Assembly (NCBI GenBank): GCA_025456425.1
Contig: JALOKP010000008.1
Location: 552-64,551, forward strand
From: Acidobacteriota bacterium
GTDB lineage: Bacteria; Acidobacteriota; Polarisedimenticolia; J045
Direction of reading: 5' to 3'
DNA: 64,000 bases
Shown: piece by piece, positions 1 to 64,000 of the stretch
Layout: each line of letters starts with the position of its first letter
Numbering within the stretch: the stretch's first letter is position 1
Program-made: the position numbers and the translations under genes
Notes under the pieces: model-generated
What the model saw: the letters and a program-made list of their open reading frames with translations, nothing else
What the model was told of the DNA's origin: nothing
Databases searched by the model: none

Positions 1-1524
1 GTCTTCCTCGTTCCGAAGAAGAACGAGAAGGCGATCATCCACATCGCGACCTGGACGAACGGCGGCTTCCAGTTCGTGGAGGTCGCCAGCTGGATCCCGT
101 CGCTCGGGGTCCAGTACAAGATGGGCGTCGACGGGGTCTCGCTGCTGCTGGTCGTGCTGACGACGCTGCTGTCGTTCATCTCGATCCTCGCCTCGTGGGA
201 GGCGATCAAGGAGCGGGTGAAGGAGTACTACGTCTTCTTCCTGCTGCTCGAGGTCGGGATGATCGGCGTCTTCTCGGCGCTCGACCTGTTCCTGTTCTAC
301 ATCTTCTGGGAAGTGATGCTGGTCCCGATGTACTTCATCATCGGGGTCTGGGGCGGGCCCCGGAAGCTCTACGCCGCGATCAAGTTCTTCCTCTACACCC
401 TGTTCGGTTCGGTCCTGATGCTGCTCGGGATCATCGCCCTGTACTACTTCTCGGGCGATGTGCTCGGCGCACGCACCTTCGACATCGAGAAGCTGCTGAC
501 GCTGGGGCCGGCCACCGCGACCTGGTCGCTGGCCCAGTGGGTCTTCCTGGCCTTCTTCATCGGCTTCGCGATCAAGGTCCCGATGTTCCCGTTCCACACC
601 TGGCTGCCCGACGCCCACGTCGAGGCCCCGACCGCCGGTTCGGTGATCCTGGCCGGAGTGCTGCTGAAGATGGGGACCTACGGCTTCTACCGCTTCTCGG
701 TCCCGATGTTCCCCAAGCAGACGGTCGACAACCTGTGGTGGCTGCTCTCGCTCTGCGCGATCGGGATCGTCTACGGCGCGATGGTGGCGCTGGTTCAGAA
801 GGACTGGAAGAAACTGGTCGCCTACTCGTCGGTCTCCCACCTGGGGATGACGATGATCGGCCTGTTCGCGCTGACGATCGCCGGGATCCAGGGCAGCGTG
901 CTGCAGATGATCAACCACGGCATCTCGACCGGCGCGCTGTTCCTGATCGTCGGGATCGTCTACGAGCGGCGGCACACCCGCGAGATCTCGGAGTACGGCG
1001 GGCTGGCCAAGGTGATGCCGGTCTTCGCGATCTACTTCATGATCATGACGCTGTCGTCGATCGGGCTGCCGACGCTGAACGGCTTCATCGGCGAGGTCAA
1101 GATCCTGCTCGGGATCGCACAGGTCGGGGGCGAGGCCTTCTCGTTCTTCGGCGCCAGCCCGTACTGGTGGACGGTGATCGCCGCGACCGGGATCGTGCTC
1201 GGCGCGGCCTACATGCTGTGGCTCTACCAGCGCACGATGTTCGGCCCGGTGACCAACCCCAAGAACGAGCGCCTGCCGGACCTGACGCTGCGCGAGAAGT
1301 GGACCCTGATCCCGCTGGTCGTCCTGGCCTTCTGGATCGGACTCTACCCGAAGCCCTTCTTCGCGATCATGGACGCGCCGATCCACAAGCTGCTCTACGA
1401 GCAGGTCGTTCCGGTCCTGCGGCAGACCGGCGCCAAGGTCGACCTGCCGAACCCGGCCGAGGCGCCGGCCCGTCCGGCCGCGGGGCACGCGGCGACGCCG
1501 GGCGGCCACGGGGCCGCGGAGTAG
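1..1524 (+). CDS. nuoM: NADH-quinone oxidoreductase subunit M (5' end cut by window edge)
   Basis: Frame 1 is open from nt 1. Polytopic membrane protein with the ND4/NuoM motif [37 protein letters not shown]. nuoN follows 6 nt later. Confidence 0.9.
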
Positions 1525-1530
1525 ACGGCC

Positions 1531-3108
1531 GTGACCTTCGACACCGCGTCCTACGTCCGAGACCTGTACTGGCTCATCCCCGAGCTGTGGCTGACCCTGG
1601 TCGGGTTCGCGCTGCTGGCCGCCTCGCCGTACATCCGCGACGGGGCCGGACGGCGGATCGCGGCCTGGGCCTCGGCCGCCGGGCAGGCGGTCGCCCTGGT
1701 GCTGCTCTTCGCCCTCTACGCCGGCGTCTCCGGGGTCTTCGGCCCGGCCACCCCCGAAGCCCCGGGCGCGATCTACGCGATGCAGTTCGCCCACGGCCGC
1801 CCGCTGCTGCTGATCGACGGCTTCGCGATCGTGCTGAAGGCGGTGGTGCTCGTGGCCGGGATCCTGGCCACGCTGATGGGGATCCGGCTGCTCGAGACCG
1901 AGCGGATCGGCCGCGGCGAGTTCCACGCGGTCCTGGTCTTCGCCGTCGTCGGCGCGATGTTCCTGATCAGCTCGACCGACTTCATCACGATCTTCGTCGG
2001 GCTCGAGACGATGTCGCTCTCGGTCTACCTGCTGGTCGGGTGGGCCAAGGACTCCCGGAAATCGAACGAGGCCGCGCTGAAGTACTTCCTGCTGGGGGCC
2101 TTCGCCGGCGGACTCCTGCTCTACGGGATGTCCCTGGCCTACGGCGCGACCGGGACGACGAACCTGTTCGGCCTGCAGCAGGCGCTGGCGGCCGGCACGC
2201 CGGAGTCGGGGCGCTGGCTGCTGACGCTGGCCATCCTGTTCATGGTCGTCGGCTGCGGCTTCAAGATCGCCGCGGTGCCGTTCCACGTCTGGACCCCCGA
2301 CGCCTACGAGGGGGCCCCGACGCTGGTGACCTCCTTCATGGCGACGGCCGTCAAGACCGCGGCCTTCGCGATGGCGCTTCGGATCTTCCTGCTCGGCTTC
2401 GATGCGCCGGCCCAGGCCGCGCAGTGGACCTGGCTGTTCGGGATCCTCGCCGCGCTCTCGATGACGGTCGGCAACGTGATCGCGGTGCTGCAGGACAACG
2501 TCAAGCGGATGCTGGCCTACAGCAGCATCGCCCACGTCGGCTACGCGCTGATGGGGCTGGTCGCGGCCGGCGCGGCGCTGGCGGGCTGGATTCCCGAGCC
2601 GCAGCGCAGCCTGGCGATCGAGCTGGGCCAGTCCTCGGTCGTGCTGTACATGGTCGCCTACGCCTTCACGGCGGCCGGGGCCTTTGCCGTCGTGATCCTG
2701 CTGCGGCGCGAGGGGATCGAGGGCGACCGGATCGACGACTTCTCCGGGATGGCGCGGCGCGCGCCCGGGACCGCGGCCGTGATGCTGGTCTTCCTGCTCT
2801 CGCTGGCCGGGATCCCCGCGACTGCCGGCTTCATCGGCAAGTGGTGGCTGTTCGCCTCGGTCCTGCAGGGGGGTGGCTATCGCTGGCTGGCGGTACTGGC
2901 GGCTCTCAACACCGCGGTCTCGCTCTACTACTACCTCCGCGTCGCGGTCCGGATGTACATGGAGATCCCGGCGGACGAATTGCCCTACGCCGTGACCCCG
3001 TCGCTGACGGCTGCGGTCGCCCTCGCGGCGATCGGGACGCTGGCGATCGGGCTCTGGCCCGAGCCGGTGCTGAGGCTGGTGTCGGGCACGGCGCAGCTCC
3101 TGCCGTGA
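1531..3108 (+). CDS. nuoN: NADH-quinone oxidoreductase subunit N
   Basis: GTG start, 525 aa. ND2/NuoN-like motif FKIAAVPFHVWTPDAYEGAPT, about 14 hydrophobic segments, position directly after nuoM. Confidence 0.9.
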   Translation: MTFDTASYVRDLYWLIPELWLTLVGFALLAASPYIRDGAGRRIAAWASAAGQAVALVLLFALYAGVSGVFGPATPEAPGAIYAMQFAHGRPLLLIDGFAIVLKAVVLVAGILATLMGIRLLETERIGRGEFHAVLVFAVVGAMFLISSTDFITIFVGLETMSLSVYLLVGWAKDSRKSNEAALKYFLLGAFAGGLLLYGMSLAYGATGTTNLFGLQQALAAGTPESGRWLLTLAILFMVVGCGFKIAAVPFHVWTPDAYEGAPTLVTSFMATAVKTAAFAMALRIFLLGFDAPAQAAQWTWLFGILAALSMTVGNVIAVLQDNVKRMLAYSSIAHVGYALMGLVAAGAALAGWIPEPQRSLAIELGQSSVVLYMVAYAFTAAGAFAVVILLRREGIEGDRIDDFSGMARRAPGTAAVMLVFLLSLAGIPATAGFIGKWWLFASVLQGGGYRWLAVLAALNTAVSLYYYLRVAVRMYMEIPADELPYAVTPSLTAAVALAAIGTLAIGLWPEPVLRLVSGTAQLLP

Positions 3109-3251
3109 CGGCCGGGGAGGGCGGTTCGCCCGGCCGCCGCGGCGCTTCCCGCCGGCCGCCCCGCGGGGCCGCCGGCGGCTTGGACCGCCCCCCGGAATCT
3201 GGTAGTCTCTCGGCCCCGGAAGCAGGGCCTCCGGGCGGTCCGCTCCGCTTC

Positions 3252-3473
3252 ATGGCTCAGATCCTGCGGCAGGCAGCGCCGTTCATGGCTGCGGTCTGGG
3301 TCCTGACCGGAGCGGTATTGCTGCTCGGGCTGGGTGGCCGCTGGCTGGACGCGCGTTTCGGCACCGGCCCCTGGCTGACGACGATCGGGCTGTTCGCGGG
3401 CGTGGCGGTCGGGATGTACGAGCTGGCGCGCGTGGCGCTGCGCTCGACCCCCCCGCCCGGGAACGGCCGGTGA
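3252..3473 (+). CDS. AtpZ/AtpI-like small membrane protein preceding the F0 genes
   Basis: ATG at 3252 in the frame ending at 3473. 73 aa with two hydrophobic helices (AAVWVLTGAVLLLGL, LTTIGLFAGVAVGMY). Sits at the head of the atp cluster. Confidence 0.5.
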   Translation: MAQILRQAAPFMAAVWVLTGAVLLLGLGGRWLDARFGTGPWLTTIGLFAGVAVGMYELARVALRSTPPPGNGR

Positions 3474-3772
3474 CGGGCGGGTGGCAGGCCGCGGCGCTGG
3501 CCGCGGCAGCCTCCTGGCTGCTCTGCAACGCCCTGGCACGGGCCGTTCCGCTCCGCGGGCGGGACGCGGCGGGGCTGTACCTGAAGCGGAAGGCGGTCCG
3601 CACCGCAGGCCGCCTCGTGATCGTGGTCGCGGTCGTGGCCGCGGGGGCCGGAGGGGCCGGGGGTGACCCGGTCGCCGTCACCGCGGGCGCGTTGGCGGGA
3701 TGGCTCGCGGCGGCGCTGGCGGAGCTGCTCGCCGCGCGGGGCCGCGGGGGAGACGTGGGAGCGAAGGGATGA
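3470..3772 (+). CDS. ATP synthase protein I-like hydrophobic protein
   Basis: 100 aa. 4-nt overlaps with the upstream ORF (3470-3473) and with atpB (ATGA at 3769-3772). Hydrophobic, Ala-rich; the call rests on position only. Confidence 0.4.
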   Translation: MTGGWQAAALAAAASWLLCNALARAVPLRGRDAAGLYLKRKAVRTAGRLVIVVAVVAAGAGGAGGDPVAVTAGALAGWLAAALAELLAARGRGGDVGAKG

Positions 3773-4674
3773 TCTGGGCGACGCTGACCGGGATCCCGCT
3801 GGGACTGCTCGCCGCCGCGGGCGGCGAGGGGGGCCCGTTCGACGCGGGCGAGATGATCCTCCACCACGTCGCGAACGGCGCGGCCTGGGTGGAAGGCGCG
3901 TGGTGGAGCCCCAGCAAGGCGGTGCTGATCATGGCGGTCGCCGCGCTCCTCGTGTTCCTGGGCGTCCGCCGCGCGCTCGCCGGCTACGACGACAACGGCG
4001 TCCCCCGCACGCGCTGGGCCCAGATGCTGGATCCTTTCGTCGAGCACTTCTACCGCGACGTGGCGATGGCCTACGCCGGGCCGAAGTGGGCGAAGCGCGT
4101 CGCGCCCCTGCTCCTGACCTTCTTCTTCTTCATCCTGACCAACAACCTGCTCGGGATGGTGCCGTGGGCCGATTTCTTCAACCTCGTGCGCGGCGTCGCG
4201 GTGCCGTCCGGCTCCGAGCCGGGTGCCTTCAAGACCTTCGTGCTCGACGGGGCCGCCACCGCGACCGGCAACTTCAACGTCACGGTCGCGCTGGCGGTCG
4301 TGACCTTCTTCGCGATCATCGTCTTTGGCGTCAAGAAGCACGGCCTGGTCGGCCACTTCGCGCACCTCGCGCCCAAGGGCGTGGTCTGGCCGGTGCGCTG
4401 GTTCCTGCTGCTGCCGATCGAGACGCTCTCGATGTTCGTCAAGCCGTTCGCGCTGACGATGCGACTGGCGGCCAACATGACCGCGGGGCACATGGCGATC
4501 CTCGCGATCATTTCGATCATCTTCCTGCTCAACAGCGTGCTCGTCGGGATCCCGGTGGTCGGCCTGGCGCTCGGCGTGAGCCTGCTCGAGATCATCGTCT
4601 GCTTCGTGCAGGCGTACGTGTTCGCGCTCTTGTCCGGTGTCTTCATCGGCATGGCGATCGAATCCCACCACTAG
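3769..4674 (+). CDS. atpB: F0F1 ATP synthase subunit a
   Basis: Internal ATG at 3769 of ORF 3700..4674. Motifs FFFFILTNNLLGMVPW and LTMRLAANMTAGHMAILAI (essential Arg region). Confidence 0.9.
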   Translation: MIWATLTGIPLGLLAAAGGEGGPFDAGEMILHHVANGAAWVEGAWWSPSKAVLIMAVAALLVFLGVRRALAGYDDNGVPRTRWAQMLDPFVEHFYRDVAMAYAGPKWAKRVAPLLLTFFFFILTNNLLGMVPWADFFNLVRGVAVPSGSEPGAFKTFVLDGAATATGNFNVTVALAVVTFFAIIVFGVKKHGLVGHFAHLAPKGVVWPVRWFLLLPIETLSMFVKPFALTMRLAANMTAGHMAILAIISIIFLLNSVLVGIPVVGLALGVSLLEIIVCFVQAYVFALLSGVFIGMAIESHH

Positions 4675-4734
4675 GCATCGAAACGAACGGGCCCTGCATC
4701 GCGAGGGTCAGGGCCGGACGGAGGAGTTCCAAGC

Positions 4735-5061
4735 ATGAGCAAGTCGCTGAGAATCGCTGGTCTGGTCCTGGTCCTGATGCTCGTCCTGGCGCCCGGCACC
4801 TCGGCTTTCGCGGCCGAGGGGGACGCCGCCGGTGCTCCGATGGATCTCGCCGGACTCGGGGCCGGCATCGGCGCCGGCCTCGTCGCGATCGGCGCCGGGA
4901 TGGGGATCGGCCGGTTCGCCGCCGCCGCCGCCGAGGGGATCGCGCGCCAGCCGTCCGCGGCCTCGAGCATCGTCGGCGCGGTCAACCTGCCGCTGTTCCT
5001 TCTCGAAGGCGTCGCGATCATCGGCCTCGTGGTCTGTCTGCTCGTCGTCTTCACGCGCTGA
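4735..5061 (+). CDS. atpE: F0F1 ATP synthase subunit c with an N-terminal signal-like extension
   Basis: 108 aa. C-terminal 75 aa is a typical c-subunit hairpin (GAGIGAGLVAIGAGMGIG ... IARQP ... PLFLLEGVAIIGLVV, carboxylate Glu). About 25 extra N-terminal residues end in SAFA/AE. Confidence 0.85.
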   Translation: MSKSLRIAGLVLVLMLVLAPGTSAFAAEGDAAGAPMDLAGLGAGIGAGLVAIGAGMGIGRFAAAAAEGIARQPSAASSIVGAVNLPLFLLEGVAIIGLVVCLLVVFTR

Positions 5062-5071
5062 GGACGGCGCC

Positions 5072-5629
5072 ATGCCCCTCACCACCATGGCGCTGCTCGC
5101 CTCGGCCGAGGCCAGCGGGGGCAACCCGCTGCTGAAGGTCGATCCGGGGCTCGCCCTCTGGACCCTGATCATCTTCCTGCTGCTGCTGTTCGTGCTCTGG
5201 CGCTACGGCTGGGGGATGATGATCGGCAAGCTCGACGCCCGGGACCGCGCGATCCGCGGCTCGATCGAGGAGGCGAGGGCCGAGCGGCTCGAGGCCGAGA
5301 AGCTCCTCGTCGAGCAGAAGGCCCTGCTCGACAAGACCCGCCGCGAGGCGGCCGCGATGCTGCAGGCGGCCCAGCAGGACGCGGGGACCGAGCGGCAGCG
5401 GCTGGTCGACCAGGCGCGCGAGGAGTACGAGCGGATCCTGGCGCGCGGCCGCGAGCAGATCGATCAGGAGACGCGCGCGGCGGTCGCCGAGGTGCGGAAG
5501 GTCGTGGCCGACCTGGCGGTCGGCGTGGCCGGGCGACTGATCGACAGAAACCTCGATACGCCGGGGCAGCGCGAGCTGGCCGAGAAGTTCGTCGGCGAGC
5601 TGGAGCGCAAGGGCGGAGCCGAGGCCTGA
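5072..5629 (+). CDS. atpF: F0F1 ATP synthase subunit b
   Basis: ATG at 5072 (residue 81 of ORF 4832..5629). One N-terminal TM helix (LWTLIIFLLLLFVLW) followed by a long charged coiled coil typical of subunit b. Confidence 0.8.
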   Translation: MPLTTMALLASAEASGGNPLLKVDPGLALWTLIIFLLLLFVLWRYGWGMMIGKLDARDRAIRGSIEEARAERLEAEKLLVEQKALLDKTRREAAAMLQAAQQDAGTERQRLVDQAREEYERILARGREQIDQETRAAVAEVRKVVADLAVGVAGRLIDRNLDTPGQRELAEKFVGELERKGGAEA

Positions 5630-5657
5630 GCCACCCCTCGCGGGGCGAAAACCCGGG

Positions 5658-5701
5658 GCGCGCGGGCGGCCGGCAGCGGTCGCCGGCGCGCCGCGCTTTT
5701 T
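5658..5701. terminator. Candidate intrinsic terminator between convergent atpF and the B3/4-domain gene
   Basis: Imperfect GC-rich hairpin (GCGCGGGCGGCCGGC-AGCGGTC-GCCGGCGCGCCGCGC) followed by TTTTT at 5697-5701. Confidence 0.4.
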
Positions 5702-6372
5702 CAGGGCAGGACGCCGGAGACGCTCCTCGCGCCCAGCAGCGCCTCGGCCCGCTCGCGCAGCCAGGCGGCCCACAGGTCGAGTGCGCCGATCTCGTGTCCC
5801 GCCGGCGCGAACATCACGTAGAGCAGGTGCGACGAGCCGGGCCCGACGCTCGTGCGCAGCGAGTCCGAACTGGGGTTGCCGAACGCCCCGCGGGCGTCGG
5901 CCAGCGCGAGGCGCCCGCCGAGGTGGACCTCCGGCTTGTTGATCCCCTCGTACGATTCCCCGGCCCGGCCGAGGCGCGCCTCGATCGGGCCGGGCTCCAG
6001 CTTATCGGCGTCGTAGAGCCCGACCGGCAGCCCGGAGAGCACGGCCCAGAGGTTCCCGAGGTCGACCGCGGGGTGGATCCGCGGGAACGGCTCGCCCTTG
6101 AGCAGGCGGCGCAACAGCGCCTCCGGGCTCGGCCGGTAGCGCGTCGGGTCCATCCCGACGCTGCGGTAGAGCACCCGCGCGGGCTGCAGCAGGTCGATCC
6201 CGCCGGCCGTCTTCCCGGCGTGGCGCGCGACGAGCCGCTCGACTCCCGCCGCGATCTCCTCGCCCAGCGCCTGCGTCCCCTCCGGGGTCGGCACCGCTCC
6301 GAAGGCCTCGACCAGCGCGAGCGAGACGAGATCCTTGATCTCCGGCGATCGCGCCACCCGATCGATCGTCAT
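5701..6372 (-). CDS. B3/B4 tRNA-binding-domain protein (COG3382-like)
   Basis: Real start is ATG at 6372 (MTIDRVARSPEIKDL...); the 1257-aa ORF upstream of it is GC artefact. Motifs GLPVGLYDADKL and GNPSSDSLRTSV resemble the PheT B3/4-domain family. Confidence 0.65.
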   Translation of the reverse strand: MTIDRVARSPEIKDLVSLALVEAFGAVPTPEGTQALGEEIAAGVERLVARHAGKTAGGIDLLQPARVLYRSVGMDPTRYRPSPEALLRRLLKGEPFPRIHPAVDLGNLWAVLSGLPVGLYDADKLEPGPIEARLGRAGESYEGINKPEVHLGGRLALADARGAFGNPSSDSLRTSVGPGSSHLLYVMFAPAGHEIGALDLWAAWLRERAEALLGARSVSGVLP

Positions 6373-6492
6373 CGCCCTCGTCCTCTTCGCTTCCCGCGCC
6401 GCAGATCGACCGCTCCGCGGCGGCACCGCGCGCCGGATCGGGCATAATCCCCGTTTCCGGCCCCACCGCCGCGAGGAGCGCGCCGCCGCCCC

Positions 6493-8568
6493 ATGGGTTC
6501 TCCGCACGATCCGGCCGGGCCCGCTTCCGGCCCCGGCCGCAGCGCCCGCATCGGTCCGTACGAGGTGCTGGAGTTCTGCTACCACGCGGCGGCAGGCGGA
6601 GTCTACCTCGCGCGCCGCCCGGGCAGCGACGCCCCGCTGCTGGTCGCGCGGCCGCGCGCGGGGTCGGGACTGCCCGCGGCGGAGACCGAGGAGACCGGGG
6701 CGGTCGCGGCGCGCGGCCGGCAGGCCGCGCGGACGTTCGCGCACCCGGCCGCGGCGCGTGTCGTCGACGCCGGGGAGGATGCGGACGGCGCATACATCGC
6801 GTGGGAGCGGCCGCCAGGGACGCGCCTGGACGCCTTCACCGGGCGCGGCGTGGCGCTGCCCGCGGGCAACGTGGTCGACCTCGGACGCCGGCTGGCCGCG
6901 GTGCTGGGAGCCGCGCACCGCGCCGGGCTGCGGCACGGCGACCTGCGCCCGGAACACGTCGTGGTGGACGGCGAAGGCCGCCCGCAGCTGGTCGGCTTCG
7001 GCCTCGCGCCCGGAGTCGCGGCGCCGGCGCTGCGCGAGGGCGATGCGCTGGCGGCGCCCGACTTCCTCGCGCCCGAGCAGGTCGCGGGCCGGGCGCCGGA
7101 CGAACGCTCGGACCTCTTCGCGCTGGCGGCCCTGCTCTACGCACTGGCCTCCGGACGCACCCCGTTCGCCGGCGCGTCCCCCTCGTCCGTCCTCTACCGG
7201 ATCGTGAACGATCCGCCGCCCGCGCTGCGCGAGCTGGCGCCGGAACTGCCGCCCGCGTTCGACGAGTTCTTCGCGCGCGCCCTGGCCAAGGATCGCGCGG
7301 CCCGCTTTCCGGACGCCGCCGCGTTCGAGCGCGCGCTGGACGAACTGGCCGTGCTGCCGCTCCCGCGCGGTCCGATCGCCGCGCCGGACGAGCCGCTCCT
7401 CCGCGCGCGGCCCGGCGACGCGGCGCGCGGCGCGGGGGCGCCCGAGACCGACCCGCGGCCGCGGGCCGCGGCAGACCCGACCCGTTCGCGCACCGGCGCG
7501 CGCGTGCTGGCGATCGCGGGCGGGATCGGCGTGGCGCTGGTGGCCGCGGCGCTGCTCTGGGTCGTGCCCTACCGGCTGGGGGTCGATCCGTTCGCGGCGC
7601 GGCGCCGCGGCGTCGAGGATCAACTCGAGCGCGCGCTCGGCCGCTTGGGCCGGGCGCTGCGGACGACCGAGCCGGAGCGGCGCGTCGTCGTCGAGACCGA
7701 TCCCGCGGGGCTGGCCTGGGTGGTCGAGGGGGCCGCGCGCCGCGACGGCGACGGAACGGTCGCGTTCCTGCCCGGCGCCGGCGCCCCGATCACGATGCGC
7801 ATCGACGACCCGTGCCGCGACGGCACGGCGACCTTCTCGCCGGCGTCGCCGCCCGCGCGGCTGGTGATCGGCACGGCGCCGCGGCGCGAGGAGTTCGAAC
7901 TGACGAGCGACCCGGCCGGCGCCGAGGTGCTCGTCGACGGCACGGCGCAGCCGCAGCCGACGCCGATGCGCGTGGCCCTCGAGCGCTGCCGCGAGCACGC
8001 GATCGAGCTGCGCGCGGCGGGGCGCAGTCCCCGGGTGCTGGCGCTTCCGGGCGGCGACGATCCCGCCGCCTGGCGCCGGGCGCTGACCGCGGTGGCGCTC
8101 CCCCTGCTGCCGAAGGGCTGGCTCGTCGTCCCGCCGGCGCCGCGGGGGTTCACCGTCGAACTGCTCGCCCGGCGGGAGGGGGGGCTGACCCGCCTCGGCC
8201 GCGCCGGCGAGACGATCGAGCTCGACCCGGGCCGCTGGACGCTCGTGCTCCGGGATCCCGCGGTGCTCTTCGAAGAGGAACTGGAAGTCGAACTGATCGA
8301 GGGGGCGCGGGAGACGCTGCGGGTGCGCTACCCTGCGCTGGGCTGGCTCTCGGTCCGGGCGGTGCCGCCGGGCGGTCCGGCCTGGGTGCGCCGCGGCCGC
8401 GGGCCCGAGGTCAGCCTCGGCGAGACCGCGATCGCGAAGCGGCCGCTCGCCGCGGGCGAGTACACCGTGATCCTGGCACACCCCGGGAGCGGTGTCCGCA
8501 CGACGCGGACGGTGCGGGTGCGGCCCGGCGAAACGGCGGAGGTCCGCGTGGGGAGCAACGAATGGTGA
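6493..8568 (+). CDS. Ser/Thr kinase-fold protein (predicted pseudokinase) with a TM helix and C-terminal PEGA-like repeats
   Basis: Hanks-type fold is recognisable (HRAGLRHGDLRPEHVVV, FLAPEQ, DLFALAALLYALASGRTPF). TM at about residues 337-359. C-terminal beta-rich repeats (VLVDGTAQP..., WLSVRAVPPGGPAWV). Confidence 0.75.
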   Translation: MGSPHDPAGPASGPGRSARIGPYEVLEFCYHAAAGGVYLARRPGSDAPLLVARPRAGSGLPAAETEETGAVAARGRQAARTFAHPAAARVVDAGEDADGAYIAWERPPGTRLDAFTGRGVALPAGNVVDLGRRLAAVLGAAHRAGLRHGDLRPEHVVVDGEGRPQLVGFGLAPGVAAPALREGDALAAPDFLAPEQVAGRAPDERSDLFALAALLYALASGRTPFAGASPSSVLYRIVNDPPPALRELAPELPPAFDEFFARALAKDRAARFPDAAAFERALDELAVLPLPRGPIAAPDEPLLRARPGDAARGAGAPETDPRPRAAADPTRSRTGARVLAIAGGIGVALVAAALLWVVPYRLGVDPFAARRRGVEDQLERALGRLGRALRTTEPERRVVVETDPAGLAWVVEGAARRDGDGTVAFLPGAGAPITMRIDDPCRDGTATFSPASPPARLVIGTAPRREEFELTSDPAGAEVLVDGTAQPQPTPMRVALERCREHAIELRAAGRSPRVLALPGGDDPAAWRRALTAVALPLLPKGWLVVPPAPRGFTVELLARREGGLTRLGRAGETIELDPGRWTLVLRDPAVLFEEELEVELIEGARETLRVRYPALGWLSVRAVPPGGPAWVRRGRGPEVSLGETAIAKRPLAAGEYTVILAHPGSGVRTTRTVRVRPGETAEVRVGSNEW

Positions 8569-10085
8569 GCCCGGTCCGGTGCGCGCGGCGCGGCGTCGTG
8601 CTGCTTGCCGCCGTGCTCGCGGCGGCGCCGGCCGGGCCCGCGCGTGCGGGCGAGGAGAGCGCCGCCGCGCTCGAGCGCCGCTACCTTGCGGCGCGCGATC
8701 TCGAGGCGACCGGGCAGGCCGGGCAGGCGCGCGAGATGTACCTGGACGTGGCGGCGGTCGAGTCCGGCAACCCGCGGCGCGACGACGCGCTGCTGGGCCT
8801 GGCCCGGATCGCGCTGGGTACGGGCGGCCCCGGCGAGCCGCTGCCGACCGCGATCGCCGCCGCCGCGCTGGTGGAAGGCCGCGACCGGCTGACCGCGATC
8901 GTGGACGGACCGCCCGGCTCCGACGCCGCGCCGGAAGCAGCCTACTGGCTGGCGCTGCTGAAGCTCGACCCGCGCGCGCCGTTCTTCGACCCGGCCGCCG
9001 CGCAGGCCGACCTGACGGCCTACCCGCGGCTCTACCCCGGTTCCGCCTACCGCCGCGGCGCGATGCTGCGCGCCTCGGAGTTGCTGGTCGAGAGCGGCCG
9101 CGCCGAGCCCGCGCGCCAGATGGCGTTCCGCGTGCTCGCCGACGGGGCCGAGGGAGCGGAAGCGGCGGCCGCGTGGCGGGTGATGGGCGAGGCCGAGGCG
9201 CGCGCGGGGCGGCCGCAGGCGGCGCTGACCGCGCTCGGCCGGAGCACCCAGCTCGAGCCCAACGGGCCCCAGGCCCGGCTGGCCGAGGACCTCGCGACGG
9301 TCGTCGACCGCGTCGCCTTCCCGCGCGGGTCCGGCGCGCGCTACACGGCGGCCGGCGAGCCGATCGCGCTGCCGGGCCGCGTGGCCGACCTTGCCGTGCA
9401 GGCCGACGGCACGCTCCTCGCGCTCTTCGAGCGGGACGGCCAGCTGGTCTCGATCGGACGCGACGGGAAGACACTGAGCCGCGTGGCCGCGGCCGGCGCG
9501 ACGGCGGTTGCAGTCGACCGCTCCGGGCGCACGTGGCTCGCCGCCGCCGGCCGGCTCTCGGTCGGCGACACCGGCACCGGCATTCCGCTCCCCGCCAAGT
9601 CGCAGGTCGTTTCGATCGCGCCGACGGGACCGCTTGCGGCCTGGATCGCTGACGCCGACGGCCGCCGGGTGGTACGCCTCAACGGCGACGGCACGATCGC
9701 CGTCACCGCTCCGCTCCCGCCGCGTGCCGACCCCGTGAGCGTCGCCGCCGCGGGAGACGGCGGGGTCTGGGTGCTCGACGCGCGCGGCCCGACGCTGCTG
9801 CTGTTCGGCCCGGGTGGTGAGCAGCGCGCCACGGTCGCGCTGTCCGAGCGGGCCGAGAAGCCGGTCGACCTGTGCTCGGACGCGCTGGGCAACGCGTACC
9901 TGCTGGCCGCCCGGCCGGTCGCGGTCCTCGTGTTCGACCCGGCGGGCCGACCGCTGCTGACGTGGGAGCCGGGCACGGCCGATCCAGGCAAGGAGTTCCC
10001 GCGCCCGGCCCTGCTCGCGGTCGACCGGGCGGGGGAGTTCGCGCTTTACGACGCCCGGCTGGAGAGCGCGCGATGGTGGCGTTGA
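8562..10085 (+). CDS. Secreted TPR-like / beta-propeller (NHL-like) repeat protein
   Basis: ATG at 8562 overlaps the kinase stop. Signal peptide (VVLLAAVLAAAPAGPARA). N-terminal helical repeats, C-terminal repeated DRSGRTWLA / GDGGVWVLD / ALGNAYLL strands. Confidence 0.5.
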   Translation: MVSPVRCARRGVVLLAAVLAAAPAGPARAGEESAAALERRYLAARDLEATGQAGQAREMYLDVAAVESGNPRRDDALLGLARIALGTGGPGEPLPTAIAAAALVEGRDRLTAIVDGPPGSDAAPEAAYWLALLKLDPRAPFFDPAAAQADLTAYPRLYPGSAYRRGAMLRASELLVESGRAEPARQMAFRVLADGAEGAEAAAAWRVMGEAEARAGRPQAALTALGRSTQLEPNGPQARLAEDLATVVDRVAFPRGSGARYTAAGEPIALPGRVADLAVQADGTLLALFERDGQLVSIGRDGKTLSRVAAAGATAVAVDRSGRTWLAAAGRLSVGDTGTGIPLPAKSQVVSIAPTGPLAAWIADADGRRVVRLNGDGTIAVTAPLPPRADPVSVAAAGDGGVWVLDARGPTLLLFGPGGEQRATVALSERAEKPVDLCSDALGNAYLLAARPVAVLVFDPAGRPLLTWEPGTADPGKEFPRPALLAVDRAGEFALYDARLESARWWR

Positions 10086-10095
10086 GGAAACGGTC

Positions 10096-12225
10096 GTGAG
10101 GCGCGGGATCGTCGCCGCGCTGCTCGCCGCGCTGGCCGTGGCCGCGGCGCCCGGTGCCGAGCCGCCGGTGCCGGCCGCACCGGGGCCGGCCGCGTCCGCC
10201 ACGCCGGCCGCGCTCGACGCGCGGCTCGCCGAGGCGGCCGAGGCCTTCAACGCGACCGACTTCGAGCGCGCGCTCGAAATCGCGCGCGAGTCCGCGAGCG
10301 CGGCCGAGATCGCGATGTCAGCACCCGGGCTCGACGCCGCCACCGCGGCCGCGCTGCGCGCCAGCCTGGCCCGCGCCTACGACCTGGGGGCGCAGGCCCG
10401 GCTCGCGCTGGGCGACCGGCGCGGCGCCGGCGAGTCGGTCGAGCGGCTGCTGCGCACGCGCCCGGGTTACCGGGTCGACACCGCGGCGAGTGGGCCGGCC
10501 TACGCCAAGCTGGTCGAGGCGCGCCGCCAGTCGCTGGTCGGCTTCGTCGTCCCCGAGTGCCAGCCGGTCGCGTGCGATCGCGTGCTGGTGGACGGGCAGC
10601 CTGCCGAGTTCGTTCCCGAGCAGGGGTTCGCGGTGCTGGCGGGGCAGCGCGAGGTCGTGCTGGGCCGCCACAACTTCCGCGACGCGCCGGCGGCGCCGGT
10701 GAAGGTCCCGCCGGGCGGCCGGGTCGCGCTCCCCGCGACGATCGAGCAGACCTCGCGCGACCTGGTGATCACGACGATTCCGCCGGGCGTCGCCGTGACG
10801 CTCAACGGCGCCCGCGTCGGCGTGACCGCGTCCGGGCCCGGGGGCCAGCCGGCGTCGCTGCCGCTGACGCTCCCCTCGCTCGCGCCCGACGAGTACGTGC
10901 TGGAGTTCGAGGCCCCCTGTCTGCGCCGGGTCGAGCAGCCGGTCCGGCTGGTCCTCGACGCGCAGGACCCCGCGGCGCTCGTGCTGGATCCGGTGCGGCT
11001 CGAGCCGACGCGCGGCACGATCGACCTGCGCCCGCCGGAGGGGGAAGGGGTCCTCACGCTCGACGGTCGCGAGGTCCAGCCGGCCACGGTCGACGCCTGC
11101 CCCGGCCGGCACGAGGTCTCGTGGACCAGCGGCGGGCGCCGGGTCTTCGTCCAGCCGATCGAGCTTGCGGCCGACGAGACGGTCGTCGTGCGTCCCGTTC
11201 CGCGACCCACCGCGGCCGTGGTCGAAGGGAGCGAGCCGCTGCTTCCGACCGGGCTCGGGTCGACCTGGAACCTCGTGACGATCCCCGCCGGTCCCGGCGC
11301 GGAACTCGCCGGCCGCGTCGCGTCGGCGATCGCCGACCCGTCCGCGGTGCCACCGCTCGCTCCCGCAGCACGCCGCCTCCCGGCCGGCGAGCTGGCCGAT
11401 CTCGTCCGCCGCGCCGCGCCGGAGGCGGACGCGCTGATCCTGCCGCTGCCGGGCGGCGACACCGCGCGCCGGCTGCAGCGGCTGGCGATCGTCGACCCCG
11501 CGCGCCGCCTGCTCGAGTGGACCGCGTGGCCGGAGCGCGACGCCGCGGCGGCGAAGCGCGTCGCCGACCGGCTGGCCGGCCGGGACGTCGCGCTGATCGT
11601 GCCGCTGTTCGGAGCCGACCTGGTGCGGACGCGCGACGGCCTGGTCGTCGCCGGGGTCCTGCCGGGCGGTCCGGCCGAAGCGGCCGGGCTCGTTCCCGGG
11701 ATGCGCGTGCTCGCGATCGCCGGGCGCGTGCCCGGGGCGGCGGAAGGGCCGCTCGAGTCGCTGCCCGGCGCGGTGCCGGGAAAGCCGGTGCCGGTCAAGG
11801 TGCGCGACGGCTTGGGCGAGAAGGAGCTGCGGATCACGCCGGTCCCGGCGATCGACGCCCCGCTCCCGGCCCAGCGGGCCCAGGGCCTGCTGCTCCCGGA
11901 CATCGCGCGGCTCGACGCGCTTCGCGTCGCCGGCCGCGAGGCCGAGCGCGCCGCGGCCTCGGTGCGGGCCGCGCTGCTGCTCGCCGCCGCGGGGGCGGAC
12001 GAGGCGGCGGCCCAGGCGCTCGACCGCGTCACCGTCGACGAGCGGCTCGACCCGGCGGGAGACGCCTGGGGGACGGTGCTCTTCGTCCAGGAAGCGGTGG
12101 CGCGTCGGCTCGGCCGGAAGGACGTGGCGCAGGCCGTCCACGCGCAGTGGGCGGCGCTGCGGGAGGCGCGGCTCGGCGGAAGGCTCGGCCCGCCGCTGGC
12201 GGCCGCGGTCGGCGCGGCGGATTGA
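10096..12225 (+). CDS. Secreted protein with PEGA-like repeats and a PDZ domain
   Basis: Signal peptide (IVAALLAALAVAAAPGA). Repeats VLVDGQPA, VTLNGARVG, LTLDGREV. PDZ-like segment GVLPGGPAEAAGLVPGMRVLAIAG. Confidence 0.55.
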   Translation: MRRGIVAALLAALAVAAAPGAEPPVPAAPGPAASATPAALDARLAEAAEAFNATDFERALEIARESASAAEIAMSAPGLDAATAAALRASLARAYDLGAQARLALGDRRGAGESVERLLRTRPGYRVDTAASGPAYAKLVEARRQSLVGFVVPECQPVACDRVLVDGQPAEFVPEQGFAVLAGQREVVLGRHNFRDAPAAPVKVPPGGRVALPATIEQTSRDLVITTIPPGVAVTLNGARVGVTASGPGGQPASLPLTLPSLAPDEYVLEFEAPCLRRVEQPVRLVLDAQDPAALVLDPVRLEPTRGTIDLRPPEGEGVLTLDGREVQPATVDACPGRHEVSWTSGGRRVFVQPIELAADETVVVRPVPRPTAAVVEGSEPLLPTGLGSTWNLVTIPAGPGAELAGRVASAIADPSAVPPLAPAARRLPAGELADLVRRAAPEADALILPLPGGDTARRLQRLAIVDPARRLLEWTAWPERDAAAAKRVADRLAGRDVALIVPLFGADLVRTRDGLVVAGVLPGGPAEAAGLVPGMRVLAIAGRVPGAAEGPLESLPGAVPGKPVPVKVRDGLGEKELRITPVPAIDAPLPAQRAQGLLLPDIARLDALRVAGREAERAAASVRAALLLAAAGADEAAAQALDRVTVDERLDPAGDAWGTVLFVQEAVARRLGRKDVAQAVHAQWAALREARLGGRLGPPLAAAVGAAD

Positions 12226-12277
12226 CGCGGCGGCGGGCGACCCGCGTAGAATCGGGTGCGGGCCCGGCGTCGACCGG

Positions 12278-12868
12278 ATGGGAACGATTTCGCGCGGGAG
12301 CCAGATGCCCCAGCTTCAGAACCAGGATGCCCTCGGCGCCGTGCTCGACGCGCTGCTCGGCTGCCTCGAGCGACCCGCCGCGGCGGTTGCCGCCGACGGG
12401 CGCGTGGCCGCCGCCAACCCGGCCTTCGTGGATCTGGCGCGTCGCGTCGCCCGTGGCTGGCCGGTGGCGGCCGAGGCCTTGGTCGCCCCCGGGGAGCGGG
12501 CCCTCTTTCGGGCCCTCGTTCCGCACGCCGTCGCCCCCGAGACCTGGCGCGCGACCTTCGCCGACGGCGTCGTGCGCGGCTTGCGCGTCCAGGCGGTGGC
12601 GCCGCTGGGTGCCACGCTGCTCGTGATCGACGACGCGGCCGGCGTGGCGGCGGCCGCCGCCGGCAGCGAAGCGGCGCTGCGGCACGACGTCGCCGGGCCG
12701 CTGACCGCGATCCTCGGGACGGCCGAGCTGCTGCTGCTCAAGGGCGCGGACCTGCCGCCCGTGGCGCGCGAAGGGCTGGGCCGGATCGTCCAGCACTGCG
12801 GCCGGATCGCCGAACTGCTCGCCGCCAGCCGTGCCCGTGACGCGGCGCGGCGCGGGGGCGCGGCGTGA
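12278..12868 (+). CDS. Histidine-kinase fragment: PAS-like sensor plus DHp (H-box) with no ATPase domain
   Basis: 196 aa. H-box LRHDVAGPLTAILGTAELLL (His136). The ORF ends 60 aa after the His. 4-nt overlap (GTGA) with the downstream response regulator. Confidence 0.6.
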   Translation: MGTISRGSQMPQLQNQDALGAVLDALLGCLERPAAAVAADGRVAAANPAFVDLARRVARGWPVAAEALVAPGERALFRALVPHAVAPETWRATFADGVVRGLRVQAVAPLGATLLVIDDAAGVAAAAAGSEAALRHDVAGPLTAILGTAELLLLKGADLPPVAREGLGRIVQHCGRIAELLAASRARDAARRGGAA

Positions 12869-14328
12869 GCGATCCGCGCCCGCCCGCCGCAGCCGCCGGC
12901 GGCAAGATCCTGCTGGTCGACGACGACCGCGCACTGCGCGAGATGGCGGCCGGCTTCCTGCGCTCGCTGGGTCACGAGGTCGACGACGTGGCGACGCTGG
13001 AGCAGGCCCGCGCCCGGATCCGGGCCCGCCCCTTCGAGCTGGTGCTGGCCGACCTGATCCTCGAGCACGGGACCGGGCTCGACCTGCTGGCCGAGATCCG
13101 CCGCGAGGCGATCCCGTGCGAAGTGATCATCATGACCGGGCACGGGGGGGTCGAGTCCGCGGTGCAGGCGATCCGCGAAGGGGCGTACGACTACGTCACC
13201 AAGCCGCTCTCGCTGACGCGGCTGGCGCTCGACGTCGGGCGCGCCCTCGAAAAGCACCGGTTGGAGCAGGACGTGCTGCGGCTGGCGGCGGCGAAGGACA
13301 GCGCCTTCGGCGGGATCACCGCCGCCTCGGCCGCGATGCGCCCCGTCGTCTCACTGCTGCGGCGCGCCGCCGACAGCGACAGCAACCTGCTGCTGCTGGG
13401 CGAATCGGGGACCGGCAAGGAGCTCGCGGCGCGCGCGGTGCACGAACACTCGCGCCGCGCCGGGCAGCCGTTCGTCGCGGTCCACTGCGGCGCGCTGCCG
13501 GGCGAGCTGCTGGAAAGCGAGCTGTTCGGCCACGTCCGGGGCTCGTTCACCGGGGCCGACCGCGAGCGCAAGGGGCTGTTCCTCGCGGCGAACGGCGGCA
13601 CGCTGTTCCTCGACGAGGTCGGGACCGCGCCGGCCCGCGTGCAGGTGGGGCTGCTCCGCGCGCTGCAGGAACGGCGGGTGCGCCCGGTCGGTGCCGAGCA
13701 GGACCTGCCGGTCGACGCGCGGATCGTCGCTGCGACCAACGCCGACCTCGACGCCGAGATGGCGGAGGGGCGGTTCCGGCTCGACCTCTACTACCGGCTC
13801 GCCACCTTCGTGGTGCAGCTGCCGCCGTTGCGCGAGCGGCGCGAGGACATCCCGCTGCTGGTCGGCCCGCTGCTCGAAGATGCGGTCCGCCGCTCCGGCC
13901 GCCGGGCGACGATCTCGCCGCGCGCGCTGGCCCGGCTCGCCGGCTACGACTGGCCGGGCAACGTGCGCGAGCTGGCGCACGTCCTGGAGCGCGCCGTGCT
14001 GCTGGCGGAGGGATCGGTGATCCGGGAACAGGACCTGCCGTTGCCGGAGCCGGCCGGGCCGGGGGGAGAGGTCCTCACCCTCGAAGAGGTCGAGCGGCGG
14101 CACATCGAGCAGGTCCTCGCACAGTGCGGGGGGAACAAGGTCCGCGCCGCCCGGCTGCTCGGGATCCCGCGGCCCAACCTCTACCGCAAGCTCGAGCGGT
14201 ACGGGCTGGAGACCGGTCCGCTCCCCGGCGAGCTGGAGCCCGTGAACGAGGCGCCGCCGGCCCCGGCGGCCCCGGCCGGGGGGCCGGCCGCCGAGCCGCC
14301 GCGACGGAGGCAGTCGGGCCTCTTCTGA
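12865..14328 (+). CDS. Sigma54-dependent response regulator (NtrC family: receiver + AAA+ + Fis-type HTH)
   Basis: Receiver (KILLVDDD...DLIL), Walker A GESGTGKE, GAFTGA-type loop GSFTGA, ESELFGH, C-terminal HTH GNKVRAARLLGIPRPNLYRKL. Confidence 0.9.
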   Translation: MSDPRPPAAAAGGKILLVDDDRALREMAAGFLRSLGHEVDDVATLEQARARIRARPFELVLADLILEHGTGLDLLAEIRREAIPCEVIIMTGHGGVESAVQAIREGAYDYVTKPLSLTRLALDVGRALEKHRLEQDVLRLAAAKDSAFGGITAASAAMRPVVSLLRRAADSDSNLLLLGESGTGKELAARAVHEHSRRAGQPFVAVHCGALPGELLESELFGHVRGSFTGADRERKGLFLAANGGTLFLDEVGTAPARVQVGLLRALQERRVRPVGAEQDLPVDARIVAATNADLDAEMAEGRFRLDLYYRLATFVVQLPPLRERREDIPLLVGPLLEDAVRRSGRRATISPRALARLAGYDWPGNVRELAHVLERAVLLAEGSVIREQDLPLPEPAGPGGEVLTLEEVERRHIEQVLAQCGGNKVRAARLLGIPRPNLYRKLERYGLETGPLPGELEPVNEAPPAPAAPAGGPAAEPPRRRQSGLF

Positions 14329-14367
14329 GGGGTCTCCGGGGACCTCCGACCGGCGCCCGCCCTCCTG

Positions 14368-14385
14368 CTGTCCGCCGGCGGACAG
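14368..14385. promoter_or_regulatory. Candidate enhancer (UAS) 1: perfect 18-bp palindrome CTGTCCGCCGGCGGACAG (TGT-N10-ACA)
   Basis: Perfect inverted repeat, about 280 bp upstream of the predicted sigma54 start site. Same half-sites as the site at 14506. Confidence 0.5.
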
Positions 14386-14505
14386 TTTCGCGAGGGCCCG
14401 GGGCCCCGGATCCCGCCCGGCGGGCCGCTCCGCGCCATTCCTCTCCGCCCTGCGGCCCGGTCCGGGGCGGACTGTGTCAAAAATTCGCACCCCGGGGAGC
14501 GGGGG

Positions 14506-14523
14506 CTGTCTCCAGGCGGACAG
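14506..14523. promoter_or_regulatory. Candidate enhancer (UAS) 2: CTGTCTCCAGGCGGACAG (TGT-N10-ACA)
   Basis: Same CTGTC-N8-GACAG architecture as 14368..14385, about 140 bp upstream of the sigma54 promoter. Confidence 0.5.
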
Positions 14524-14629
14524 TTTCCGCCCCGGTTCGCCCTCCTCCGCCCGCGAATTCCGGACGCGTTCCCCCGAAAGTTCCTGAAACGACGGCCGAT
14601 GAGAGGATCGCCCCGCGGAACCACGGGCG

Positions 14630-14645
14630 TGGCACGGCAGTTGCT
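14630..14645 (+). promoter_or_regulatory. Sigma54 (-24/-12) promoter
   Basis: TGGCACGGCAGTTGCT is an exact match to TGGCAC-N5-TTGCW. Lies 15-45 nt upstream of the ATGs at 14661/14691 and immediately downstream of the bEBP gene. Confidence 0.75.
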
Positions 14646-14690
14646 CTTCCTTTCCGCCGTATGCGAAACGACCGAGCCCACGGAGCAGCG

Positions 14691-15020
14691 ATGAAGGAGC
14701 AGGCACAGGGGGCCGTCCGGCCCCTGACGAGGACCGAGGAGGGCGTCCGGCGGCTGCGCCCGGTGGACGGCTTCGTGGTCGGGGGCGAGGCCGAGTGGGT
14801 CGGCGGCCAGAACCTCTGGCTGCTGCTGTCCCGCCCCGGCGAGCGCCTGATCGACTTCTTCGTCGAGGACGACGACCAGGGGCTGTCGCCCGACCCGGTG
14901 CCCTGCGCCTGCGCGGGGGTGCTGCCGGACGGCACGGTGGTGATCGGAGAGGTCGACTGGGAACTCGACCGCTTCCTGTCGGAGATGCTGGACGAGCAGG
15001 GGAACGCCGCCGCGCGCTAG
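14691..15020 (+). CDS. Hypothetical small acidic protein, first gene of the sigma54-driven operon
   Basis: ATG at 14691 (alternative at 14661) in the frame ending at 15020. Non-repetitive composition (MKEQAQGAVRPLTRTEEG...DWELDRFLSEMLDEQG). No family recognised. Confidence 0.5.
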   Translation: MKEQAQGAVRPLTRTEEGVRRLRPVDGFVVGGEAEWVGGQNLWLLLSRPGERLIDFFVEDDDQGLSPDPVPCACAGVLPDGTVVIGEVDWELDRFLSEMLDEQGNAAAR

Positions 15021-15049
15021 GCGCGCCGCGGGGGATCAGGAGCGCCACG

Positions 15050-15313
15050 ATGACGACGAGTCCGTGCCCAGTGATGCCGCGTGAGCAGAAGACCAGCCAG
15101 CCCGCCGAGCCGCTCTTCGACCGGCTGGTCCCGGCGTCGCGCGACGACCTGCTGCGGATCGAGGCCGGCGCCACGGCGCAGGCGGTGCACGCCGCGCTCG
15201 ACGATGGCGCACGCCCGGTCGAGATCCGCTTTGCGGGCCGCACGATCCACGCCCGCCCGCTCGACACGCGACGCTTCGTCCGCGCGATGAGCCGCTTCGT
15301 CAGCCTCAACTGA
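15050..15313 (+). CDS. Hypothetical protein (87 aa)
   Basis: ATG at 15050 in the frame ending at 15313, 30 nt after the previous stop. No family recognised. Confidence 0.4.
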   Translation: MTTSPCPVMPREQKTSQPAEPLFDRLVPASRDDLLRIEAGATAQAVHAALDDGARPVEIRFAGRTIHARPLDTRRFVRAMSRFVSLN

Positions 15314-15328
15314 GGGGCGGGAGCGACG

Positions 15329-15892
15329 ATGGGCGCGACCCTGCTGGCGCGCGAGCCGCGGGTCCTCGGCGGGCGGCTGATGGCCGCGCTCGTGTCGCAG
15401 GCCACGCACGACCTCAACAACCACCTGACCGCGATGCTCGGCAAGGCGGAGTTCGGCCTGCTGGTGGCCGACCCCGAGCGCAAGACGGCCGCGCTCTCCG
15501 GCGTGCTCGAGGCCGGCGAGGGGGCCGGGGACGCCGTTCCCGCGGCCGAGGTCGCACAGCTCGCGACGCGGCTGCTGGACCGCCGGCTGAAGCGCGCCGG
15601 GATCGCCGTGACCTGCCGCGGCAGCGGGCCGGGCCCGCTCCGGCCGCGTGCCGCCGCTGCGGCGCTCGCGCTCTGGTGCGCCCTGCGCCGGCTGCTCGAG
15701 GATGCGGGGGGCGCCGCGCCGCGCACGCTGGAGCTGTCGGTCCGCTGTGCCGGGCGCGACGGCGAGATCGCGGTCCGGATCGACGGAGCGGTCCTCTCGG
15801 CGCACACCCTCGACGCGCTCGACGGGTCGCTGGCCGAGGCGGGGGCGCGGATCGAGCGGCACGGCGGACAGCTGCTCGTGGTTCTGCCCTGA
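15329..15892 (+). CDS. Histidine-kinase-like protein: DHp H-box plus degenerate ATPase-like C-terminus
   Basis: H-box SQATHDLNNHLTAMLGKAE. The C-terminal approximately 90 aa has a CA-like layout (ELSVRCAGRDGEIAVRIDG...RIERHGGQLLVV), but no N-box Asn or G2 glycines were seen. Confidence 0.55.
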   Translation: MGATLLAREPRVLGGRLMAALVSQATHDLNNHLTAMLGKAEFGLLVADPERKTAALSGVLEAGEGAGDAVPAAEVAQLATRLLDRRLKRAGIAVTCRGSGPGPLRPRAAAAALALWCALRRLLEDAGGAAPRTLELSVRCAGRDGEIAVRIDGAVLSAHTLDALDGSLAEAGARIERHGGQLLVVLP

Positions 15893-15901
15893 GACGCCCG
15901 C

Positions 15902-16975
15902 TCAGGCGAACCCGCGCCGGCGGTGGCCAGCCACCACTCCCGCGAACAGCACGAACGCGAAGATCGCCCCGCTGACCGCGCCGGGCAGGACCGGGCGCCC
16001 CGTCGCGTCGACGAAGGTCGGCAGCAGGTTCGCCAGCACCAGGTTCAGCGCGATGTGCGCGACCATCACCAGGTACAGGTTCCGCGAGGCTTCGAGCAGC
16101 AGGCCGAGCAGCACCGACATCGCGAAGACGAAGGCCAGGGCGCCGAGGTTGCGGCGCAGGCTCGCCGCCGGGTCGATGTGCTCGAGCGTGAAGCTGGCGG
16201 AGATCGCCCCGATCGCGGTCAGCCGCCCGAGCCGGTGCTCCTCCAGCCCCAGCCGCTTGAGGATCATCACCAGCGCGTTCTGCAGCATGCCGCGGTAGAA
16301 CAGCTCCTCGGCCACGCCGCGCACGACCTGTGCGCCGATCGCGGTGGCCAGCAGGCCGGGCGCGGCAGCCGGAATGCCGAGGCGCGCGCCGGCGAACCAG
16401 CCGCTGGCGAAGACGAGCGCGGTCGTGACCGCCCAGGCGGCCAACGCCAGCCGCAGCGCCGAGGCGAGCCGCTCGCGCGTCAGGAAGACGGCGAGCCGCG
16501 GGTAGATCTGGCGCAGCACCGGCAGCAGCACGAGCGCCGCGCCGAGCAGGCCGAACCCGGTCCAGAGGCGGTACAGCGCGTCCGCCATCCGAGGGTCGCC
16601 GGAGTGCGGGACGATCCAGTCGAAGGCGCCGGCGAGCAGGTCGCTGGTGATCCACTTCTCGCCCAGCAGGACCACGACCAGCGGCAGCAACTGGGTGACG
16701 GTCGGCTCGTCGGGGCGCGGCGGGTCGCTCCACAGGTCGAGGCCGCGGCGGCGGTTCCAGAGGTCGAGCAGCAGCAGCAAGACGAAGGCGGTGAAGAGCA
16801 GGCCGGAGAAGGCGTCGGGCAGGCCGGGCCAGCGCGGTGCGCCGGCGTGGAAGGAGCGGAGCAGCCCCGAGGTCGCGATCGCGGAGACGAGCATGAGCGC
16901 GATCGCCGCGCGGACCCACGGCGCGCGCGATGGAGAGGCCGGGGGGCCGGCGGAAGGGGCGGCTGGAAGGGACAA
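15902..16975 (-). CDS. CPBP-family intramembrane metalloprotease
   Basis: Polytopic. Motifs EELFYRG, FTLEH and HIALN in the order typical of CAAX/CPBP proteases. Confidence 0.8.
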   Translation of the reverse strand: MSLPAAPSAGPPASPSRAPWVRAAIALMLVSAIATSGLLRSFHAGAPRWPGLPDAFSGLLFTAFVLLLLLDLWNRRRGLDLWSDPPRPDEPTVTQLLPLVVVLLGEKWITSDLLAGAFDWIVPHSGDPRMADALYRLWTGFGLLGAALVLLPVLRQIYPRLAVFLTRERLASALRLALAAWAVTTALVFASGWFAGARLGIPAAAPGLLATAIGAQVVRGVAEELFYRGMLQNALVMILKRLGLEEHRLGRLTAIGAISASFTLEHIDPAASLRRNLGALAFVFAMSVLLGLLLEASRNLYLVMVAHIALNLVLANLLPTFVDATGRPVLPGAVSGAIFAFVLFAGVVAGHRRRGFA

Positions 16976-17073
16976 GCGGTCCTGGATCCTCGTGGGGGGG
17001 GTGCCGGCGCGGCCCCTGCAGGAATTATGATCCGCGCGGCGGCCCGGTGCGGCCGACCCGAGCGAGGCCGACC

Positions 17074-17802
17074 ATGAACCAGCCCTCCGCCCAGGCCAAC
17101 ATCACCGTCCCGGTCGTCGTCGGCGGGCTGATCGGCGCCGCGCTCGGGGTCGTTCCGCCCTGCTGCTGCTGTTGCCTCAACACGGTTCTGGCCGGCGCGA
17201 TCGCCGGAGCGATGTTCGCGCGCGCAGCGGGTTTCGTTCCGATCGAGCGAGGCGCCATGATCGGGTCCCTGGCGGGGGCGGTGGCGGGCGCGGGAGGTGC
17301 CGTGACGGACTCCCTGCGCCAGGCGGCCTTCCGGCCCTGGTTCGAGGGCTGGGTCGACCAGGTGGCGCGCTACGGCGACTCGGAGGCGCGCGAAATGCTG
17401 GAGCAGCTTGGCGCGTGGGAGGGCGGGGGCGGTCCGGGCTGGTTCCTGGCCGGGCTGGCCTTCAACATCGCCATCGGCGCGGTTCTCGGCGCGCTGGGCG
17501 GAATGCTCGGTGTGGCCCTGATGCGGAAGCAGCCGCCGCCAGCCCCGTCGTATCCTCCTCCGCTGCCCCCCCAGCCGCCGACCTACCCCCCGCCGCCCGG
17601 GGCCCCGGTGGCTGCGCCGGCGGCACCCTGGCCGCCCGCCCCACCGCCGCCGGCCGACCCGTCCGGCTCCGCGGGACCGCCTCCGCCCGCACCGCCGGCC
17701 CAGGAATCGCGGATCGCGGGGGGCGGGTCGGCTGCCCCGTGGCCGCCGGCCGGGGGAACACCGGACAACGCCGACCCATCGGGGGGCGGCCGCGCGGGCT
17801 GA
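17074..17802 (+). CDS. Membrane protein with a CCCCC run and a Pro-rich C-terminal tail
   Basis: ATG at 17074 (residue 49 of ORF 16930..17802). Gly/Ala-rich TM segments. PPCCCCCLN at 17161-17175. C-terminal approximately 90 aa is Pro-rich. Confidence 0.5.
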   Translation: MNQPSAQANITVPVVVGGLIGAALGVVPPCCCCCLNTVLAGAIAGAMFARAAGFVPIERGAMIGSLAGAVAGAGGAVTDSLRQAAFRPWFEGWVDQVARYGDSEAREMLEQLGAWEGGGGPGWFLAGLAFNIAIGAVLGALGGMLGVALMRKQPPPAPSYPPPLPPQPPTYPPPPGAPVAAPAAPWPPAPPPPADPSGSAGPPPPAPPAQESRIAGGGSAAPWPPAGGTPDNADPSGGGRAG

Positions 17803-19087
17803 GCGGGGAGGGGCTGGCGGAAGCGTGTGGGAATCGAACCCACCCGTGACCGGTGCGACCGACCACGCAACGGTTTTGAAGACCGCGGGAGGCACCAGCC
17901 CCCGTGCGCGCATTCTGCGCGTTCGGCGGACTGTTAGTGGACTGTTTCCGCTCGGCGCTGTCTCCGAGCCGCGCGACCAGCGCCGGGTCAACCGCCCCCC
18001 CGCGGCGGCGAAAGTAGCGCTCGGTCGTGAGCACGGTCGAATGCCCGAGCCAGTCCCGCAGGACCTTCGTCGGGACCCCGGCCTCGGCGCACCAGGTCCC
18101 GAACCGATGCCGCAGCCCGTGGAGCCGTGACGTCTCCCGCGGGCGGCCGGGCTCCCCGGTCGGCTCGACCGGCCGGAGCGCCGGCGTCGCCGCCCGCCGG
18201 GCGTCCGCCCAAACCCGCTCGGCCATGTACTGCAACCCCTCAACCGTCCCGATCCCGGCGACGATCTGCCCCACGCGCCCGGGCCAGGAGACCCCCTCCA
18301 GCGCCCGCGCGAGCCGCTCCGTCAGGATCGGGACCGTCCGCGCCCGCCCCGACTTCGGGCGGTCTGTCTCGTCTCGCACCGCGACGTGGATCGCCCCGTG
18401 CGGGGAGAGCCCCTCGACCGGGCCGAGCGTCAGATCCTCCCACCGGAGCCGGAGGATCTCCCCGCGGCGCAGCCCAGCGTCGCCGGCCAGCAGGATCACG
18501 ACCAGCCGGCGCGGGTCGGCGCTCGCCCGGGCGGCCTCGATCAGCCGGGAGTATTCCGCTTCCGAGACCGCCTCCGGCTCGCTCCGCTGCACCAGCCGCG
18601 GGCGCTTGACCTTGCAGGGCGGCGCCGCGACGTGCTCCTGCTCCTCGGCGAGCTGGAACAACTGCGACAGCCGGTCGAGCTGCTTGCGGATGCTGGACGT
18701 CGAGAGCCCGGCGTCGCGCATCGTCTTGACCCACGCGGACACGTCCGCCTTGCGGATGCGGGCGACGGGACGCGGCCCCCAATACTCGACCAGCCGGGCC
18801 AGCTCCCACTTGTACCCGCGCAACGTCGCCGCGGTGTAGACGCGATCCGTGCCGGCCTCCCAATGCTCGACCAGACGATCCGCCAGCGCCTTGACGGTGA
18901 TCGCCCGCGCCGGCGTCAGGTCCACCGGCAGCCCGGCCGCGGCGCGGTGCTTCTTCTTCCGCTCGGACGCGAGCCAGTCTTCCGCCTTGCGGGCGCTCGG
19001 GAACGACTTCGCGCGGCGCTTGCCGGCGATGGTGATATAGGCCCGGTGCCCCGTTTTCTCCTGGCGGATGAACCCGTCGCCGCGCAT
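17462..19087 (-). CDS. int: Tyrosine recombinase (phage integrase); the ORF runs through attL and the tRNA
   Basis: Catalytic signature: AGLRRGEILRLRW (Arg), HGLRHRFGTW (H-x-x-R), GHSTVLTTERY (His, Tyr358). First in-frame stop is at 17462, 183 codons after the Tyr. Confidence 0.9.
   Translation of the reverse strand: MRGDGFIRQEKTGHRAYITIAGKRRAKSFPSARKAEDWLASERKKKHRAAAGLPVDLTPARAITVKALADRLVEHWEAGTDRVYTAATLRGYKWELARLVEYWGPRPVARIRKADVSAWVKTMRDAGLSTSSIRKQLDRLSQLFQLAEEQEHVAAPPCKVKRPRLVQRSEPEAVSEAEYSRLIEAARASADPRRLVVILLAGDAGLRRGEILRLRWEDLTLGPVEGLSPHGAIHVAVRDETDRPKSGRARTVPILTERLARALEGVSWPGRVGQIVAGIGTVEGLQYMAERVWADARRAATPALRPVEPTGEPGRPRETSRLHGLRHRFGTWCAEAGVPTKVLRDWLGHSTVLTTERYFRRRGGAVDPALVARLGDSAERKQSTNSPPNAQNARTGAGASRGLQNRCVVGRTGHGWVRFPHASASPSPLSPRGRPPMGRRCPVFPRPAATGQPTRPPRSAIPGPAVRAEAVPRSRTGRPAAVGRAARVPPAQPPGPRAAGGRSAAGGAAEEDTTGLAAAASASGPHRAFRPARREPRRWRC
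17815..17913 (-). tRNA. selC: tRNA-Sec (anticodon UCA), attL hybrid copy: nt 5-99 native-like, nt 1-4 replaced by element sequence
   Basis: Minus-strand features: 6-bp D stem GGGGGC/GCCTCC with 4-nt loop TGGT; anticodon loop CTTCAAA (TCA = complement of 17877-17879); 9-bp extra arm GTGGTCGGT-CGC-ACCGGTCAC; T arm GTGGG-TTCGATT-CCCAC; 3' ACGCTTCC-G-CCA ending at 17815. Confidence 0.8.
17873..17909. repeat. attL core: 37-bp direct repeat identical to 29126..29162
   Basis: GTTTTGAAGACCGCGGGAGGCACCAGCCCCCGTGCGC occurs exactly twice. Flanking bases differ on both sides. Confidence 0.9.
17925..17946 (+). promoter_or_regulatory. Candidate integrase arm-type sites (left arm): GGCGGACTGTT-A-GTGGACTGTT
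   Basis: Tandem 10-11-bp repeat 16-37 bp inside attL. The same motif pair occurs at 29013..29034 in the same orientation. Confidence 0.5.
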
Positions 19088-19275
19088 CAGTCCCCCTCGG
19101 CCGAGGCCGCCGCCTGGCGCACCGCCTTGAAGAGCCGGTCCGTGGCGTCCTCATAGGGCCCCTCGTCCGAATGCAGGATGCATCCGATCAGGTCGTCGAC
19201 GGCGCACAGGATCCGCGCTTGCACCTCGGGGTCGGCTGCGGCCAGGAGCGGGGGGAGATTCGTGGTCGTGGTCAT
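19087..19275 (-). CDS. Hypothetical small protein upstream of int (62 aa)
   Basis: ATG at 19275 (MTTTTNLPPLLAAADPEV...). Its stop overlaps the int start by 1 nt. The longer 131-aa ORF N-terminus looks non-coding. Confidence 0.4.
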   Translation of the reverse strand: MTTTTNLPPLLAAADPEVQARILCAVDDLIGCILHSDEGPYEDATDRLFKAVRQAAASAEGD

Positions 19276-19489
19276 GCTGCCCTCCGTCTGCGTGCGCGGA
19301 AGGGACACGACGGCTGAACCGGCACGCGCCGGTGGCTTCGCCCCGAAGGTGTCTGCGGTAGACTTTCGGACAGCTCGCATCGTGGTACCCCCACGCTTGC
19401 GGGTCAGGGCCCGTCGTCCGGTTCGCGCCGGCGGCGGGCCCGCCTTCGTGGGAGGGATACGCCCGTCGCCGGCAAGAGTCAAGCCCAGC

Positions 19490-19753
19490 CTACTGCAGCC
19501 CCTCCGGCCCGCGGACCAGGCTCTGCTCGAGCAGGGCCTCCGAGATGAACGGGGGCTTCCCGATGCGCACGACCAGCCCCTCGTCGCGCAACCGATCGAA
19601 CAGCGCCGCGACGATGGCCGCCGTCTCGGCCCAGGTCCGCCCCTGCCGGGCGCACTCCTCGAGCACCGCCGGGAGCGTCTGCGAGAAGATCTTCGCCCCG
19701 GCGCGATTGAGCTCCTCCAGCGCCTCGGCGTCGCTCTTGCCCCGGCCGCTCAC
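19490..19753 (-). CDS. Hypothetical element protein (87 aa)
   Basis: 4-nt overlap with the upstream TMP-like gene. Balanced composition (MSGRGKSDAEALEELNRAGAKIFSQTLPAVLEE...). Confidence 0.5.
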   Translation of the reverse strand: MSGRGKSDAEALEELNRAGAKIFSQTLPAVLEECARQGRTWAETAAIVAALFDRLRDEGLVVRIGKPPFISEALLEQSLVRGPEGLQ

Positions 19754-21813
19754 CGCTGGAACCTCGCGGCGTCGCTGCGCTCGACCTGCTTCAGCTTCCG
19801 GCCCAGCGTCCGGAGCGAGTCGGAGTCGATGAAGGCGCCGTGGACGTGGATCACCTGGCCGGTCGACTGGTCATGCGTCACGCTGCTGCTGTTATTGTTC
19901 GTGATCGACTGCGTCGCCGCCGCCAGCCGCTTCGGGACCGGCCCGATCCGCAGCCCATCCGCGAACCCCCGCGACGTCATCTCGATGTAGTCCTGCGCCC
20001 AGCGCCGGCCGCCGTGGTAGGCCATCCGGTCGTTCACCGGGTCGTCGAACCCCTTCCCGGCGCTTCCCGGGTTGGCCGACTTGATCTTCTGGATCTGGAC
20101 CAGGCCGGCGGCGATCATCAGCGCCGCGGCAGCGTGCCCCCACGGCGTCATGCCGTAGGTCTTGTAGGTCTGCAGCACGGCCAGCGCCGTATTGATCACC
20201 GCCTCGGCGATCGCGAGCGCCTTGTTCTGGCCGAAGATCCCGGACAGGGCGCCGGCCACCACCTGCGCGTACTGCAGCCAGAACTCGGCCCGCTCCTTCG
20301 TGCTCATCTTCTCCAGGTCAGTCATCGCCGCCTGGTGGGACCGGGACCGGGCCTCGATCGCGTTGTTCCACTTGGTGCGGATCGCAGCCGTGTCCGCTCC
20401 GAGCGCCTCGGCCGCCGAGATCTCCCGATCGCGCTGCTCCTCGAGCGCCTGGATCTCGGCCTCGGCGATCTTGTCCAGCGTCTCCTTGACGATCGCAACC
20501 TTCTCGTCGGAGATGTACCAGGCCCCCTCGGTCTGCATCTCCAAGGACTGATTGAGCAGCTCGGCCTCAGACTCCAGCGCCGCAGCCTGCGCGTCGCGCT
20601 CGACCTTCCACCGCTCGAGTACCTTCTGGGTGACCTCGTCGGCGTACCCGACGATGAGATCGTGAACGGCCTTCTCCCCGGCCAGCCGATCGGCTCGCAC
20701 CTTCTCCGCAGCCTTGGCCGCTCGACCCAGGCTGGCCGCCGCCCGGTCCCCGGTCCGCTCCAGCTCCTCGGCCGCCTTCTTCTGGGCCGCCGCCGCCGCC
20801 TCCGCGTCTTTCTCCGCCCGCTTCAGAACCTCGCCCAGCTTCTTGCCGATGCCCTCCATCTCATCGGTCAGGCCACGAGCTGCCATCGCCTGCTTGAATG
20901 CCTCGACGTTCTTCGTGACGTCCTCGACGGAATCGGCGGCCCCGGACCAGATGTCCGAAATGGTCTTGGCGCTGTCGGTGATGTCCTTGCCGAGCAACGC
21001 CCGCCCGAGATTCCAGAACGCGACGCCCACGACGTTGGTCACCGCGACCACCCGCTCGAGCGCCCAGACCAGACCGCCGATCAGATACGCCGAGAGCTTC
21101 CAGATTCCCTCGCCCAGCTGGCCGGCCTGGTCTCCCAGCCCGTCCCACTGCGACTTGAGGAACGTGACCCCGTTGCCCGCCTTCTCCTGCTCGGCCAGGT
21201 ACTCCTCGAGCCGGCCGCTCAGCAGGTCGATCACCTTCGCCTGGTCGGCCGCCGTCTCGCCCAGGGCCTGCACGTCGAGCCCGAGCTTCCGCGCTGCCTG
21301 AGACCAGCGGTTCCCGAACAGGTCGGCGACCAGGTCGGCCGCCTCGCTCATCTCGATCACCTGGGACCGGCTGACCGCGACGGCCAGCGAGACCGCCCCC
21401 ATCGCCGCCTCGAGGTCCCCGGTCAGGTTCAGGAACTTCTGGAACGCCGGCAGCGTCTCGTCGTCGACGATCCCCGTCCCGAGCGCGATCTGCTGGAAGA
21501 ACGCCTGCAGCCGCGGCAGCGCCTCATCGGTGTCGATGCCGAACTTCCGCATCGCTTCACCGACCGCCCGCATCCGCTTCTCGAACTCGATCCAGTCCTG
21601 CGTCGCCTTCGTCAGGAACCCGAAGACGGCAAGCGGCGCCAGGTAGGTGCGGAGGGTAGCGCCGACGAACTCCCCGGCCTTCCCGAGACCCACCATCGCG
21701 GCCCGGGTGGTGTTGACCTCGGACTCCAGCTTCTTCAGCCGGGCCGAGGCGTCGAGCAGACCCTTCTCCTTCAGGATGAACTCGACGATTCCCTGGACGC
21801 GCGGATCAGCCAT
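19750..21813 (-). CDS. Phage tail tape-measure-like protein
   Basis: 687 aa. The N-terminal region resembles the TMP core (ATQDWIEFEKRMRAVGEAM...). Long Ala/Glu/Lys coiled coil, then Gly/Ala hydrophobic segments near the C-terminus (VVAGALSGIFGQNKALAIAEAVINTALAVL). Confidence 0.55.
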   Translation of the reverse strand: MADPRVQGIVEFILKEKGLLDASARLKKLESEVNTTRAAMVGLGKAGEFVGATLRTYLAPLAVFGFLTKATQDWIEFEKRMRAVGEAMRKFGIDTDEALPRLQAFFQQIALGTGIVDDETLPAFQKFLNLTGDLEAAMGAVSLAVAVSRSQVIEMSEAADLVADLFGNRWSQAARKLGLDVQALGETAADQAKVIDLLSGRLEEYLAEQEKAGNGVTFLKSQWDGLGDQAGQLGEGIWKLSAYLIGGLVWALERVVAVTNVVGVAFWNLGRALLGKDITDSAKTISDIWSGAADSVEDVTKNVEAFKQAMAARGLTDEMEGIGKKLGEVLKRAEKDAEAAAAAQKKAAEELERTGDRAAASLGRAAKAAEKVRADRLAGEKAVHDLIVGYADEVTQKVLERWKVERDAQAAALESEAELLNQSLEMQTEGAWYISDEKVAIVKETLDKIAEAEIQALEEQRDREISAAEALGADTAAIRTKWNNAIEARSRSHQAAMTDLEKMSTKERAEFWLQYAQVVAGALSGIFGQNKALAIAEAVINTALAVLQTYKTYGMTPWGHAAAALMIAAGLVQIQKIKSANPGSAGKGFDDPVNDRMAYHGGRRWAQDYIEMTSRGFADGLRIGPVPKRLAAATQSITNNNSSSVTHDQSTGQVIHVHGAFIDSDSLRTLGRKLKQVERSDAARFQR

Positions 21814-22408
21814 CGGTCAATCTCCTGTCTTGTAAGGGTTGATGCGCCTGGTCCGCGGCCCGGAGCTCCTCGGCCAGGGCCCGGTGCTCGGCCAGCAGCC
21901 GGTCGCGCTCGGAGGAGAGCAGGGACGGGTTTCGCAGCGCGTTCCACAGGTCGACCATCCGGGCGTGCCGCGGGTCGGGTGCCGGCCGCTCGCGCCGCGG
22001 GCGGCTGGGCGGCGGCGGGGCGGGCGGCTCCGGCTCACCGTAGAGCTCGCGCTTCAGCCGCTCGGCCGCGGCGAGCTCCGTCCGCCGGACCACTTCCCGG
22101 GAGAGCTGGAAGACGACGGCGGTCTCCTCAAGACTCCAGCCGGCGAAGCGCAGCGACACGACCGCGACCTCGCGCAGGGAGAGCTCGCGCATCGCGACGG
22201 CCAGCTTACGGCGTCGCTCGCGCTCCGCGGCCTCCAGCTCCGGCGACGGGCCCGACGACGGCTGGAGCTCGCCCAGCGTCGCGCCGTCCGGGTCGTCGTC
22301 ACTCGCCGGCGCGTCCAGGCTGGTCGTCTGCTGGTAGCGGTACAGCGGGTCGCCGAGGATCGTGCGGATCTGCTCGGCCCGCTCGGCGAGGGTGCGTTTC
22401 GTGCTCAT
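21806..22408 (-). CDS. Sigma70 region-4-like HTH protein (possible late regulator)
   Basis: ATG at 22408 (MSTKRTLAERAEQ...). HTH segment LSLREVAVVSLRFAGWSLEETAVVFQLSREVVRRTELAAAERLKREL. No region 2 seen. Confidence 0.5.
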   Translation of the reverse strand: MSTKRTLAERAEQIRTILGDPLYRYQQTTSLDAPASDDDPDGATLGELQPSSGPSPELEAAERERRRKLAVAMRELSLREVAVVSLRFAGWSLEETAVVFQLSREVVRRTELAAAERLKRELYGEPEPPAPPPPSRPRRERPAPDPRHARMVDLWNALRNPSLLSSERDRLLAEHRALAEELRAADQAHQPLQDRRLTDG

Positions 22409-22460
22409 GCGATCCGCTCCCTCCAGACGGCGCTTTCGGGCGCGACGATCTCCGCGCGGG

Positions 22461-22652
22461 TCACGCCGCCGTCCCCCCGCGCCGGCGCACGTCGGCCGGC
22501 AGCGTCGCCGGATCGACCTCCTCGGCGTCGCCGCGCTCGATGAAGACCTCGGCGATCGCACGCGGCAGCCGCTCGATGACGCCCACGTCCACGCCCACGA
22601 CGGCACGCCGCCACCGGATCCACGCGGCCCACAACTTCGCCGGCGGGCTCAT
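22461..22652 (-). CDS. Hypothetical element protein (63 aa)
   Basis: ATGA overlap with the upstream ORF. More protein-like composition than the overlapping 22405..22632 ORF. Confidence 0.35.
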   Translation of the reverse strand: MSPPAKLWAAWIRWRRAVVGVDVGVIERLPRAIAEVFIERGDAEEVDPATLPADVRRRGGTAA

Positions 22653-22942
22653 GCCCGGACCTCGGGCCCCGGGGGCCGCGCGACCGCCACCGGGAGGACG
22701 CCGAACTGCATCAGCCGGTGGAAGTAGCCGACCAGCACCGCCAGCGCGGCCACGTCGCCGCCGATCGCGCGGCCGGATTCGAGCAGGCGAGGAATCTCCG
22801 CCAGGATCAGCCCGGCGCAGCGTTCGGCCTCGGCCCTCTGTTCGTCGTTCACGTCGCCTCCGATCGGTGAATCGTCCCCGCGGGGGTGAACGAGGGTCGC
22901 GCCTTCCGGCGTGATGACCCCCAGGGCGGCCCGCGGGGACAC
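22649..22942 (-). CDS. Hypothetical element protein (97 aa)
   Basis: ORF in the same operon orientation, 4-nt overlap with the next gene. No family recognised. Confidence 0.4.
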   Translation of the reverse strand: MSPRAALGVITPEGATLVHPRGDDSPIGGDVNDEQRAEAERCAGLILAEIPRLLESGRAIGGDVAALAVLVGYFHRLMQFGVLPVAVARPPGPEVRA

Positions 22943-22958
22943 GCTACCGCCCCCTCGA

Positions 22959-23498
22959 CTACAGCCCGGCCGTCAGCCGCTCGACCACGCGCAGCAGCTC
23001 GGCCGGCTCGGTCGCGACGTAGACCAGCGCCCGGGCCTCGCGCAGTCGGGCCTCGACCTCGATCACCCGCCGGCGCTGCGCCGGCCGGTCGGAGTCCTCG
23101 GCCAGCGGCACCCCACGCCGGGCCCGGTCCAGCTCGGAGACCAGCGCGTCGATCGCCGCCGCCAGCGGGTCCGGCGTCAGCCGCTCCAGCTCGCGCCGGG
23201 CCGCCTCGACGCCACCGAGCGCCAGGTGCTCCCGGCCGGCGTGGTCGCGCTCCCGGGCGTCCAACTCCTCCCGGGCCTTCGCCAGCTCGACCGCGAGCTT
23301 GACCACCCGCTCCCGGGCCGCGACCGCCGGCGCGACCGAGGCCGCCTCCGCCAGCGCCCACGCCCGGGTGCGCTCCTCGACTTGCGCCGCCAGCTTCCGG
23401 CGCCGGTCCGCGTTCTGCTGCTGCTGCAACGCCCACAGCTCGCGATGCTGCTCCGCCGTCAGCTCGCGGACGTTGACCTTGACTGCTGCTGCCTGCAT
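22959..23498 (-). CDS. Coiled-coil protein downstream of the capsid gene (scaffold/decoration-like)
   Basis: 179 aa, rich in heptad-like Glu/Arg/Ala/Leu stretches. Starts 10 nt after the capsid stop. Confidence 0.45.
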   Translation of the reverse strand: MQAAAVKVNVRELTAEQHRELWALQQQQNADRRRKLAAQVEERTRAWALAEAASVAPAVAARERVVKLAVELAKAREELDARERDHAGREHLALGGVEAARRELERLTPDPLAAAIDALVSELDRARRGVPLAEDSDRPAQRRRVIEVEARLREARALVYVATEPAELLRVVERLTAGL

Positions 23499-23508
23499 CG
23501 GTGACCTC

Positions 23509-24834
23509 CTAGGAGCGCGTGGCGAGCGTGACGAAACTGCTCAGCGTGTCGGAGCCGACCGCCGGCGTGACCGCGGATGCGAGCCACGGCTGGCCGTCCA
23601 CCGCGACGGTGAACCGGAAGGCCGTCTCCGCGTAGATAAACCGGACGTGCATGGACAGGTCGTTCTTGGCCGCGCCCAGACCCAGCGCGTAGGACTGCGG
23701 GTCCCACAGGCTCAGATCGCCGACCGTGCCGAGCGTCTGCATTCGGTCGGACCAGATGATCCGGCGGCCCAGCAGCGTCTCGGTGGCCGGATCGAACTGC
23801 CCGGTCAACTTCCAGATTTGCGGCGCCGTGCTCGGATGCGCGAGCCAGACTGCGGTCGGCCAGCACTCCGGCAAGAGCCGGGCGCACATCTTCGCGGTGT
23901 TGTCGCTGGTGATCGTCGCCGCCGCCTGGCCGCCTTCCTTCGACACCGTCACCAGGGCGCTGCTGTTCATCAGTCCGAGCGGCTGGCCGGCCCCCGTGCC
24001 GGCGATGATCGCCGCGCTGAGCTTCGCGTCGATCACCCGCGCGGCCGCGGCCGTCAGGAACTCCCCGATGCCCGCACCCCCGTTGGCGATCATCCTGTCC
24101 GTGCAGTAGACCAGCGCGACCAACTGCTGCGGCTCCAGCTTGATCTGCCGGAACTTCGGCTTGCTCTCGGTGATCGCATCGGCTTCCGAGATCCAATAGG
24201 ACCGCAGCCCGCCGTACAGGGAACCGTCGACGCGCGAGGTCTCGGCGTTCGCGTTCAACGTCAGGGTGTCGCCGGTCACGGTGTACTGGTCGCACAGCGC
24301 GGCCAGCGAGGTCGCGCGGGCGTTGACCGCATCCCAGATGGCCGAGCTGAACTGCGGCGCAACCAGGAACCCGCCGTCGCTCGGGATCTGCCGGCCGAGC
24401 CCGGTCGGGTTGGCGGCCAGCAGCAGCCGCGGGTCGAGCGTCGGCTTGACCGCCGCGGCCATCACCCCGGAGAAAAACGCGTCCGCCGACGGCCAGTCCC
24501 CGACCTCCTGCGCCCGCTGCGCCATCGGCGTTCGCCGCGGCTTCGGGGCCGGCGCCGCCGCCGGCAGCGTCGTCAACCGAGCCTCGATCCGTTCGAAGAT
24601 GCTCTGCTGCAGGTCGGCGTCGTACCGGCCGGCCGCGGACAGCACCAGCTCCGCCGCCTGCCGAGCGATGGCGGCCGAGCCGCCCCCTCGCGCTGCGACC
24701 CGTCCCGCTGCCTGTTCGATCTGCTCATCCGTGATGCTCGTCATCCTGCTCATGATTCGGTCCCTCTCTGCGCCCTCGGGCGCGGTGATCGGGGCCGTCT
24801 CTCGATTGCGCAGGCACCCCGGGTTGGTGCTCAT
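23509..24834 (-). CDS. HK97-family phage major capsid protein
   Basis: The family call is by eye from segments such as RQIKLEPQQLVALVYCTDRMIANGG, AIIAGTGAGQPLGLMN and RFTVAVDG. The N-terminal approximately 100 aa is helical and delta-domain-like. Alternative start at 24753 has a better SD (GAGGG). Confidence 0.85.
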   Translation of the reverse strand: MSTNPGCLRNRETAPITAPEGAERDRIMSRMTSITDEQIEQAAGRVAARGGGSAAIARQAAELVLSAAGRYDADLQQSIFERIEARLTTLPAAAPAPKPRRTPMAQRAQEVGDWPSADAFFSGVMAAAVKPTLDPRLLLAANPTGLGRQIPSDGGFLVAPQFSSAIWDAVNARATSLAALCDQYTVTGDTLTLNANAETSRVDGSLYGGLRSYWISEADAITESKPKFRQIKLEPQQLVALVYCTDRMIANGGAGIGEFLTAAAARVIDAKLSAAIIAGTGAGQPLGLMNSSALVTVSKEGGQAAATITSDNTAKMCARLLPECWPTAVWLAHPSTAPQIWKLTGQFDPATETLLGRRIIWSDRMQTLGTVGDLSLWDPQSYALGLGAAKNDLSMHVRFIYAETAFRFTVAVDGQPWLASAVTPAVGSDTLSSFVTLATRS

Positions 24835-24835
24835 G

Positions 24836-25255
24836 TCAGCGAACCAAAGACGCGATCGTCGCCTCGCGCTCGCTCATCGGATCGACCCGCTTCGGCTCGG
24901 GCAGCCGCGCCCGGCCGGCAGGGCTCAAGCCGAGCGCCGTCGCGTACGCCAGGACCACGCGGTGCTCGGCCCGGATCGCCGCCCGGTTGGGCCGCGCCGC
25001 CCCCGTCTGCCGGCGCAGCTCGGCCACCGCCAGCGCGTACCCGCACAGGACCTCGACCGACTCGGCCCCAGCCCGTCCGACCAGCGCCGGGAGCGTGGCG
25101 CGATAGACCTCTTGGGCCTCTGGGGGCAACCAGGAAGGCGCAGTCGTGGGGAGCGGGCGATCGCTCGGCGAGATCGGCTCGACCTTGCTGGCGAGCCCGT
25201 GGGGGCCACAACGGGCCGCGGTGTGCGACTTGGCGATCGGGCCTCGGGTGCTCAT
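24836..25255 (-). CDS. Phage terminase small subunit, P27-like
   Basis: ATG at 25255 preceded by GGAGG. The layout MSTRGPIAKSH...PSWLPPEAQEVYRATLPALVGRAGAESVEVLCGYALAVAELRR resembles P27-family TerS. Placed directly upstream of the capsid gene. Confidence 0.65.
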   Translation of the reverse strand: MSTRGPIAKSHTAARCGPHGLASKVEPISPSDRPLPTTAPSWLPPEAQEVYRATLPALVGRAGAESVEVLCGYALAVAELRRQTGAARPNRAAIRAEHRVVLAYATALGLSPAGRARLPEPKRVDPMSEREATIASLVR

Positions 25256-25425
25256 CGGGGACCTCCTGTCAGGGCCGAATCCGAACTTCCGTGCGCGTGC
25301 AAATGGGGCGCCGGCCGTTGCTCGCGGACACGCCCGGAAAAAACGACCCCCCCCAGGGCCGGGCAGCCGGGCACCGCGCAGGGGCGCAGGACGCCGGTCA
25401 CGGGGTCGGCCTCGGCGCAGGGGAC

Positions 25426-25540
25426 GGGTGCAACTTCGGGGAGGGTGCAGGGGTGCAACGGGTGCAGCCCCTATATAGGGGCCGCTGCACCCGTCCGTTA
25501 CGGGTGCAATGCACGGGTGCTGCACCCGTTGCACGGGTCC
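25426..25540. repeat. Iteron-like array of GGGTGCA/TGCACCC heptamers around a GCCCCTATATAGGGGC palindrome (candidate ori or operator)
   Basis: Forward copies start at 25426, 25443, 25451, 25460, 25502 and 25515 (variant). Inverted copies at 25486 and 25521. 16-bp perfect palindrome with a TATATA core at 25467-25482. Confidence 0.6.
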
Positions 25541-27604
25541 TCACTTCGGCACCCGGTAAGCCAGCGGGCGCTTGGTCTTGCCCGACTTGTCTGCGTCCGT
25601 CGCGGGGCGGAATGTCCCGTCCACGTCGCAAACGAACAGCTCTAGCTCGGCCCGGTGGGCGGCAATGTAGCCGTCGACGGTTCGTTCCTTCTTACCGAGC
25701 CGCGCCGCCAAGTCGGCCTTGGTGAGCGGGACATCGCTGGCGCCGAGGGTTGTAAGCAGTCCATCCGCGGGGCGCTTGCGCCGCGTGAGCTTGGCGGCCT
25801 CGTCGCCCGATAGTTCGCGCTGGTAGACCAGGGCAACGGGCGTTTCGTGGTCCGGCTTCCCGAGCGCCACCGCGGTTTGGTCGGGCCACAGGAAGACTAG
25901 GTGTTTGCCCGAGCCGCGGCGCCGGCCGACCCGCTGCTTGTTGGTCGAGACGACGAACGCCGACCCGCCGGCGGGAAGGTGAGGCACGTCGCCCGCCGGG
26001 CGTAGGAAGATCACCGCGTCCGAGATCCGGCGGAAGGCGTCCGAGCCGTGAATCAGCCCGGATTCGTCCGTCGTCGGGTCGTAAGCATAGGCCAGCTTGT
26101 TTGTATGGTGGTTCAGCCCGAGCCCGCAGGGGCCGCCCGCGGCCGCCCGCAAGGGTGCCATGTGCTCGCGGTAGAACCGCGTCACGTCCTCGGCGTCCTT
26201 GAACGACTTGATATCGCTGGTCGCCTGCACCGTATCGGCAAGGATCAGCTCGGGGCGGAAGTCGGCGACCAGCCGGAACAAGCGGGCGCGAGCCACGGGG
26301 TCGCCGAACCAGAACGCGGGGTCGGCCACGATTCGCAGGTTGTCGGCAAGCAGCGCGGGGTCCAGATCGTTGCCGGCAAACAGCATTTCCGCCCGGTCGG
26401 CCAGGTCGCCCGGATCGTCTTCCGCGAAGATTCCGAGCACCCGGACGGGCCGTGCGATCTGCCACTCGCCGCAGACCCGGCCGCCCACGGCGGCCTTGGC
26501 GCCCAGCTCCAGCGAGAACCACGTCTTGCCGGTCTCGGACGGCGCGACGATCAGGGTGCGCCCGTGCAGCCGCACCCCGGGCAACAGCAGCTCAGGGACG
26601 GACCGCTCGCGGTGCGGCAGGGTCGCCGCGGTGAAGTAGGGCAGGGGCTCGACCGTCTCGGGGTCCGGCGCTGCCGGCCGCCCGAATTTCGCGACGGCCG
26701 ATTCGGCCAGGTTCCGCAGCTCGGCGTCCGTCTTCCGCTCGCCGGGGAGCGCGTCGGCCCACGCGCGGAGCGCGGGCGCGATCCCCGCCACGGGCACGCC
26801 GGCGGACGCCAGCGCGACCGCCTTGCCCCGGAGCCAGTCGTGGCGGGACTGACCTTCGCGCGGGCCCCAGTCGCCGCTCGCGGGCACGTAGGGCGCCTCG
26901 CGGGGAGCGGCGCCGGCGGTGCCGCTCTCCGGCAACAGGTCGAAGTCGGACGGGTTGTAGCGGACTGCGTCCTCGTCCACGATCTGCGCCATCGGCCGGT
27001 CGGGCGTCTTGTGGTTCCGGGTGCCCGGCACGCGGAGGATGCGAGCCAGGTCCGCGGTGTTGTCTACCGTCCACCCGCGGCGCTTCGCGCGGTCGCGCAG
27101 GAACGCCTGCACGCGCTGAACGACCGCCTTCGCGGCCGCCCGATCGGCTTCTGACTCGATCGTCCACGGCTCGCGGTAGAGCCACCAGACGTGCAGACCG
27201 AACCCCGACGAGACGATCAGCGAAGGCACCGGGAGCCCGTCCAGCAGCGTGAGCGCGTCCCCGATCGTCGGCGGCAGCGCCGGGCATTTGTGCGCCGTCG
27301 CGTGCGCCACGTCCACGTCAGCCCAGATCCCGGGGACCGCCAAGACGGACGATTCGCTCCCGCGGCCCTCGGACGGGACCGTGGCGTGCGAACAGCACCC
27401 GAGATAGACGTCACCGTGCGCCGATTCGGCTGCCGCGTGGCGGGCGAGCGCGTCCAGGTCGCCGCCGGCGAACCAGCTCGTTGCCGGCGTGCGATCCCTG
27501 AACCGGGTGACGGCCAGGTGCCCGGGGGCGCCATCCGGCCAGATCGCGGTAAGGAACGCGCGGGCCTCTTCGGCCGGCATCTTGCGGACCGCGGGCGCGG
27601 TCAC
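25541..27604 (-). CDS. Bifunctional primase-polymerase / RecA-like helicase replication protein
   Basis: N-terminal prim-pol motifs (SSGFGLHVWWL, RVPGTRNHK). Central P-loop LIVAPSETGKTWFSLELGA and Walker B-like ELILADTV. C-terminal winged-helix-like tail. Confidence 0.8.
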   Translation of the reverse strand: MTAPAVRKMPAEEARAFLTAIWPDGAPGHLAVTRFRDRTPATSWFAGGDLDALARHAAAESAHGDVYLGCCSHATVPSEGRGSESSVLAVPGIWADVDVAHATAHKCPALPPTIGDALTLLDGLPVPSLIVSSGFGLHVWWLYREPWTIESEADRAAAKAVVQRVQAFLRDRAKRRGWTVDNTADLARILRVPGTRNHKTPDRPMAQIVDEDAVRYNPSDFDLLPESGTAGAAPREAPYVPASGDWGPREGQSRHDWLRGKAVALASAGVPVAGIAPALRAWADALPGERKTDAELRNLAESAVAKFGRPAAPDPETVEPLPYFTAATLPHRERSVPELLLPGVRLHGRTLIVAPSETGKTWFSLELGAKAAVGGRVCGEWQIARPVRVLGIFAEDDPGDLADRAEMLFAGNDLDPALLADNLRIVADPAFWFGDPVARARLFRLVADFRPELILADTVQATSDIKSFKDAEDVTRFYREHMAPLRAAAGGPCGLGLNHHTNKLAYAYDPTTDESGLIHGSDAFRRISDAVIFLRPAGDVPHLPAGGSAFVVSTNKQRVGRRRGSGKHLVFLWPDQTAVALGKPDHETPVALVYQRELSGDEAAKLTRRKRPADGLLTTLGASDVPLTKADLAARLGKKERTVDGYIAAHRAELELFVCDVDGTFRPATDADKSGKTKRPLAYRVPK

Positions 27605-27840
27605 CGCCGGGCCCTTTCGCCCTCGGCCAGCGCCAGGTCGAGCTGCCGCGACTTGTCAGGGTCCCAAGGTTCCGCGGTCGGATCGTAGCCCGCGCCCAGC
27701 AGCGCCAGGTCGAGAGCCGCGCGGTGAATCTCGGCCAGCGCGGAGCCGCGATCGCTGCCGTTCTGGTAGGCGACCGCGAGCTGTAGGACCGCGGCGATTG
27801 CTCGGCGCCGGGCCGCTTCCCACGACGGGGGGCCGCTCAC
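27601..27840 (-). CDS. Hypothetical element protein (79 aa)
   Basis: 4-nt overlaps with both neighbours. No family recognised. Confidence 0.45.
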   Translation of the reverse strand: MSGPPSWEAARRRAIAAVLQLAVAYQNGSDRGSALAEIHRAALDLALLGAGYDPTAEPWDPDKSRQLDLALAEGERARR

Positions 27841-28154
27841 GACTTCGCCGCCGCGAGCCCAACGCGGAACGCGGCCCGGGCCTCGGCGAGCTGCCGGCGG
27901 ACGCGACCGCGGGACCAGCCGAGCGCCGCCGCGACGTCTCGCTCGCTGGCCCCGTAGTAGTCGACGGCCAGCAGTAGGCGGCGCCGCTCGGCGGGCAGCT
28001 CGCGCAGCATGGCGCGGACCGCGCGGGCCAGCTCCAGCGCCGCGACCACTTCGTCCGGCTGCGGGGCTTGAACGTCAGCCGCGGCCGCGAGCGGCTCGGC
28101 GAAGCCCCACGATTCCAGCGCGTCGAGCTGGTCGAGCCGCACCGCCGCGCTCAC
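27837..28154 (-). CDS. Sigma70 region-4-only HTH protein
   Basis: 105 aa. LRELPAERRRLLLAVDYYGASERDVAAALGWSRGRVRRQLAEARAAF matches the ECF-type region 4 layout. No region 2. Confidence 0.55.
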   Translation of the reverse strand: MSAAVRLDQLDALESWGFAEPLAAAADVQAPQPDEVVAALELARAVRAMLRELPAERRRLLLAVDYYGASERDVAAALGWSRGRVRRQLAEARAAFRVGLAAAKS

Positions 28155-28780
28155 CGGGCGCCCCCCTTCGGCGGGATGTAGAACTGCGCGGGGAGCGCGG
28201 CCACGTCGGCTTCGCGGTAGAGGATCCGCCGGCCGAACTGGACGAAGCCGAGCAGCCCCTCGGCGCGGAGCCGGCGGAGCGTTCGGGTCGAGAGCCGCAG
28301 GGCCTCGGCCGCCTCGCGCTCCGTCAGCAGACCGCCGGCCGCGAACCCGAACGCGGGCAGCGCGAGCGCCGCGCCAGCGCCGAGGAAGCCGCCGACCAGG
28401 AGAGCCGCGAAGACGATCAGCAGCGCCGCCGCGACGGGCAGCGCTAGGGGAGGGTCGGCGCTACTTGGGCCGTCGTCTCCCGGGCTGCCGCCCGACGACG
28501 CGGCCCGCGATCGGTGAGGCTGCCGGCCGCCGATGCGGCGCGGCGCGGTCCGCCGGTCGAGCCGGACGGTCAAGCGCCGCGGGAGCCGGGCGTGGACGAT
28601 GCGCCGGGCCTCGCGCCGCGCCTTGCGCCGGATGGCGTGGCGCAGCTCGGGGCGTGTCATCAGGAAGGCGGACGGGCTGACGGTCTCAGCTTCGGGCGGG
28701 GCGGCCAACAGCGCCGCGACGATCCCGAGCGCTTGCTCGATCTGAGCTTGGGTCTGCTGACGGTCTCGTTTGCTGGTCAA
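28151..28780 (-). CDS. Excisionase-family (MerR-like HTH_17) DNA-binding protein with an internal TM hairpin
   Basis: C-terminal LLTEREAAEALRLSTRTLRRLRAEGLLGFVQFGRRILYREADV. It is preceded by two hydrophobic helices (LALPVAAALLIVFAALLVGGFLGAGAALALPAFGFAAGG) and a basic N-terminal region. Confidence 0.55.
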   Translation of the reverse strand: MTSKRDRQQTQAQIEQALGIVAALLAAPPEAETVSPSAFLMTRPELRHAIRRKARREARRIVHARLPRRLTVRLDRRTAPRRIGGRQPHRSRAASSGGSPGDDGPSSADPPLALPVAAALLIVFAALLVGGFLGAGAALALPAFGFAAGGLLTEREAAEALRLSTRTLRRLRAEGLLGFVQFGRRILYREADVAALPAQFYIPPKGGAR

Positions 28781-29012
28781 CTCGACTCCGATCCGCCGTG
28801 CGGGCTGTCAGGCCCTTACTCGAAGCGTACACCCGAACCGCGAAACTGGTACCGCGCCCCGGCGTGATATCGTTAGAGGGTCCGAATCCGCCGGGCAAAG
28901 TCCATGGGGTCGCGTCGTGTCAGCGGCGCGGCCCCGACCATTTCCGGCCGCCCCGAAAAGCGAAAGTCGCCCCCGGGCGCGAGGCTCCAGGGGCGACCGA
29001 TAATGTCAAGTC

Positions 29013-29034
29013 GGTGGACTGTTGGCGGACTGTT
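29013..29034 (+). promoter_or_regulatory. Candidate integrase arm-type sites (right arm): GGTGGACTGTT-GGCGGACTGTT
   Basis: Tandem repeat matching 17925..17946, 92-113 bp inside attR. Confidence 0.5.
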
Positions 29035-29125
29035 CTCCCGAGGCTTTTGTCTTCCTATGCCTCTGGTGTCCGTTGCAAGTCCTTGACTGGCCAGCGCTGG
29101 CCGCAGCAGTCCGCAACCGGGAATC

Positions 29126-29162
29126 GTTTTGAAGACCGCGGGAGGCACCAGCCCCCGTGCGC
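29126..29162. repeat. attR core: 37-bp direct repeat identical to 17873..17909
   Basis: Exact second copy of the 37-mer. Confidence 0.9.
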
Positions 29163-29166
29163 TTCC
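29126..29166 (-). tRNA. selC: Orphan 5' fragment of tRNA-Sec (nt 1-41) with the native upstream region
   Basis: The minus strand reads GGAAGCGCAC-GGGGGCTGGTGCCTCC-C-GCGGTCTTCAAAAC and then diverges into element DNA. GGAAGCG pairs perfectly with the 3' strand CGCTTCC found at 17819-17825. Confidence 0.8.
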
Positions 29167-29363
29167 GTGGGCCAACCACAGGAGGAATCATTGTACCCAC
29201 GGTTTCCGGCCCGGGAGGCCGCGCGCCGGGGGGACTGGACCCGGACCCCTCGCCCGGGTTAGATTCTCCCGCCCATCGCGTGGATGGGGGGACAGGGCCC
29301 GGCACCTGCCGGGACAGTGAAGGCCCTTCGGGGCGAGGCAGCGACCGGGTCCAACGTCTGATC

Positions 29364-29939
29364 ATGGGTAAGCGACTCTTCGTAGGGAACCTCCCGTACA
29401 GTGCCACCGCGGACGACCTGCGGGCGCTGTTCGCGGAGCTCGGTGAAGTCACCGACGTCCACATCGTGATCGACCGCGAGACCCAGCGTCCGCGCGGTTT
29501 CGCCTTCGTCTCGTACGCTTCGGACGAGGTCGCGGCCAAGGCGGCGCAGGAGATGAACGGCCGCTCGTTCGGCGGCCGGCCGCTCGTGGTGAACGAGGCG
29601 CGCGAGCGCGGCGAGGGCCCGCCCCCGGGTGCGAGGCCGTCCGGCCCGCGTCCCGGCGGCTTCGGCGACCGACCCCCGCGCCCCGGCGGCTTCGGCGACC
29701 GCCCGCCGCGCCCGCCCGGCAGCGGCCCCGGCGGGCCGCGTCCCGGCGGTTTCCGCGGCCCCCGCGGCGCGCCGATGCCGCCGCCCGAGCCGCTGCCGAC
29801 GGAAGAGCGCCGGCCGCGCACCGCGCCCAAGAAGAAGGTCGACTACGACCGCGACCGCACCCCTTCCACCCGGCCCCGCGAGGACGAGAAGGAGAAGGGC
29901 GGCGGGAGCTGGCGGCAGTGGATCGACGACGACGAGTAG
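29364..29939 (+). CDS. RRM-domain RNA-binding protein with a Gly/Arg/Pro-rich tail
   Basis: RNP2 LFVGNL and RNP1 RGFAFVSY, followed by GGFGDRPPRP repeats and an acidic end. Confidence 0.85.
   Translation: MGKRLFVGNLPYSATADDLRALFAELGEVTDVHIVIDRETQRPRGFAFVSYASDEVAAKAAQEMNGRSFGGRPLVVNEARERGEGPPPGARPSGPRPGGFGDRPPRPGGFGDRPPRPPGSGPGGPRPGGFRGPRGAPMPPPEPLPTEERRPRTAPKKKVDYDRDRTPSTRPREDEKEKGGGSWRQWIDDDE
29652..29711 (+). repeat. 30-bp tandem repeat (2 copies) encoding PGGFGDRPPR
   Basis: CCCGGCGGCTTCGGCGACCG(A/C)CC(C/G)CCGCGC occurs twice in tandem inside the RRM gene tail. Confidence 0.6.
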
Positions 29940-29942
29940 CCG

Positions 29943-30923
29943 CTAGTCGCTTCCAGGGTGTGCCGGCAGGCGCGCCCACTCTTCAACGCCGCGCTCGGGT
30001 TCCAGCTGGATCGTCGTGTGGTGGATGTCGAACCGCGCGGCGAGCAGCCGGTTGACGCGGGCCAGCGTCGCCTGCGCGTCCTCCCCGGTCCGCAGCCGGA
30101 CGTGGGCCGCCAGCGCGACGCGTCCCGGCGTGACGCACCAGACGTGCAAGTCGTGGACCGCCGCCACCCCCGCTTCTCCCAGCAGCGCGCGCTCGATCGC
30201 GGCGGCGTCCTTCCCCGCCGGCGCGACGTCGAGCAGCACCTCGGCCGCCTCGCGCAGGATCCGCCAGGCCGACAGGCCGATCAGCGCGGCGACGGCGAGG
30301 CTGGCCAGGGGGTCGGCCCAGGTCCAGCCCAGCGCGAGTACGGCCAGCGCGGCGAGGATCGCGGCGCCGGAGCCGAGCAGGTCGCCCAGCACGTGGATCA
30401 GCGCCGCGCGCAGGTTGATGTTGTCGGCGCCCTCGCCGCGGGACGGGTGTGTGTGGCCGTGGCCGCCCCCCGCGCGCAGCACGAAGAAGACGACGAGGTT
30501 CACGGCGAAGCCGATCGCCGCGACCAGCAGCATCAGCCGCGCGTCGATCTCCACCGCGCGCAGGCCGGCGAGCCGCAGGACCGCCTCGTAGGCAATCCGC
30601 GCGACCAGCAGCCACAGCAGGACCGCGTTGGCCAGGGCGGCCAGCACCTCGGCGCGGTGGAAGCCGAAGGTGTAGCGCGCCGTGTGGGGCCGCGCCGCGA
30701 CCACGGCAGCGATGAGGGCCAGCACCAGCGCCGCCGAGTCGGCCAGCATGTGCACGGCGTCGGCGAGCAGCGCGAGCGAGCCGGAGAGGAAGCCCCCGAC
30801 CGCCTCGACCGCGGCGAAGGCCAGCGTCAGCGCGAGCCCGAGCGCGAGGCGTCCGCGGGCGCTTCGCCCGCGAGCGGCACCGTGGTCGTGGCCCGCGTGG
30901 TCGTGACCGGTGTGGTCGTGCAT
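29943..30923 (-). CDS. Cation diffusion facilitator family transporter (CzcD/ZitB-like)
   Basis: His-rich N-terminus (MHDHTGHDHAGHDH), six TM helices, motifs LLADAVHMLADS and HVLGDLLGS, C-terminal cytoplasmic domain. Confidence 0.9.
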   Translation of the reverse strand: MHDHTGHDHAGHDHGAARGRSARGRLALGLALTLAFAAVEAVGGFLSGSLALLADAVHMLADSAALVLALIAAVVAARPHTARYTFGFHRAEVLAALANAVLLWLLVARIAYEAVLRLAGLRAVEIDARLMLLVAAIGFAVNLVVFFVLRAGGGHGHTHPSRGEGADNINLRAALIHVLGDLLGSGAAILAALAVLALGWTWADPLASLAVAALIGLSAWRILREAAEVLLDVAPAGKDAAAIERALLGEAGVAAVHDLHVWCVTPGRVALAAHVRLRTGEDAQATLARVNRLLAARFDIHHTTIQLEPERGVEEWARLPAHPGSD

Positions 30924-30988
30924 GATGCAGACGCAGCCTAGCCCGCCGGTCGCGGCGGGGGCAAGGCGTTCGCGACGCGGGAGGGGAG

Positions 30989-31807
30989 ATGAGGCTGGGT
31001 GCGACAGGGCTGGTCGCAGCGGTAGCCGTCACGGCGGCGTTCGCGGGGCGGGCGACCGCGCCCCCCGCGCTGCCCGCCAGCGCGACCGTGAGCGAGGTGA
31101 AGGACGGCGACACGCTCGTCGTCGAAACCGGGGGGAAGCCGCTCACCGTCCGGCTGATCGGGATCGACACGCCCGAAGAACGTCACCCCGAGGCCGAGCC
31201 GCAGTACCTCGCGGCCGAGGCGCATACCGAGCTGGCGCGGCTGGTCGGCGGAAGGACGGTGACGCTCGTCGCCGACCCCGGGGCCGGCGAGGATCGCTAC
31301 GGGCGGGCTCTCGCCTACGTCGAGACGCCGGACGGGCGGGATGCCGGGGCCGTGCTGATCGAGGCCGGCCTGGCGCGGGCTTTCGAGCGCTACGACTACG
31401 CGCGCAAAGCCCGCTATCGCGGACTCGAAGCGGCGGCGCGCGCGGCCGGGCGCGGGGTCTGGCAGGAGGGCGGGCTGGCCGAATTGCGCTGGATCGTCGC
31501 CTCCGGCCGGGGGGCGATCGAAGTCCACGCGATGACCGGCGGGCGCTTCGCCGTGGTCGTCGACGGCTGGGCGCGGGCCGGGGTCAAGGGGCGCTCGCGT
31601 GCGCGGGACGAGCGCGGCTCGCTCGACGACGCGATCTGGGAGGCGCACCGAGCGCTCGGTGCGAAGCGCCACGACCCGTCGCGTGCGCTCGAGATCCTCG
31701 CGGCTGCGGGGTTCGTGCCGCTCAGCGCCCCGGCGCCGGTGCCAGCAACTCCAGCGCCTCCGGAGCGACCCGTCGCTCCGCCACCGCCGTCCCGTCGAGG
31801 GTCGTGA
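30989..31807 (+). CDS. Thermonuclease (SNase-like) family protein
   Basis: Signal-like N-terminus. VKDGDTLVV...VRLIGIDTPE...DRYGRALAYV...GLARAF matches the staphylococcal nuclease fold motifs. Confidence 0.75.
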   Translation: MRLGATGLVAAVAVTAAFAGRATAPPALPASATVSEVKDGDTLVVETGGKPLTVRLIGIDTPEERHPEAEPQYLAAEAHTELARLVGGRTVTLVADPGAGEDRYGRALAYVETPDGRDAGAVLIEAGLARAFERYDYARKARYRGLEAAARAAGRGVWQEGGLAELRWIVASGRGAIEVHAMTGGRFAVVVDGWARAGVKGRSRARDERGSLDDAIWEAHRALGAKRHDPSRALEILAAAGFVPLSAPAPVPATPAPPERPVAPPPPSRRGS

Positions 31808-33752
31808 GGTCCTGCTGGGAGAGGTCGAGCCGCGGCGCGAACGCGGCGTCGAGGAACGCCGCCGCGAGCCGTGCCTCGGGCGCCTCGCCGCAACCCTCGA
31901 TCGCGCCGGCGTCGGCTGGCGTGGCGCAGGCCAGCAGCGTATCGCCCCGTGCAAACAGACAGAGCCGCCGGCCCGCCTCGCCGACCGCGAACGGGGCGGC
32001 CGCATCGAGCTCGAAGCGCGGCGAGCCCAGCACGCGCGCGGCGGCGCGCTGCGCGGCCGGGTCGCCGCCCGGGCGCGGTCGGGCCGGCAGCGCGAGCCCG
32101 AGCCGGCGCAGCGCGCCGGGATCACGCTCCAGCACCTCCTCGAACAGCTCCGCGGACTCGTCGATCCGGCCCAGGCGCCAGGCGGCGGCCGCCATCCGCG
32201 CGGCGAGCCGAACGCGCAGCAGGACCTCCTCCGCCGGCAGGCTCGCGCGCGCGGCGCGCCCCTCGACGAGGCAGTCCGGATCCTCGCCGGCCAGGCAGAC
32301 CGCCTCGGCCCGCAGCGCCGCGAGGTAGGCGGCGCGTAACTCGCGGGGCTGTCCCGCCGGCGGCCCGGCCGGCTCGTGCAGCCAGCGCTCGACCAGCGGG
32401 CGGACGGCGGCCGGGCCGAGCAGCGCGACCGCGTCGAGCTGCAGCCAGGACGGGGCGGCCAGCTGCGGCACGGTGGCCGTCGACTCGTTGGAGGCCTCGA
32501 GCCCGCCCGCCAGCAGCACCGGCGCGACGCGCCGGCCGGCGTACCAGGCGCGCAGCCGCTGGCCACCTGCGGCGGCCCGCGCCGGGATCGTCGCGGACCA
32601 GCCGCAGACCGCGGCGCGTTCGTCGAGCAGTTCGGCCAGCGTGCGCCGGATCGCCCGTTCCAGCAGCGCCGACTCGGCGATCGTCGCTTCCTCGCTCCCC
32701 GACCAGTGCGCGGCGCGATCGGGCTCGTCGAGCGCGCGCCCGACCGCGTCGAGCGCGCGGTCGGGGTGGCCGGCCAGCAGCAACACCTGGGCGGAGGTGA
32801 AGAGCGCCTGGGCGCGCGTGTACTGCTGGACGCGGCGCGGCGCGGCGCGGACCGCGAGCGACATCGCGCGCGCCGCGGATGCCGCCTCGCCCAGCCGCCC
32901 TTCCGCCGCGTAGAGCGCGGCCAGGTCGCGCCACGGGTTGGACTCCTCGTCGGGGACCCGCGTCGATTCCAGCAGCAGCCGTTCCGCCTCGTCGAAGCGC
33001 CCCGCGTCCTGGGCCGAAACCGCGGCATTGCGCAGCGCCAGCCCGGCGGGGAAGTCGTAGCGACGGACCGCCTCGAGCACCGCGACGCAGGCCGGGTAGC
33101 CGTCGAGTGCGCAGAGCCCGTTGCGCCCGATCACCTCTTCGAGCGGGTCGCCCGTCGCCAGCGCCCGGGCCGCCGCGGCCCGGGCCTCCTGCTCGCGGCC
33201 GAGCTTCATCAGCGGCCAGACGTCGAGTCCGTGCAGGAACGGGTCGTAGAGCGCGCGTACGCGCGCGGCGTAGGCCAGCGTCTGCTCGAAGCGGCCGAGA
33301 TCGGACGAGGCCCACATCAGGTGATACAGCGCCTCGCGGTGCCAGCGCTCCTGGCCGGGGCGGGCGACGCCCCCGGGCGACTCCGTCAGCGCCAGCGCGC
33401 GGCGAAAGCTGGCCAGTGCCAGCGGCGTGTTCCCTTCGCCGTCGTGCAGCGCGCGCCCCAGCACCAGTTCTCCGACCGCGGAGCGCGGGTTCTTCGCCAG
33501 CGCGCGCTCGGCCAGCTCGCGGGCCCGGACGAAGCGCCCTTCCTGCGCGGCGCGCAGCGCCTCGGCCTCGTCGGAACCGGCCGGCGGCGCGCCCGCGCGA
33601 GCTGGTTCCGCCACCGCCGCGGCGGGTCCGAGCACGAGCGCGACGGCGACGGCGACGGCGAGGGCGGGACGGGCCGTCCGGCGCGCGGAGCGGGGGCTGC
33701 GGGAGGGCGAGAGCACCGCCCGAGAATACGCGGCGACCGGGCCGCGGACCAA
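31722..33752 (-). CDS. Secreted TPR-repeat protein
   Basis: Signal peptide (ALAVAVAVALVLGPAAAVA). Multiple TPR-like helical repeats. The 3' end overlaps the nuclease gene convergently by 86 nt. Confidence 0.6.
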   Translation of the reverse strand: MVRGPVAAYSRAVLSPSRSPRSARRTARPALAVAVAVALVLGPAAAVAEPARAGAPPAGSDEAEALRAAQEGRFVRARELAERALAKNPRSAVGELVLGRALHDGEGNTPLALASFRRALALTESPGGVARPGQERWHREALYHLMWASSDLGRFEQTLAYAARVRALYDPFLHGLDVWPLMKLGREQEARAAAARALATGDPLEEVIGRNGLCALDGYPACVAVLEAVRRYDFPAGLALRNAAVSAQDAGRFDEAERLLLESTRVPDEESNPWRDLAALYAAEGRLGEAASAARAMSLAVRAAPRRVQQYTRAQALFTSAQVLLLAGHPDRALDAVGRALDEPDRAAHWSGSEEATIAESALLERAIRRTLAELLDERAAVCGWSATIPARAAAGGQRLRAWYAGRRVAPVLLAGGLEASNESTATVPQLAAPSWLQLDAVALLGPAAVRPLVERWLHEPAGPPAGQPRELRAAYLAALRAEAVCLAGEDPDCLVEGRAARASLPAEEVLLRVRLAARMAAAAWRLGRIDESAELFEEVLERDPGALRRLGLALPARPRPGGDPAAQRAAARVLGSPRFELDAAAPFAVGEAGRRLCLFARGDTLLACATPADAGAIEGCGEAPEARLAAAFLDAAFAPRLDLSQQDLTTLDGTAVAERRVAPEALELLAPAPGR

Positions 33753-33838
33753 AGCGTCCGGCCCGGGCCCCGCGCGACGGGACCCGGGCCGGGGTCGAGG
33801 AGAGGGAGGAAGGAGGAGGGTCAGGTCAGAAGGTCATC

Positions 33839-34279
33839 TCAGCGGGCCGCGCGCGTCTCGTCGCGCGGCGGCTCCGGCTCGTACGGCGGGACCGTGACGA
33901 GGCCAGGGACGACGGTCGCGACGCGCAGCGCCCGGGGCGCGGATCCAGCGGCAGGGGCGCTCTGGTGCAGGCCGACCAGGTGCGTCAGCCCGCGTGCGTC
34001 CTGCTGCAGCACGAGCTGCGAGGAGGTCCTGGTGGCGCGTCCGAGCCGGCCGTCGCGGAACACGCTCGCGACCGGCCGTCCATCGATGAGCACCTGGACG
34101 AGGCTTCCGGTTCCGACCGGCCGGAGCACCACGGCCCCGCCGGCAAAGAGCTGGTCGCCGATCACGACCGGCCCGGCGATCTCGGCGCCCAGCGACGAGG
34201 CGGCCTGTGCCGGAGCCAGGGCGGCCGCCAGGGCCAGGGTGAGCATCGCCATCCCGTGAAGCAGCGTCCTCGCGTTCAT
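33839..34279 (-). CDS. Secreted hypothetical protein
   Basis: ATG at 34279 (MNARTLLHGMAMLTLALAAALAPAQA, signal peptide). No family recognised. Confidence 0.45.
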   Translation of the reverse strand: MNARTLLHGMAMLTLALAAALAPAQAASSLGAEIAGPVVIGDQLFAGGAVVLRPVGTGSLVQVLIDGRPVASVFRDGRLGRATRTSSQLVLQQDARGLTHLVGLHQSAPAAGSAPRALRVATVVPGLVTVPPYEPEPPRDETRAAR

Positions 34280-34456
34280 CGTCGTATCCCTCCTCGGCCA
34301 GAGGGACAGCAAGACCGATGCCACGCGCCGTCACGGGCGCGCGCGGCTCGTCCCGGACGTTTCCGGATCGGCGTGGATTCCGGGATTCTCGCCGTGCATC
34401 CGGAATCCGGCAGCTGGCCGGACAGAGTGACCGAACCGGCGGCCGGCCGGGCGGGC

Positions 34457-35494
34457 TCAGCCGCGGTGGAGCGTGGCCCGCGTCGTGGCCTCGAGCGGCC
34501 CCGCCAGCGCATCGGCGACGACCGGTGCCGGGTCGGCGACGCCGGGCGCGAGCACGATCCGGTGCGCGAACAGCGGCCCGGCCAGCGCGGCCAGGTCGTC
34601 GGTCGAGACGAAATCGCGGCCGCGGCGCATGGCGCGGGCCTGCAGCGCCGGGACGGCCTGGACCAGAGAGCGCGTCGAGAGCCCCTGCGCCACCCTCGCG
34701 TCGGTGCGCGTCGCGCGCGCGAGATCGACCAGACACGAGCGCAGCTCGGGCGCGAAGCAGACCTCGCGCTCGACCGCGTCGCGCGCCGCGAGCAGTTCGC
34801 CGGGAGTGATCCTGGGAAGCGTGGAAGGGCCCGGGTGCAGCCGCTGGCGGTAGCTGGCGACGACCTCGAGCTCGGCCTCGCGCGCGATCGGCTCCATCCG
34901 GATCTTGAACAGGAAGCGGTCGAGCTGCGGTGCGGGGAGCGGGAAGGTGCCGGCCAGGCCGAGCGGGTTCTGGGTGGCGACGACCAGGAACAGCGGGTCG
35001 AGCGGATGGGTCACGTTGTCGACCGTGACCTGGCGCTCGGCCATCGCCTCGAGCAGCGCCGACTGCACCTTGGGCGAGGTCCGGTTGATCTCGTCGGCCA
35101 GCAGGACGTGCGCGAAGACCGGGCCCGGCACGAACTCGAAGCGGCCGTGCTCGGGGTCGAAGACCGAGACGCCGGTGATGTCGGAGGGGAGCAGGTCGGG
35201 CGTGAACTGCACGCGGCGGAAGGCCGAGAAGGGCGAGCCGTCGGCGTCGAGCGACGCGCCGAGCGCGCGGGCCAGCATCGTCTTCCCCGAGCCGGGGAAG
35301 TCCTCGAGCAGCACGTGCCCACCGGCGAGCCACGCGATCACGACCAGGTCGATCACCTCGTCGCGACCGACGATCGCCTCACCGAGCCGCGCGGCGACGC
35401 GCCGCGCCGTGTCGGCGGCCTGCTCGAGCCCCGCGCCACCGTGTCCGGCCGGGGTGGCGGTCCTGTCGTCGATCGTGCTGCCGTCCTGCTCCAC
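34457..35494 (-). CDS. MoxR-family AAA+ ATPase
   Basis: GHVLLEDFPGSGKTMLARALG (Walker A), LLADEINR (Walker B), typical MoxR length. Confidence 0.9.
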   Translation of the reverse strand: MEQDGSTIDDRTATPAGHGGAGLEQAADTARRVAARLGEAIVGRDEVIDLVVIAWLAGGHVLLEDFPGSGKTMLARALGASLDADGSPFSAFRRVQFTPDLLPSDITGVSVFDPEHGRFEFVPGPVFAHVLLADEINRTSPKVQSALLEAMAERQVTVDNVTHPLDPLFLVVATQNPLGLAGTFPLPAPQLDRFLFKIRMEPIAREAELEVVASYRQRLHPGPSTLPRITPGELLAARDAVEREVCFAPELRSCLVDLARATRTDARVAQGLSTRSLVQAVPALQARAMRRGRDFVSTDDLAALAGPLFAHRIVLAPGVADPAPVVADALAGPLEATTRATLHRG

Positions 35495-35515
35495 CGTCGG
35501 TCTCCCCGGCGCGCG

Positions 35516-37735
35516 TCAGCGGCTCCGGACCCAGCGCCACGGGTCCAGCCGGCCCCACCATACCCTCGCGCGCGCGCCGCGTCCCGCGTCGGTCGCACGC
35601 TGCTGCGCCACCGCGCGCGCCAGGCCGGCTGCTGCGCGCGGCTCGGCGGGCCGGCCGCCGAAGCGCGCGGCGAGATGCGCCGCGGTGAGCGGCTCGATCG
35701 CCGGCGCGGCCGCCGCCGCACGGGCGGCGAAGGCCTCGCGCGTCTCGCCGGTGGCGCGGACCAGTCCCGTCTCCGCCAGCCGGTCGAGCGCGGCGCGCAG
35801 CGCCAGCCGCGCCGCCCGGTCCCGGCGCGCGAGCCGGGGGGCGAGCCGCCGCCACAGCTTCGCGGCGTGGCCCACGCCGGCCCAGGCCAGGAGCGCCGAG
35901 CCGAGCACCAGCAGCGTCTCCGCGCGGCCGGGCAGCCGGTAGGGGGCGGGCGTGCCGCGGCCGGCGCCGCCGGGGCGGGGGCGCGCCAGCTCGCCGAGCA
36001 GGCGCTGCAGGTCGAGGCTCGGCGCGGCCAGCGGCGGGTCGATCGACGGCGGCGAGGAGTCGATCGGGACCCAGCCGACGCCGTCGAGGTAGAGCTCGGC
36101 CCAGGCGTGCGCGTCGCCGGCGCGCAGCAGCAGGGCCGAGCCGCCGGCGCGGTCCGCGGCCTCGTAGGCGTAACCGGCGGCGACGCGCGAGGGGAGGCCC
36201 ATCGCGCGCAGCAGATAGGCCGTGGCGTGCGCGAGGTGCACGCAGTAGCCGATCCGGTCGCCGAACAGGAACGACCCCGTCGGGTCGTCGGCCGCGGCGT
36301 GCCGCGAGCGCAGCGAGTACTGCGTGTGCTCCTCGAGCCAGACCGCCACCGCGAGCGCGCGGGCCCACGGGTCGCCCGCGTACTCCGGGCGCAGCGTGGC
36401 GTCGATCTCCGCCGCCAGCGCGGCGTAGCGCGGATCCCGCGGCGCCTCGCGCAGCGCGGCGTCCTGCGCCGCGGGCCAGCGCGGGTCTCCCGCGGTCCGG
36501 CCGAGCAGCCGCGGCAGCTTCGCCGTCAGGACCATCGAGCGGGTGTCGTAGGTGCGGCGGAACAGCGCCGGGTCGGCGTTCGGGACCGACTCGATCGCGA
36601 ACCCGTCGGCCAGCACGGGGGGCAGGACGTGGTCGCGCACGAGCGAGACGGTGGCGTGAAGCGGGTCGCGGAACGCCCCGCCGGGGGGGAGCGCGCGGGT
36701 GTCGCGCGCGCCCGGCGCCGGGAAGCCGTCGAACAGGTCGGCGTCGAGCCCGGCGCCCTCGGCGTCCGCGCTGTCCCGCGCGCGGACCAGCCGCCGGCCG
36801 TTGTGGACCGCGAACGCGACCTGGCGGAAGTAGAAGACGCCGTTCGAGGGCTCGACGTCGTCGTGCAGGACGACCACCGCGACCGGCGCCTCGGCACCGG
36901 CCGAGGTGTAGTCGTCGCGGAACGGCGCCATCTCGTCGGGCCGCTCGCCGTGGCCGGGGCCGGGGACGGTCAGGCCCAGCGGGTTCTGCCCGCCGCGCGG
37001 TGCTTGAGGCCGCTCCCCGCCCGCGCCGCCGCCGCGCTCGCCGCGCGGGTCGCCGGCGAGCCGCAGCGGGTCCTCCGACGGCAACCGCAGCAGCCCGAGC
37101 CCGGGGGCGAAGCGGATCAGCGTCACCGCCGCCAGGAGCAGCAGCAGACCGGCCAGCCAGGCCCGTCGTGCCCGGCCGGGGCGGTAGAGCGCGAGCGAGC
37201 CCACGACGCCGGCGATCGCGCCAAGCGCAGAGAAGACCAGCGCCGGGTGCCACCCCGTGAGGAAGGCGCGGTCCGAAACGGCGTACGGGAGGTGGATCGC
37301 ACCGCCGCGGTGCGGTGCCAGCAGCAGCGCGGCCGCGCCGACCAGCGCCGTGAGCGGAAGCACCCGCATCGCGGGCACGCGGGCCGCGGCGTGCGCCAGC
37401 AGCAGCGCGCCGGCGAGCGCCGGCGCGCCGAGCGCCAGGGCTTCGCGTCCGCGCGCCAGCAGCAGGGGCCAGGGAACGAGTCCGGGGGGTAGCCGATCGA
37501 GCAGCGCCGTCGCCAGCGCGCCGGCGAGCACGACCAGCAGCGCGGCCGCGGGGACGACGAAGGCCCGCGCGCGGCTGCGCGCGGTCCGCGCGCCGGCGAG
37601 ACCGCCGAGCAGCGCCGCGCCGATCGCGATCGCCAGGCCCGTCGGGCTCGCGGCCGGTGCGAAGAGCAGCCCGGCCGCCGCGCCCAGCACGAGCGCGATC
37701 GGGAGCCCCTGCCGCCGCGGGACCGGGGCCGTCAT
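35516..37735 (-). CDS. Transglutaminase-like membrane protein (TgpA-like)
   Basis: N-terminal TM bundle. Transglutaminase core GYCVHLAHATAYLLRAMGLPSRVAAGY...GDAHAWAELYLDGVGWVPID (Cys-His-Asp). Confidence 0.8.
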   Translation of the reverse strand: MTAPVPRRQGLPIALVLGAAAGLLFAPAASPTGLAIAIGAALLGGLAGARTARSRARAFVVPAAALLVVLAGALATALLDRLPPGLVPWPLLLARGREALALGAPALAGALLLAHAAARVPAMRVLPLTALVGAAALLLAPHRGGAIHLPYAVSDRAFLTGWHPALVFSALGAIAGVVGSLALYRPGRARRAWLAGLLLLLAAVTLIRFAPGLGLLRLPSEDPLRLAGDPRGERGGGAGGERPQAPRGGQNPLGLTVPGPGHGERPDEMAPFRDDYTSAGAEAPVAVVVLHDDVEPSNGVFYFRQVAFAVHNGRRLVRARDSADAEGAGLDADLFDGFPAPGARDTRALPPGGAFRDPLHATVSLVRDHVLPPVLADGFAIESVPNADPALFRRTYDTRSMVLTAKLPRLLGRTAGDPRWPAAQDAALREAPRDPRYAALAAEIDATLRPEYAGDPWARALAVAVWLEEHTQYSLRSRHAAADDPTGSFLFGDRIGYCVHLAHATAYLLRAMGLPSRVAAGYAYEAADRAGGSALLLRAGDAHAWAELYLDGVGWVPIDSSPPSIDPPLAAPSLDLQRLLGELARPRPGGAGRGTPAPYRLPGRAETLLVLGSALLAWAGVGHAAKLWRRLAPRLARRDRAARLALRAALDRLAETGLVRATGETREAFAARAAAAAPAIEPLTAAHLAARFGGRPAEPRAAAGLARAVAQQRATDAGRGARARVWWGRLDPWRWVRSR

Positions 37736-39045
37736 CGCGCAGCCCCGGCCGCAGCCTGCGGCTCCATCCCGGACAGGACGGCGAGCCGGCCGCTGACCCG
37801 GTCGGCGAGGACGAGCCGAGCGCCGCTGGTGACGAGCGGGGCGAGCCCGCGCGCCAGCGCGTCGAAGGGCGGGCGCGCGGGCTCGCCGCGAAGCAGCGCG
37901 CGCTCCAGCAGCGCCGGCCGCTCGGCGTCCGGCCCGATGTCAGCAGCCGCGACGATCGCGAAGCGCGACGGGTCGGTGGCGACCGACGCCAGCACCCGCG
38001 GAAGCCAGGCGCCGGCGTCCGCCGGTACGGCCAGCAGCACCGGGCTGCCCGGTTCGGCCGCGCCGAGCGCGAGCGCCGCGGCGAGGTCGGCTCCGCCGCG
38101 GCCGCGGTGCGCGGAGGAGGCGGCCAGCAGGTCGAGCGCTCGCGGCAGCTCACACACCGGCACCGGCGCGCCGTCGCAGGCGAACGGAAGGTCGTCGCCG
38201 AACAGCCCGCTCTCCAGCACGACGCGCGCGGCCGCCGCGGCGGCGTCGTCCTGCTCGCCGGCGACGAGGTAGAGCAGCGGCCGCCCTTCGGGGGCGCGGG
38301 CCGGCTCGGGGGCGCGCACCATGAGCTGCCGCGATCGCGCGTAAACCTTCCAGAGGATCAGGCGCGCGGGATCGGAGCGGGTGTAGGTCCGGAAGTCGAC
38401 GAGGTCACCACGCGGCGGCCCGGTGGGCCACGCCAGCAGGTCGCCGCAGGCCAGGCTGGCCGCCAGCTCGGCCGCCGCCAGCCGCCCCGGATCGGGCAGC
38501 GCACGGACGGAGCGGGGCTGCGTCATGCGCGCCGCGAAGCGCCAGAGCCCCAGGAGGTCCTCCGCGCCCAGCTCGCGCACGATCGCTTCGGCCAGGGCGC
38601 GGTCGGGAAAGGTCACCTGTTCGCTCCACTGCGGCGCCCCGGGGGCGGGCGAGACGTCGGCCACCGGCGAGAGCCAGCGCAGCCGGGGCGTCGCCGCGAG
38701 CGGCACCACGCGGACCGGGAGCACAAGGCCGGTCGCGACCGGACGCCCCACGACCCCCTCCAGCCGGGCGCCGCCGCCGGCGCCCGCCCGGCGCAGGTCG
38801 CGCCGCGCCAGTGCCAGCGAGAGGGCGGCGGCGGCCCCGCTCGCGGCGAGCAGCGCCAGGCCCCACAGCGCCGCGATCGTGACGACCAGGTCGATCCGCC
38901 CGCGCCCGTACCAGAGCGCCCCGCCGGCCGCCGCCAGCAGGAACAGGCCCGCCGGCCGGATCGGGACCGCGCGGACCCACGCGGAAAGGCGCTGGAGCGC
39001 CGGCGTTCCGCGGCGGAAGGGCGCCGCCTGAGGCGCGGTCGGCAT
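37732..39045 (-). CDS. DUF58-family protein
   Basis: ATG at 39045. Two N-terminal TM helices. DFRTYTRSDPARLILWKVYARS matches the DUF58 signature. ATGA overlap with the transglutaminase gene, in the common MoxR/DUF58/TGase grouping. Confidence 0.7.
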   Translation of the reverse strand: MPTAPQAAPFRRGTPALQRLSAWVRAVPIRPAGLFLLAAAGGALWYGRGRIDLVVTIAALWGLALLAASGAAAALSLALARRDLRRAGAGGGARLEGVVGRPVATGLVLPVRVVPLAATPRLRWLSPVADVSPAPGAPQWSEQVTFPDRALAEAIVRELGAEDLLGLWRFAARMTQPRSVRALPDPGRLAAAELAASLACGDLLAWPTGPPRGDLVDFRTYTRSDPARLILWKVYARSRQLMVRAPEPARAPEGRPLLYLVAGEQDDAAAAAARVVLESGLFGDDLPFACDGAPVPVCELPRALDLLAASSAHRGRGGADLAAALALGAAEPGSPVLLAVPADAGAWLPRVLASVATDPSRFAIVAAADIGPDAERPALLERALLRGEPARPPFDALARGLAPLVTSGARLVLADRVSGRLAVLSGMEPQAAAGAAR

Positions 39046-39181
39046 CGGCGCGAGTGTAGAGGGAGGGCGGGGGCGGTGCGAGCCGCCGGCCGGGCCCGAG
39101 GGGGCCGCGCGACCGGCTGGTCGGCGGCGCGGAATGCACTCACAATGCGCCGGTTGCCGGCCGGACGGCCGGCCCGAGGTG

Positions 39182-40327
39182 ATGAAACAGATGAGCCAGC
39201 CCGGAACGGAACAGCGGGTCGTGCGCGGGGCCCTCCTCGCGCTGGTCGTGGTGGCGGTGGCGTCGGCGCCGGCCTGCCGCAAGGGGAAGCCGGAGAAGCC
39301 GGAGTCGCCGCTCGACAAGATTCCGACCAAGGAGGCGGTCGTGATCGTCGGCGACCGCAAGATCTCGGGGGCCTGGCTCCGCAACTGGTGCGCGACGCAG
39401 GAGCTGCAGTTCCTGCGCGGCGGGATGCCCGGCCAGGTCGACGAGTTCTCCTTGGTCCAGGCCGGGCGGCAGATCCTGACGAAAGTCGTGCTGATCGCGG
39501 GCGAGGCCGAGCGCCGCGGGCTGACCGTCAGCGATCAGGAGATCCAGGACCAGCTCTCGAAGGAGATGAAGCTCTTCCCCTCGACCGAGGCCTGGCGCGA
39601 CCGGATGACCGCCTCGGGGATGACGGTCGAGGAGCGCAAGGAGCAGATCCGGCTCGAGCTGCTCTTCAACAAGTACCGCGAGCAGATCGCGACCCCCGAG
39701 GTGATCAAGACCCGCGCCAACCCGGAGATGGCGAAGGAGTACTACGACCGCTACCCGCAGCAGTTCGAGCGCCCGCGGCAGGTCCACCTGGCGCACATCA
39801 TGCGCTCGGTCGCCAAGGACGCCCCGATCGACCAGCGCGAGAAGGAGCGCGCCAACATCGAGAAGGCGCGCGGGCGCATCTCCAGCGGCGAGAAGTTCGA
39901 GGACGTGGCCCGCGAGGTTTCGACCGACGTCTCGGCGATCAAGGGGGGCGACATCAAGTGGGTCGACGAGCGGGCCCCGATCGCTCCGGAGATCAAGGCC
40001 AAGGTGCTGATCCTGAAGCCGGGCGAGATGACCGAGATCATCGAGTCGCCGGCGGGCTATCACATCTTCCAGGCGATCGAGGTGCAGGAGCCCGGCGTCG
40101 TACCGTTCGCCGAGGCGCAGGAAGGGATCCAGAAGCAGCTGCTCGAAAAGGCCCTGCTGGTCTCGATGGAGCGCGCCGCCGCCGACCTGCAGCAGCAGAC
40201 CAAGGTCCAGTTCCTCGACCTCACGCCCTACATCGGCAAGCCGCCCGAGAAGGCCCCCGACGCCCCGGCCACCGCGGGTGGGCCGCCGCCGCCGTCGCCG
40301 CCCGCGGGAGCCCCGCCCGCGAACTGA
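39182..40327 (+). CDS. Parvulin-type peptidyl-prolyl isomerase (SurA/PrsA-like)
   Basis: Signal or lipoprotein-like N-terminus (ALLALVVVAVASAPAC). PpiC domain RQVHLAHIM...GGDIKWV...PGEMTEIIESPAGYHIFQ. Confidence 0.8.
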   Translation: MKQMSQPGTEQRVVRGALLALVVVAVASAPACRKGKPEKPESPLDKIPTKEAVVIVGDRKISGAWLRNWCATQELQFLRGGMPGQVDEFSLVQAGRQILTKVVLIAGEAERRGLTVSDQEIQDQLSKEMKLFPSTEAWRDRMTASGMTVEERKEQIRLELLFNKYREQIATPEVIKTRANPEMAKEYYDRYPQQFERPRQVHLAHIMRSVAKDAPIDQREKERANIEKARGRISSGEKFEDVAREVSTDVSAIKGGDIKWVDERAPIAPEIKAKVLILKPGEMTEIIESPAGYHIFQAIEVQEPGVVPFAEAQEGIQKQLLEKALLVSMERAAADLQQQTKVQFLDLTPYIGKPPEKAPDAPATAGGPPPPSPPAGAPPAN

Positions 40328-40349
40328 GCGACGCCCTCCTCGAAAGGCG

Positions 40350-42578
40350 TCAGGGCCGGCGGCGGGCCCACCACACGAGGCCGGCCGCCGCCAGCGTCAG
40401 GAGCGGCAGGCCGGCCGTCGCCCCGAGGGAGACCCACGCCGTCTCGCGCCGCGTGAGGGCGATCCGCGCCAGCGGACGCTCGCGCGCCGGGACCGAGAGC
40501 GGCGCCTCGTCCGGCAGCAGCCAGCCCACCGTCGAGTTCGCGAGCCCGCGGTTCGCCAGCTGGTCGATCGCGGCGTTCGCGAACAGATCGGCGTCCCCGG
40601 CGGCGACGATCCGCCCCGCGCCCGCCTGCGAGGCGGCGGCGAGCGTCAGCGGCCCGGGCGAATCGGGACCGTCGCGCACGAGCCCGCGCGCGGCGTCGCC
40701 CGGGGCCGTCTCGCCCCACGCCTCCGGCGAGGTGCGGACCAGCGGGCGCGGGGCGCCCTGCGGCGCGTGGTTGGCGTGGTCGTGGTCGCCGGACTCCCCG
40801 TGCTCCGCGCCCGCATATCCGCCCGGCGCGGCGAGCGAGCGGGCCAGCCGCACCAGCACCGGCATGTCGGCGACCGGGGTCCCCAGCGGGTCGCGCGGGT
40901 TGGCGAAGGCGTAGAAGCTCTCGGGCCCGAAGGCGGGCAGGCCATGGGCCGGGTCGAGTACCACGTCGTCGCGTGGCGCGAGGCCGGCCGCCTCGAGCAG
41001 CGGCTCGAGCCCGCTCGCGGCGAAGCCTCCACCCCCGGCGAGCGGAACGGGCTCCAGCAGCAGCAGCGCCGAGCCGCCGTCCGCGACGAAGCGGGCGAGC
41101 GCGTCGCGCTCGGCGGGGAGCCACGGCGCCAGCGGCCCGGCGACGATCACGAGGTCGGTCCCCTCCGGGACGGCGCTCGCGCCGAGCGCGTCCCACCGCT
41201 GAACGTCGAGGTCGGCGCGCGCCAGCAGTTCGGCCCAGCGCGACAGACCCGCCTCGCCGGGGGCCGCCGGATCGCGCTCGCCGTGGCCGGTCGCGAAGCG
41301 CACGACCGGGCGGCGCGCGCGGGTCACGGCGCGGATCGCCTCGAGCAGCGCCCCCTCTGCGCGCAGTGCCCGGACCGCCGGCGCGCCGTCCCAGGTCAGC
41401 GCGCCGTCGTAGTGGACGAGTTCCTCGGCCCGCACCACGCGGCGCCGCGGGCCGCTCTCGACCACCACCGCGTTGACGCTCTCGCGGAGCGGATCGAGCC
41501 CCAGCTCGCGCAGCCGCATCGGCGACCGCAGCGGGTCGACCCGCTCGAACGCCAGCCGCTCCGGCGCCGCGGCGGCGAGCGTCGCCACCACGGCGTCCAG
41601 CTCGACCGCGGCGTCCGCCGGCAGCTCGCCGGCCGGGTGGAGCAGCGAGACGATCCGCACCGGCGCGGGGAGCGCCGCCAGGGCTCCGGCCGTGCCGGGC
41701 GAGAGCGTGTAGAGCCGCGCCGCCGTGAAGTCCCAGGCTGGACCGCCCCGCGCCGCGGCGGCGTTGGCCAGCGCGAAGACCGCCAGCGCCGCGGCCGGCC
41801 CCCCCCAGCCCCGCGCGCGCCCCCCTGCGCCGCCGCGCAGCCGCTCGACCAGCGCCGCCGCGAGCGCCGTGAAGACCAGCGTCCCGGTCAGCGGGTAGAC
41901 CAGCCGCCGGGCCGCGACCCGGCCGCGCGACAGCTCGTCCATCGCCGCCACCAGGTCGAACTGGTCCCAGGCCGCCCGGGCCGCGGGGGTCGTTGCGATC
42001 GCGCCGGCCGCGAGCGGCAGCGTGAAGAGCGCGACCAGCAGCACGAACCCCAGCGCCGCCGCGACGACCTGGTTGCGGGTCGTGGCCGAAGCGAACAGGC
42101 CGGCCGACAGCAGGTACAGCCCGACCACGACCAGCCCGGTCAGCCCGGCGGCCGCGGCGGGCAGGTCGAGCCGGCCGGCGGTCGCCAGCACGCCGAGGAA
42201 GAGCGGGAAGGGGGCGAGCAGCGCGAGGTAGAAGACGAGCGCCCCGAGCAGCTTGCCCGCCGCGATCCCGCCGCCGCTGACGGGGGCGGCCAGCAGCAGC
42301 TCGATCGAGCCCGACTGCCGCTCCTCGGCCAGGAGGCGCATCGTCAGGAGCGGCAGCACGACCAGCAGCGGCAGCCAGAACAGGCTGGCGGTGAAGAGTA
42401 CGCGCTGGACCTCGAGCAGCGGCGCCGAGCCGATCCCCGGCAGCGCCAGCAGCGTGCTGAAGGCGTAGCCGAGCAGGGCGCTGGTCGCGGCCAGCACGAC
42501 CCAGGCCAGCGGCTGCTGGAACAGCGCCAGCAGTTCGCGGCGCGCGATCCGTGTCGCGTGCGCCAGCGGCCGGATCAT
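40350..42578 (-). CDS. Fused ABC-2 permease (GldF-like) and GldG-like auxiliary domain
   Basis: ATG at 42578 (MIRPLAHATRIARREL) gives an ATGA overlap with the ATPase gene. N-terminal 6-TM ABC-2 region, large GldG-like domain, C-terminal TM anchor. Confidence 0.7.
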   Translation of the reverse strand: MIRPLAHATRIARRELLALFQQPLAWVVLAATSALLGYAFSTLLALPGIGSAPLLEVQRVLFTASLFWLPLLVVLPLLTMRLLAEERQSGSIELLLAAPVSGGGIAAGKLLGALVFYLALLAPFPLFLGVLATAGRLDLPAAAAGLTGLVVVGLYLLSAGLFASATTRNQVVAAALGFVLLVALFTLPLAAGAIATTPAARAAWDQFDLVAAMDELSRGRVAARRLVYPLTGTLVFTALAAALVERLRGGAGGRARGWGGPAAALAVFALANAAAARGGPAWDFTAARLYTLSPGTAGALAALPAPVRIVSLLHPAGELPADAAVELDAVVATLAAAAPERLAFERVDPLRSPMRLRELGLDPLRESVNAVVVESGPRRRVVRAEELVHYDGALTWDGAPAVRALRAEGALLEAIRAVTRARRPVVRFATGHGERDPAAPGEAGLSRWAELLARADLDVQRWDALGASAVPEGTDLVIVAGPLAPWLPAERDALARFVADGGSALLLLEPVPLAGGGGFAASGLEPLLEAAGLAPRDDVVLDPAHGLPAFGPESFYAFANPRDPLGTPVADMPVLVRLARSLAAPGGYAGAEHGESGDHDHANHAPQGAPRPLVRTSPEAWGETAPGDAARGLVRDGPDSPGPLTLAAASQAGAGRIVAAGDADLFANAAIDQLANRGLANSTVGWLLPDEAPLSVPARERPLARIALTRRETAWVSLGATAGLPLLTLAAAGLVWWARRRP

Positions 42579-43504
42579 CGCGGCCGGCCCTGCAGCGTCG
42601 CCGCGAGAAAGGCCTCTTCGAGCGTCGGCATCCGGCGCGTCAGCTCGCGCAGGGTGATTCCGCGCGCGGCCGCGGCCTGGCCCACCGCCGCGCGCAGGTC
42701 CTCGGTCCCGGTCCACTCGAGGCGGCTCCAGCCGTCCTCCAGCGCACGGATCGTCGGCGCGCCGTCCCGCGCCGCAACGGCCTCGGCCAGGGCCGAAGCG
42801 TCGGCCGACGGGCACTCGGCGCGCGTCGCGCCGCCGACGGCGCCGGCGCGCAGCGCGGCCACCGTCCCCTCGGCGGCGACGCGGCCGCCGTCGAGGATCA
42901 CGACGCGGTCGCAGGTCTCCTCGACCTCCGGCAGCAGGTGCGACGAGAAGAGCACCGCGCGCCGGGCCGCGAGCGCGCGGACCAGCGCCCGCGTTTCGGC
43001 GGCCTGCGCCGGGTCGAGCCCCGCGGTCGGCTCGTCGAGCACCAGCGCCGGCGGTCCGCCCAGGAGGGCCGCCGCCAGCCCGACCCGCTGGCGATAGCCG
43101 CGGGAGAGGGCGCCGATCAGCATCCGCGCCGCGTCGGCCAGGCGGCAGGACTCGACCGCCTCGGCGATCGCTGCCGGGCGAGCCCGGCGCGGCAGGTCGC
43201 AGAGCGCGGCGCGGAAGGCGAGGAACTCGACGACCCGCAGCTCGGGGGGCAAGGCGAGCTGTTCGGGCAGGTAGCCCAGGCGGCGCCGCGCCTCGAGCGG
43301 TCGCGCGAGGGCGTCGACGCCGTCGATCCGGACCGTCCCCTCGTCCGGCCGCAGCACCCCCGCGACCAGCCGCAGCGTCGTCGTCTTGCCGGCGCCGTTC
43401 GGCCCCAGGAGGCCGAGCACTTCGCCCGGCGCGGCCGCGAACCCGACGCCGTCCACGGCGCGAACCCGCCCGAAGCGGCGGGCCAGCCGATCGGCCTCGA
43501 TCAC
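42575..43504 (-). CDS. ABC transporter ATP-binding protein (GldA-like)
   Basis: GTG at 43504. Walker A GPNGAGKTT, signature LSRGYRQR, Walker B LVLDEPTAGLD. Confidence 0.9.
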   Translation of the reverse strand: MIEADRLARRFGRVRAVDGVGFAAAPGEVLGLLGPNGAGKTTTLRLVAGVLRPDEGTVRIDGVDALARPLEARRRLGYLPEQLALPPELRVVEFLAFRAALCDLPRRARPAAIAEAVESCRLADAARMLIGALSRGYRQRVGLAAALLGGPPALVLDEPTAGLDPAQAAETRALVRALAARRAVLFSSHLLPEVEETCDRVVILDGGRVAAEGTVAALRAGAVGGATRAECPSADASALAEAVAARDGAPTIRALEDGWSRLEWTGTEDLRAAVGQAAAARGITLRELTRRMPTLEEAFLAATLQGRPR

Positions 43505-44412
43505 CGGGGTAGCCCGGGTCCCGGTCCCGGGGGCGGCTCGGGGATCGGCAGGCGCTCCGGGGCGTTCCAGGTCAGGGGGGGAATCTCGTCCTTCACGGTC
43601 GTGCCGAAGAAGCGGTACCCCTCGTAGGTCACGACCTGCCGCGAGACGGTGCGGCGCTCGTCCTCGTGGACCAGCTGGAAGGTCAGCAGCTCGACCCGCG
43701 TCGGGTAGGTGTAGCCCTCGTGCTCGAAGTCGAACTCGATCGTCAGCTCGACGCCGAGCGGCGGCGGCGCGAAGGCGATGCCGATGAAGCGGAAGGCGGT
43801 CAGGTAGCGCGCCAACTCGGTCTCGAGGCGCTCGTCCTGCAGGCTCGGCCGGGCCACCACGCGCACCATGTTCCCGGTGCGGTACTCGACCTCCGCGGTG
43901 CCGGTCCACTCGGTGATCCGGCGCTGTCCGGCGACCGGCGCCGAGGTCATCCACGAGACCGGGATCGCCAGCTTGTAGGGCGTGGTGTGCCACTCCCCGA
44001 CCTGGAACCGCAGCGTGGAGCGGATCCCCGGGCGGAAGACCTGCGTCCACAGCATCGCGTCGGGGAAGGGGAGGTCGACCCGCTCCTCCTTCGTCTCGCC
44101 GGGGCGGGTGCGGAAGGCGCGGAACCCCTCCGGCCCCGCCTCCTCGCGCACCAGCAGGTAGTCGTAGGTCTCGACCTTCTCGCGCTTCGCCTCCTCGCCC
44201 TCGTACCTCGCCTCGCGCACGTTCTCCTGGACCGAGAACCCCAGCGCGCGCCGCGCGTAGCCGCTCGACTTGGCCTCGAGCACGCGCGCCAGCTCCTCCG
44301 GGAGCGGGGCCCAGGCGGGGGCCGCCGGCCCGGGTTCCCCTGAGCCGGACGGGCCGGCGCCCGTGGCGAGGAGCAGCGACAGGGCGGCAAGGGCCGCGGC
44401 CCGCGGCCTCAC
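43501..44412 (-). CDS. Secreted hypothetical protein
   Basis: GTG at 44412 overlaps the add stop. Signal peptide (AAALAALSLLLATGAG). Non-repetitive composition with a Pro-rich end. Confidence 0.45.
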   Translation of the reverse strand: MRPRAAALAALSLLLATGAGPSGSGEPGPAAPAWAPLPEELARVLEAKSSGYARRALGFSVQENVREARYEGEEAKREKVETYDYLLVREEAGPEGFRAFRTRPGETKEERVDLPFPDAMLWTQVFRPGIRSTLRFQVGEWHTTPYKLAIPVSWMTSAPVAGQRRITEWTGTAEVEYRTGNMVRVVARPSLQDERLETELARYLTAFRFIGIAFAPPPLGVELTIEFDFEHEGYTYPTRVELLTFQLVHEDERRTVSRQVVTYEGYRFFGTTVKDEIPPLTWNAPERLPIPEPPPGPGPGLPR

Positions 44413-45431
44413 GCCTCGCCCCGCCGGCCGATGAACGAGTGGCCGGCCGCCTCGCGGTGGATCGCGCGCAGCACCGCCAGCGCGCCGCGCCCCAGCTGGG
44501 GCGCGATCCGCGCCGCCTCGAGGTCCTGGTCGGTGGCCGAGACGACCGTGTTGTCGGTGCAGAGTGCGACCGGGACGCCAGCCTCGAGGAAGCGCACGAT
44601 CGGGTGCGGCGCGCCCTTCGCGACCGCCCCCGTCTGGTAGTTGGAGCTGGGGCAGCACTCGATGCAGATCCGGTCGCGGGCCAGGCGCTTGAGCAGGGTG
44701 CGGTCGGCGACCGCGGTGCAGCCGTGCCCGATCCGCTGCGCGCCCAGCTCGTCCAGCGCCTGCCAGACGTAGTCGGGACCGGCCGCCTCGCCGGCGTGCA
44801 CCGTCAGCCCCAGCCCTCCCTTGCGCGCGATCTCGAAGGCCTCGCGGAAGAGGCGCGGCGGGTTGCCGTGCTCGGGGCCGGCGATGTCGAACCCCACCAC
44901 GCCGGTCCGCTCGTGCAGGTGCTCGGCCTCGGCGATCGCCTGGCGCGCCAGGATCTTCGCGATGTGCGGCCCGTGCTGGCGCATCGCGATCACGACCAGC
45001 CCGCAGCGCACGCCGGGGTGGGCCTTCTGGACGTGGTTGAAGCCGGAGAGCACGGCGCGGATCGCCTGGCGCACCGTCAGCCCGGCGTAGGTATGAATCA
45101 CCGGCGAGTAGCGCAGTTCGAGCACCTCGACCCGGTGCGCGACCGCCTCGCGGGTGATCGCGATCGCGGCCTCGCGAACGTTCTCGTAGAACTGGGTGAT
45201 CCAGAGCGGGTAGTGGAACTTGTCGAGGTAGGAGAGGAGCGAGCCTTCCTCTCCGGCCTGCAGCACGAGCCGCTGCCGCATCTCGTCGATCGTCTCGACC
45301 GGGTTGAGGCCGTGGCGCCGCAGCAGCCGCCACTGGGTGCGGAGCGGGATCGAGCCGTCGACGTGCTGGTGCAGCTCGACCTTGCGGAGCGAACGGATCG
45401 ACGCCGGGATCCCGGTGCGGCGGGCCGCCAT
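44409..45431 (-). CDS. add: Adenosine deaminase
   Basis: KVELHQHVDGS metal-binding motif, GLTVHAGE, CTDNTVVS (catalytic Asp region). Confidence 0.85.
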   Translation of the reverse strand: MAARRTGIPASIRSLRKVELHQHVDGSIPLRTQWRLLRRHGLNPVETIDEMRQRLVLQAGEEGSLLSYLDKFHYPLWITQFYENVREAAIAITREAVAHRVEVLELRYSPVIHTYAGLTVRQAIRAVLSGFNHVQKAHPGVRCGLVVIAMRQHGPHIAKILARQAIAEAEHLHERTGVVGFDIAGPEHGNPPRLFREAFEIARKGGLGLTVHAGEAAGPDYVWQALDELGAQRIGHGCTAVADRTLLKRLARDRICIECCPSSNYQTGAVAKGAPHPIVRFLEAGVPVALCTDNTVVSATDQDLEAARIAPQLGRGALAVLRAIHREAAGHSFIGRRGEA

Positions 45432-45435
45432 CGGC

Positions 45436-45699
45436 TCAGCGGTCCGCGGCTTCGCACCCGGCGGACGGGCCGTCCGGGGCGTGGTCCGCGCCGGGCGGCT
45501 CGACGGTCAGCAGCGCGGCCCAGCGCGGCCGCCCGGGTGGGGCGCCGACCAGCCGAAGATTCGCTGCACCCTGCCCGCAGTCGGTGCAGTCGGGGTTCGT
45601 CTGCCAGTGGTGGCGGAAGACGCAGTCCTTCATGTTGTACCAGACGCGGAACTTCCAGCAGTAGAAGTCGTCGCGTGGACCGCGCGGGCCGTACTGCAC
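45436..45699 (-). CDS. Small Cys/Trp-rich protein (87 aa)
   Basis: GGAGGTGAGCC-GTG start at 45699. Sequence VQYGPRGPRDDFYCWKFRVWYNMKDCVFRHHWQTNPDCTDCGQG. Local GC dip. No family recognised. Confidence 0.45.
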   Translation of the reverse strand: MQYGPRGPRDDFYCWKFRVWYNMKDCVFRHHWQTNPDCTDCGQGAANLRLVGAPPGRPRWAALLTVEPPGADHAPDGPSAGCEAADR

Positions 45700-45765
45700 C
45701 GGCTCACCTCCGGAACGGAACGGCAGGATAACAAACGGCCCGGTACGGGGCCAGAATGGGACGCG

Positions 45766-47151
45766 ATGACGGCGCCGCCTGCGAGCCGGGACCGCGCGCC
45801 CGCCCTGCGGCGGGCCGGAATCGCGTGCGCCGCGGCCCACGCGCTGATTGCGTGCTGGGCCTGGCTGCAGACGCTGCGCTTCGGGGCCGGCCAGGCCGAC
45901 GCCGTCGGCGCGGCCTACGCGCTGCTGCTCTCGGCGATCGCGGCCGGCGTCATCGCGACCGGGCCGGCGGTCGCGCGCCGCGGACCGCGGGCCGCCGCGG
46001 CCTGGCTCGCGGTCGCGGTTCTGGCGCTGCCGGTCGACGTCTGGCTCGCGCGGCGCTCGGCCGAGCCGCGTTTCCGCTACGAAGTCGCGCTCTCGAGCGG
46101 GCTCTACGAGGCGCCGGGCGGCGTCTTCCGCTGGAGCGTCACGCTAGCCGAGCCGTTCACCGCCGGGCACCACGCGCTGCTCCAGATCGAGCGGGACGGC
46201 CGCTCGACGACGCTGCCGCTCGCGCTGCGGCGCTCGCCGCGCGACAACGTCGCGGCGGGGGCGTGGGGCCTGGCGCTGCGACCGCTCGGTGGTGAGCGCT
46301 GGTGGATGGTGGCCGGGACCGGGTGGTCGCGCTCGGGGCCGCAGCACTTCCTGGTCGACTGGACGGGTGCCTCACCCCGGGTCGAGGAGGTGGCGCGCGG
46401 GCTCGCGATCGCGGACGGCCGGGCACGCTGGGACTGCGCGGCGTGGGGGGGGACCGCGCGCGAGGAGCCGACCGCGGAGACCGTCTGCCGGCTCGACGGG
46501 ACGCTCCCTCCGGTCCGGGCCTGCCAGCTCGAGCGGATGGCCGCCGCGTGCGGCGAAGCGATCGCTCCCGCCGCGGGCTGCCAACCGGAGCTCGCGGGGG
46601 AACTGCCGGCAGTGACGGCCTGCCTCGAGCGGCGCGCCCGGGGGGGCGACCCGCTGGCCTGGGACGCGCTCGTGCTGGCCACGGCGGTGGCGCGCGAGAG
46701 CGCCGCGCTCTACGCCCTGCTGACGCGCGCTCGAGCGGCCGAGCAGCCGAGCGATCCGGCCTGTGCGGCGCTGCGCCACGGGGCGCGCCAGCTCGCGGCG
46801 GGCCGCCAGCTCGGGCGCTGGTGGGAGTGGGTGCGGCTCGACGGCGCGGACAACCTGCTGGCCGCGCGCAACCTGCCGGGGGCTGCGGGACGGGACTGCC
46901 CGGCGCTCGAGCCGGTCGCGGCGGAGCTGGCACTCGACGGTCCGGCGCTGGCCTGGGACGCGGTTCAGAGCGCTCGCGCCGCAGGGCGGGGGGACGACGC
47001 CTGCGCGCGCGTTGCGGCGATGGCCGGGCGCGGCGATCTCGACCGGCTCGCGCCCCCCGCGCGGGAGGCGGCGCGGGCCTGGAACGCGGCCTGCGCCGCG
47101 CGCCGCCCGCCGCCGGAGGTCACTCCCGGCGCCGCGCCGCGCGCGCCCTGA
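45766..47151 (+). CDS. Membrane-anchored Cys-rich hypothetical protein
   Basis: ATG at 45766. About 3 N-terminal TM helices, then a 330-aa domain with more than 10 Cys. No family recognised. Confidence 0.45.
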   Translation: MTAPPASRDRAPALRRAGIACAAAHALIACWAWLQTLRFGAGQADAVGAAYALLLSAIAAGVIATGPAVARRGPRAAAAWLAVAVLALPVDVWLARRSAEPRFRYEVALSSGLYEAPGGVFRWSVTLAEPFTAGHHALLQIERDGRSTTLPLALRRSPRDNVAAGAWGLALRPLGGERWWMVAGTGWSRSGPQHFLVDWTGASPRVEEVARGLAIADGRARWDCAAWGGTAREEPTAETVCRLDGTLPPVRACQLERMAAACGEAIAPAAGCQPELAGELPAVTACLERRARGGDPLAWDALVLATAVARESAALYALLTRARAAEQPSDPACAALRHGARQLAAGRQLGRWWEWVRLDGADNLLAARNLPGAAGRDCPALEPVAAELALDGPALAWDAVQSARAAGRGDDACARVAAMAGRGDLDRLAPPAREAARAWNAACAARRPPPEVTPGAAPRAP

Positions 47152-47359
47152 GGAGCCGGAGGATCTCGTCCTCACCCGGGAAATCGCCGGACTCGTGCTT
47201 GCTGAACACCAGCTCGCCGTCGGCGAGGATGTCGAACACGCCACCCGAACCACCGACCAGCTCGGGCTCGGCTCCGACCTCGGCCCGGATCTTCGCCGCG
47301 AGACCCGCGGCGCGGGGGAGGTAGTTTCAAGCGGTGCAGTAGACGATCCGGACCTTCAT
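47120..47359 (-). CDS. Rdx/SelW-like selenoprotein (CxxU; TGA at 47327-47329 read as Sec)
   Basis: Hand translation: MKVRIVYCTA-U-NYLPRAAGLAAKIRAEVGAEPELVGGSGGVFDILADGELVFSKHESGDFPGEDEILRLL..., 79 codons. GGAGG lies 9 nt before the ATG. Absent from the ORF track because of the TGA. Confidence 0.8.
47294..47312 (-). ncRNA. Candidate bacterial SECIS hairpin
   Basis: On the mRNA, CGCCGCG-GGUCU-CGCGGCG (7-bp stem, GGUCU loop) starts 15 nt after the UGA. Confidence 0.55.
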
Positions 47360-47401
47360 GGGGCGGAGCCTCCGAGCGGGACGGACGGATCGTACCGCGG
47401 A

Positions 47402-48337
47402 TCAGCGCGGGGCGAGCAGGCGCTCCGGCGCGAGGGCCACCGTCCGGTTCCGCCCCTGGGCCTTGGCCCGGTAGAGCGCCTGGTCGGCCGCCCGAAGCAG
47501 GTCTTCCGGATCGACCGTGGTCGACGGTTGGAGCGCGGCGACGCCGACGCTGATCGTGACCACCCCCCACGGGCAGTTCTCGGGGTGGACGATCCCCAGC
47601 CGCTCGACCGCGGCCCGCAGGCGGTCCGCCACGATCCCCGCCCCGGCCTCGTCGGTCTCCGGGAAGGTGCAGCAGAACTCCTCGCCGCCGTACCGGAACG
47701 ACTGGTCGGCGGTCCGCACCGTCTCGTCGATCGCGGCCGCGACGGCACGCAACGCGATGTCGCCGGCCTCGTGCCCGAAGCGGTCGTTGTAGGCCTTGAA
47801 GCGGTCGATGTCGAGCATCGCCACCGAAAGGAAGCGGTGGAACCGCCGGGCCGTCTCGAACGCCCGCGGGAACTCCTCGTCGAAGTTCCGCCGGTTGCCG
47901 ATCCCGGTCAGCCCGTCGACCCGCGTCATCCGCTCGAGCAGCAGGTTCTTTTCCTGCAACGCGGCCTGCAGGTCGAGGATCCGGCGGCCGGCGGTCAGCC
48001 GCGCCGTGAGCTCGTCGCGGTGCCAGGGCTTGGCGATGAAGTCGTCGGCCCCGGCCTCGAGCGCCTCGGCGGCGTCGCGGCTCTCCGAGCGCGAGGTCAG
48101 CAGGATCACGTAGACGTAGCGGCCCAACTCGCTCCCGCGGATCTTCTCGACGAGCTGCAGGCCGTCCATCTCGGGCATCATCCAGTCGGTCACGACGAGA
48201 CCGATCTGCTCGGCGCGCAGCACGTCCCAGGCCTCGCGCCCGTCGGCGGCGGCGACGACGTCGTAGCCCATTCGCGAGATGGCCGCGCTGAGCATGCGCC
48301 GGGAGACCGGCTCGTCTTCGACGACTAGGACGCGCAT
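47402..48337 (-). CDS. Response regulator-diguanylate cyclase (REC + GGDEF)
   Basis: ATG at 48337 (MRVLVVEDEP...DWMMPEMDG). GGDEF domain with RYGGEEF active site. Confidence 0.9.
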   Translation of the reverse strand: MRVLVVEDEPVSRRMLSAAISRMGYDVVAAADGREAWDVLRAEQIGLVVTDWMMPEMDGLQLVEKIRGSELGRYVYVILLTSRSESRDAAEALEAGADDFIAKPWHRDELTARLTAGRRILDLQAALQEKNLLLERMTRVDGLTGIGNRRNFDEEFPRAFETARRFHRFLSVAMLDIDRFKAYNDRFGHEAGDIALRAVAAAIDETVRTADQSFRYGGEEFCCTFPETDEAGAGIVADRLRAAVERLGIVHPENCPWGVVTISVGVAALQPSTTVDPEDLLRAADQALYRAKAQGRNRTVALAPERLLAPR

Positions 48338-48690
48338 CAGGCCTCGAAGCTCCTCGTGAAGTCGGCGACCCGCTCGAGCTCGGCCGCGAGTTCCCCCGCG
48401 AGTTCCGCCAGCCCCGTGCCGTCGCCAGCGCGTCCGCGGCTCTCGATCGCCCAGGCCAGGGCGCGGGCGCGCTCCGCGGCCAGGTTCGCGGCCGCGCCCT
48501 TGATGCTGTGGGCGATGCTCGCGACCTGCGTCAGGTCGCCCCCCGAGAGCGCCGCCTCGAGATGGACCAGGCGCTGGCGGGCGTCGTCGAGAAAAAGGTC
48601 GAGCAGCTCGCGGTAGAAGGCGCGATCGTCGCCCGCCCGGGCCAGGCCATCGGCAAGATCGATGGGGCAAACTTCGGCCGACACCGTCAT
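48337..48690 (-). CDS. Hpt (histidine phosphotransfer) domain protein
   Basis: HSIKGAAANL phospho-His motif. Start is either 48690 (MTVSAEV) or 48756. Its stop overlaps the REC-GGDEF start. Confidence 0.75.
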   Translation of the reverse strand: MTVSAEVCPIDLADGLARAGDDRAFYRELLDLFLDDARQRLVHLEAALSGGDLTQVASIAHSIKGAAANLAAERARALAWAIESRGRAGDGTGLAELAGELAAELERVADFTRSFEA

Positions 48691-48871
48691 CCCTGTCCCC
48701 TCGACCGGAACGGGCCCGGGCCGGTCGGTTGGTCGCCCGTCCCCCGACGGGCTCACCTCGGAATCTAGGCACCGGAAGGCGTTCAGCCCAGTCCGGCGTT
48801 GCGTTTATCCGGGGGGTCCCCAGAATGACCCGGACGCCCGGCCCTGGCGGGCCCGGCGGGGAGCCCCGGCC

Positions 48872-49267
48872 GTGCCCCTGACCCCGTCCCGAGACCTCGA
48901 GACCGTCCCGAACCCCGCTCCGGACCGCCCCTACCGGATCCGGATGGTCGCCCCCGAGTTCACCTGCCTGTGCCCCCGTACCGGCCAACCGGACTTCGCC
49001 GCGATCGAGATCGACTACGTGCCGGGCCCACGGCTTGTCGAGCTGAAGTCGCTCAAGCGGTACCTCTGGTCCTGGCGCGACGAGGGGATCTTCCACGAGG
49101 CGGTGACCAACCGGGTCCTCGAGGACCTGGTCCAGGCGCTCGACCCGGCCTGGTTGCGGGTCACGGGTCACTTCAAGGTGCGGGGCGGGATCACCACCGT
49201 GATCGCCGCCCAGCACGGGATCCCCCCGGCGGGGATGCCCGATTGCCCGCTCCCCCAGGGGGACTGA
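48872..49267 (+). CDS. queF: NADPH-dependent 7-cyano-7-deazaguanine reductase
   Basis: GTG at 48872. QueF motifs EFTCLCPRTGQPDF and ELKSLKRYLWSW. Confidence 0.85.
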   Translation: MPLTPSRDLETVPNPAPDRPYRIRMVAPEFTCLCPRTGQPDFAAIEIDYVPGPRLVELKSLKRYLWSWRDEGIFHEAVTNRVLEDLVQALDPAWLRVTGHFKVRGGITTVIAAQHGIPPAGMPDCPLPQGD

Positions 49268-49273
49268 AGCGCC

Positions 49274-49570
49274 ATGGCCACGCCGCGGGTACGCGCGATC
49301 GAGCTGTTTCCCAACGGCGAAGTCGGGATCGCGTGGGAGGACGGCCGGGAGGACTACCTCGGGGCCCGGGCGCTCCGGCTGGCCTGCCCCTGCGCCCAGT
49401 GCGTAGACGAACTGACGGGCGAGAAGCGGCTCGACCCGGCCCGGGTCCCGGCCGCGCTGCGGGCGCTGCACTGGGCGCCGATCGGGCACTACGCCGTCCA
49501 GTTCCGCTGGTCCGACGGGCACGACACGGGGCTCTTCACCTTCGAGTATCTGCGCGGGCTCGGGCGCTGA
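49274..49570 (+). CDS. DUF971-family protein
   Basis: 98 aa. Motifs ACPCAQCVDE and YAVQFRWSDGHDTGLFTFEYL, typical of DUF971. Confidence 0.7.
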   Translation: MATPRVRAIELFPNGEVGIAWEDGREDYLGARALRLACPCAQCVDELTGEKRLDPARVPAALRALHWAPIGHYAVQFRWSDGHDTGLFTFEYLRGLGR

Positions 49571-49622
49571 CCCCGGGCCGCGCGCGGGACCGGCCGGGGG
49601 CCGGCCCCGCGCGCGGAGGGGA

Positions 49623-49964
49623 TCAACGCGCCGGGGCCACTACCGGCGGCGCCGGCACGGGCAGCCAGAGCAAAATGGCCGGCGCTCCCGGGACGAGCGC
49701 GCCGAGGGGCAGCGCTGCCGGAAGCGGCACGGCGCACGACGCCGTCTGGCTTCCCGGGGGGTTTCGCCGCAGGTCGCGGATCGCGACCGGCCACGGGCTT
49801 CCAGAATCGCCCCCGAAGATCTCGGGGTCGATGTTCGGGTTGTCCGACATGTTCGGCGACCCGAGGCCGTTCGGCGGCCGTTCCCCGGCCAGGGCCGGGA
49901 AGGGGAAGGCGAGCAGCGCCGCGGCCAGCAGCAGCCACGGGACGAAGCGGAGCGTGGATCTCAT
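49623..49964 (-). CDS. Small secreted protein (113 aa) translationally coupled to the HTH-TPR regulator
   Basis: ATG at 49964 overlaps the regulator stop (ATGA). Signal peptide MRSTLRFVPWLLLAAALLAFPFPALAGE. Pro-rich hydrophobic C-terminus. Confidence 0.5.
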   Translation of the reverse strand: MRSTLRFVPWLLLAAALLAFPFPALAGERPPNGLGSPNMSDNPNIDPEIFGGDSGSPWPVAIRDLRRNPPGSQTASCAVPLPAALPLGALVPGAPAILLWLPVPAPPVVAPAR

Positions 49965-51148
49965 CGACGGGCCTCCTTTACGGGCACGGGCGCCGGTTCG
50001 GCGTGACCGCGCGGATCGAGCAGCGGGCGCACGTCGTCGGCGCCCGGCGGGTAGGACTCGAGGAACCGGACGACCTGGCGCAGCGCGCGGAGCGCGGCGC
50101 GGGCCTCGGCCTGGTCGTGCTCGCGCACGCCCAGCCGCCAGAGTTCCAGGTAGACGTCGAACAGCTCGGGTGCGAGGTCGAGCTTGCGGGCGAGCCGGCG
50201 GGCCTGGGCCAGCAGCGCGCGGGCGGAATCGCCGCGGCGGCGCTGGGCCTCGGTCCGCGACTCCTCGACCAGCGCCTGCACGACCGCCTGGGACAGCCCG
50301 CGGGCTTCGGCCACCGCACGGGCGCGCCGGGCCCAGTCGGCGGCCTGCGCCAGCCGGCCGCGCCGCCGCTCGATCGCGGCCAGCGCGGTCATCCCCGCCG
50401 CTTCCAGCTGCGGTTCGCCGGCGCGCCGGGCTCCGTCGACCGCCTGCAGCCAGGCCTCGAGCGCCGCGTCGAGCTGGCCGTCGGACTCGAGGCACTGCGC
50501 GTGCAGCGCCGGAGCGCCGGCTTCGACTTCGGCCGGCCACGGCCGTGGCAGCTCGCGCAGCGCAGCGTGCGCCGCGCGGGCCAGCAACGGCTGCCCCAGG
50601 CCGAACGCGACCCGCGCGACCAGGAACAGCGTCCAGGCCCGGTCCTCCGGCGAGAGCGCCTCGGTCGTGAGGTCGTCGAGCAGCGCGCGTGCCGCGTGGA
50701 AGCGCCCCGCCGCGGCCAGCGCGCGTGCCGCGCCGATCCGGCAGCGGGCGCGCGGACGGGGATCGCCCGCCTCGAGTGCGCGCAACTCGGCCTGCTCGTA
50801 CAGGAGCAGGGCCCGCGGGATCTCGCCCGCCAGCCCGGCCTGCCGCGCGCGCGCGAGCAGGTCGTCGAGCGGCCACTGCTCGAGCCCCTCCTGTTCGAGC
50901 CGCGCCAGCTCGTGCGACAACTCGAGCCGCTCCGCGAGCAGCCCGAGCCGCACGCGAAAGAGCCTCGAGAGCGCCATGAGCTTGAGCGCGGAGACCCGGG
51001 CCTTCCCGTTCTCGAGACGCGAGAGCAGCGAGCGCGTGATCGGTTCCGGCTCCTGCATCGTCAGCCGCTCGACATCCTCGAGCGTCAGCCGTCGCGACTC
51101 TCGAAGGGCCCGGATGTAGCTCCCGAACCGCTTCGATCCTGCAACCAC
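49961..51148 (-). CDS. XRE-family HTH transcriptional regulator with a TPR-like domain
   Basis: N-terminal HTH_3 (FGSYIRALRESRRLTLEDVERLT...SLLSRLENG), then about 300 aa of TPR-like helical repeats. Confidence 0.75.
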   Translation of the reverse strand: MVAGSKRFGSYIRALRESRRLTLEDVERLTMQEPEPITRSLLSRLENGKARVSALKLMALSRLFRVRLGLLAERLELSHELARLEQEGLEQWPLDDLLARARQAGLAGEIPRALLLYEQAELRALEAGDPRPRARCRIGAARALAAAGRFHAARALLDDLTTEALSPEDRAWTLFLVARVAFGLGQPLLARAAHAALRELPRPWPAEVEAGAPALHAQCLESDGQLDAALEAWLQAVDGARRAGEPQLEAAGMTALAAIERRRGRLAQAADWARRARAVAEARGLSQAVVQALVEESRTEAQRRRGDSARALLAQARRLARKLDLAPELFDVYLELWRLGVREHDQAEARAALRALRQVVRFLESYPPGADDVRPLLDPRGHAEPAPVPVKEARR

Positions 51149-51504
51149 CTGTCCTCCTTTCCCGGGCGGCGGCGACGGCGCCCCCCAACCTGGCGCCCAG
51201 GTCCACCCGGAGACGGGAGAGGGTTACGCGGAAGGCCCGTGCGGAACGACCGGATTGCGCAGGGATCGGGGCGATGGCCACGGGGATTCCCCAAGCCCGC
51301 GCGGCGGCGGGACCGAGGGGATCTCAGCGACGCAACGCGCCTGCGGCGCCTCGCGACGCGAAGGCGGCGACAGGGGCCGAACGGCGGTGGAGCGGGAGAA
51401 TGCGCGAACGAGGACGCGGTGCGAGGGCGGGCCGGGGCCCGGCGGGGGGTCGAGCGGGGAATGGGGGCGGCGCCACCCCGGGAAGAGACGGCGCCGCCTC
51501 CGGG

Positions 51505-51744
51505 TCAGACCTGCTCTTCCGCCTGGTGCAGCTTCTCGCGGACCTTGTCGCGGACCCGCTCGCCGACCTGGCTGAGCTTCTCGCCGGCCTTGCCGTACTT
51601 CTCCGAGGCCCAGCGGCCTACGTGCTCGCGGGTGTCGCGCCCGCTCTTCGGTGCGGTCAGGAGCGCGATCCCGGCGCCGACCAGGCCGCCGAGAATGAAC
51701 GCCCCGAGAATGGCCAGACCGCCCGACCCACGATCGTCGTCCAT
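51505..51744 (-). CDS. YtxH-domain protein
   Basis: GAFILGGLVGAGIALLTAPKSGRDTRE is the YtxH signature. Confidence 0.7.
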   Translation of the reverse strand: MDDDRGSGGLAILGAFILGGLVGAGIALLTAPKSGRDTREHVGRWASEKYGKAGEKLSQVGERVRDKVREKLHQAEEQV

Positions 51745-51745
51745 G

Positions 51746-52111
51746 TCACTTCCTCCTTGATTGAGCGTCGGTGCGGGGTTTCTTGAACATCCAGCGTACG
51801 ACTTTGTACGCCGTGAGCAACCCGGCCACCAGCGGGGTCCGGCTCCGGAGCGACGCCACGGCGCCCTCCATCTCGCTCGCGAGCGGCGGCAGGAGCCGCA
51901 GCGTGTCGCTGGCGCGCGCTACCGACTCGCTCGTCTTGCGGGCGTTCGCCAGCGTCACCTCGAGGTCCGGAGTCAGCCGGGCGAGCGTCGTGCGCAGTTC
52001 CTGCACGGCGCGGCGCGCCTCGACGATCAGCTGGACGAGGTAGACCGTGAGCACGGCCAGGAGCGCGACGACCACGGCGGCCAGGAGGATCCACAGCACC
52101 GAAGTGTCCAT
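51746..52111 (-). CDS. DUF948-like membrane protein
   Basis: ATG at 52111. N-terminal TM helix (VLWILLAAVVVALLAVLTVYLV) followed by a helical region. Paired with the YtxH gene. Confidence 0.55.
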   Translation of the reverse strand: MDTSVLWILLAAVVVALLAVLTVYLVQLIVEARRAVQELRTTLARLTPDLEVTLANARKTSESVARASDTLRLLPPLASEMEGAVASLRSRTPLVAGLLTAYKVVRWMFKKPRTDAQSRRK

Positions 52112-52214
52112 GGCGACTTTGTACCACGCCCGGCAACCCCCTGTCACCGCGCCGGATCGCGTCCGGCGCGCCGGGCTAGCTCGCCGCGGCAGGCAGGTTA
52201 GAATCACCGCCTCG

Positions 52215-53195
52215 ATGAGCGATCGTCCCTGCGGATCCCCCGGACACGAGATCGTCGTGGCCTGCGCTTCGCCCGCCGACGCCGGACTGGCGCCGGCGCT
52301 GGCCCGCGTCCCGGGGGTGCGCTTCGTCGAGCATCCGCCGCTGTCCGGGCCCGCGCTCGCGGCCGCGGCGGCGGCGGCCGACGTGCTGGTCACGCGCGCC
52401 TGGCAGCGGATCGACGGCGCGGTCCTGGAAGCGGGCGAGGGGCGCCTTCGGGCCGTCGTGCAGGGTTCGGCCGGGCTCGACAACATCGACCTCGAAGCGG
52501 CGGCGCGCCGTGGGATCGAGGTCGTCGCGGTCGATCCCGGGAACGCGACCGGCGTCGCGGAGCTGACGCTGCTCTCGCTGATCGCGCTGTGGCGCGGGCT
52601 GCCGGCCCACTGGGCGGCGACGGCGCGTGGAGCGTGGCCCGACCGCGAGCGGCTGCCCGACCGCGAGATCGCCGGCAAGACGCTCGGCCTGGTCGGCCTC
52701 GGCCGCGTCGGATCGCGCGTCAGCCGGCGCGCCCGGGCCTGCGAGATGAAGGTGCTGGCGGTCGATCCCTACATCCCGCAGCGGGCATTCGACGAGGCCG
52801 GCGCCGAGCGGGTCGCGGCGCTCGACGACCTGCTCGCGCGCTGCGACGCGCTCAGCCTGCACTGCCCGCTGACGGCCGAGACGCGCGGGATGGTCGGCGC
52901 CGCGGAGCTGGCGCGCTTGCGCGCGGGGGCGATCCTCGTCAACACCGCGCGCGGCGGGATCGTCGACGAGGCCGCGCTGGCGGCGGTGCTGGAGGACGGT
53001 CGGCTGGCGGGCGCGGCGCTCGACGTCTTCGAGCGCGAGCCGGTCGCCGTGCCGGGGATCGCGACGCACCCGCGCGTGCTCGCCACGCCGCACCTGGCCG
53101 GGCACACCGTCGAATCGCACCGCGCCCGCGCGCGGAACCTGGCCGAGGCGCTCGGCGCGCTCGTGACGCGGCTGGCGGTCGGGAGGACGCCGTGA
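52215..53195 (+). CDS. D-isomer-specific 2-hydroxyacid dehydrogenase (SerA-like)
   Basis: ATG at 52215. NAD-binding GLVGLGRVGSRV, and catalytic region NTARGGIVDE...LDVFE...PHLAGHT. Confidence 0.8.
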   Translation: MSDRPCGSPGHEIVVACASPADAGLAPALARVPGVRFVEHPPLSGPALAAAAAAADVLVTRAWQRIDGAVLEAGEGRLRAVVQGSAGLDNIDLEAAARRGIEVVAVDPGNATGVAELTLLSLIALWRGLPAHWAATARGAWPDRERLPDREIAGKTLGLVGLGRVGSRVSRRARACEMKVLAVDPYIPQRAFDEAGAERVAALDDLLARCDALSLHCPLTAETRGMVGAAELARLRAGAILVNTARGGIVDEAALAAVLEDGRLAGAALDVFEREPVAVPGIATHPRVLATPHLAGHTVESHRARARNLAEALGALVTRLAVGRTP

Positions 53196-55264
53196 CGCCG
53201 CGCCGCGCCGCGCACGCCGTGCTGGCTGCGCTGCTCGCGGTGACGCTGGCCGCGCTCGCGCCGGCCGAGGCCGCCAAGAAGAAGAGCGGCTCCTCCTCCA
53301 AGAAGAGGAAGCCCGCGGCGGCGGCGGCGCTGCCCAAGATCCCGGAGGTGCCGCCGCCGGTCCTCGAGGCGGCCGGTCCCGGCGAGGCGGTCCGCGGGGT
53401 CGTCGTCCCCGGCACGGGCCTGGCCGGGGTGGTGCTCTGGCCGGGGCGCGAGTCGCTCGAGTCTCCGGGCGTTCCCGCCGGCGCTGCCCTTGTCTCGGCC
53501 CAGCTCGCCGCGCTCGCTGCGGCGGCCTCCGAGCCCGGCGCAGCGCCGCTGGTGGTGCTCTTCCCGGAGGGGATCGGCGTCGGCGTGCGGCTCGACGGCG
53601 GGGACGAGGCGCGGCTGGCCCGCTTGCTGTCGGCGCTGGCCACGCCGCGCCCGCTGGCGGAAGGGCCGCGACAGGCGGCGCTCGAACGGCTGCAGCGCAT
53701 CGCGGGCGAGCACTGGTCGAACCCGGAGACGGTCGCGCGCCGCGCTGCGCTCGGTCTGCTCTACCCAGGCAGCCGCTTCCCGTGGGACCCCGTCCCCGCG
53801 TCGTCGGCGGTGGGCGAGACCGATGCCAACGCCCGCGCCGCCGTCTTCGCGGCGGTCCGCGAGTCACGCGTGCGCTTTCTCGTGGCCGGCCCCGCCGGCC
53901 TGGCCGGGCGGCTGGCCGGACCGCTCGCCTCCCGCGGGGGGGCGCCGCCGGCCGGCGCGGCAGCACCGGTGCCGGCGCCGAGCGCGCCGCTCGCCGCGCT
54001 GGTGGACGAGGAGGACGCCTCGGGGGCGCCGCGCCAGGTCGGGCTCGCGCTGGCCTACGCGCTCGCCGGAACGGCCGCGCCGCCGAACCAGCGCGCCGCG
54101 CTGGCGGTGCTGGCCGAAGGGCTGACCGAAGGGGAGGGGTCGCTGGCCCAGCGGCTGAAGGTGGTGTTGGGGCAGCCCGCTCCCGCGCGGGTAGAGATCG
54201 TCCGCGGCGCGGGCGGGGACGAGGCGCTGGTGCTGAGCGCGCTCGTGCCGGCGCCGTCGACCGGCCTGGCGTGGCGGGTGATGACCGGCGCGGTGACCTC
54301 GGTCCAGTCGATCGCGCTGCGTGACGACGCGATCTACCGGGCCCGCCGGCGCCTCGCCGAAGAGGCGGCGGCGCGTCGCAACGATCCGTCGGCCGCGTTG
54401 GCCGACGCCTTCGGCGGGACGGCCTCGGTTCGCGCCTCGGCGCTCGCGCTGCGCGCGGCGGACATCGAGGCCGCGGCGCAGCAGGCGCTCGTCCCGGCGC
54501 GCCGGGCCGCGGTTGCGGCCGGGCCCCTGGGCGACACGCTGGCCGAGGTCCCGGAGTTCACGGGGTCCCTGCGCCTGGCGTGGGAGCGGTTCGACCCGCT
54601 GTCCGAGACGCTGATGCAGTCCGGCGACGCGGCCGAGCGCGACGCCGCCGCGGCCCAGGAGCTGGCCCGGGCGGCGCTGGCCGCGCTCGCGGACGGCGCG
54701 ACGCCGACCTTCGACCCGCGCTACAACGCGACCTACCGCGTGCGCGAGGAGACGCCGGCCGGGCCGGTGGAGTCGACGCTCCGGATCGTCGCCTCGCCCG
54801 ACGGGATCTCGTGGTCGGTCGACGCCCCCGACTGGACGATCGAAGCCGAGGAGCGCGCGGCGAAGGGGAGCGCCCCCGCGGACGGCGTGATCCACTTGCC
54901 GCAGCCGAATCGACTGCTCGGCCTGGCGCTGCGCGAGCCCGCAATCCTGCTCGCCAGCGTCGCCGACGGCTCGGTCGGCGCGGAGGCGGTGCGCGCGAAC
55001 TGCGACGGCGCGCTCTGCCCCGCGCTGCGGGCGGAGCTGGAGGATGGATCGGTGCTCACGCTGGTGCTCGACGAGGCGACGAAGATGCCCCGCACGCTGC
55101 GCACCTGGTGGCCGGGCAAGGACGAGAGCCGCACCCCCGACGAGCAGGTCCGGTACCTCGCCTGGCGGCGCGCCGGCACGGTGCGCGTCGCGGAGCAGAT
55201 CTCGGTCGAGGACGCGCTGGGCACCACGCGGCGCGTCACGCTCGACGAGTGGACCTGGCGGTGA
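53192..55264 (+). CDS. Secreted hypothetical protein (690 aa)
   Basis: GTG at 53192 overlaps the upstream stop. Signal peptide plus a Lys-rich linker (AKKKSGSSSKKRKP). No confident family. Confidence 0.45.
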   Translation: MTPRRAAHAVLAALLAVTLAALAPAEAAKKKSGSSSKKRKPAAAAALPKIPEVPPPVLEAAGPGEAVRGVVVPGTGLAGVVLWPGRESLESPGVPAGAALVSAQLAALAAAASEPGAAPLVVLFPEGIGVGVRLDGGDEARLARLLSALATPRPLAEGPRQAALERLQRIAGEHWSNPETVARRAALGLLYPGSRFPWDPVPASSAVGETDANARAAVFAAVRESRVRFLVAGPAGLAGRLAGPLASRGGAPPAGAAAPVPAPSAPLAALVDEEDASGAPRQVGLALAYALAGTAAPPNQRAALAVLAEGLTEGEGSLAQRLKVVLGQPAPARVEIVRGAGGDEALVLSALVPAPSTGLAWRVMTGAVTSVQSIALRDDAIYRARRRLAEEAAARRNDPSAALADAFGGTASVRASALALRAADIEAAAQQALVPARRAAVAAGPLGDTLAEVPEFTGSLRLAWERFDPLSETLMQSGDAAERDAAAAQELARAALAALADGATPTFDPRYNATYRVREETPAGPVESTLRIVASPDGISWSVDAPDWTIEAEERAAKGSAPADGVIHLPQPNRLLGLALREPAILLASVADGSVGAEAVRANCDGALCPALRAELEDGSVLTLVLDEATKMPRTLRTWWPGKDESRTPDEQVRYLAWRRAGTVRVAEQISVEDALGTTRRVTLDEWTWR

Positions 55265-57114
55265 GCGCGCCGCTCGGATCGGTCGGGGCGCGGCAGCCGC
55301 TGGACCGGGTGGTGGTCCGGATCGCCGGCGACTCCGGCGACGGGATCCAGGTGACCGGCGGCCAGATGACCTCGACCTCGGCCCTCGCCGGCAACGACGT
55401 CGCCACGCTGCCCGACTACCCGGCCGAGATCCGCGCCCCCGCCGGGACCCTGCCAGGGGTCTCCGGCTTCCAGCTCCAGTTCTCCTCCTCCGAGATCATG
55501 ACCCCCGGCGACCAGGCCGACGTCCTCGTCGCCTTCAACCCGGCGGCGTTGAAGGTCCACCTGCGGGACCTCCGGCGCGGCGGGATCCTGCTGGTCAACG
55601 AGGACGCCTTCGACGAGAACGGATTGCGCAAGGCGGGCTACGCCGCGAGCCCGCTCGACGACGGCTCGCTGGCCAACGTGGCGCTGCACCGCGTCGCGAT
55701 CTCGCGCCTGACGCGCGAGGCGCTGGCCGGGACGGGGCTCGGGGCGAAGGACGCGGAGCGCTGCAAGAACTTCTTCGCGCTCGGGATGCTCTACTGGCTC
55801 TATGGCCGGCCGGTCGACCCGACCGTGCGCTGGATCCGCGACAAGTACGCGAAGCGGCCCGAGCTGGCCGAGGCCAACGAGAAGGTCCTGCGCGCCGGCT
55901 ACAACTTCGGCAACACGGTCCGGCTGTTCCAGAGCGTCTACGAGGTGCCGCCAGCCCGGCTCGCCCCGGGGACCTACCGCAACCTCGACGGCAACGAGGC
56001 GATCGCGCTGGCGCTGGCCGCGATCGCGCAGCGCTCGGGCCTGAAGGTCGTGCTCGGCAGCTACCCGATCACGCCGGCCTCGACGGTGCTGCACGCCTGC
56101 AGCCGGCTCAGGGCGTACGGCGTGACCGCCTACCAGGCCGAGGACGAGATCGCCAGCATCGGCGCCGCGCTGGGCGCGGCCTTCGCCGGCGCGCTGGGCG
56201 TGACGACGACGAGCGGGCCCGGCCTCGCGCTGAAGGGCGAGACGCTCGGTCTCGCGACGATGGTCGAGCTGCCGCTCCTGGTCTTCGACATCCAGCGTGC
56301 GGGCCCCTCGACCGGGATGCCCACCAAGACCGAGCAGTCGGACCTGCTCATGGCGCTGTTCGGCCGCCACGGCGAGGCGCCGCTGCCGGTGCTCGCGCCG
56401 GCGACCCCCTCCGACTGCTTCTGGATCACGATCGAGGCCGCGCGGATCGCGATCCGCTACCGGACGCCGGTGATCGTGCTGTCCGAGGGCTACCTCGCGA
56501 GCGGCTCCGAGCCGTTCCGCGTCCCGCGCCCCGACGAGATCCCGGTCCTCGATCCGGGCTACCTGACCGACCCGGCAGGCTACGCGGGGGCCTACGCGCG
56601 CGACCCGGAGACCCTGGCCCGGCCCTGGATCCCCGCCGGGACGCCGGGGCTGCAGCACCGCGTCGGCGGGCTGGAGAAGGACGACCTGGGGCAGGTCTCG
56701 TACGACGCCGGGAACCACCAGCGGATGGTCGCGCTGCGGGCGGGGAAGATCGCCGGGATCGCGGCGGACCTTCCGCCGGCGCGGCTCGAGGAAGGGACCG
56801 CGGGCGACGACCTGCTGGTCGTCGGCTGGGGCTCGACCTGCGGCGCGATCACCCAGGCCGTGCGCGAAGAGCGCGCCCTCGGCCGCCGGGTCGCCAGCCT
56901 GCACCTGCGCCACCTCAATCCGCTGCCGCGGGGTCTCGGCGAGCTGCTCGCCGCCTTCCCGCGCGTGCTGGTCCCCGAGCTCAACACCGGCCAGCTGCTC
57001 TGGCTGCTCTCGGCGCGCTTCCACGTCGACGCCGTCGGCTTCCACAAGGTGCAGGGGGCCCCGTTCCGCGTCGGCGAGCTGCGCGCCCGGATCGCCGAGA
57101 TGCTGGGAGCCTGA
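55261..57114 (+). CDS. korA: 2-oxoacid:ferredoxin oxidoreductase subunit alpha
   Basis: GTG at 55261 overlaps the previous stop. IAGDSGDGIQVTG...DYPAEIRAP N-terminus and the GSYPITPAS motif. Confidence 0.85.
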   Translation: MSAPLGSVGARQPLDRVVVRIAGDSGDGIQVTGGQMTSTSALAGNDVATLPDYPAEIRAPAGTLPGVSGFQLQFSSSEIMTPGDQADVLVAFNPAALKVHLRDLRRGGILLVNEDAFDENGLRKAGYAASPLDDGSLANVALHRVAISRLTREALAGTGLGAKDAERCKNFFALGMLYWLYGRPVDPTVRWIRDKYAKRPELAEANEKVLRAGYNFGNTVRLFQSVYEVPPARLAPGTYRNLDGNEAIALALAAIAQRSGLKVVLGSYPITPASTVLHACSRLRAYGVTAYQAEDEIASIGAALGAAFAGALGVTTTSGPGLALKGETLGLATMVELPLLVFDIQRAGPSTGMPTKTEQSDLLMALFGRHGEAPLPVLAPATPSDCFWITIEAARIAIRYRTPVIVLSEGYLASGSEPFRVPRPDEIPVLDPGYLTDPAGYAGAYARDPETLARPWIPAGTPGLQHRVGGLEKDDLGQVSYDAGNHQRMVALRAGKIAGIAADLPPARLEEGTAGDDLLVVGWGSTCGAITQAVREERALGRRVASLHLRHLNPLPRGLGELLAAFPRVLVPELNTGQLLWLLSARFHVDAVGFHKVQGAPFRVGELRARIAEMLGA

Positions 57115-57115
57115 G

Positions 57116-58168
57116 ATGTCCGCCGCCGGTCCGCCCCCCACGCGCAAGGACTTCGCCTCGGACCAGGAGGTACGCTGGTGCCCCGGCTGCGGGGACTACG
57201 CGATCCTCAGCACGGTCCAGGCGGTCTTTGCCAAGCTCGGCCTGGCGCGCGAGCGCACCGTGATCGTCTCCGGGATCGGCTGCTCCTCGCGATTCCCCTA
57301 CTACATGAACACCTACGGCTTCCACACGCTGCACGGCCGGGCGCCGGGAATCGCGACCGGCGTGAAGCTGGCGGCCCCGGAGCTGTCGGTGTGGGTCGTC
57401 ACCGGCGACGGGGACGCGCTCGCGATCGGCGCCAACCACTTCGTGCACGCGATGCGGCGCAACGTCGGCCTCAAGATCCTGCTCTTCAACAACCGGATCT
57501 ACGGCCTCACCAAGGGGCAGTTCTCGCCGACCTCCGCACGCGGCCAGAGGACGCCGTCGACCCCGCTCGGGTCGCTCGACCCGCCGTTCAACCCGCTGGC
57601 GCTCGCGCTGGGGGCGGGTGCGACCTTCGTGGCCCGCAGCGTCGACCGCTTCGGCGTCCACCTGGCCGAGACGCTCGAGGCGGCTGCAGCGCACCGTGGC
57701 ACGGCGTTCGTCGAGATCTACCAGAACTGCAACATCTTCAACGACGGGGCCTTCGGCTACCTGACCGACAAGGACGGGCGGGTCGACCACGCCCTCTATC
57801 TGAGGCCCGGCGAGCCGCTCCGCTGGGGACGGGACGGGGAACACGGCCTGGGGCTCGGCCTGGCGGGCGAGCTGGTCCGCGTCCCCGCGGCCGCCGCCCC
57901 CGGAGCGGTGCTGCGGCACGATCCCGGGGCGGACAGCCCGGCCCGCGCCTTCGCCCTCGCCCAGCTGGACCACCCGGAGTTCCCGGTGCCGCTGGGGGTC
58001 CTCCGCGCCGTCGTGCGGCCGACGCTGGAGGGGGAGCATGAGCGGCAGGCGGCTGCCGCCCGGGAGGGCGGGGGCCCCGACCTCGCGCGGCTCCTGGCGG
58101 GCCCCGAGACCTGGGAGGTCGGGGCCGGGGAGGCCGGGGACCCCGCCGGAACGGCCCTTTCCGGTTGA
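57116..58168 (+). CDS. korB: 2-oxoacid:ferredoxin oxidoreductase subunit beta (TPP-binding)
   Basis: WCPGCGDYAIL, GIGCSSRFPYY, TGDGDALAIG motifs. Confidence 0.9.
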   Translation: MSAAGPPPTRKDFASDQEVRWCPGCGDYAILSTVQAVFAKLGLARERTVIVSGIGCSSRFPYYMNTYGFHTLHGRAPGIATGVKLAAPELSVWVVTGDGDALAIGANHFVHAMRRNVGLKILLFNNRIYGLTKGQFSPTSARGQRTPSTPLGSLDPPFNPLALALGAGATFVARSVDRFGVHLAETLEAAAAHRGTAFVEIYQNCNIFNDGAFGYLTDKDGRVDHALYLRPGEPLRWGRDGEHGLGLGLAGELVRVPAAAAPGAVLRHDPGADSPARAFALAQLDHPEFPVPLGVLRAVVRPTLEGEHERQAAAAREGGGPDLARLLAGPETWEVGAGEAGDPAGTALSG

Positions 58169-58288
58169 CAGGGGGCGGGGGGACGGGTAGCCTTCCGCGG
58201 TTTTGTTTCGCGCGGCCCCGCGCGGCGGGGCGAGGTGCCTGTGTGCGCCACGCGCCGCATCGGCCCGGACCAGGAAGAGGATCGCAGC

Positions 58289-58741
58289 ATGCGCACGTAT
58301 TTCCCGTCCAAGGGTGAGATCCCACGCGAGTGGTGGGTCGTCGACGCGACCGGGATCCCCCTCGGCCGTCTGGCCACCGTGGTGGCCCATCACCTTCGCG
58401 GCAAGAACAAGACCGGCTTCGTGCCGTTTCTCGACACCGGCGACTTCGTGATCGTGGTGAACGCCGACAAGGCGGTCCTCACCGGCCGCAAGCTCGATCA
58501 GAAGATGTACCGCCACCACAGCGGCCACCCGGGCGGGCTTTACGAGTCGACCGCGCGCGTCGTGCTGAACGACCGCCCCGAGAAGGCGGTCGAACTGGCG
58601 GTCTGGGGCATGCTGCCCAAGAACAAGCTGGGGCGGCGCCTGTTCACCAAGCTCCACGTCTACCGCGGAGGGGAGCACCCGCACCAGGCGCAGAAGCCCA
58701 AGGTGCTCAGGCTCGAGACCCCGGCCAGGAGTGCGTCATGA
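58289..58741 (+). CDS. rplM: 50S ribosomal protein L13
   Basis: ATG at 58289. [17 protein letters not shown]...GDFVIVVNA...[12 protein letters not shown]. Confidence 0.95.
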
Positions 58742-59133
58742 GCGCGACGATCCAGTACAACGGCACCGGCCGCCGCAAGGAAGCCGTGGCGCGGGTCTAC
58801 GTCCGCCCGGGCACCGGCCTGGTGCGCGTCAACGACCGGGCCTTCGACGACTACTTCCCGCAGGCGACGCTGCGGATGATGATCGAGAAGCCCCTGGCGC
58901 TCACCGAGACCCGCGAAAAGCTCGACGTGATCGCGACCATTGCGGGCGGCGGCCCCACCGGCCAGGCCGGGGCGATGCGCCTCGGGATCGCCCGCGCCCT
59001 GCTCGAGTTCGATGCCTCGCTCCGCCCGAAGCTCAAGGTGGAGGGGCTGCTGACGCGCGACGCGCGCGAGGTGGAACGCAAGAAATACGGCCGGCCGGGC
59101 GCGAGGAAGCGCTTCCAGTTCAGCAAGCGCTGA
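58738..59133 (+). CDS. rpsI: 30S ribosomal protein S9
   Basis: ATGA overlap with rpl[13 protein letters not shown]...[10 protein letters not shown]...[19 protein letters not shown]. Confidence 0.95.
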
Positions 59134-59240
59134 CGGTGCGCTCCCCCCGGGCGTCGGGCCCGGGGGAGGCGGACCAGCCCACCGGCGACAACCCAAGGCG
59201 TCCGCCGCCCTCGAGGCGGAGCCTGCCATCGGAGGTTTTC

Positions 59241-60119
59241 GTGGATCAGACCGTCGCAGTCACCCTGCGCGAGCTGCTCGAGGTCGGCGCGCACTTCGGC
59301 CACCAGCGCAGCCGCTGGAACCCCGCGATGCGCCCTTACATCTTCGGGCTGCGCGGGGGCGTCTACGTCATCGACCTGCAGAAGACCGTGGTCCTGCTGC
59401 AGGACGCGATCAACTTCGTCCGCGACCTGACGGCGCAGGGCAAGATCGTGCTCTTCGTCGGCACCAAGAAGCAGGCGCAGGAGATCGTCGTCCGCGAGGC
59501 CCGGCGCTGCGAGATGTTCTACGTCGACGAGCGCTGGCTGGGCGGCCTGCTCACCAACTGGGCGACGGTGAAGCGCTCGATCGACAAGCTCAAGGAGCTG
59601 GAGGCGCTCGAGACCGACGCCAAGTTCGCCCACCTGACCAAGAAGGAGCGGCTCTCGCTGGCCAAGACCCGCACCCGTCTCGACAAGACCCTGTCGGGGA
59701 TCAAGGACATGGGACGCCGGCCGGACGCGATCTTCATCGTCGACGTCGGCCGGGAGACGATCGCGGTCGACGAGGCCAACAAGCTGGGGATCCCGGTGAT
59801 CGGAATCGTCGACACCAACTCCGACCCGTCGCGGATCGACTTCCCCGTGCCGGCCAACGACGACGCGATCCGCTCGATCGAACTGATCACCAGCCGGCTG
59901 GCCGACGCGATCAACGAGGGGCGCAACATCTGGCGGGCCCAGCGGCCCGAGCGGACTCCGCGCCCGGCGCGCGGGCGGCGCCCGGGACGCGACGAGGCGG
60001 CGGCCGATGCCACGGCCGATGCCACGGCGGTGGCGGCCCCGGACGAGAGCGAGACGATCGCTCCGGTGGCGCCGGAGACCGCCGGCCCGACCGGCAGCGA
60101 GCCGGCCGAGCAGGCGTGA
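59241..60119 (+). CDS. rpsB: 30S ribosomal protein S2
   Basis: GGAGG then GTG at 59241. LLEVGAHFGHQRSRWNP...RWLGGLLTN...IVDTNSDP. Confidence 0.95.
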   Translation: MDQTVAVTLRELLEVGAHFGHQRSRWNPAMRPYIFGLRGGVYVIDLQKTVVLLQDAINFVRDLTAQGKIVLFVGTKKQAQEIVVREARRCEMFYVDERWLGGLLTNWATVKRSIDKLKELEALETDAKFAHLTKKERLSLAKTRTRLDKTLSGIKDMGRRPDAIFIVDVGRETIAVDEANKLGIPVIGIVDTNSDPSRIDFPVPANDDAIRSIELITSRLADAINEGRNIWRAQRPERTPRPARGRRPGRDEAAADATADATAVAAPDESETIAPVAPETAGPTGSEPAEQA

Positions 60120-60173
60120 CCGGGCGCCCGGCGGCATAGTCCGCGGGGCCGGCCCGAAAGGACGAGGAACCGG

Positions 60174-60955
60174 ATGAGCATTGCGGCGAGCGACGTCAAG
60201 AAGCTCCGCGACATGACCGGCGCGGGGATGATGGACTGTCCAAGGCCGCCAAGAAGACCGACCGCGAGACCCGGGAAGGCCTGGTCGACGCCAAGGTCGA
60301 GGGGCGCGCCGGAGCCCTGGTCCAGATCTCGTGCGAGACCGATTTCGTGGCCCGCACGGAGGACTTCACTGCCCTGGCGGCGGCGCTGCTGCGGCAGGCC
60401 TTCGCCGACAAGACGGCCTCGGCCGAGGAACTGCTGGCGCGGCCGTTCGCCGGGGGTGGCGGCAGCGTGCAGGAGATCCTGACCGGGACGATCGCCAAGC
60501 TCGGCGAGAACATGCAGGTCGCGCGCGCCGCGTACTTCGAAGCGCCGCAGGGTGCGGTCCACGCCTACATCCATCCCGGCAACCGCGTCGGCGTGCTGCT
60601 CGAGGTCAAGGCCGACGACGCGACGCTGGCGGCGCTGGCCCCGACGATCCACGACGTCGCGATGCAGGTCGCGGCCGCCTCGCCGTCGTTCGTGCGCCGC
60701 GAGGAGGTCGACGCGGCGACGCTCGAGAAGGAGCGCGAGATCGCGCGCGAGCAGCTCAAGGAGTCGGGCAAGCCGGCCGCGGTGATCGAGAAGATCGTCG
60801 ACGGCAAGCTGGCGAAGTTCTTCGAGGAAGCCTGCCTGCTCGAGCAGCCTTTCATCAAGGACGACGCGAAGAAGGTCGCCGACGTCATGAAGGAAGCGGC
60901 CGGCGGCAGGCCGTTCGAGGTCGTGCGCTTCGCCCGTTTCGCCCTGGGCGCCTGA
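60174..60955 (+). pseudogene. tsf: Elongation factor Ts, interrupted: about 22 codons missing plus a frame change after codon 21-22
   Basis: Frame 0 gives MSIAASDVKKLRDMTGAGMMDC, then nonsense. From 60236 a second frame gives LSKAAKKTDRETREGLV...CETDFVARTEDF and continues to 60955. The KKAL...LRKKG segment of the UBA-like domain is absent. Confidence 0.8.
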
Positions 60956-60964
60956 GTCCCGGCG

Positions 60965-61720
60965 GTGGGCGCCGGAGAACCTTCGCGCGTCCCCCCGGCC
61001 GGCGGCGAGCCGCGGTACCGCCGCATTCTGCTCAAGCTCTCGGGCGAGGCCCTGCTCGGCGCGCGCGAGTTCGGCGTCGACCCGGCCGTCGTCCAGGCGA
61101 TCTCGCGCGAGATCGCGGACGTCCACGCGCTCGGCGTACAGGTCGGGATGGTGCTGGGCGGCGGGAACATTTTCCGCGGCGTGCAGACCGCGGCCCGCGG
61201 CGGCGTCGATCGCGTCACCGGCGACCAGATGGGGATGCTGGCGACGGTCATGAACTCGCTGGCCTTCCAGGACGGGCTGGAGGCGATCGGCGTCGAGACG
61301 CGGGTGCTGTCCGCGGTCGCGATGCCTCAGCTCGCCGAGCCGTTCATCCGCCGGCGCGCGATCCGTCACCTCGAAAAGGGGCGGATCGTGATCCTCGCGG
61401 CCGGAACCGGGAACCCCTACTTCACGACCGACACCGCGGCCGCGCTGCGCGCGATGGAGCTGCGCGCCGAGGTCCTGATGAAGGCGACCAAGGTCGACGG
61501 GATCTACGACAAGGACCCCAAGCAGCACGCCGACGCGGTAATGTTCCCCGAGCTCAGCTACCGCGAGGTGATGAGCCGGCGGCTGGCGGTGATGGACGCG
61601 ACGGCGATCACGCTCTGCATGGACAACCGGATGCCGATCCTCGTCTTCAACCTGACCCGGCCGGGCAGCATCGTCGCGGCGGTGAAGGGCGAGGCGATCG
61701 GGTCGATCGTGAAGGAGTGA
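60965..61720 (+). CDS. pyrH: UMP kinase
   Basis: [36 protein letters not shown] motifs. Confidence 0.95.
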
Positions 61721-61722
61721 CG

Positions 61723-62277
61723 ATGCTCGAGAAGGTCTTCACCGACGCCGAAAAGCGGATGGACCTGGCGGTCGAGGGCGTGAAGCGCGAGCTCTCGGGC
61801 CTGCGGACGGGGCGGGCCTCGGTCTCGATCCTCGACGGGATCTCGGTCGATTACTACGGCTCGCCGACCCCGCTGGCGCAGATGTGCAAGCTCTCGACGC
61901 CGGACGCGGGGACGATCGTGGCCCAGCCCTTCGACCCCTCGGTGATCAAGGATGTCGAGAAGGCGATCAAGGTCGCCGACCTCGGGCTGAACCCGAGCAA
62001 CGACGGCAAGGTCGTGCGGATCCCGATCCCGCCGCTGACCGAGGAGCGCCGCAAGCAGCTGGTCAAGAAGGTCGGCCAGATCGTGGAAGAAGGGAAAAAC
62101 GGCGTGCGCCAGGTCCGGCGCGAGGCCAACGAAGAGGTCAAGTCGCTCGAGAAGGACGGGAAGGTCTCGGAGGACGATGCGCGCCGCGGGCTGGAGCGGG
62201 TGCAGAAGCTGACCGACGACCACGTCAAGAAGCTCGACGACCTGGGCAAGGCGAAGGACAAGGAGCTGATGGAGTTC
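61723..62277 (+). CDS. frr: Ribosome recycling factor (no stop codon at the expected end; frame stays open to 62790)
   Basis: The 185 aa ending KAKDKELMEF match full-length RRF. The next codon is TGT instead of a stop. Confidence 0.9.
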
Positions 62278-63335
62278 TGTTCGCCGCGCTCCCGGAATTC
62301 GAGGAACTCGTGCTCGTCGTGCCCGACGGCGCGGCCGGGGCTGAAGTGGCCGAGGCCGCGCGCGCGGCCGGGTCCGGGACCCGCCTCGCGGTCGTCCCGG
62401 GCGGCGCGCGGCGGCGCGATTCCGTCGCGGCCGGGCTGGCCGCGGTCCGCGGCGCCGAGCACGTGCTGGTCCACGACACCGCGCGGCCGCTGCTTTCGGC
62501 GGCGCTGGTCGGGCGCGTGCTGGCGGCGGCGCGCGCCGAGGGGGCGGCGGTCCCCGCCTTGGCGATCGCCGATGCGTTGGTGCGCGGTGCGGAGGGCCGG
62601 GTCGCGGACGAGGTTCCGCGCCAGGCGCTGTTCGCCGTGCAGACGCCGCAGGGCTTCCGCACCGAACTGCTGCGCGAGGCCCACCGGCAGGCGCCGCTGG
62701 ACTGGGACGCAGCCGACGACGGGGCGCTGGTTCGCGCCCTCGGGCACCCGGTGGCGCTGGTGGAGGGCGAAGCGGAGAACGTCAAGGTGACCTGGGCCGG
62801 GGATCTCGCGCGGGCCGAGGCGATGCTCGCGGCACGGGAGGAGCGGACAGCGATGTCGTCGCGGGTCGGGATCGGGTGGGACGTCCACCCGCTGGTGGCC
62901 GGCCGGGTATTCCGGCTGGCGGGGGTCGAGGTCGGGGCCGAGTTCGGTCCGGCCGGGCACTCGGACGGCGACCCCCTGGCCCACGCGGTCGCCGACGCGC
63001 TGCTCGGCGCCGCGGCGCTCGGGGACATTGGACGGCTCTTTCCGGACACCGACCCGCGCTGGGCCGGGCTGCCCGGGCTCGAACTGCTGCGGCGGACCCG
63101 GCAGCACCTCGCCGGACACGGCTTCCTGCCGGTGCAGGTCGACGCGGTGCTGGTCGTGGACGCGCCGAAGATCGCGCCGCACAGCCAGGCGATCCGGAGC
63201 GCGCTGGCCGACGCGCTGGGACTGCGGGACGAGGCGGTCTCGGTCAAGGGGAAGCGGACCGAGGGGCTGGGCGGCCTGGCCGGCGGCAAGGGGGTCGCGT
63301 GCCACGCCGTCGCGACCGTGATCCGGAACGCGTGA
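62278..63335 (+). pseudogene. ispDF: Fused IspD-IspF, 5'-truncated (about 45 N-terminal codons of IspD absent)
   Basis: Frame of ORF 61884..63335. IspD homology starts at LFAALPEFEELVLVVPDG (VLVHDTARP and QTPQGF present), and the AAGxGxR / PKQ motifs are missing. The IspF part is intact (GIGWDVHPL...HSDGDPLAHA...KGKRTEGLG). Confidence 0.75.
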
Positions 63336-63349
63336 AGGAGAGGGGACCG

Positions 63350-64000
63350 ATGCCGCGAGGACACCGCAAGGGGAAGCACGGCCCGTCGCGCCCGGGGGGG
63401 GTCGGCCCTCGGGGCGAGCGCCGGGGCGCCGCGGCCGGGCCGCGCCGGGGACCGCCGCGGGAGGAACGCCCGGGCCCGCCGGGGGGGGCCAAGCGTCCCT
63501 TCCGCCCCGCCGCCCACCCGGGCGCCGCCGAACTCCCCGCGGGGCGTCCCTTCGGCAAGCCCCCGCGCGGCGGGGCGTTCGAGGACGAGCGCCGGCCGAA
63601 GCGCGGTCCCGGGACGCGGCCAGCGGGCCGCCCGCCCGGCCGCGCGCCGGTCCGGGGAGCCGGTCGGCCGGCCCGGGAGGACAGGGAGCCCCGCAAGGGG
63701 CGGCCTGGCCGGGCCCCGGACCGCGGGTTCGCGGCCCGCGAGGAGCGGCCGGCGCGCCGCGCTTCGGCAGGGCGTGACGATCGCCCCGCGCGCCGCGGGC
63801 CGGGGGCCCGCGACGAACGGGCGGAGCGGGCGCGGCCGGCCCGGCCGCTGCCGCCCCGTCCCGCTCCCCAGGAGACTCCGCGGCCGCGCTCCGAAGCGGC
63901 CGCCGAAGCGGCGGCGCGCGAGGGGATGGCCTTCGGCTTCCACGCCGTCCGGACCGCGCTGACCCATTCGCCGCGCCGGGTCGAACGCCTGCTCCTGTCG
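63350..64000 (+). CDS. Putative RlmB/TrmH-family rRNA methyltransferase with an Arg-rich N-terminal extension (3' partial)
   Basis: GAAGGAG then ATG at 63350, open to the window end. The approximately 190-aa Arg/Pro/Gly-rich tract is followed by GFHAVRTALTHSPRRVERLLL, which resembles the RlmB N-terminal SpoU_sub_bind region. Confidence 0.45.
   Translation, partial: MPRGHRKGKHGPSRPGGVGPRGERRGAAAGPRRGPPREERPGPPGGAKRPFRPAAHPGAAELPAGRPFGKPPRGGAFEDERRPKRGPGTRPAGRPPGRAPVRGAGRPAREDREPRKGRPGRAPDRGFAAREERPARRASAGRDDRPARRGPGARDERAERARPARPLPPRPAPQETPRPRSEAAAEAAAREGMAFGFHAVRTALTHSPRRVERLLLS

What the first reader, a model, noticed from the sequence alone, without database searches (positions are those of the whole stretch)
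17815..17913. selC (tRNA-Sec) is split by the element on its 5' side, and the attL copy loses acceptor nucleotides 1-4 and its upstream region
A complete 99-nt tRNA-Sec forms only if GGAA at 29166..29163 is joined through one copy of the 37-bp repeat to 17872..17815. It would have an acceptor stem GGAAGCG/CGCTTCC, a 6-bp D stem with 4-nt loop, a UCA anticodon, a 9-bp extra arm and an encoded CCA. The repeat corresponds to tRNA nt 5-41, the 5' half up to the anticodon loop. Known tRNA-targeting elements duplicate the 3' part and so regenerate the gene. Here the attL hybrid begins AUGC instead of GGAA. That gives A:C, U:C, G:U and C:U at pairs 1-4, so the acceptor stem should not form. The native upstream region, with a TACAAT box at 29190-29195 on the minus strand, stays at attR 11 kb away. 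Integration is therefore predicted to inactivate selC and excision to restore it. That would resemble a phage regulatory switch acting on selenoprotein synthesis. A Sec-dependent gene lies in the same window at 47120..47359.
Basis: partly seen in the sequence, partly recalled or inferred. Interest (0 to 1): 0.85.

Follow-up and report, generated by a model that had tools for sequence, protein, structure and literature searches.

The report
Reversed-polarity satellite-like element in selC
An 11-kb phage-like element sits on the unusual 5' side of the selenocysteine tRNA gene and normally rebuilds that gene; the broken copy in this window comes from an extra 18-base deletion seen in no other assembly of the same DNA.

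Summary
An exact 37-bp direct repeat (17873-17909 / 29126-29162) equals tRNA-Sec nt 5-41 and brackets an 11.2-kb integrase-bearing element. The attL copy lacks acceptor nt 1-4 and is predicted not to form its acceptor stem. An in-silico excision gives a perfect 99-nt tRNA-Sec. A related genome (L079) has the empty site.

The interpretation that integration inactivates selC as a switch is not supported. Four public assemblies of the same DNA, otherwise identical over about 21 kb, carry 18 more bases at attL (TAGAATCGCCCACGGAAG). These supply the integrase stop codon, a -10-like box, a leader and tRNA nt 1-5, so attL there is an intact selC (73 bits against 63 in the window). Five further integrase lineages (38-56% identical) also abut an intact GGAAGCG selC start, and one contig shows the attP form.

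The element therefore belongs to the rare but known class that integrates on the 5' side of a tRNA gene and regenerates it. The window's lesion is a private secondary deletion or a sequence artefact. It is one of three window-only deletions, all multiples of three.

The parts
17815..17915 (-). attL hybrid selC (tRNA-Sec, UCA). This is the window's allele, lacking the true nt 1-4(5) and the upstream leader.
   Evidence: ARAGORN. Rfam RF01852 gives 63.1 bits with three non-standard acceptor pairs. Acceptor pair probability is 0.21 or less.
17873..17909 (-). attL copy of the 37-bp identity block (tRNA nt 5-41). The core lies at its 3' end, in the anticodon loop.
   Evidence: the repeat finder family D7, 100% identical.
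17908..17909 (-). Point of the window-private 18-nt deletion. Public assemblies have TAGAATCGCCCACGGAAG here, which comprises the integrase stop TAG, a -10-like TAGAAT, the leader and tRNA nt 1-5.
   Evidence: blastn and direct comparison with L003-L006.
17909..19087 (-). Tyrosine integrase, 393 aa in the public version. In the window the ORF has lost its stop and reads on to 17462 (541 aa).
   Evidence: Pfam PF00589 at 56.9 bits and PF02899. Translation. P0001 is 393 aa ending NAQNA*.
17925..17946 (-). Two tandem AACAGTCCRCY motifs, putative arm-type integrase sites (P arm), inside the integrase 3' end.
   Evidence: the DNA search found 4 exact copies only at the two element ends. 0 of 100 shuffles reached the observed count.
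19750..21813 (-). 687-aa element protein of unknown function.
   Evidence: High GC3. No Pfam or PHROG hit.
21806..22606 (-). Sigma-70 region-4-like regulator.
   Evidence: Pfam PF04545, phrog_351.
23509..24834 (-). HK97-type major capsid protein.
   Evidence: Pfam PF05065 at 109.7 bits, phrog_10.
24836..25534 (-). Small-terminase-like protein (weak match).
   Evidence: phrog_83 at 31.6 bits.
25541..27604 (-). Primase-polymerase / AAA_25 replicative protein.
   Evidence: Pfam PF13481, phrog_2478.
27837..28154 (-). Small sigma-r4 / HTH regulator.
   Evidence: Pfam PF08281.
28151..28780 (-). HTH_17 (excisionase / AlpA-like) protein.
   Evidence: Pfam PF12728, phrog_66.
29013..29034 (-). Two tandem AACAGTCCRCY motifs, putative arm-type sites (P' arm).
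29126..29166 (-). attR: the displaced native selC 5' half (nt 1-41).
   Evidence: Contiguous with the 3' half in the empty-site genomes L079 and L034.
29167..29195 (-). Native selC leader and TACAAT box (29195..29190), left at attR.
   Evidence: The same GGGTACAAT...GTGGTTGGCCCAC lies upstream of the intact selC in L079.
47120..47359 (-). SelW-like (Rdx family) selenoprotein gene with an in-frame TGA (CTAU motif). It is a client of selC.
   Evidence: There is a hairpin after the UGA, but it is not better than shuffles.

Best explanation
**What it is**

An ~11.3-kb phage-satellite-like integrative element is inserted at the anticodon-loop region of selC in an Acidobacteriota genome. It encodes a tyrosine integrase, an Xis-like HTH protein, a primase-helicase, a small-terminase-like protein and an HK97 capsid protein. 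It uses the rare reversed polarity: its attP carries the 5' half of selC (about nt -6 to 41) directly after the integrase stop codon.

**How integration works**

Integration moves the native promoter, leader and 5' half to attR. It joins the element-borne 5' half to the resident 3' half at attL, which regenerates an intact selC. That copy must then be transcribed from element DNA. The transcript could be read-through from the integrase gene, or it could start at the TAGAAT box whose TAG is the integrase stop. This step is inferred.

**What differs in the window**

An 18-nt deletion (TAGAATCGCCCACGGAAG) has removed the integrase stop, the -10-like box, the leader and tRNA nt 1-5. The attL selC is therefore predicted to be non-functional, and the integrase ORF runs through the tRNA. 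This lesion is secondary to integration and private to the window. Whether it is a real mutant lineage or a sequence or assembly artefact cannot be decided here.
For: **Insertion**
- The flanking repeat is exact.
- L079 (95.5% identical flank) and L034 have an uninterrupted selC. Their alignments to the window jump from 29126 to 17909 and overlap by the 37-bp repeat.

**Regeneration**
- L003 (NCBI), L004 (JGI), L005 and L006 (Logan) are 100% identical to the window around attL apart from the 18-nt gap. Their attL is a perfect 99-nt tRNA-Sec scoring 73.0 bits, the same as the empty-site gene.
- The 7 nt TAGAATC occur only at attL, so the public version is not a chimera with attR.
- The public integrase length (393 aa) matches its homologs (390-412 aa).

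**Family**
- Integrases P0002 (56% identical), P0003 (43%), P0005 (39%), P0006 (39%) and the one in L091 (38%) all lie upstream of, and co-directional with, a selC 5' end that begins GGAAGCG.
- In three of these lineages the stop codon is 3 nt from +1.
- L152 shows integrase-TAA-CTT-selC nt 1-40 followed by non-tRNA DNA, which is an attP form.

**Recombination architecture**
- Four exact AACAGTCCRCY motifs lie in two tandem pairs flanking the core.

**Promoter hint**
- In 26 of 93 relatives a TAnnnT box ends at -8 or -7 from selC +1. The element's TAGAAT ends at -8.

**Defect in the window**
-.
- The window-specific 541-aa integrase and the 187-aa protein are in no public assembly.
Against: - No reads are available, so neither the deletion nor excision is verified.
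- The sigma-70 consensus scan finds no full promoter at the public attL. In three related lineages there is no -10-like box at the same position. The source of selC transcription is therefore unproven.
- The public assemblies may share read sets (the same project), so they are independent assemblies but not necessarily independent samples.
- ARAGORN and Rfam still accept the window allele, so loss of function is a structural prediction only.
Confidence: 0.8

Rival explanations
1. The 18-nt deletion, like the other two window-only deletions, is an assembly, consensus or processing artefact. The organism's real attL is the intact selC seen in the public assemblies, and nothing is inactivated.
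For: - The window differs from the public contigs only by deletions of 54, 51 and 18 nt, with essentially no SNPs over more than 40 kb.
- None of the resulting proteins is on record.
- A sister MAG has its own 87-nt deletion, which removes the conserved start of a receiver domain. This suggests that such gaps arise in this data set.
Against: All the deletions are multiples of three, and at least two are codon-aligned. That pattern is what selection on real variants would give, and it is not typical of assembler errors. No reads were available to test this.
Confidence: 0.45
2. The deletion is real. This lineage carries a silenced selC at attL while a pristine promoter and 5' half are stored at attR. 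Element excision is then the only route back to Sec decoding, making this a de facto excision-dependent switch that arose secondarily.
For: - In-silico excision within the remaining 37-bp identity rebuilds a perfect selC with its native promoter.
- The core and all four arm-type motifs are retained.
- L131 ends at exactly the last base shared by attR and attB, which hints at mixed occupied and empty sites in a sister sample.
- The genome encodes a selenoprotein.
Against: - The authenticity of the deletion is unverified.
- The integrase has lost its stop and gains a 148-aa tail, which may impair it.
- A single lesion is more simply read as decay than as regulation.
- A second selC elsewhere in the genome cannot be excluded.
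Confidence: 0.2
3. One reading: the element by design duplicates only nt 5-41, so integration itself inactivates selC and excision restores it (a phage regulatory switch).
For: In the window alone the identity block is nt 5-41 and attL is defective.
Against: - At least four assemblies of the same insertion have a 47-bp identity block (-6 to 41) and an intact attL selC.
- Five related integrase lineages and one attP-form contig carry the full 5' end.
Confidence: 0.04
4. The window's attL allele is still a working tRNA-Sec, using an alternative 9/4 acceptor/T geometry with mismatches. It would be transcribed by read-through from the integrase gene.
For: ARAGORN draws a 9-bp acceptor plus a 4-bp T stem, 13 bp in total as in tRNA-Sec. 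Rfam gives 63.1 bits, above the gathering score of 47.
Against: - Three of the nine acceptor pairs are mismatches, including pair 2.
- Acceptor pair probabilities are 0.21 or less, and the MFE disrupts the extra arm.
- The -10-like box is deleted.
Confidence: 0.07

Closest known systems
Integrative elements that recombine with the 5'-distal part of a tRNA gene. [quoted passage not shown]
   Same: A tyrosine integrase is used. attP carries the 5' rather than the 3' portion of the tRNA gene. The native promoter is displaced and the gene is regenerated from element DNA. PMC6563490 states that such cases exist but are considerably less frequent than 3' integration.
   Different: - The target here is selC, and the host is an Acidobacteriota.
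- The integrase stop codon abuts tRNA +1 (3-14 nt) in four lineages.
- The primary 2002 paper could not be read here, so a detailed comparison rests on its title and on how it is cited.
selC-targeting elements of Proteobacteria: retronphage phiR73, the LEE, SHI-2 and AGI-3 islands, and Burkholderia phage PhiE067.
   Same: The target gene is the same, and site-specific integrases are used. selC is a known hot spot (PMC7266877; PMC2704930).
   Different: Those elements integrate at the 3' end of selC (PhiE067: a 19-bp att at the 3' end). This family uses the anticodon loop and duplicates the 5' half.
Phage regulatory switches / active lysogeny (for example phi10403S in comK of Listeria; from my own knowledge).
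   Same: In the window allele only, the target gene is non-functional while the element is integrated, and precise excision would restore it.
   Different: In those systems disruption is intrinsic to integration. Here integration regenerates the gene, and the defect is a secondary 18-nt deletion of unverified authenticity.
Capsid-forming phage satellites (cfPICI-like; from my own knowledge).
   Same: It is about 11 kb and encodes an integrase, an AlpA/Xis-like HTH protein, a primase-replicase, a small-terminase-like protein and an HK97 capsid protein. No tail or lysis genes were detected.
   Different: No portal, protease or head-tail connector was recognised. A 687-aa protein and several small proteins are unassigned. 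No helper phage is known.
SSV1-type integrases, whose attP lies inside the integrase gene.
   Same: In the window allele the integrase ORF runs through the att core.
   Different: In the undeleted element the integrase ORF stops 8 nt before the identity block, and the catalytic Tyr is upstream of it. Integration does not split the gene.

Membership tests
tRNA-gene-targeting tyrosine-integrase element | Tyrosine recombinase with a catalytic domain, encoded at one end of the element. | tested here: met
   PF00589 at 56.9 bits and PF02899. The ..HGLRH..LGHS..TTERY motifs are present.
tRNA-gene-targeting tyrosine-integrase element | The element is bounded by direct repeats that are a segment of the tRNA gene. 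| tested here: met
   37-bp exact repeat in the window; 47 bp in the public assemblies.
tRNA-gene-targeting tyrosine-integrase element | An uninterrupted target (attB) exists in related genomes. | tested here: met
   L079 (95.5% identical flank) and L034.
tRNA-gene-targeting tyrosine-integrase element | The attP-borne fragment regenerates an intact tRNA gene on integration. | tested here: met
   Met in L003-L006 (99-nt tRNA-Sec, 73.0 bits) and in the related L001 and L091. It is not met in the window allele, because of the 18-nt deletion.
tRNA-gene-targeting tyrosine-integrase element | Excision to a circular attP form. | tested here: inconclusive
   L005's length is explained as a k=31 unitig, not a circle. 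L131 ends at the attR/attB divergence point. An attP-form contig exists only for a relative, L152.
Reversed-polarity (5'-distal) tRNA integration | The duplicated, element-borne segment is the 5' part of the tRNA gene, and the integrase lies next to the regenerated gene's 5' end. | tested here: met
   The same holds in five related lineages.
Reversed-polarity (5'-distal) tRNA integration | The native promoter is displaced and the element supplies transcription of the regenerated gene. | tested here: inconclusive
   Displacement is shown: the native leader and TACAAT are at attR, as upstream of selC in L079. For the element-supplied promoter, TAGAAT sits at the modal -8 position, but no full sigma-70 match is found. 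Read-through from the integrase gene is equally possible.
Phage regulatory switch (active lysogeny) | Integration itself disrupts the target gene. | tested here: not met
   The same insertion in at least four assemblies, and the related elements, leave selC intact.
Phage regulatory switch (active lysogeny) | Precise excision restores an intact gene. | tested here: met
   The in-silico attB is a perfect tRNA-Sec, identical to the L079 gene.
Phage regulatory switch (active lysogeny) | Regulated, reversible excision coupled to host physiology. | not testable with these tools
   Needs reads, PCR or culture.
Capsid-forming phage satellite (cfPICI-like) | A small element with an integrase, an AlpA-like protein, a replicase, capsid and packaging genes, but no tail or lysis module. 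| tested here: inconclusive
   Integrase, HTH_17, prim-pol/AAA_25, MCP and a weak TerS-like hit were found. No portal, protease or large terminase was recognised, and several ORFs are unassigned.
SSV1-type split-integrase integration | attP lies inside the integrase coding sequence, so integration partitions the gene. | tested here: not met
   In the public version the integrase stops at TAG, 8 nt before the identity block. Read-through occurs only in the window allele.

The most novel reading that the evidence does not exclude
The 18-nt deletion is real. It defines a lysogen lineage in which selC is silent (no -10 box, no acceptor stem), while an intact promoter and 5' half are archived 11 kb away at attR. 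Selenoprotein synthesis can then return only when the satellite-like element excises. That would be a regulatory-switch-like state which evolved secondarily from a gene-regenerating integration. More broadly, in this integrase family selC expression in every lysogen would depend on transcription from the integrase gene's 3' end.
Probability: 0.15. Interest if true: 0.6.

Novelty: new member of a known kind. Interest (0 to 1): 0.35.

Why it matters
**As found**

The finding corrects an attractive but wrong inference. The selC split is not what the element does.

**What remains useful**

Six integrase lineages, mostly from uncultured Acidobacteriota, target the 5' half of selC. Their integrase stop codon abuts tRNA +1. 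Reversed-polarity tRNA integration is documented but rare. A conserved family like this offers a way to study three things:
- how a displaced tRNA promoter is replaced;
- whether the tRNA is matured from the integrase transcript;
- whether Sec decoding in lysogens becomes dependent on a mobile element.

**Caution for annotation**

tRNA finders still call the deleted allele as tRNA-Sec.

Tried and rejected
1. **L005 as an excised circle.** L005 (11,284 bp) first looked like 11,253 + 31. I rejected this reading. With the public 47-bp repeat and 11,271-bp spacing, 11,224 unique bases plus 2 x 30 gives 11,284, which is an ordinary k=31 unitig broken at the repeat.
2. **Metagenome scans.** I ran two metagenome-contig scans, one for either attL variant and one for the strain-specific native leader. 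Both gave 0 hits, so that collection does not hold this strain and is uninformative.
3. **IMG/VR scan with the integrase.** It returned only integrases 25-29% identical, with no tRNA-Sec nearby.
4. **Sigma-70 and terminator scans at attL.** Nothing was found in the public or the window version.
5. **Exact-product look-ups.** The window's 541-aa integrase, the 187-aa protein and two other ORFs are not on record. The last two may only reflect my choice of start codon.
6. **Primary literature.** Williams 2002 and Zhao & Williams 2002 are not held.
7. **Public attL as a chimera with attR.** Rejected, because TAGAATC occurs only at attL.
8. **Slippage between GAATGCG and GGAAGCG as the cause of the deletion.** The end points do not fit; there is only 1 nt of microhomology.
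9. **Sec machinery in the window.** No selA, selB or selD was found. The rest of the genome could not be searched.
Full report
**1. The observation**

On the minus strand, 17915..17815 reads GAAUGCGCGCACGGGGG...CACACGCUUCCGCCA, and 29166..29126 reads GGAAGCGCACGGGGG...UCUUCAAAAC.
- The repeat finder reports one exact 37-bp direct repeat, at 17873-17909 and 29126-29162.
- ARAGORN finds one tRNA in the 64-kb window: tRNA-SeC(UCA) at 17815..17915.
- Joining 29166..29126 to 17872..17815 gives a textbook bacterial 8/5 tRNA-Sec of 99 nt. The attR and attP reconstructions give no tRNA.
- The attL copy is drawn only with mismatches at acceptor pairs 2, 4 and 8.
- Rfam RF01852 scores it 63.1 bits (gathering score 47) and flags three non-standard acceptor pairs. 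The intact gene scores 73.0.
- RNAfold gives acceptor pair probabilities of about 1.0 for the intact sequence and 0.21 or less for the window allele. In the window allele the 5' end mispairs into the extra arm.

The description is therefore correct for the window as given. One caveat is that detection tools still call the copy a tRNA-Sec.

**2. The interval is a real mobile element**

The window has 74.6% GC, so genes were picked by codon-position GC. All genes between the repeats are on the minus strand:
- a tyrosine integrase (19087 down to the att site; PF00589 and PF02899);
- a 687-aa protein of unknown function;
- a sigma-r4-like protein;
- an HK97 major capsid protein;
- a small-terminase-like protein;
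- a prim-pol/AAA_25 protein;
- a small sigma-r4/HTH protein;
- an HTH_17 excisionase-like protein.

This gene content resembles a capsid-forming phage satellite, but membership is not established.

Four exact AACAGTCCRCY motifs occur as two tandem pairs at 17925-17946 and 29013-29034. That is where arm-type integrase sites would lie, and 0 of 100 shuffles reach the observed count.

A scan of reference genomes for the selC 3' half returned L079, an Acidobacteriota MAG.
- Its selC is identical to the in-silico attB.
- Its flanks match window 36459..29126 at 95.5% identity and then jump to 17909..17227.
- The two alignments overlap by the 37-bp repeat.
- L034 shows the same pattern at about 81% identity.

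The insertion and its target are therefore confirmed.

**3. The decisive comparison**

The integrase as found in public data (P0001) is 393 aa and ends NAQNA*. In the window, however, the ORF has no stop before the att repeat and runs for 541 aa.

P0001 is carried by:
- NCBI GCA_025490975.1 (L003);
- JGI 3300037408 (L004);
- two Logan assemblies (L005, L006).

All four read ...CAGAATGCG TAG AATCGCCCAC GGAAGCGCACGGGGG.... The window reads ...CAGAATGCG CGCACGGGGG....

Over 21 kb, L003 and L004 differ from the window only by this 18-nt gap and by a 51-nt in-frame gap at window 15518, with no substitutions. Window 19943-40923 is 100% identical to them.

The public attL is a perfect 99-nt tRNA-Sec (73.0 bits). 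The true identity block is 47 bp, from -6 to nt 41.

The 7 nt TAGAATC are unique to attL, so the public junction cannot be a mis-join with attR. The 393-aa integrase also matches the lengths of its homologs.

The ancestral element therefore regenerates selC. The window has lost TAGAATCGCCCACGGAAG, which comprises the integrase stop, a -10-like box, the leader and tRNA nt 1-5.

**4. The family**

Six integrase lineages in all (including the window's own) sit immediately upstream of, and co-directional with, a selC 5' end that begins GGAAGCG:

| Integrase (locus) | Identity to window integrase | Layout |
|---|---|---|
| P0001 (public L003-L006) | 100% | TAG + 10 nt + GGAAGCG |
| P0002 (L001) | 56% | an extra ORF lies between; tRNA scores 70.3 bits |
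| P0003 (L147, L148) | 43% | TAA-CTT-GGAAGCG |
| P0005 (L150, L151) | 39% | TAA-AGG-GGAAGCG |
| P0006 (L152) | 39% | attP form, see below |
| integrase in L091 | 38% | tRNA scores 72.7 bits |

- L152 is a JGI contig in which integrase-TAA-CTT is followed by selC nt 1-40 and then by non-tRNA DNA. ARAGORN finds no tRNA there. This is an attP configuration, and it shows directly that attP carries the whole 5' half.
- P0004 (42% identical) abuts the 3' end of a different tRNA in the usual antiparallel way. Polarity therefore varies within the wider integrase family.

**5. How it most likely works**

*Shown:*
- Recombination takes place within the block that ends just after the anticodon loop.
- The native leader and TACAAT stay at attR.
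- attL combines the element's 5' half with the host's 3' half.

*Inferred:* transcription of the regenerated selC comes from element DNA.
- In 26 of 93 relatives a TAnnnT box ends at -8 or -7 from selC +1. The element's TAGAAT ends at -8.
- The simple sigma-70 scan finds no full promoter. Three related lineages have the stop codon only 3 nt from +1.
- Co-transcription with the integrase gene followed by RNase P processing is therefore at least as likely.

In the window allele, both the box and the acceptor 5' strand are gone, so that copy is predicted to be dead.

**6. Status of the deletion**

The window carries three private deletions relative to the public assemblies:
- 54 nt at about position 57;
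- 51 nt at 15518;
- 18 nt at 17908/17909.

A sister MAG has its own 87-nt deletion. All four are multiples of three, and there are almost no SNPs. The window-specific proteins are in no public assembly.

I cannot tell real strain variants from artefacts without reads. L131, from another JGI sample, ends at exactly the last base shared by attR and attB. That would fit a mixed population of occupied and empty sites, but this reading rests on how large-k assemblers behave (my own knowledge).

**7. Comparison with known systems**
- Integration into the 5'-distal part of a tRNA gene is known but uncommon (PMC6563490, citing Zhao & Williams 2002 and archaeal cases).
- Known selC-targeting phages and islands use the 3' end (PMC7266877).
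- The phage-regulatory-switch model fails its defining test here, because integration does not disrupt the gene.
- The SSV-type split-integrase model also fails, because the integrase stops before the core in the undeleted element.

**8. Verdict**
The polarity, the defect in this allele and restoration on excision all hold. The causal claim that integration inactivates selC does not.
- The element is a new member of a known, rare kind.
- Interest is moderate to low (0.35).
- The residual novel reading is a real, secondarily evolved, excision-dependent selC. I give it about 0.15 probability.

Noticed in passing
window ~57, 15518 and 17908/17909; window 12904-12990 versus L127: The window differs from public assemblies of the same DNA by private deletions of 54, 51 and 18 nt. 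A sister MAG (GCA_025491015.1) has its own 87-nt deletion, which removes the start of a receiver domain. All four are multiples of three, at least two are codon-aligned, and there are almost no SNPs. The cause is unknown: real micro-deletion polymorphism or an artefact.
   Followed up: partly
window 47120-47359 (-): A SelW-like Rdx-family selenoprotein gene with an in-frame TGA in a CTAU motif (Pfam, 66 bits). A GC-rich hairpin follows the UGA, but it is not more stable than shuffles (z = -0.63).
   Followed up: yes
L131 (JGI 3300037524, Ga0392392_0000467), last base; corresponds to window 29126: This 36.5-kb contig stops at exactly the last base shared by attR and an empty attB (..TCTTCAAAAC). 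That is what an assembly graph would do if occupied and empty sites coexisted in that sample.
   Followed up: no
window 14377-14525 (-): Three near-copies of AAC(T/A)GTCCGCC lie in an intergenic region outside the element. One forms the palindrome CTGTCCGCC-GGCGGACAG. They resemble the element's arm motif but look like regulator binding sites next to a sigma-54 activator gene.
   Followed up: no
window 17462-19087 (-): Because the stop codon is deleted, the integrase ORF reads through the att core and the whole tRNA-Sec, giving 541 aa instead of 393. Codon bias disappears after about 18000.
   Followed up: yes
L149 (Logan SRR28370465), end of contig: A 42%-identical integrase (P0004) abuts the 3' end of a different tRNA on the opposite strand, which is the usual polarity. 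Both polarities therefore occur within one integrase family.
   Followed up: partly
L150/L151 1341-4628 and L147 2317-5097: The related selC-5' elements carry defence-like cargo next to the integrase: AAA_13 plus a TIR_2 protein in L150/L151, and a DndB-like protein plus a D12 methyltransferase in L147.
   Followed up: no
window 29645-29764: Three copies of a 30-nt repeat (two adjacent, the third 60 nt further on; 77-93% identical) lie inside the RRM_1-domain gene located between attR and the CDF transporter gene.
   Followed up: no
L052/L066, L031/L053 and L029/L075 (genome-contig hits): Several MAGs have two contigs carrying the selC 3'-half pattern. This could mean a second selC, or 3'-side duplications made by ordinary selC-targeting elements. 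L029 and L081 have integrases on the 3' side.
   Followed up: no

Follow-up and report, generated by a model that had tools for sequence, protein, structure and literature searches.

The window analysed here, a stretch of 64,000 nucleotides from a genome whose MAG is labelled "Acidobacteria bacterium" in the NCBI annotation, contains a compact element, inserted in the tRNA-Sec gene (selC), that carries some phage structural genes and lacks others. The element is bordered by two identical 37-nt repeats, the attL core at 17873-17909 and the attR core at 29126-29162, which are 11,253 nt apart and show no similarity outside the 37-nt core, just as the first-pass annotation had described for an element of 11.25 kb. 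The 11,253 bp between the repeats hold 14 genes, every one on the minus strand, as judged from GC3 frame analysis and from independent JGI gene calls of the same contig. Coding sequence makes up about 91% of the element, and neighbouring genes overlap by 1-8 nt at 7 of the 13 junctions, in agreement with the tight single-strand order reported before.

The attL core corresponds to positions ~5-41 of tRNA-Sec, the anticodon loop included, so the element lies on the 5' side of selC; the usual arrangement is integration on the 3' side of a tRNA gene. At attL a hybrid tRNA-Sec gene is found (17815..17915, minus strand, detected by ARAGORN and by Rfam RF01852 with 63 bits), to which the chromosome gives the body and the 3' end and the element gives the first ~4-6 nt. 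Its acceptor stem is damaged by A.C and T.T mismatches and by a 2-nt insertion, while the same stem is a clean 7 bp in the reconstructed attB. The att sites had been called intact, and this is true of the exact repeats, but the damage to the hybrid selC had been missed. Right after the attR core, 29163-29200 contains the 5' end of selC (GGAA), moved away from its gene, and a -10-like box, TACAAT. The non-coding right arm (28781..29125), which has no credible ORF and where GC falls to 0.65-0.67, is probably the early promoter region and an attP arm.

The same layout occurs in at least five further elements, L010, L014, L015, L016 and L017/L018, that is, an HTH_17 gene, replication genes, iterons, (HNH) TerS, the capsid protein (MCP), small ORFs, a sigma region-4 gene, variable cargo and an integrase. 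These relatives have a GC content of about 68-74% and are short metagenomic contigs without host or virome context; two family members come from genomes annotated as Acidobacteria or Acidobacteriota. Together they form a small, previously undescribed element family from high-GC soil-type metagenomes. The contig of L010 is 9.5 kb long with ends identical over 20 bp, and because this is shorter than the k-1 overlap of a k=31 assembler, circularity of L010 is likely rather than proven. The phages L002, L003 and L013 are of an HK97-like cos type with HNH, TerS, TerL, portal, S49 protease and MCP, and the closest relatives of the element's structural genes in complete phage modules are 52-56% (MCP), 37% (TerS) and 42-62% (tape-measure protein, TMP) identical. 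In the phage collection that was searched, TMP had no match and MCP had matches of at most 36% identity.

The functional assignments of the first-pass annotation were all reproduced by profile searches, or in the case of TMP by homology to proteins of L006 and L003. The first gene (28151..28780, minus) encodes an HTH_17/excisionase-type protein (PF12728, 2.3e-9; phrog_66, 3.9e-6; TIGR01764, 2e-7) in which a hydrophobic segment separates an N-terminal domain from the HTH_17/excisionase-type domain at the C-terminus; in L010 and L014 the counterparts of these parts are two overlapping ORFs. The product also matches the MerR-like phrog_2474 (9.6e-5), with Pfam MerR and MerR_1 under their cut-offs. 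It is followed by an early sigma region-4 protein of 105 aa (27837..28154, minus; PF08281, Sigma70_r4_2, 2.6e-10; TIGR02937 in the C-terminal part only) and by orf79 (27601..27840, minus), a small conserved ORF 5' of the replicase gene which is 53-58% identical to an 86-aa ORF of L010. The replicase (25541..27604, minus) is a 687-aa prim-pol joined to an AAA_25 (RepA/DnaB-like) helicase (phrog_2478, 2.8e-18; PF13481, 7.6e-14). Over the C-terminal 443 aa it shares 85% identity with the protein of L009, and its relationship to that of L010 is mosaic, with 46% identity in the prim-pol. Directly 3' of the replicase gene, 25420..25540 is a candidate replication origin in which the iterons TGCACCCGT/ACGGGTGCA stand in both orientations on either side of CCCCTATATAGGGG. 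The iteron region recognised at first reading was borne out by counting: 25424-25529 contains five exact copies of TGCACCCGT, where the expected number for the entire 64-kb window is 0.42. L010 has iterons of a different sequence at the equivalent position.

The terS gene (24836..25255, minus) encodes a TerS of 139 aa (phrog_83, 2.3e-7) which is 39% identical to the TerS of L014 and 37% identical to a Terminase_4 protein of phage L013. It had been called P27-like; the assignment as TerS stands, but its own match to Pfam Terminase_4 is not significant, and sequence comparison ties it to P27-type TerS indirectly, by way of the L013 and L014 proteins (37-39%). A conserved non-coding block of ~55 nt (25293..25348, minus) lies 5' of terS behind a terminator-like hairpin, and consists of a G-rich stem, GTTTTTTC, and then CTGTCCGCGAGCAACGGC...CCCATTTGCACGC. 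It is 81-82% identical to blocks in the satellite L017 (7404-7455) and in the complete phage L002 (3016-3071), both likewise directly 5' of terS. In the phage the block falls inside the HNH ORF, and the element keeps the block though the HNH ORF is gone. Judging from these alignments, the block is a candidate for a cos or packaging signal, a late promoter or a coding relic of HNH.

The MCP (23509..24744, minus) has the HK97 fold and 411 aa (PF05065, Phage_capsid, 2.2e-31; TIGR01554, 1.3e-38). Its start is probably 24744, and not 24834 as previously given, which would yield 441 aa. The N-terminal helical domain is divergent, and a lineage-specific deletion of ~16 aa is common to the MCP of L015 only (59% identity) and absent in 26 phage homologues. 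An AF2 model of the protein (pLDDT 75) matched in Foldseek the capsids of RcGTA, the cf-PICI EcCI2 (9gyi) and SaPIbov5, as well as encapsulins; the capsid homologue Ccm of SaPIbov5 (PDB 7rwz) is among these matches. The capsid gene of L010 belongs to a different lineage and is accompanied by HNH; that of L014 encodes a protein 53% identical to the MCP described here and is accompanied by its own S49 protease. Directly after the MCP gene comes cc179 (22959..23498, minus), an all-helical protein 67% identical to its L015 counterpart. Its AF2 model (pLDDT 78) contains a helix of 70 residues; no family match was found in Pfam or PHROGs, nor a fold match, and cc179 is a candidate scaffold or size-determination protein.

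Farther along the array are orf97 (22649..22942, minus), conserved, without an assigned function and matching an ORF of L015 along its whole length with 60% identity, and orf63 (22461..22652, minus), small, conserved and 53% identical to the region of a 97-aa ORF in L014. The next gene, sigr4b (21806..22408, minus), encodes sigma-70 regions 3.2-4 (PF04545, 1.3e-5; phrog_351, 2.3e-10) with a conserved C-terminal extension; it aligns only to the C-terminal half of sigma factors, and it is 54% and 47% identical to the proteins of L010 and L015. A search of 1.84 billion proteins gave only 8 representatives of this family at E<=1e-10. At five of the six other homologue loci the gene stands 1-3 genes downstream of an MCP gene in an element without TerL and portal; the remaining locus is L009, where no MCP was recognised. 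sigr4b is the signature gene of the element family.

The variable cargo position is occupied by a full-length TMP homologue of 687 aa (19750..21813, minus). Although it has no direct profile match, it is 62% identical from end to end to P0122 of the phage fragment L006, and 42% identical to a 720-aa protein of L003 which matches phrog_1533 "tape measure" (7.7e-9) and is encoded in the TMP position, downstream of tail-tube-like and chaperone-sized genes. TMP is not in the corresponding slot of L010, L014 and L015. The stop codon of TMP is overlapped by 4 nt by orf87 (19490..19753, minus), whose function is unassigned, as is that of orf62 (19087..19275, minus; a JGI call), which shares 1 nt with the start of int and gave no match in family searches. 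The tyrosine integrase closes the array as an ORF of 541 aa (17462..19087, minus; PF00589, 3e-15; PF02899, 4.3e-7) and is 38% identical to the integrase of L010. Its catalytic domain ends near 17990, and since the ORF has no stop ahead of the att core, it reads on through selC to 17462; translation of both states gives 444 aa in the reconstructed circle. The missing stop, the capsid gene start and the position 5' of selC are the details in which the first-pass annotation needed correction.

TerL, portal, protease, tail tube, baseplate and lysis genes had been reported missing, and searches of all ORFs against Pfam, PHROGs and NCBIfam likewise gave none. There were no matches to a head-tail adaptor, connector or stopper among the element ORFs, and neither a holin nor a lysin. 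Only the replicase, TMP, MCP and int exceed 400 aa, and the ORFs without assignment measure 62-179 aa. No portal, protease, TerL or tail-tube protein was found hidden among these, and the relatives are independent, divergent elements, one of them with identical contig ends, rather than truncated prophage remnants. These two results support the original reading of the locus as a phage-satellite-like island. A helper phage was not identified in the window, where the remaining 53 kb are housekeeping DNA.

The obvious competitor is a defective prophage, that is, a temperate siphophage like L003 or L013 from which deletions have removed the genes for TerL, portal, protease, connectors, tail tube, baseplate and lysis, and which is now inert or at most excisable. 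The phage order, HNH, TerS, TerL, portal, ..., S49 protease, MCP, ..., tube, chaperone, TMP, is that of the element plus extra blocks, so the element does resemble a phage with blocks removed; moreover, the tail end of the HNH region is kept without its ORF, int no longer ends in a stop codon of its own, and the selC gene shows damage. However, the reduced layout recurs in at least five divergent elements with non-orthologous MCPs, which makes a single deletion history impossible. Decay also fits poorly with the dense coding and the overlapping junctions, with genes that are all of full length against their phage homologues, with a replicase and origin of the element's own, and with the identical contig ends of L010. 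Furthermore, the MCP deletion is kept in two satellites, and sigr4b, cc179, orf97 and orf79 are missing from the phages and 47-67% identical among the elements. Such a history, with the gene losses that it implies, is thus given a very low probability, and simple prophage decay, against which the first-pass annotation had already argued, is unlikely.

A slightly better, still poor, chance is given to an autonomous, tailless entity which makes procapsid- or encapsulin-like shells and does not need a helper. The gene list of the mini HK97 "twilight" genomes (10.1101/2025.06.18.659913) is very near that of this family, and the encapsulins among the Foldseek matches point the same way. But TerS is encoded by the element, L010, L014 and L017, in L010 together with HNH, and these proteins make sense only with a TerL-portal packaging machine; in addition, a full-length TMP implies tails. 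The MCP matches Phage_capsid and TIGR01554, with no encapsulin family among its reported Pfam and NCBIfam matches, and its nearest sequences are the MCPs of complete tailed phages. Least probable of the three is an unpackaged defence or interference island, in which the MCP, TerS and TMP variants would be dominant-negative decoys against L003-like phages. Satellites and prophages often block the tail or capsid assembly of others, for example by Tai (PMC11364771) and by Rta of PLE11, the three structural genes are from one phage lineage, and the variable cargo slot resembles a defence hotspot. Nevertheless, PADLOC matched nothing in the element beyond the HTH domain, and the replicase, origin, TerS and candidate packaging site point to mobilisation. 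Interference is in any case compatible with satellite transfer, both coexisting in known satellites.

From its gene content, the element is therefore probably an integrated, helper-dependent, PICI-like satellite that brings along a capsid protein and a tape measure of its own. The possession of capsid, TerS, TMP and replication genes, the lack of motor, portal and tail, and the membership in a family make a phage parasite, rather than a dead prophage, the most likely explanation. The helper would be an HK97-like cos siphophage of the L002, L003 and L013 type, either infecting or induced; a link to such phages is suggested by the relatives of MCP, TerS and TMP in complete phage modules and by the block 5' of terS that the element has in common with L002. 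Excision would proceed by Int and the HTH_17 protein and replication from the element's own origin, after which the late operon would be turned on; the block 5' of terS, the sigma region-4 protein or both may tie the element to the late program of the helper. The modified MCP, with its new N-terminal domain and 16-aa deletion, would form capsids sized for ~11 kb together with the helper portal and protease, a step to which cc179 may contribute. We know of no direct precedent for a satellite MCP assembling on a foreign portal and protease. The element TerS would steer the helper TerL, with the helper HNH, to the satellite packaging site, and the element TMP would substitute for that of the helper in tails which are otherwise helper-made, as in PLE11.

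Known systems differ in how closely they approach this element. Autonomous tailed prophages (Caudoviricetes) have the TerL, portal, tail tube and lysis genes that it lacks. P4-like satellites are comparable in their size of ~11 kb, in the integrase and primase-helicase, in taking head and tail genes from a helper and possibly in reciprocal transcriptional control. However, the element differs from P4 by encoding MCP, TerS and TMP itself, its primase is of the prim-pol/AAA_25 type, and PHROG and Pfam searches of it gave no match to P4 Sid, Psu, Delta, Epsilon or the alpha-type primase. The twilight genomes, of 5-11.6 kb with DTR examples of ~8.9 kb, combine an MCP with a helical scaffold-like protein, regulators resembling sigma factors, a gene for replication and integrase/excisionase, without portal, terminase or tail; they are mostly from the human gut and enriched in encapsulin-type domains (10.1101/2025.06.18.659913). 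The element falls within their size range and has in common with them an MCP, a regulator of the sigma type, a replication gene, an integrase and the lack of portal and tail tube, but differs by the TerS of its family (with HNH in some members), the Phage_capsid-type MCP and the soil-type, high-GC background.

The PICIs (phage-inducible chromosomal islands, SaPIs and Gram-negative PICIs among them) are the model for the reading preferred here. They are defined by an integrase, a regulator (an alpA, merR or stl homologue), a primase-replicase, a capsid component and terS, and the SatelliteFinder rules for PICIs and cfPICIs treat a tail gene such as TMP, or a holin, as "forbidden" (PMC10085698). 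Of the five functional core components, integrase, primase-replicase, capsid component and terS are present in the element, the capsid component being represented by a functionally analogous, complete HK97 MCP, and the HTH_17/excisionase-type protein is the probable regulator; the rule against tail genes is broken by the TMP (19750-21813), and there is no holin or lysin. The element further resembles PICIs in its ~11 kb, the integrase and att repeats in a tRNA gene, the small HTH protein (a putative regulator/excisionase), the iteron origin directly behind the primase-helicase, the combination of a capsid-related gene with terS, and the lack of TerL, portal, connectors and lysis genes. It differs in that its capsid gene encodes a complete HK97 MCP and not a small remodelling factor. 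SaPIbov5 likewise uses a capsid-protein homologue, Ccm, for size redirection, along with a helper-type cos site, and is a precedent in this respect. Further differences from PICIs are the conserved sigma region-4 gene of the family, an int that ends a single co-directional array with attP within or just after its ORF, and the host phylum Acidobacteriota; the likeness is one of gene content. The cf-PICIs are defined by terL, portal, head-tail adaptor and connector (10.1101/2022.09.08.507074), and some contain putative tmp genes (PMC12987554, Extended Data Fig. 10). Like them the element encodes an HK97 MCP and a TerS of its own, with HNH in L010 and a protease in L014, and the EcCI2 capsid is among the best structural matches of its MCP; unlike them it has no terL, portal, adaptor, connector or protease, so alone it can neither build nor fill a capsid.

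A tape-measure gene in a satellite is not unprecedented, as PLE11 and the EPIPs show. For PLE11 of Vibrio cholerae it was demonstrated experimentally that the satellite TMP is built into chimeric tails which are otherwise made by the helper; PLEs parasitize a lytic myovirus, have genes for a tail assembly chaperone, for BhuB and for Rta, and rely on TcaP for capsids (PMC12987554). The likeness lies in the satellite-borne TMP, for whose gene in the element PLE11 is the experimental precedent; the capsid means differ (TcaP against MCP), as do gene order and sequence. The EPIPs of Mycolicibacterium aichiense encode TerS, MCP, a scaffold-type protein, TMP, an HTH protein and a serine integrase together with a head-to-tail adaptor and stopper, no primase or replicase being in the list of the December 2025 preprint, and they form particles in which the head is smaller and the tail is altered (PMC12822802). 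By description they share with the element the combination of TerS, MCP and TMP in one small element, and differ from its tyrosine integrase, prim-pol/helicase with origin, sigma region-4 genes and lack of adaptor and stopper. The earlier statement that the gene set overlaps only partly with described classes is therefore softened, because the core components of PICIs are probably all present (PMC10085698) and satellites with a TMP have since been described (PMC12987554, PMC12822802).

The element is bounded by an exact 37-nt direct repeat (17873-17909 and 29126-29162, spacing 11,253 nt), and comparison of both copies gave no similarity of the flanks beyond it. A GC content of about 75% in the window fills raw lists of ORFs with shadow frames. 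By codon-position GC analysis, all credible genes of the element are on the minus strand, and the gene calls made by JGI on this contig (Ga0392393_0000099, sample 3300037408) agree; plus-strand ORFs such as 19840-22914 and 23299-25725 were ruled out as shadows by their GC3/GC2 pattern and by the strand of the homologues. There are 14 genes, 7 of the 13 junctions overlap by 1-8 nt, about 91% is coding, and the element has a GC fraction of 0.72, its flanks one of 0.75. The genes, all on the minus strand, encode a protein with an N-terminal domain, a hydrophobic segment and an HTH_17/excisionase domain (28151-28780; PF12728, 2.3e-9; TIGR01764, 2e-7), a sigma region-4 protein (27837-28154; PF08281, 2.6e-10), orf79 (27601-27840; small ORFs are named by their length in aa), a primase-polymerase with an AAA_25 helicase (25541-27604; phrog_2478, 2.8e-18; PF13481, 7.6e-14), the small terminase TerS (24836-25255; phrog_83, 2.3e-7), an HK97 major capsid protein, MCP (23509-24744; PF05065, 2.2e-31; TIGR01554, 1.3e-38), the 179-aa protein cc179 (22959-23498), orf97 (22649-22942), orf63 (22461-22652), a second sigma region-4 protein, sigr4b (21806-22408; PF04545, 1.3e-5; phrog_351, 2.3e-10), a 687-aa homologue of tape-measure proteins (TMP; 19750-21813), orf87 (19490-19753), orf62 (19087-19275) and a tyrosine integrase starting at 19087 (PF00589, 3e-15). 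No family match was obtained for orf79, cc179, orf97, orf63, orf87 or orf62, and PADLOC found nothing among the cargo ORFs.

These profile matches confirm the capsid, TerS, replicase and integrase genes of the first-pass annotation. Profile searches of all ORFs matched none to a large terminase (TerL), portal, prohead protease, connector, tail tube, baseplate, holin or lysin, so the element does lack these genes, as had been claimed for most of them, and the same searches, together with the length of the unassigned ORFs (only 62-179 aa), speak against the latter being portal, protease, TerL or tail proteins. The element combines integration, replication and packaging-specificity modules with an MCP and, as its sole tail gene, a TMP.

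The structural genes derive, as judged from homology, from HK97-like cos phages. The nearest relatives of the MCP (52-56% identical) are in the complete head modules of the phage loci L002/L003, L004 and L013, ordered TerS (Terminase_4), TerL, portal and, further on, S49 protease and MCP, and the TerS is 37% identical to that of L013. The 687-aa protein, whose source is given by NCBI as a MAG, "Acidobacteria bacterium", aligns over its whole length with a 686-aa protein of the phage fragment L006 (62% identity) and shares 42% identity with a 720-aa L003 protein, which matches phrog_1533 "tail length tape measure protein" (7.7e-9) and is located downstream of tail-tube-like and chaperone-sized genes. 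Because of the identity with L006 and of the profile match and position of the L003 protein, the gene is regarded as a genuine full-length TMP homologue, and MCP, TerS and TMP together point to one HK97-like siphophage lineage of about 68-69% GC as the source of the three structural genes. A phage-isolate collection contained no match to the TMP, and its MCP matches were all ≤36% identical.

The MCP has two peculiarities. Its N-terminal ~85 residues are unrelated to the phage delta-like domain, and about 16 residues are gone after residue 314 (between IWKLT and GQFD; window ~23800-23805) in the element and in the sister satellite L015 (2-376), while this segment is retained in 26 of 26 phage homologues and in another sister, L014. 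The AF2 model shows a standard HK97 fold (pLDDT 75, core >90), the best structural matches of which include the capsids of RcGTA, the cf-PICI EcCI2 and SaPIbov5; the deletion site falls between helix 304-311 and strand 327-331. The deletion may affect capsomer geometry and hence capsid size. The following gene product, cc179, is modelled as all-helical with one 70-residue helix, has no significant match in BFVD and does not resemble in sequence the 151-aa protein that L014 has in this position; from position and shape, one may guess that it is a scaffold.

A non-coding block of about 55 nt lies directly 5' of terS (25293-25348, minus strand). It is 81-82% identical, at the same position, in the satellite L017 (7404-7455) and the complete phage L002 (3016-3071), and weaker versions exist in the phage L013 and the satellites L010 and L014. 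An HNH endonuclease gene 5' of terS is said to be a hallmark of cos-type packaging in HK97-like phages, and both L002 and L013 have an HNH ORF, missed by the gene calls, immediately 5' of terS, the 3' end of which is overlapped by the block in the phages and in L010. The element keeps the block without an HNH ORF and no HNH-like translation was seen; in L017 also the block is kept and HNH is apparently absent, no HNH gene being called between the upstream ORFs and terS. Retention without the HNH ORF argues for a cis-acting role: the block is most simply a candidate cos or packaging signal common to the helper lineage, or alternatively a candidate late promoter common to that lineage. A terminator-like hairpin with a T-run precedes the block and would separate early and late operons. 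In the whole element, terminator-like sites show no overall enrichment and a sigma-70 promoter scan gave nothing.

Directly 3' of the replicase gene, the region 25420-25540 contains TGCACCCGT/ACGGGTGCA iterons in five exact copies, against 0.42 expected in the whole window, and several degenerate ones, and they flank CCCCTATATAGGGG; PICIs have the same arrangement, a replicase followed by its origin. The replicase itself is a mosaic. A central segment of about 66 aa (residues 245-310, window ~26675-26872) is almost identical to that of L010 (2049-2283; 88% at the DNA level), the rest of the protein is about 35% identical, and the N-terminal primase domain differs in type from those of L010 and of the variant locus L009, a mosaicism that points to recent recombination among family members.

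Homologues of sigr4b are rare: an exhaustive HMMER search of 1.84 billion proteins gave only 8 representatives at E≤1e-10. In five of five sister loci known from metagenomic contigs (L010, L014, L015, L016 and L017/L018), all of them small elements without TerL and without portal, a sigr4b homologue is found 1-3 genes downstream of an MCP. L010, obtained with the replicase as a query, is a contig of 9,546 bp with identical 20-nt ends (1-20 and 9527-9546), which suggests a circular or terminally redundant molecule; a tRNA fragment was looked for at its junction and none was seen. Its early genes encode a hydrophobic-tail protein, HTH_17, an orf79 homologue (58%) and prim-pol/AAA_25, followed by its own iterons (GACGACGGAACG, four copies), HNH (3614-4048; PF01844, 2.6e-11; the gene caller called an antisense 315-aa ORF instead), TerS (phrog_83), an MCP (phrog_10, 3e-53) only distantly related to that of the element, a 67-aa ORF, sigr4b (54%), a Cys-rich secreted protein, a membrane protein and int (38%). 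L014, found via MCP matches, has HTH_17, a different replication gene, TerS (39%), MCP (53%), S49 protease, the helical 151-aa protein, an orf63 homologue, a sigma region-4 protein (44%), cargo and int. L015 shares the MCP C-terminus (59%), cc179 (67%), orf97 (60%) and sigr4b (47%) and has no TMP; L016 combines an MCP of the L010 type with a divergent sigr4b; and L017/L018 are ordered HTH_17, a DUF3102 protein, TerS, MCP, sigr4b and small cargo ORFs. Since other cargo occupies the TMP position in L010, L014 and L015, the TMP is an accessory gene and not a core gene of the family.

The variant locus L009/L011 (CAVPDB010000012.1, an Acidobacteriota MAG, 9452-17730) has a replicase C-terminus 85% identical to that of the element and a sigma region-4 gene, with a 340-aa protein and a Bbp16-type head protein where the element has TerS and its Phage_capsid MCP. 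The locus showed no integrase, and it is accompanied by an IS element and a restriction gene of the MmeI type. Its MAG was the only return of the genome scan. IMG/VR scans with the TMP, prim-pol and sigr4b alignment gave nothing or one distant phage (L005), and metagenome scans nothing or one weak unrelated locus (L012); the five-sequence prim-pol alignment was too divergent for use as a query. Run ERR11561443 contains both L014 and L018 and assembly ERZ25039459 both L009 and L017, which suggests that several family elements co-exist in one community or genome.

The element and its relatives might be prophages that decay independently. The comparative data favour design instead, on four features that one would not expect of such prophages: the reduced architecture is conserved although MCP and replication modules have been swapped for non-orthologous ones, the family-specific genes are absent from the phages, the ORFs are full-length, and it is the cargo slot between sigr4b and int that varies.

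The attL copy is inside the tRNA-Sec gene selC (minus strand, 17815-17915; ARAGORN; Rfam RF01852, 63.1 bits), and the Rfam scan of the element gave no match other than tRNA-Sec. Positions ~5-41 of the tRNA-Sec make up the att core, which puts the element 5' of the gene body; integrators of tRNA genes reportedly regenerate the gene normally from the 3' side. In the hybrid selC at attL the acceptor stem has A.C and T.T mismatches and a 2-nt insertion, and in the reconstructed attB the stem is perfect again, with a TACAAT box upstream. The TACAAT-containing region stays at attR (29163-29200), split from the hybrid selC. Integration on the 5' side thus damages the acceptor stem, and because of the mismatched stem and the separation from the TACAAT region, selC may have lost its activity or may need transcription reading through from int. 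No stop codon ends the int ORF (17462-19087, minus) ahead of the att core, so that it runs in the integrated state through selC to 17462 (541 aa) and in the reconstructed excised circle would end in the other arm of the element (444 aa); the L010 integrase, by contrast, has a normal stop about 31 aa past the catalytic Tyr. The missing stop could be an integration-state switch for Int, for example by non-stop mRNA decay after tRNA processing, and the read-through may be regulatory or merely tolerated. Just outside attR, an RRM_1 RNA-binding protein gene contains 30-nt repeats (29645-29764; three copies, start-to-start 30 and 60 nt, 77-100% identical), which presumably encode a repetitive Gly/Arg-rich tail.

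Genes in the other 53 kb of the window are those for nuo and atp subunits, for ribosomal protein L13, for EF-Ts and others of this kind. The co-resident helper prophage for which the first-pass annotation proposed a search is not within the window, where it was rejected because all sampled flanking genes are housekeeping genes. A related helper phage would trigger excision and late expression, and sigr4b, a family-specific half-sigma (regions 3.2-4), may couple satellite and helper late transcription. The satellite MCP, possibly with cc179, would assemble on helper portal and protease to form a capsid of the right size for about 11 kb of DNA; P4 (11.6 kb) uses a T=4 capsid. TerS and the conserved block would recruit helper TerL and HNH, and by analogy with PLE11 the satellite TMP would take the place of the helper TMP in chimeric tails. 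The satellite would thus contribute the capsid shell protein, with its new N-terminal domain and conserved 16-aa deletion, packaging specificity, in the form of TerS and the cos-like block common to the helper, and here also the TMP as tail ruler, and the helper the portal, protease, TerL, HNH and remaining tail parts. We infer the roles of the block, sigr4b, cc179 and the MCP deletion. An undescribed satellite family with an undocumented division of labour, a three-way chimeric virion, sigr4b coupling, and selC damage with an Int switch form together a tentative reading, which as a whole is rather doubtful.

The phage biology of Acidobacteriota, a major soil phylum, is almost unexplored, and the papers retrieved in a non-exhaustive search of the satellite literature named no satellite from it. 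A satellite family with sigr4b as signature gene gives a handle for finding further members and helpers, and the non-coding block, which satellites have in common with a helper-type phage, can be tested directly as a candidate site of packaging or regulation. If the element is functional, both the portal on which its capsid protein assembles and the protease that matures this protein must come from elsewhere. In addition, the element is a further independent case of a satellite-borne tape-measure gene and supports the idea, put forward recently, that satellites remodel tails as a general strategy; PLE11 is the experimental precedent for a satellite TMP in chimeric tails, and tmp genes have been predicted in other satellites, some cf-PICIs included (PMC12987554).

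Among the known systems, VEIMEs have no capsid genes (PMC9618062), unlike the element. EPIPs of Mycolicibacterium encode TerS, MCP and TMP and have smaller heads and altered tails (PMC12822802), but the element differs in integrase class, has a replication module and is without adaptor and stopper genes. The gene list of the "twilight" mini HK97 genomes (MCP, scaffold, sigma factor, replication gene, integrase) is strikingly like that of the element; however, terminase genes are missing from these genomes, which have been read as tailless entities (10.1101/2025.06.18.659913), whereas TerS/HNH genes and the TMP argue for helper dependence in at least the family of the element. The earlier opinion that the gene set overlaps only partly with described classes holds for P4, none of whose markers is present, and for cf-PICI, whose defining terL, portal, adaptor and connector are missing, but needs softening for PICI, all five core components of which are in the element by function (PMC10085698), with the addition of a tail gene, which is forbidden under SatelliteFinder. 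This family-by-family comparison places the element in a family of PICI-like satellites that encode an MCP of their own, between PICI and cf-PICI.
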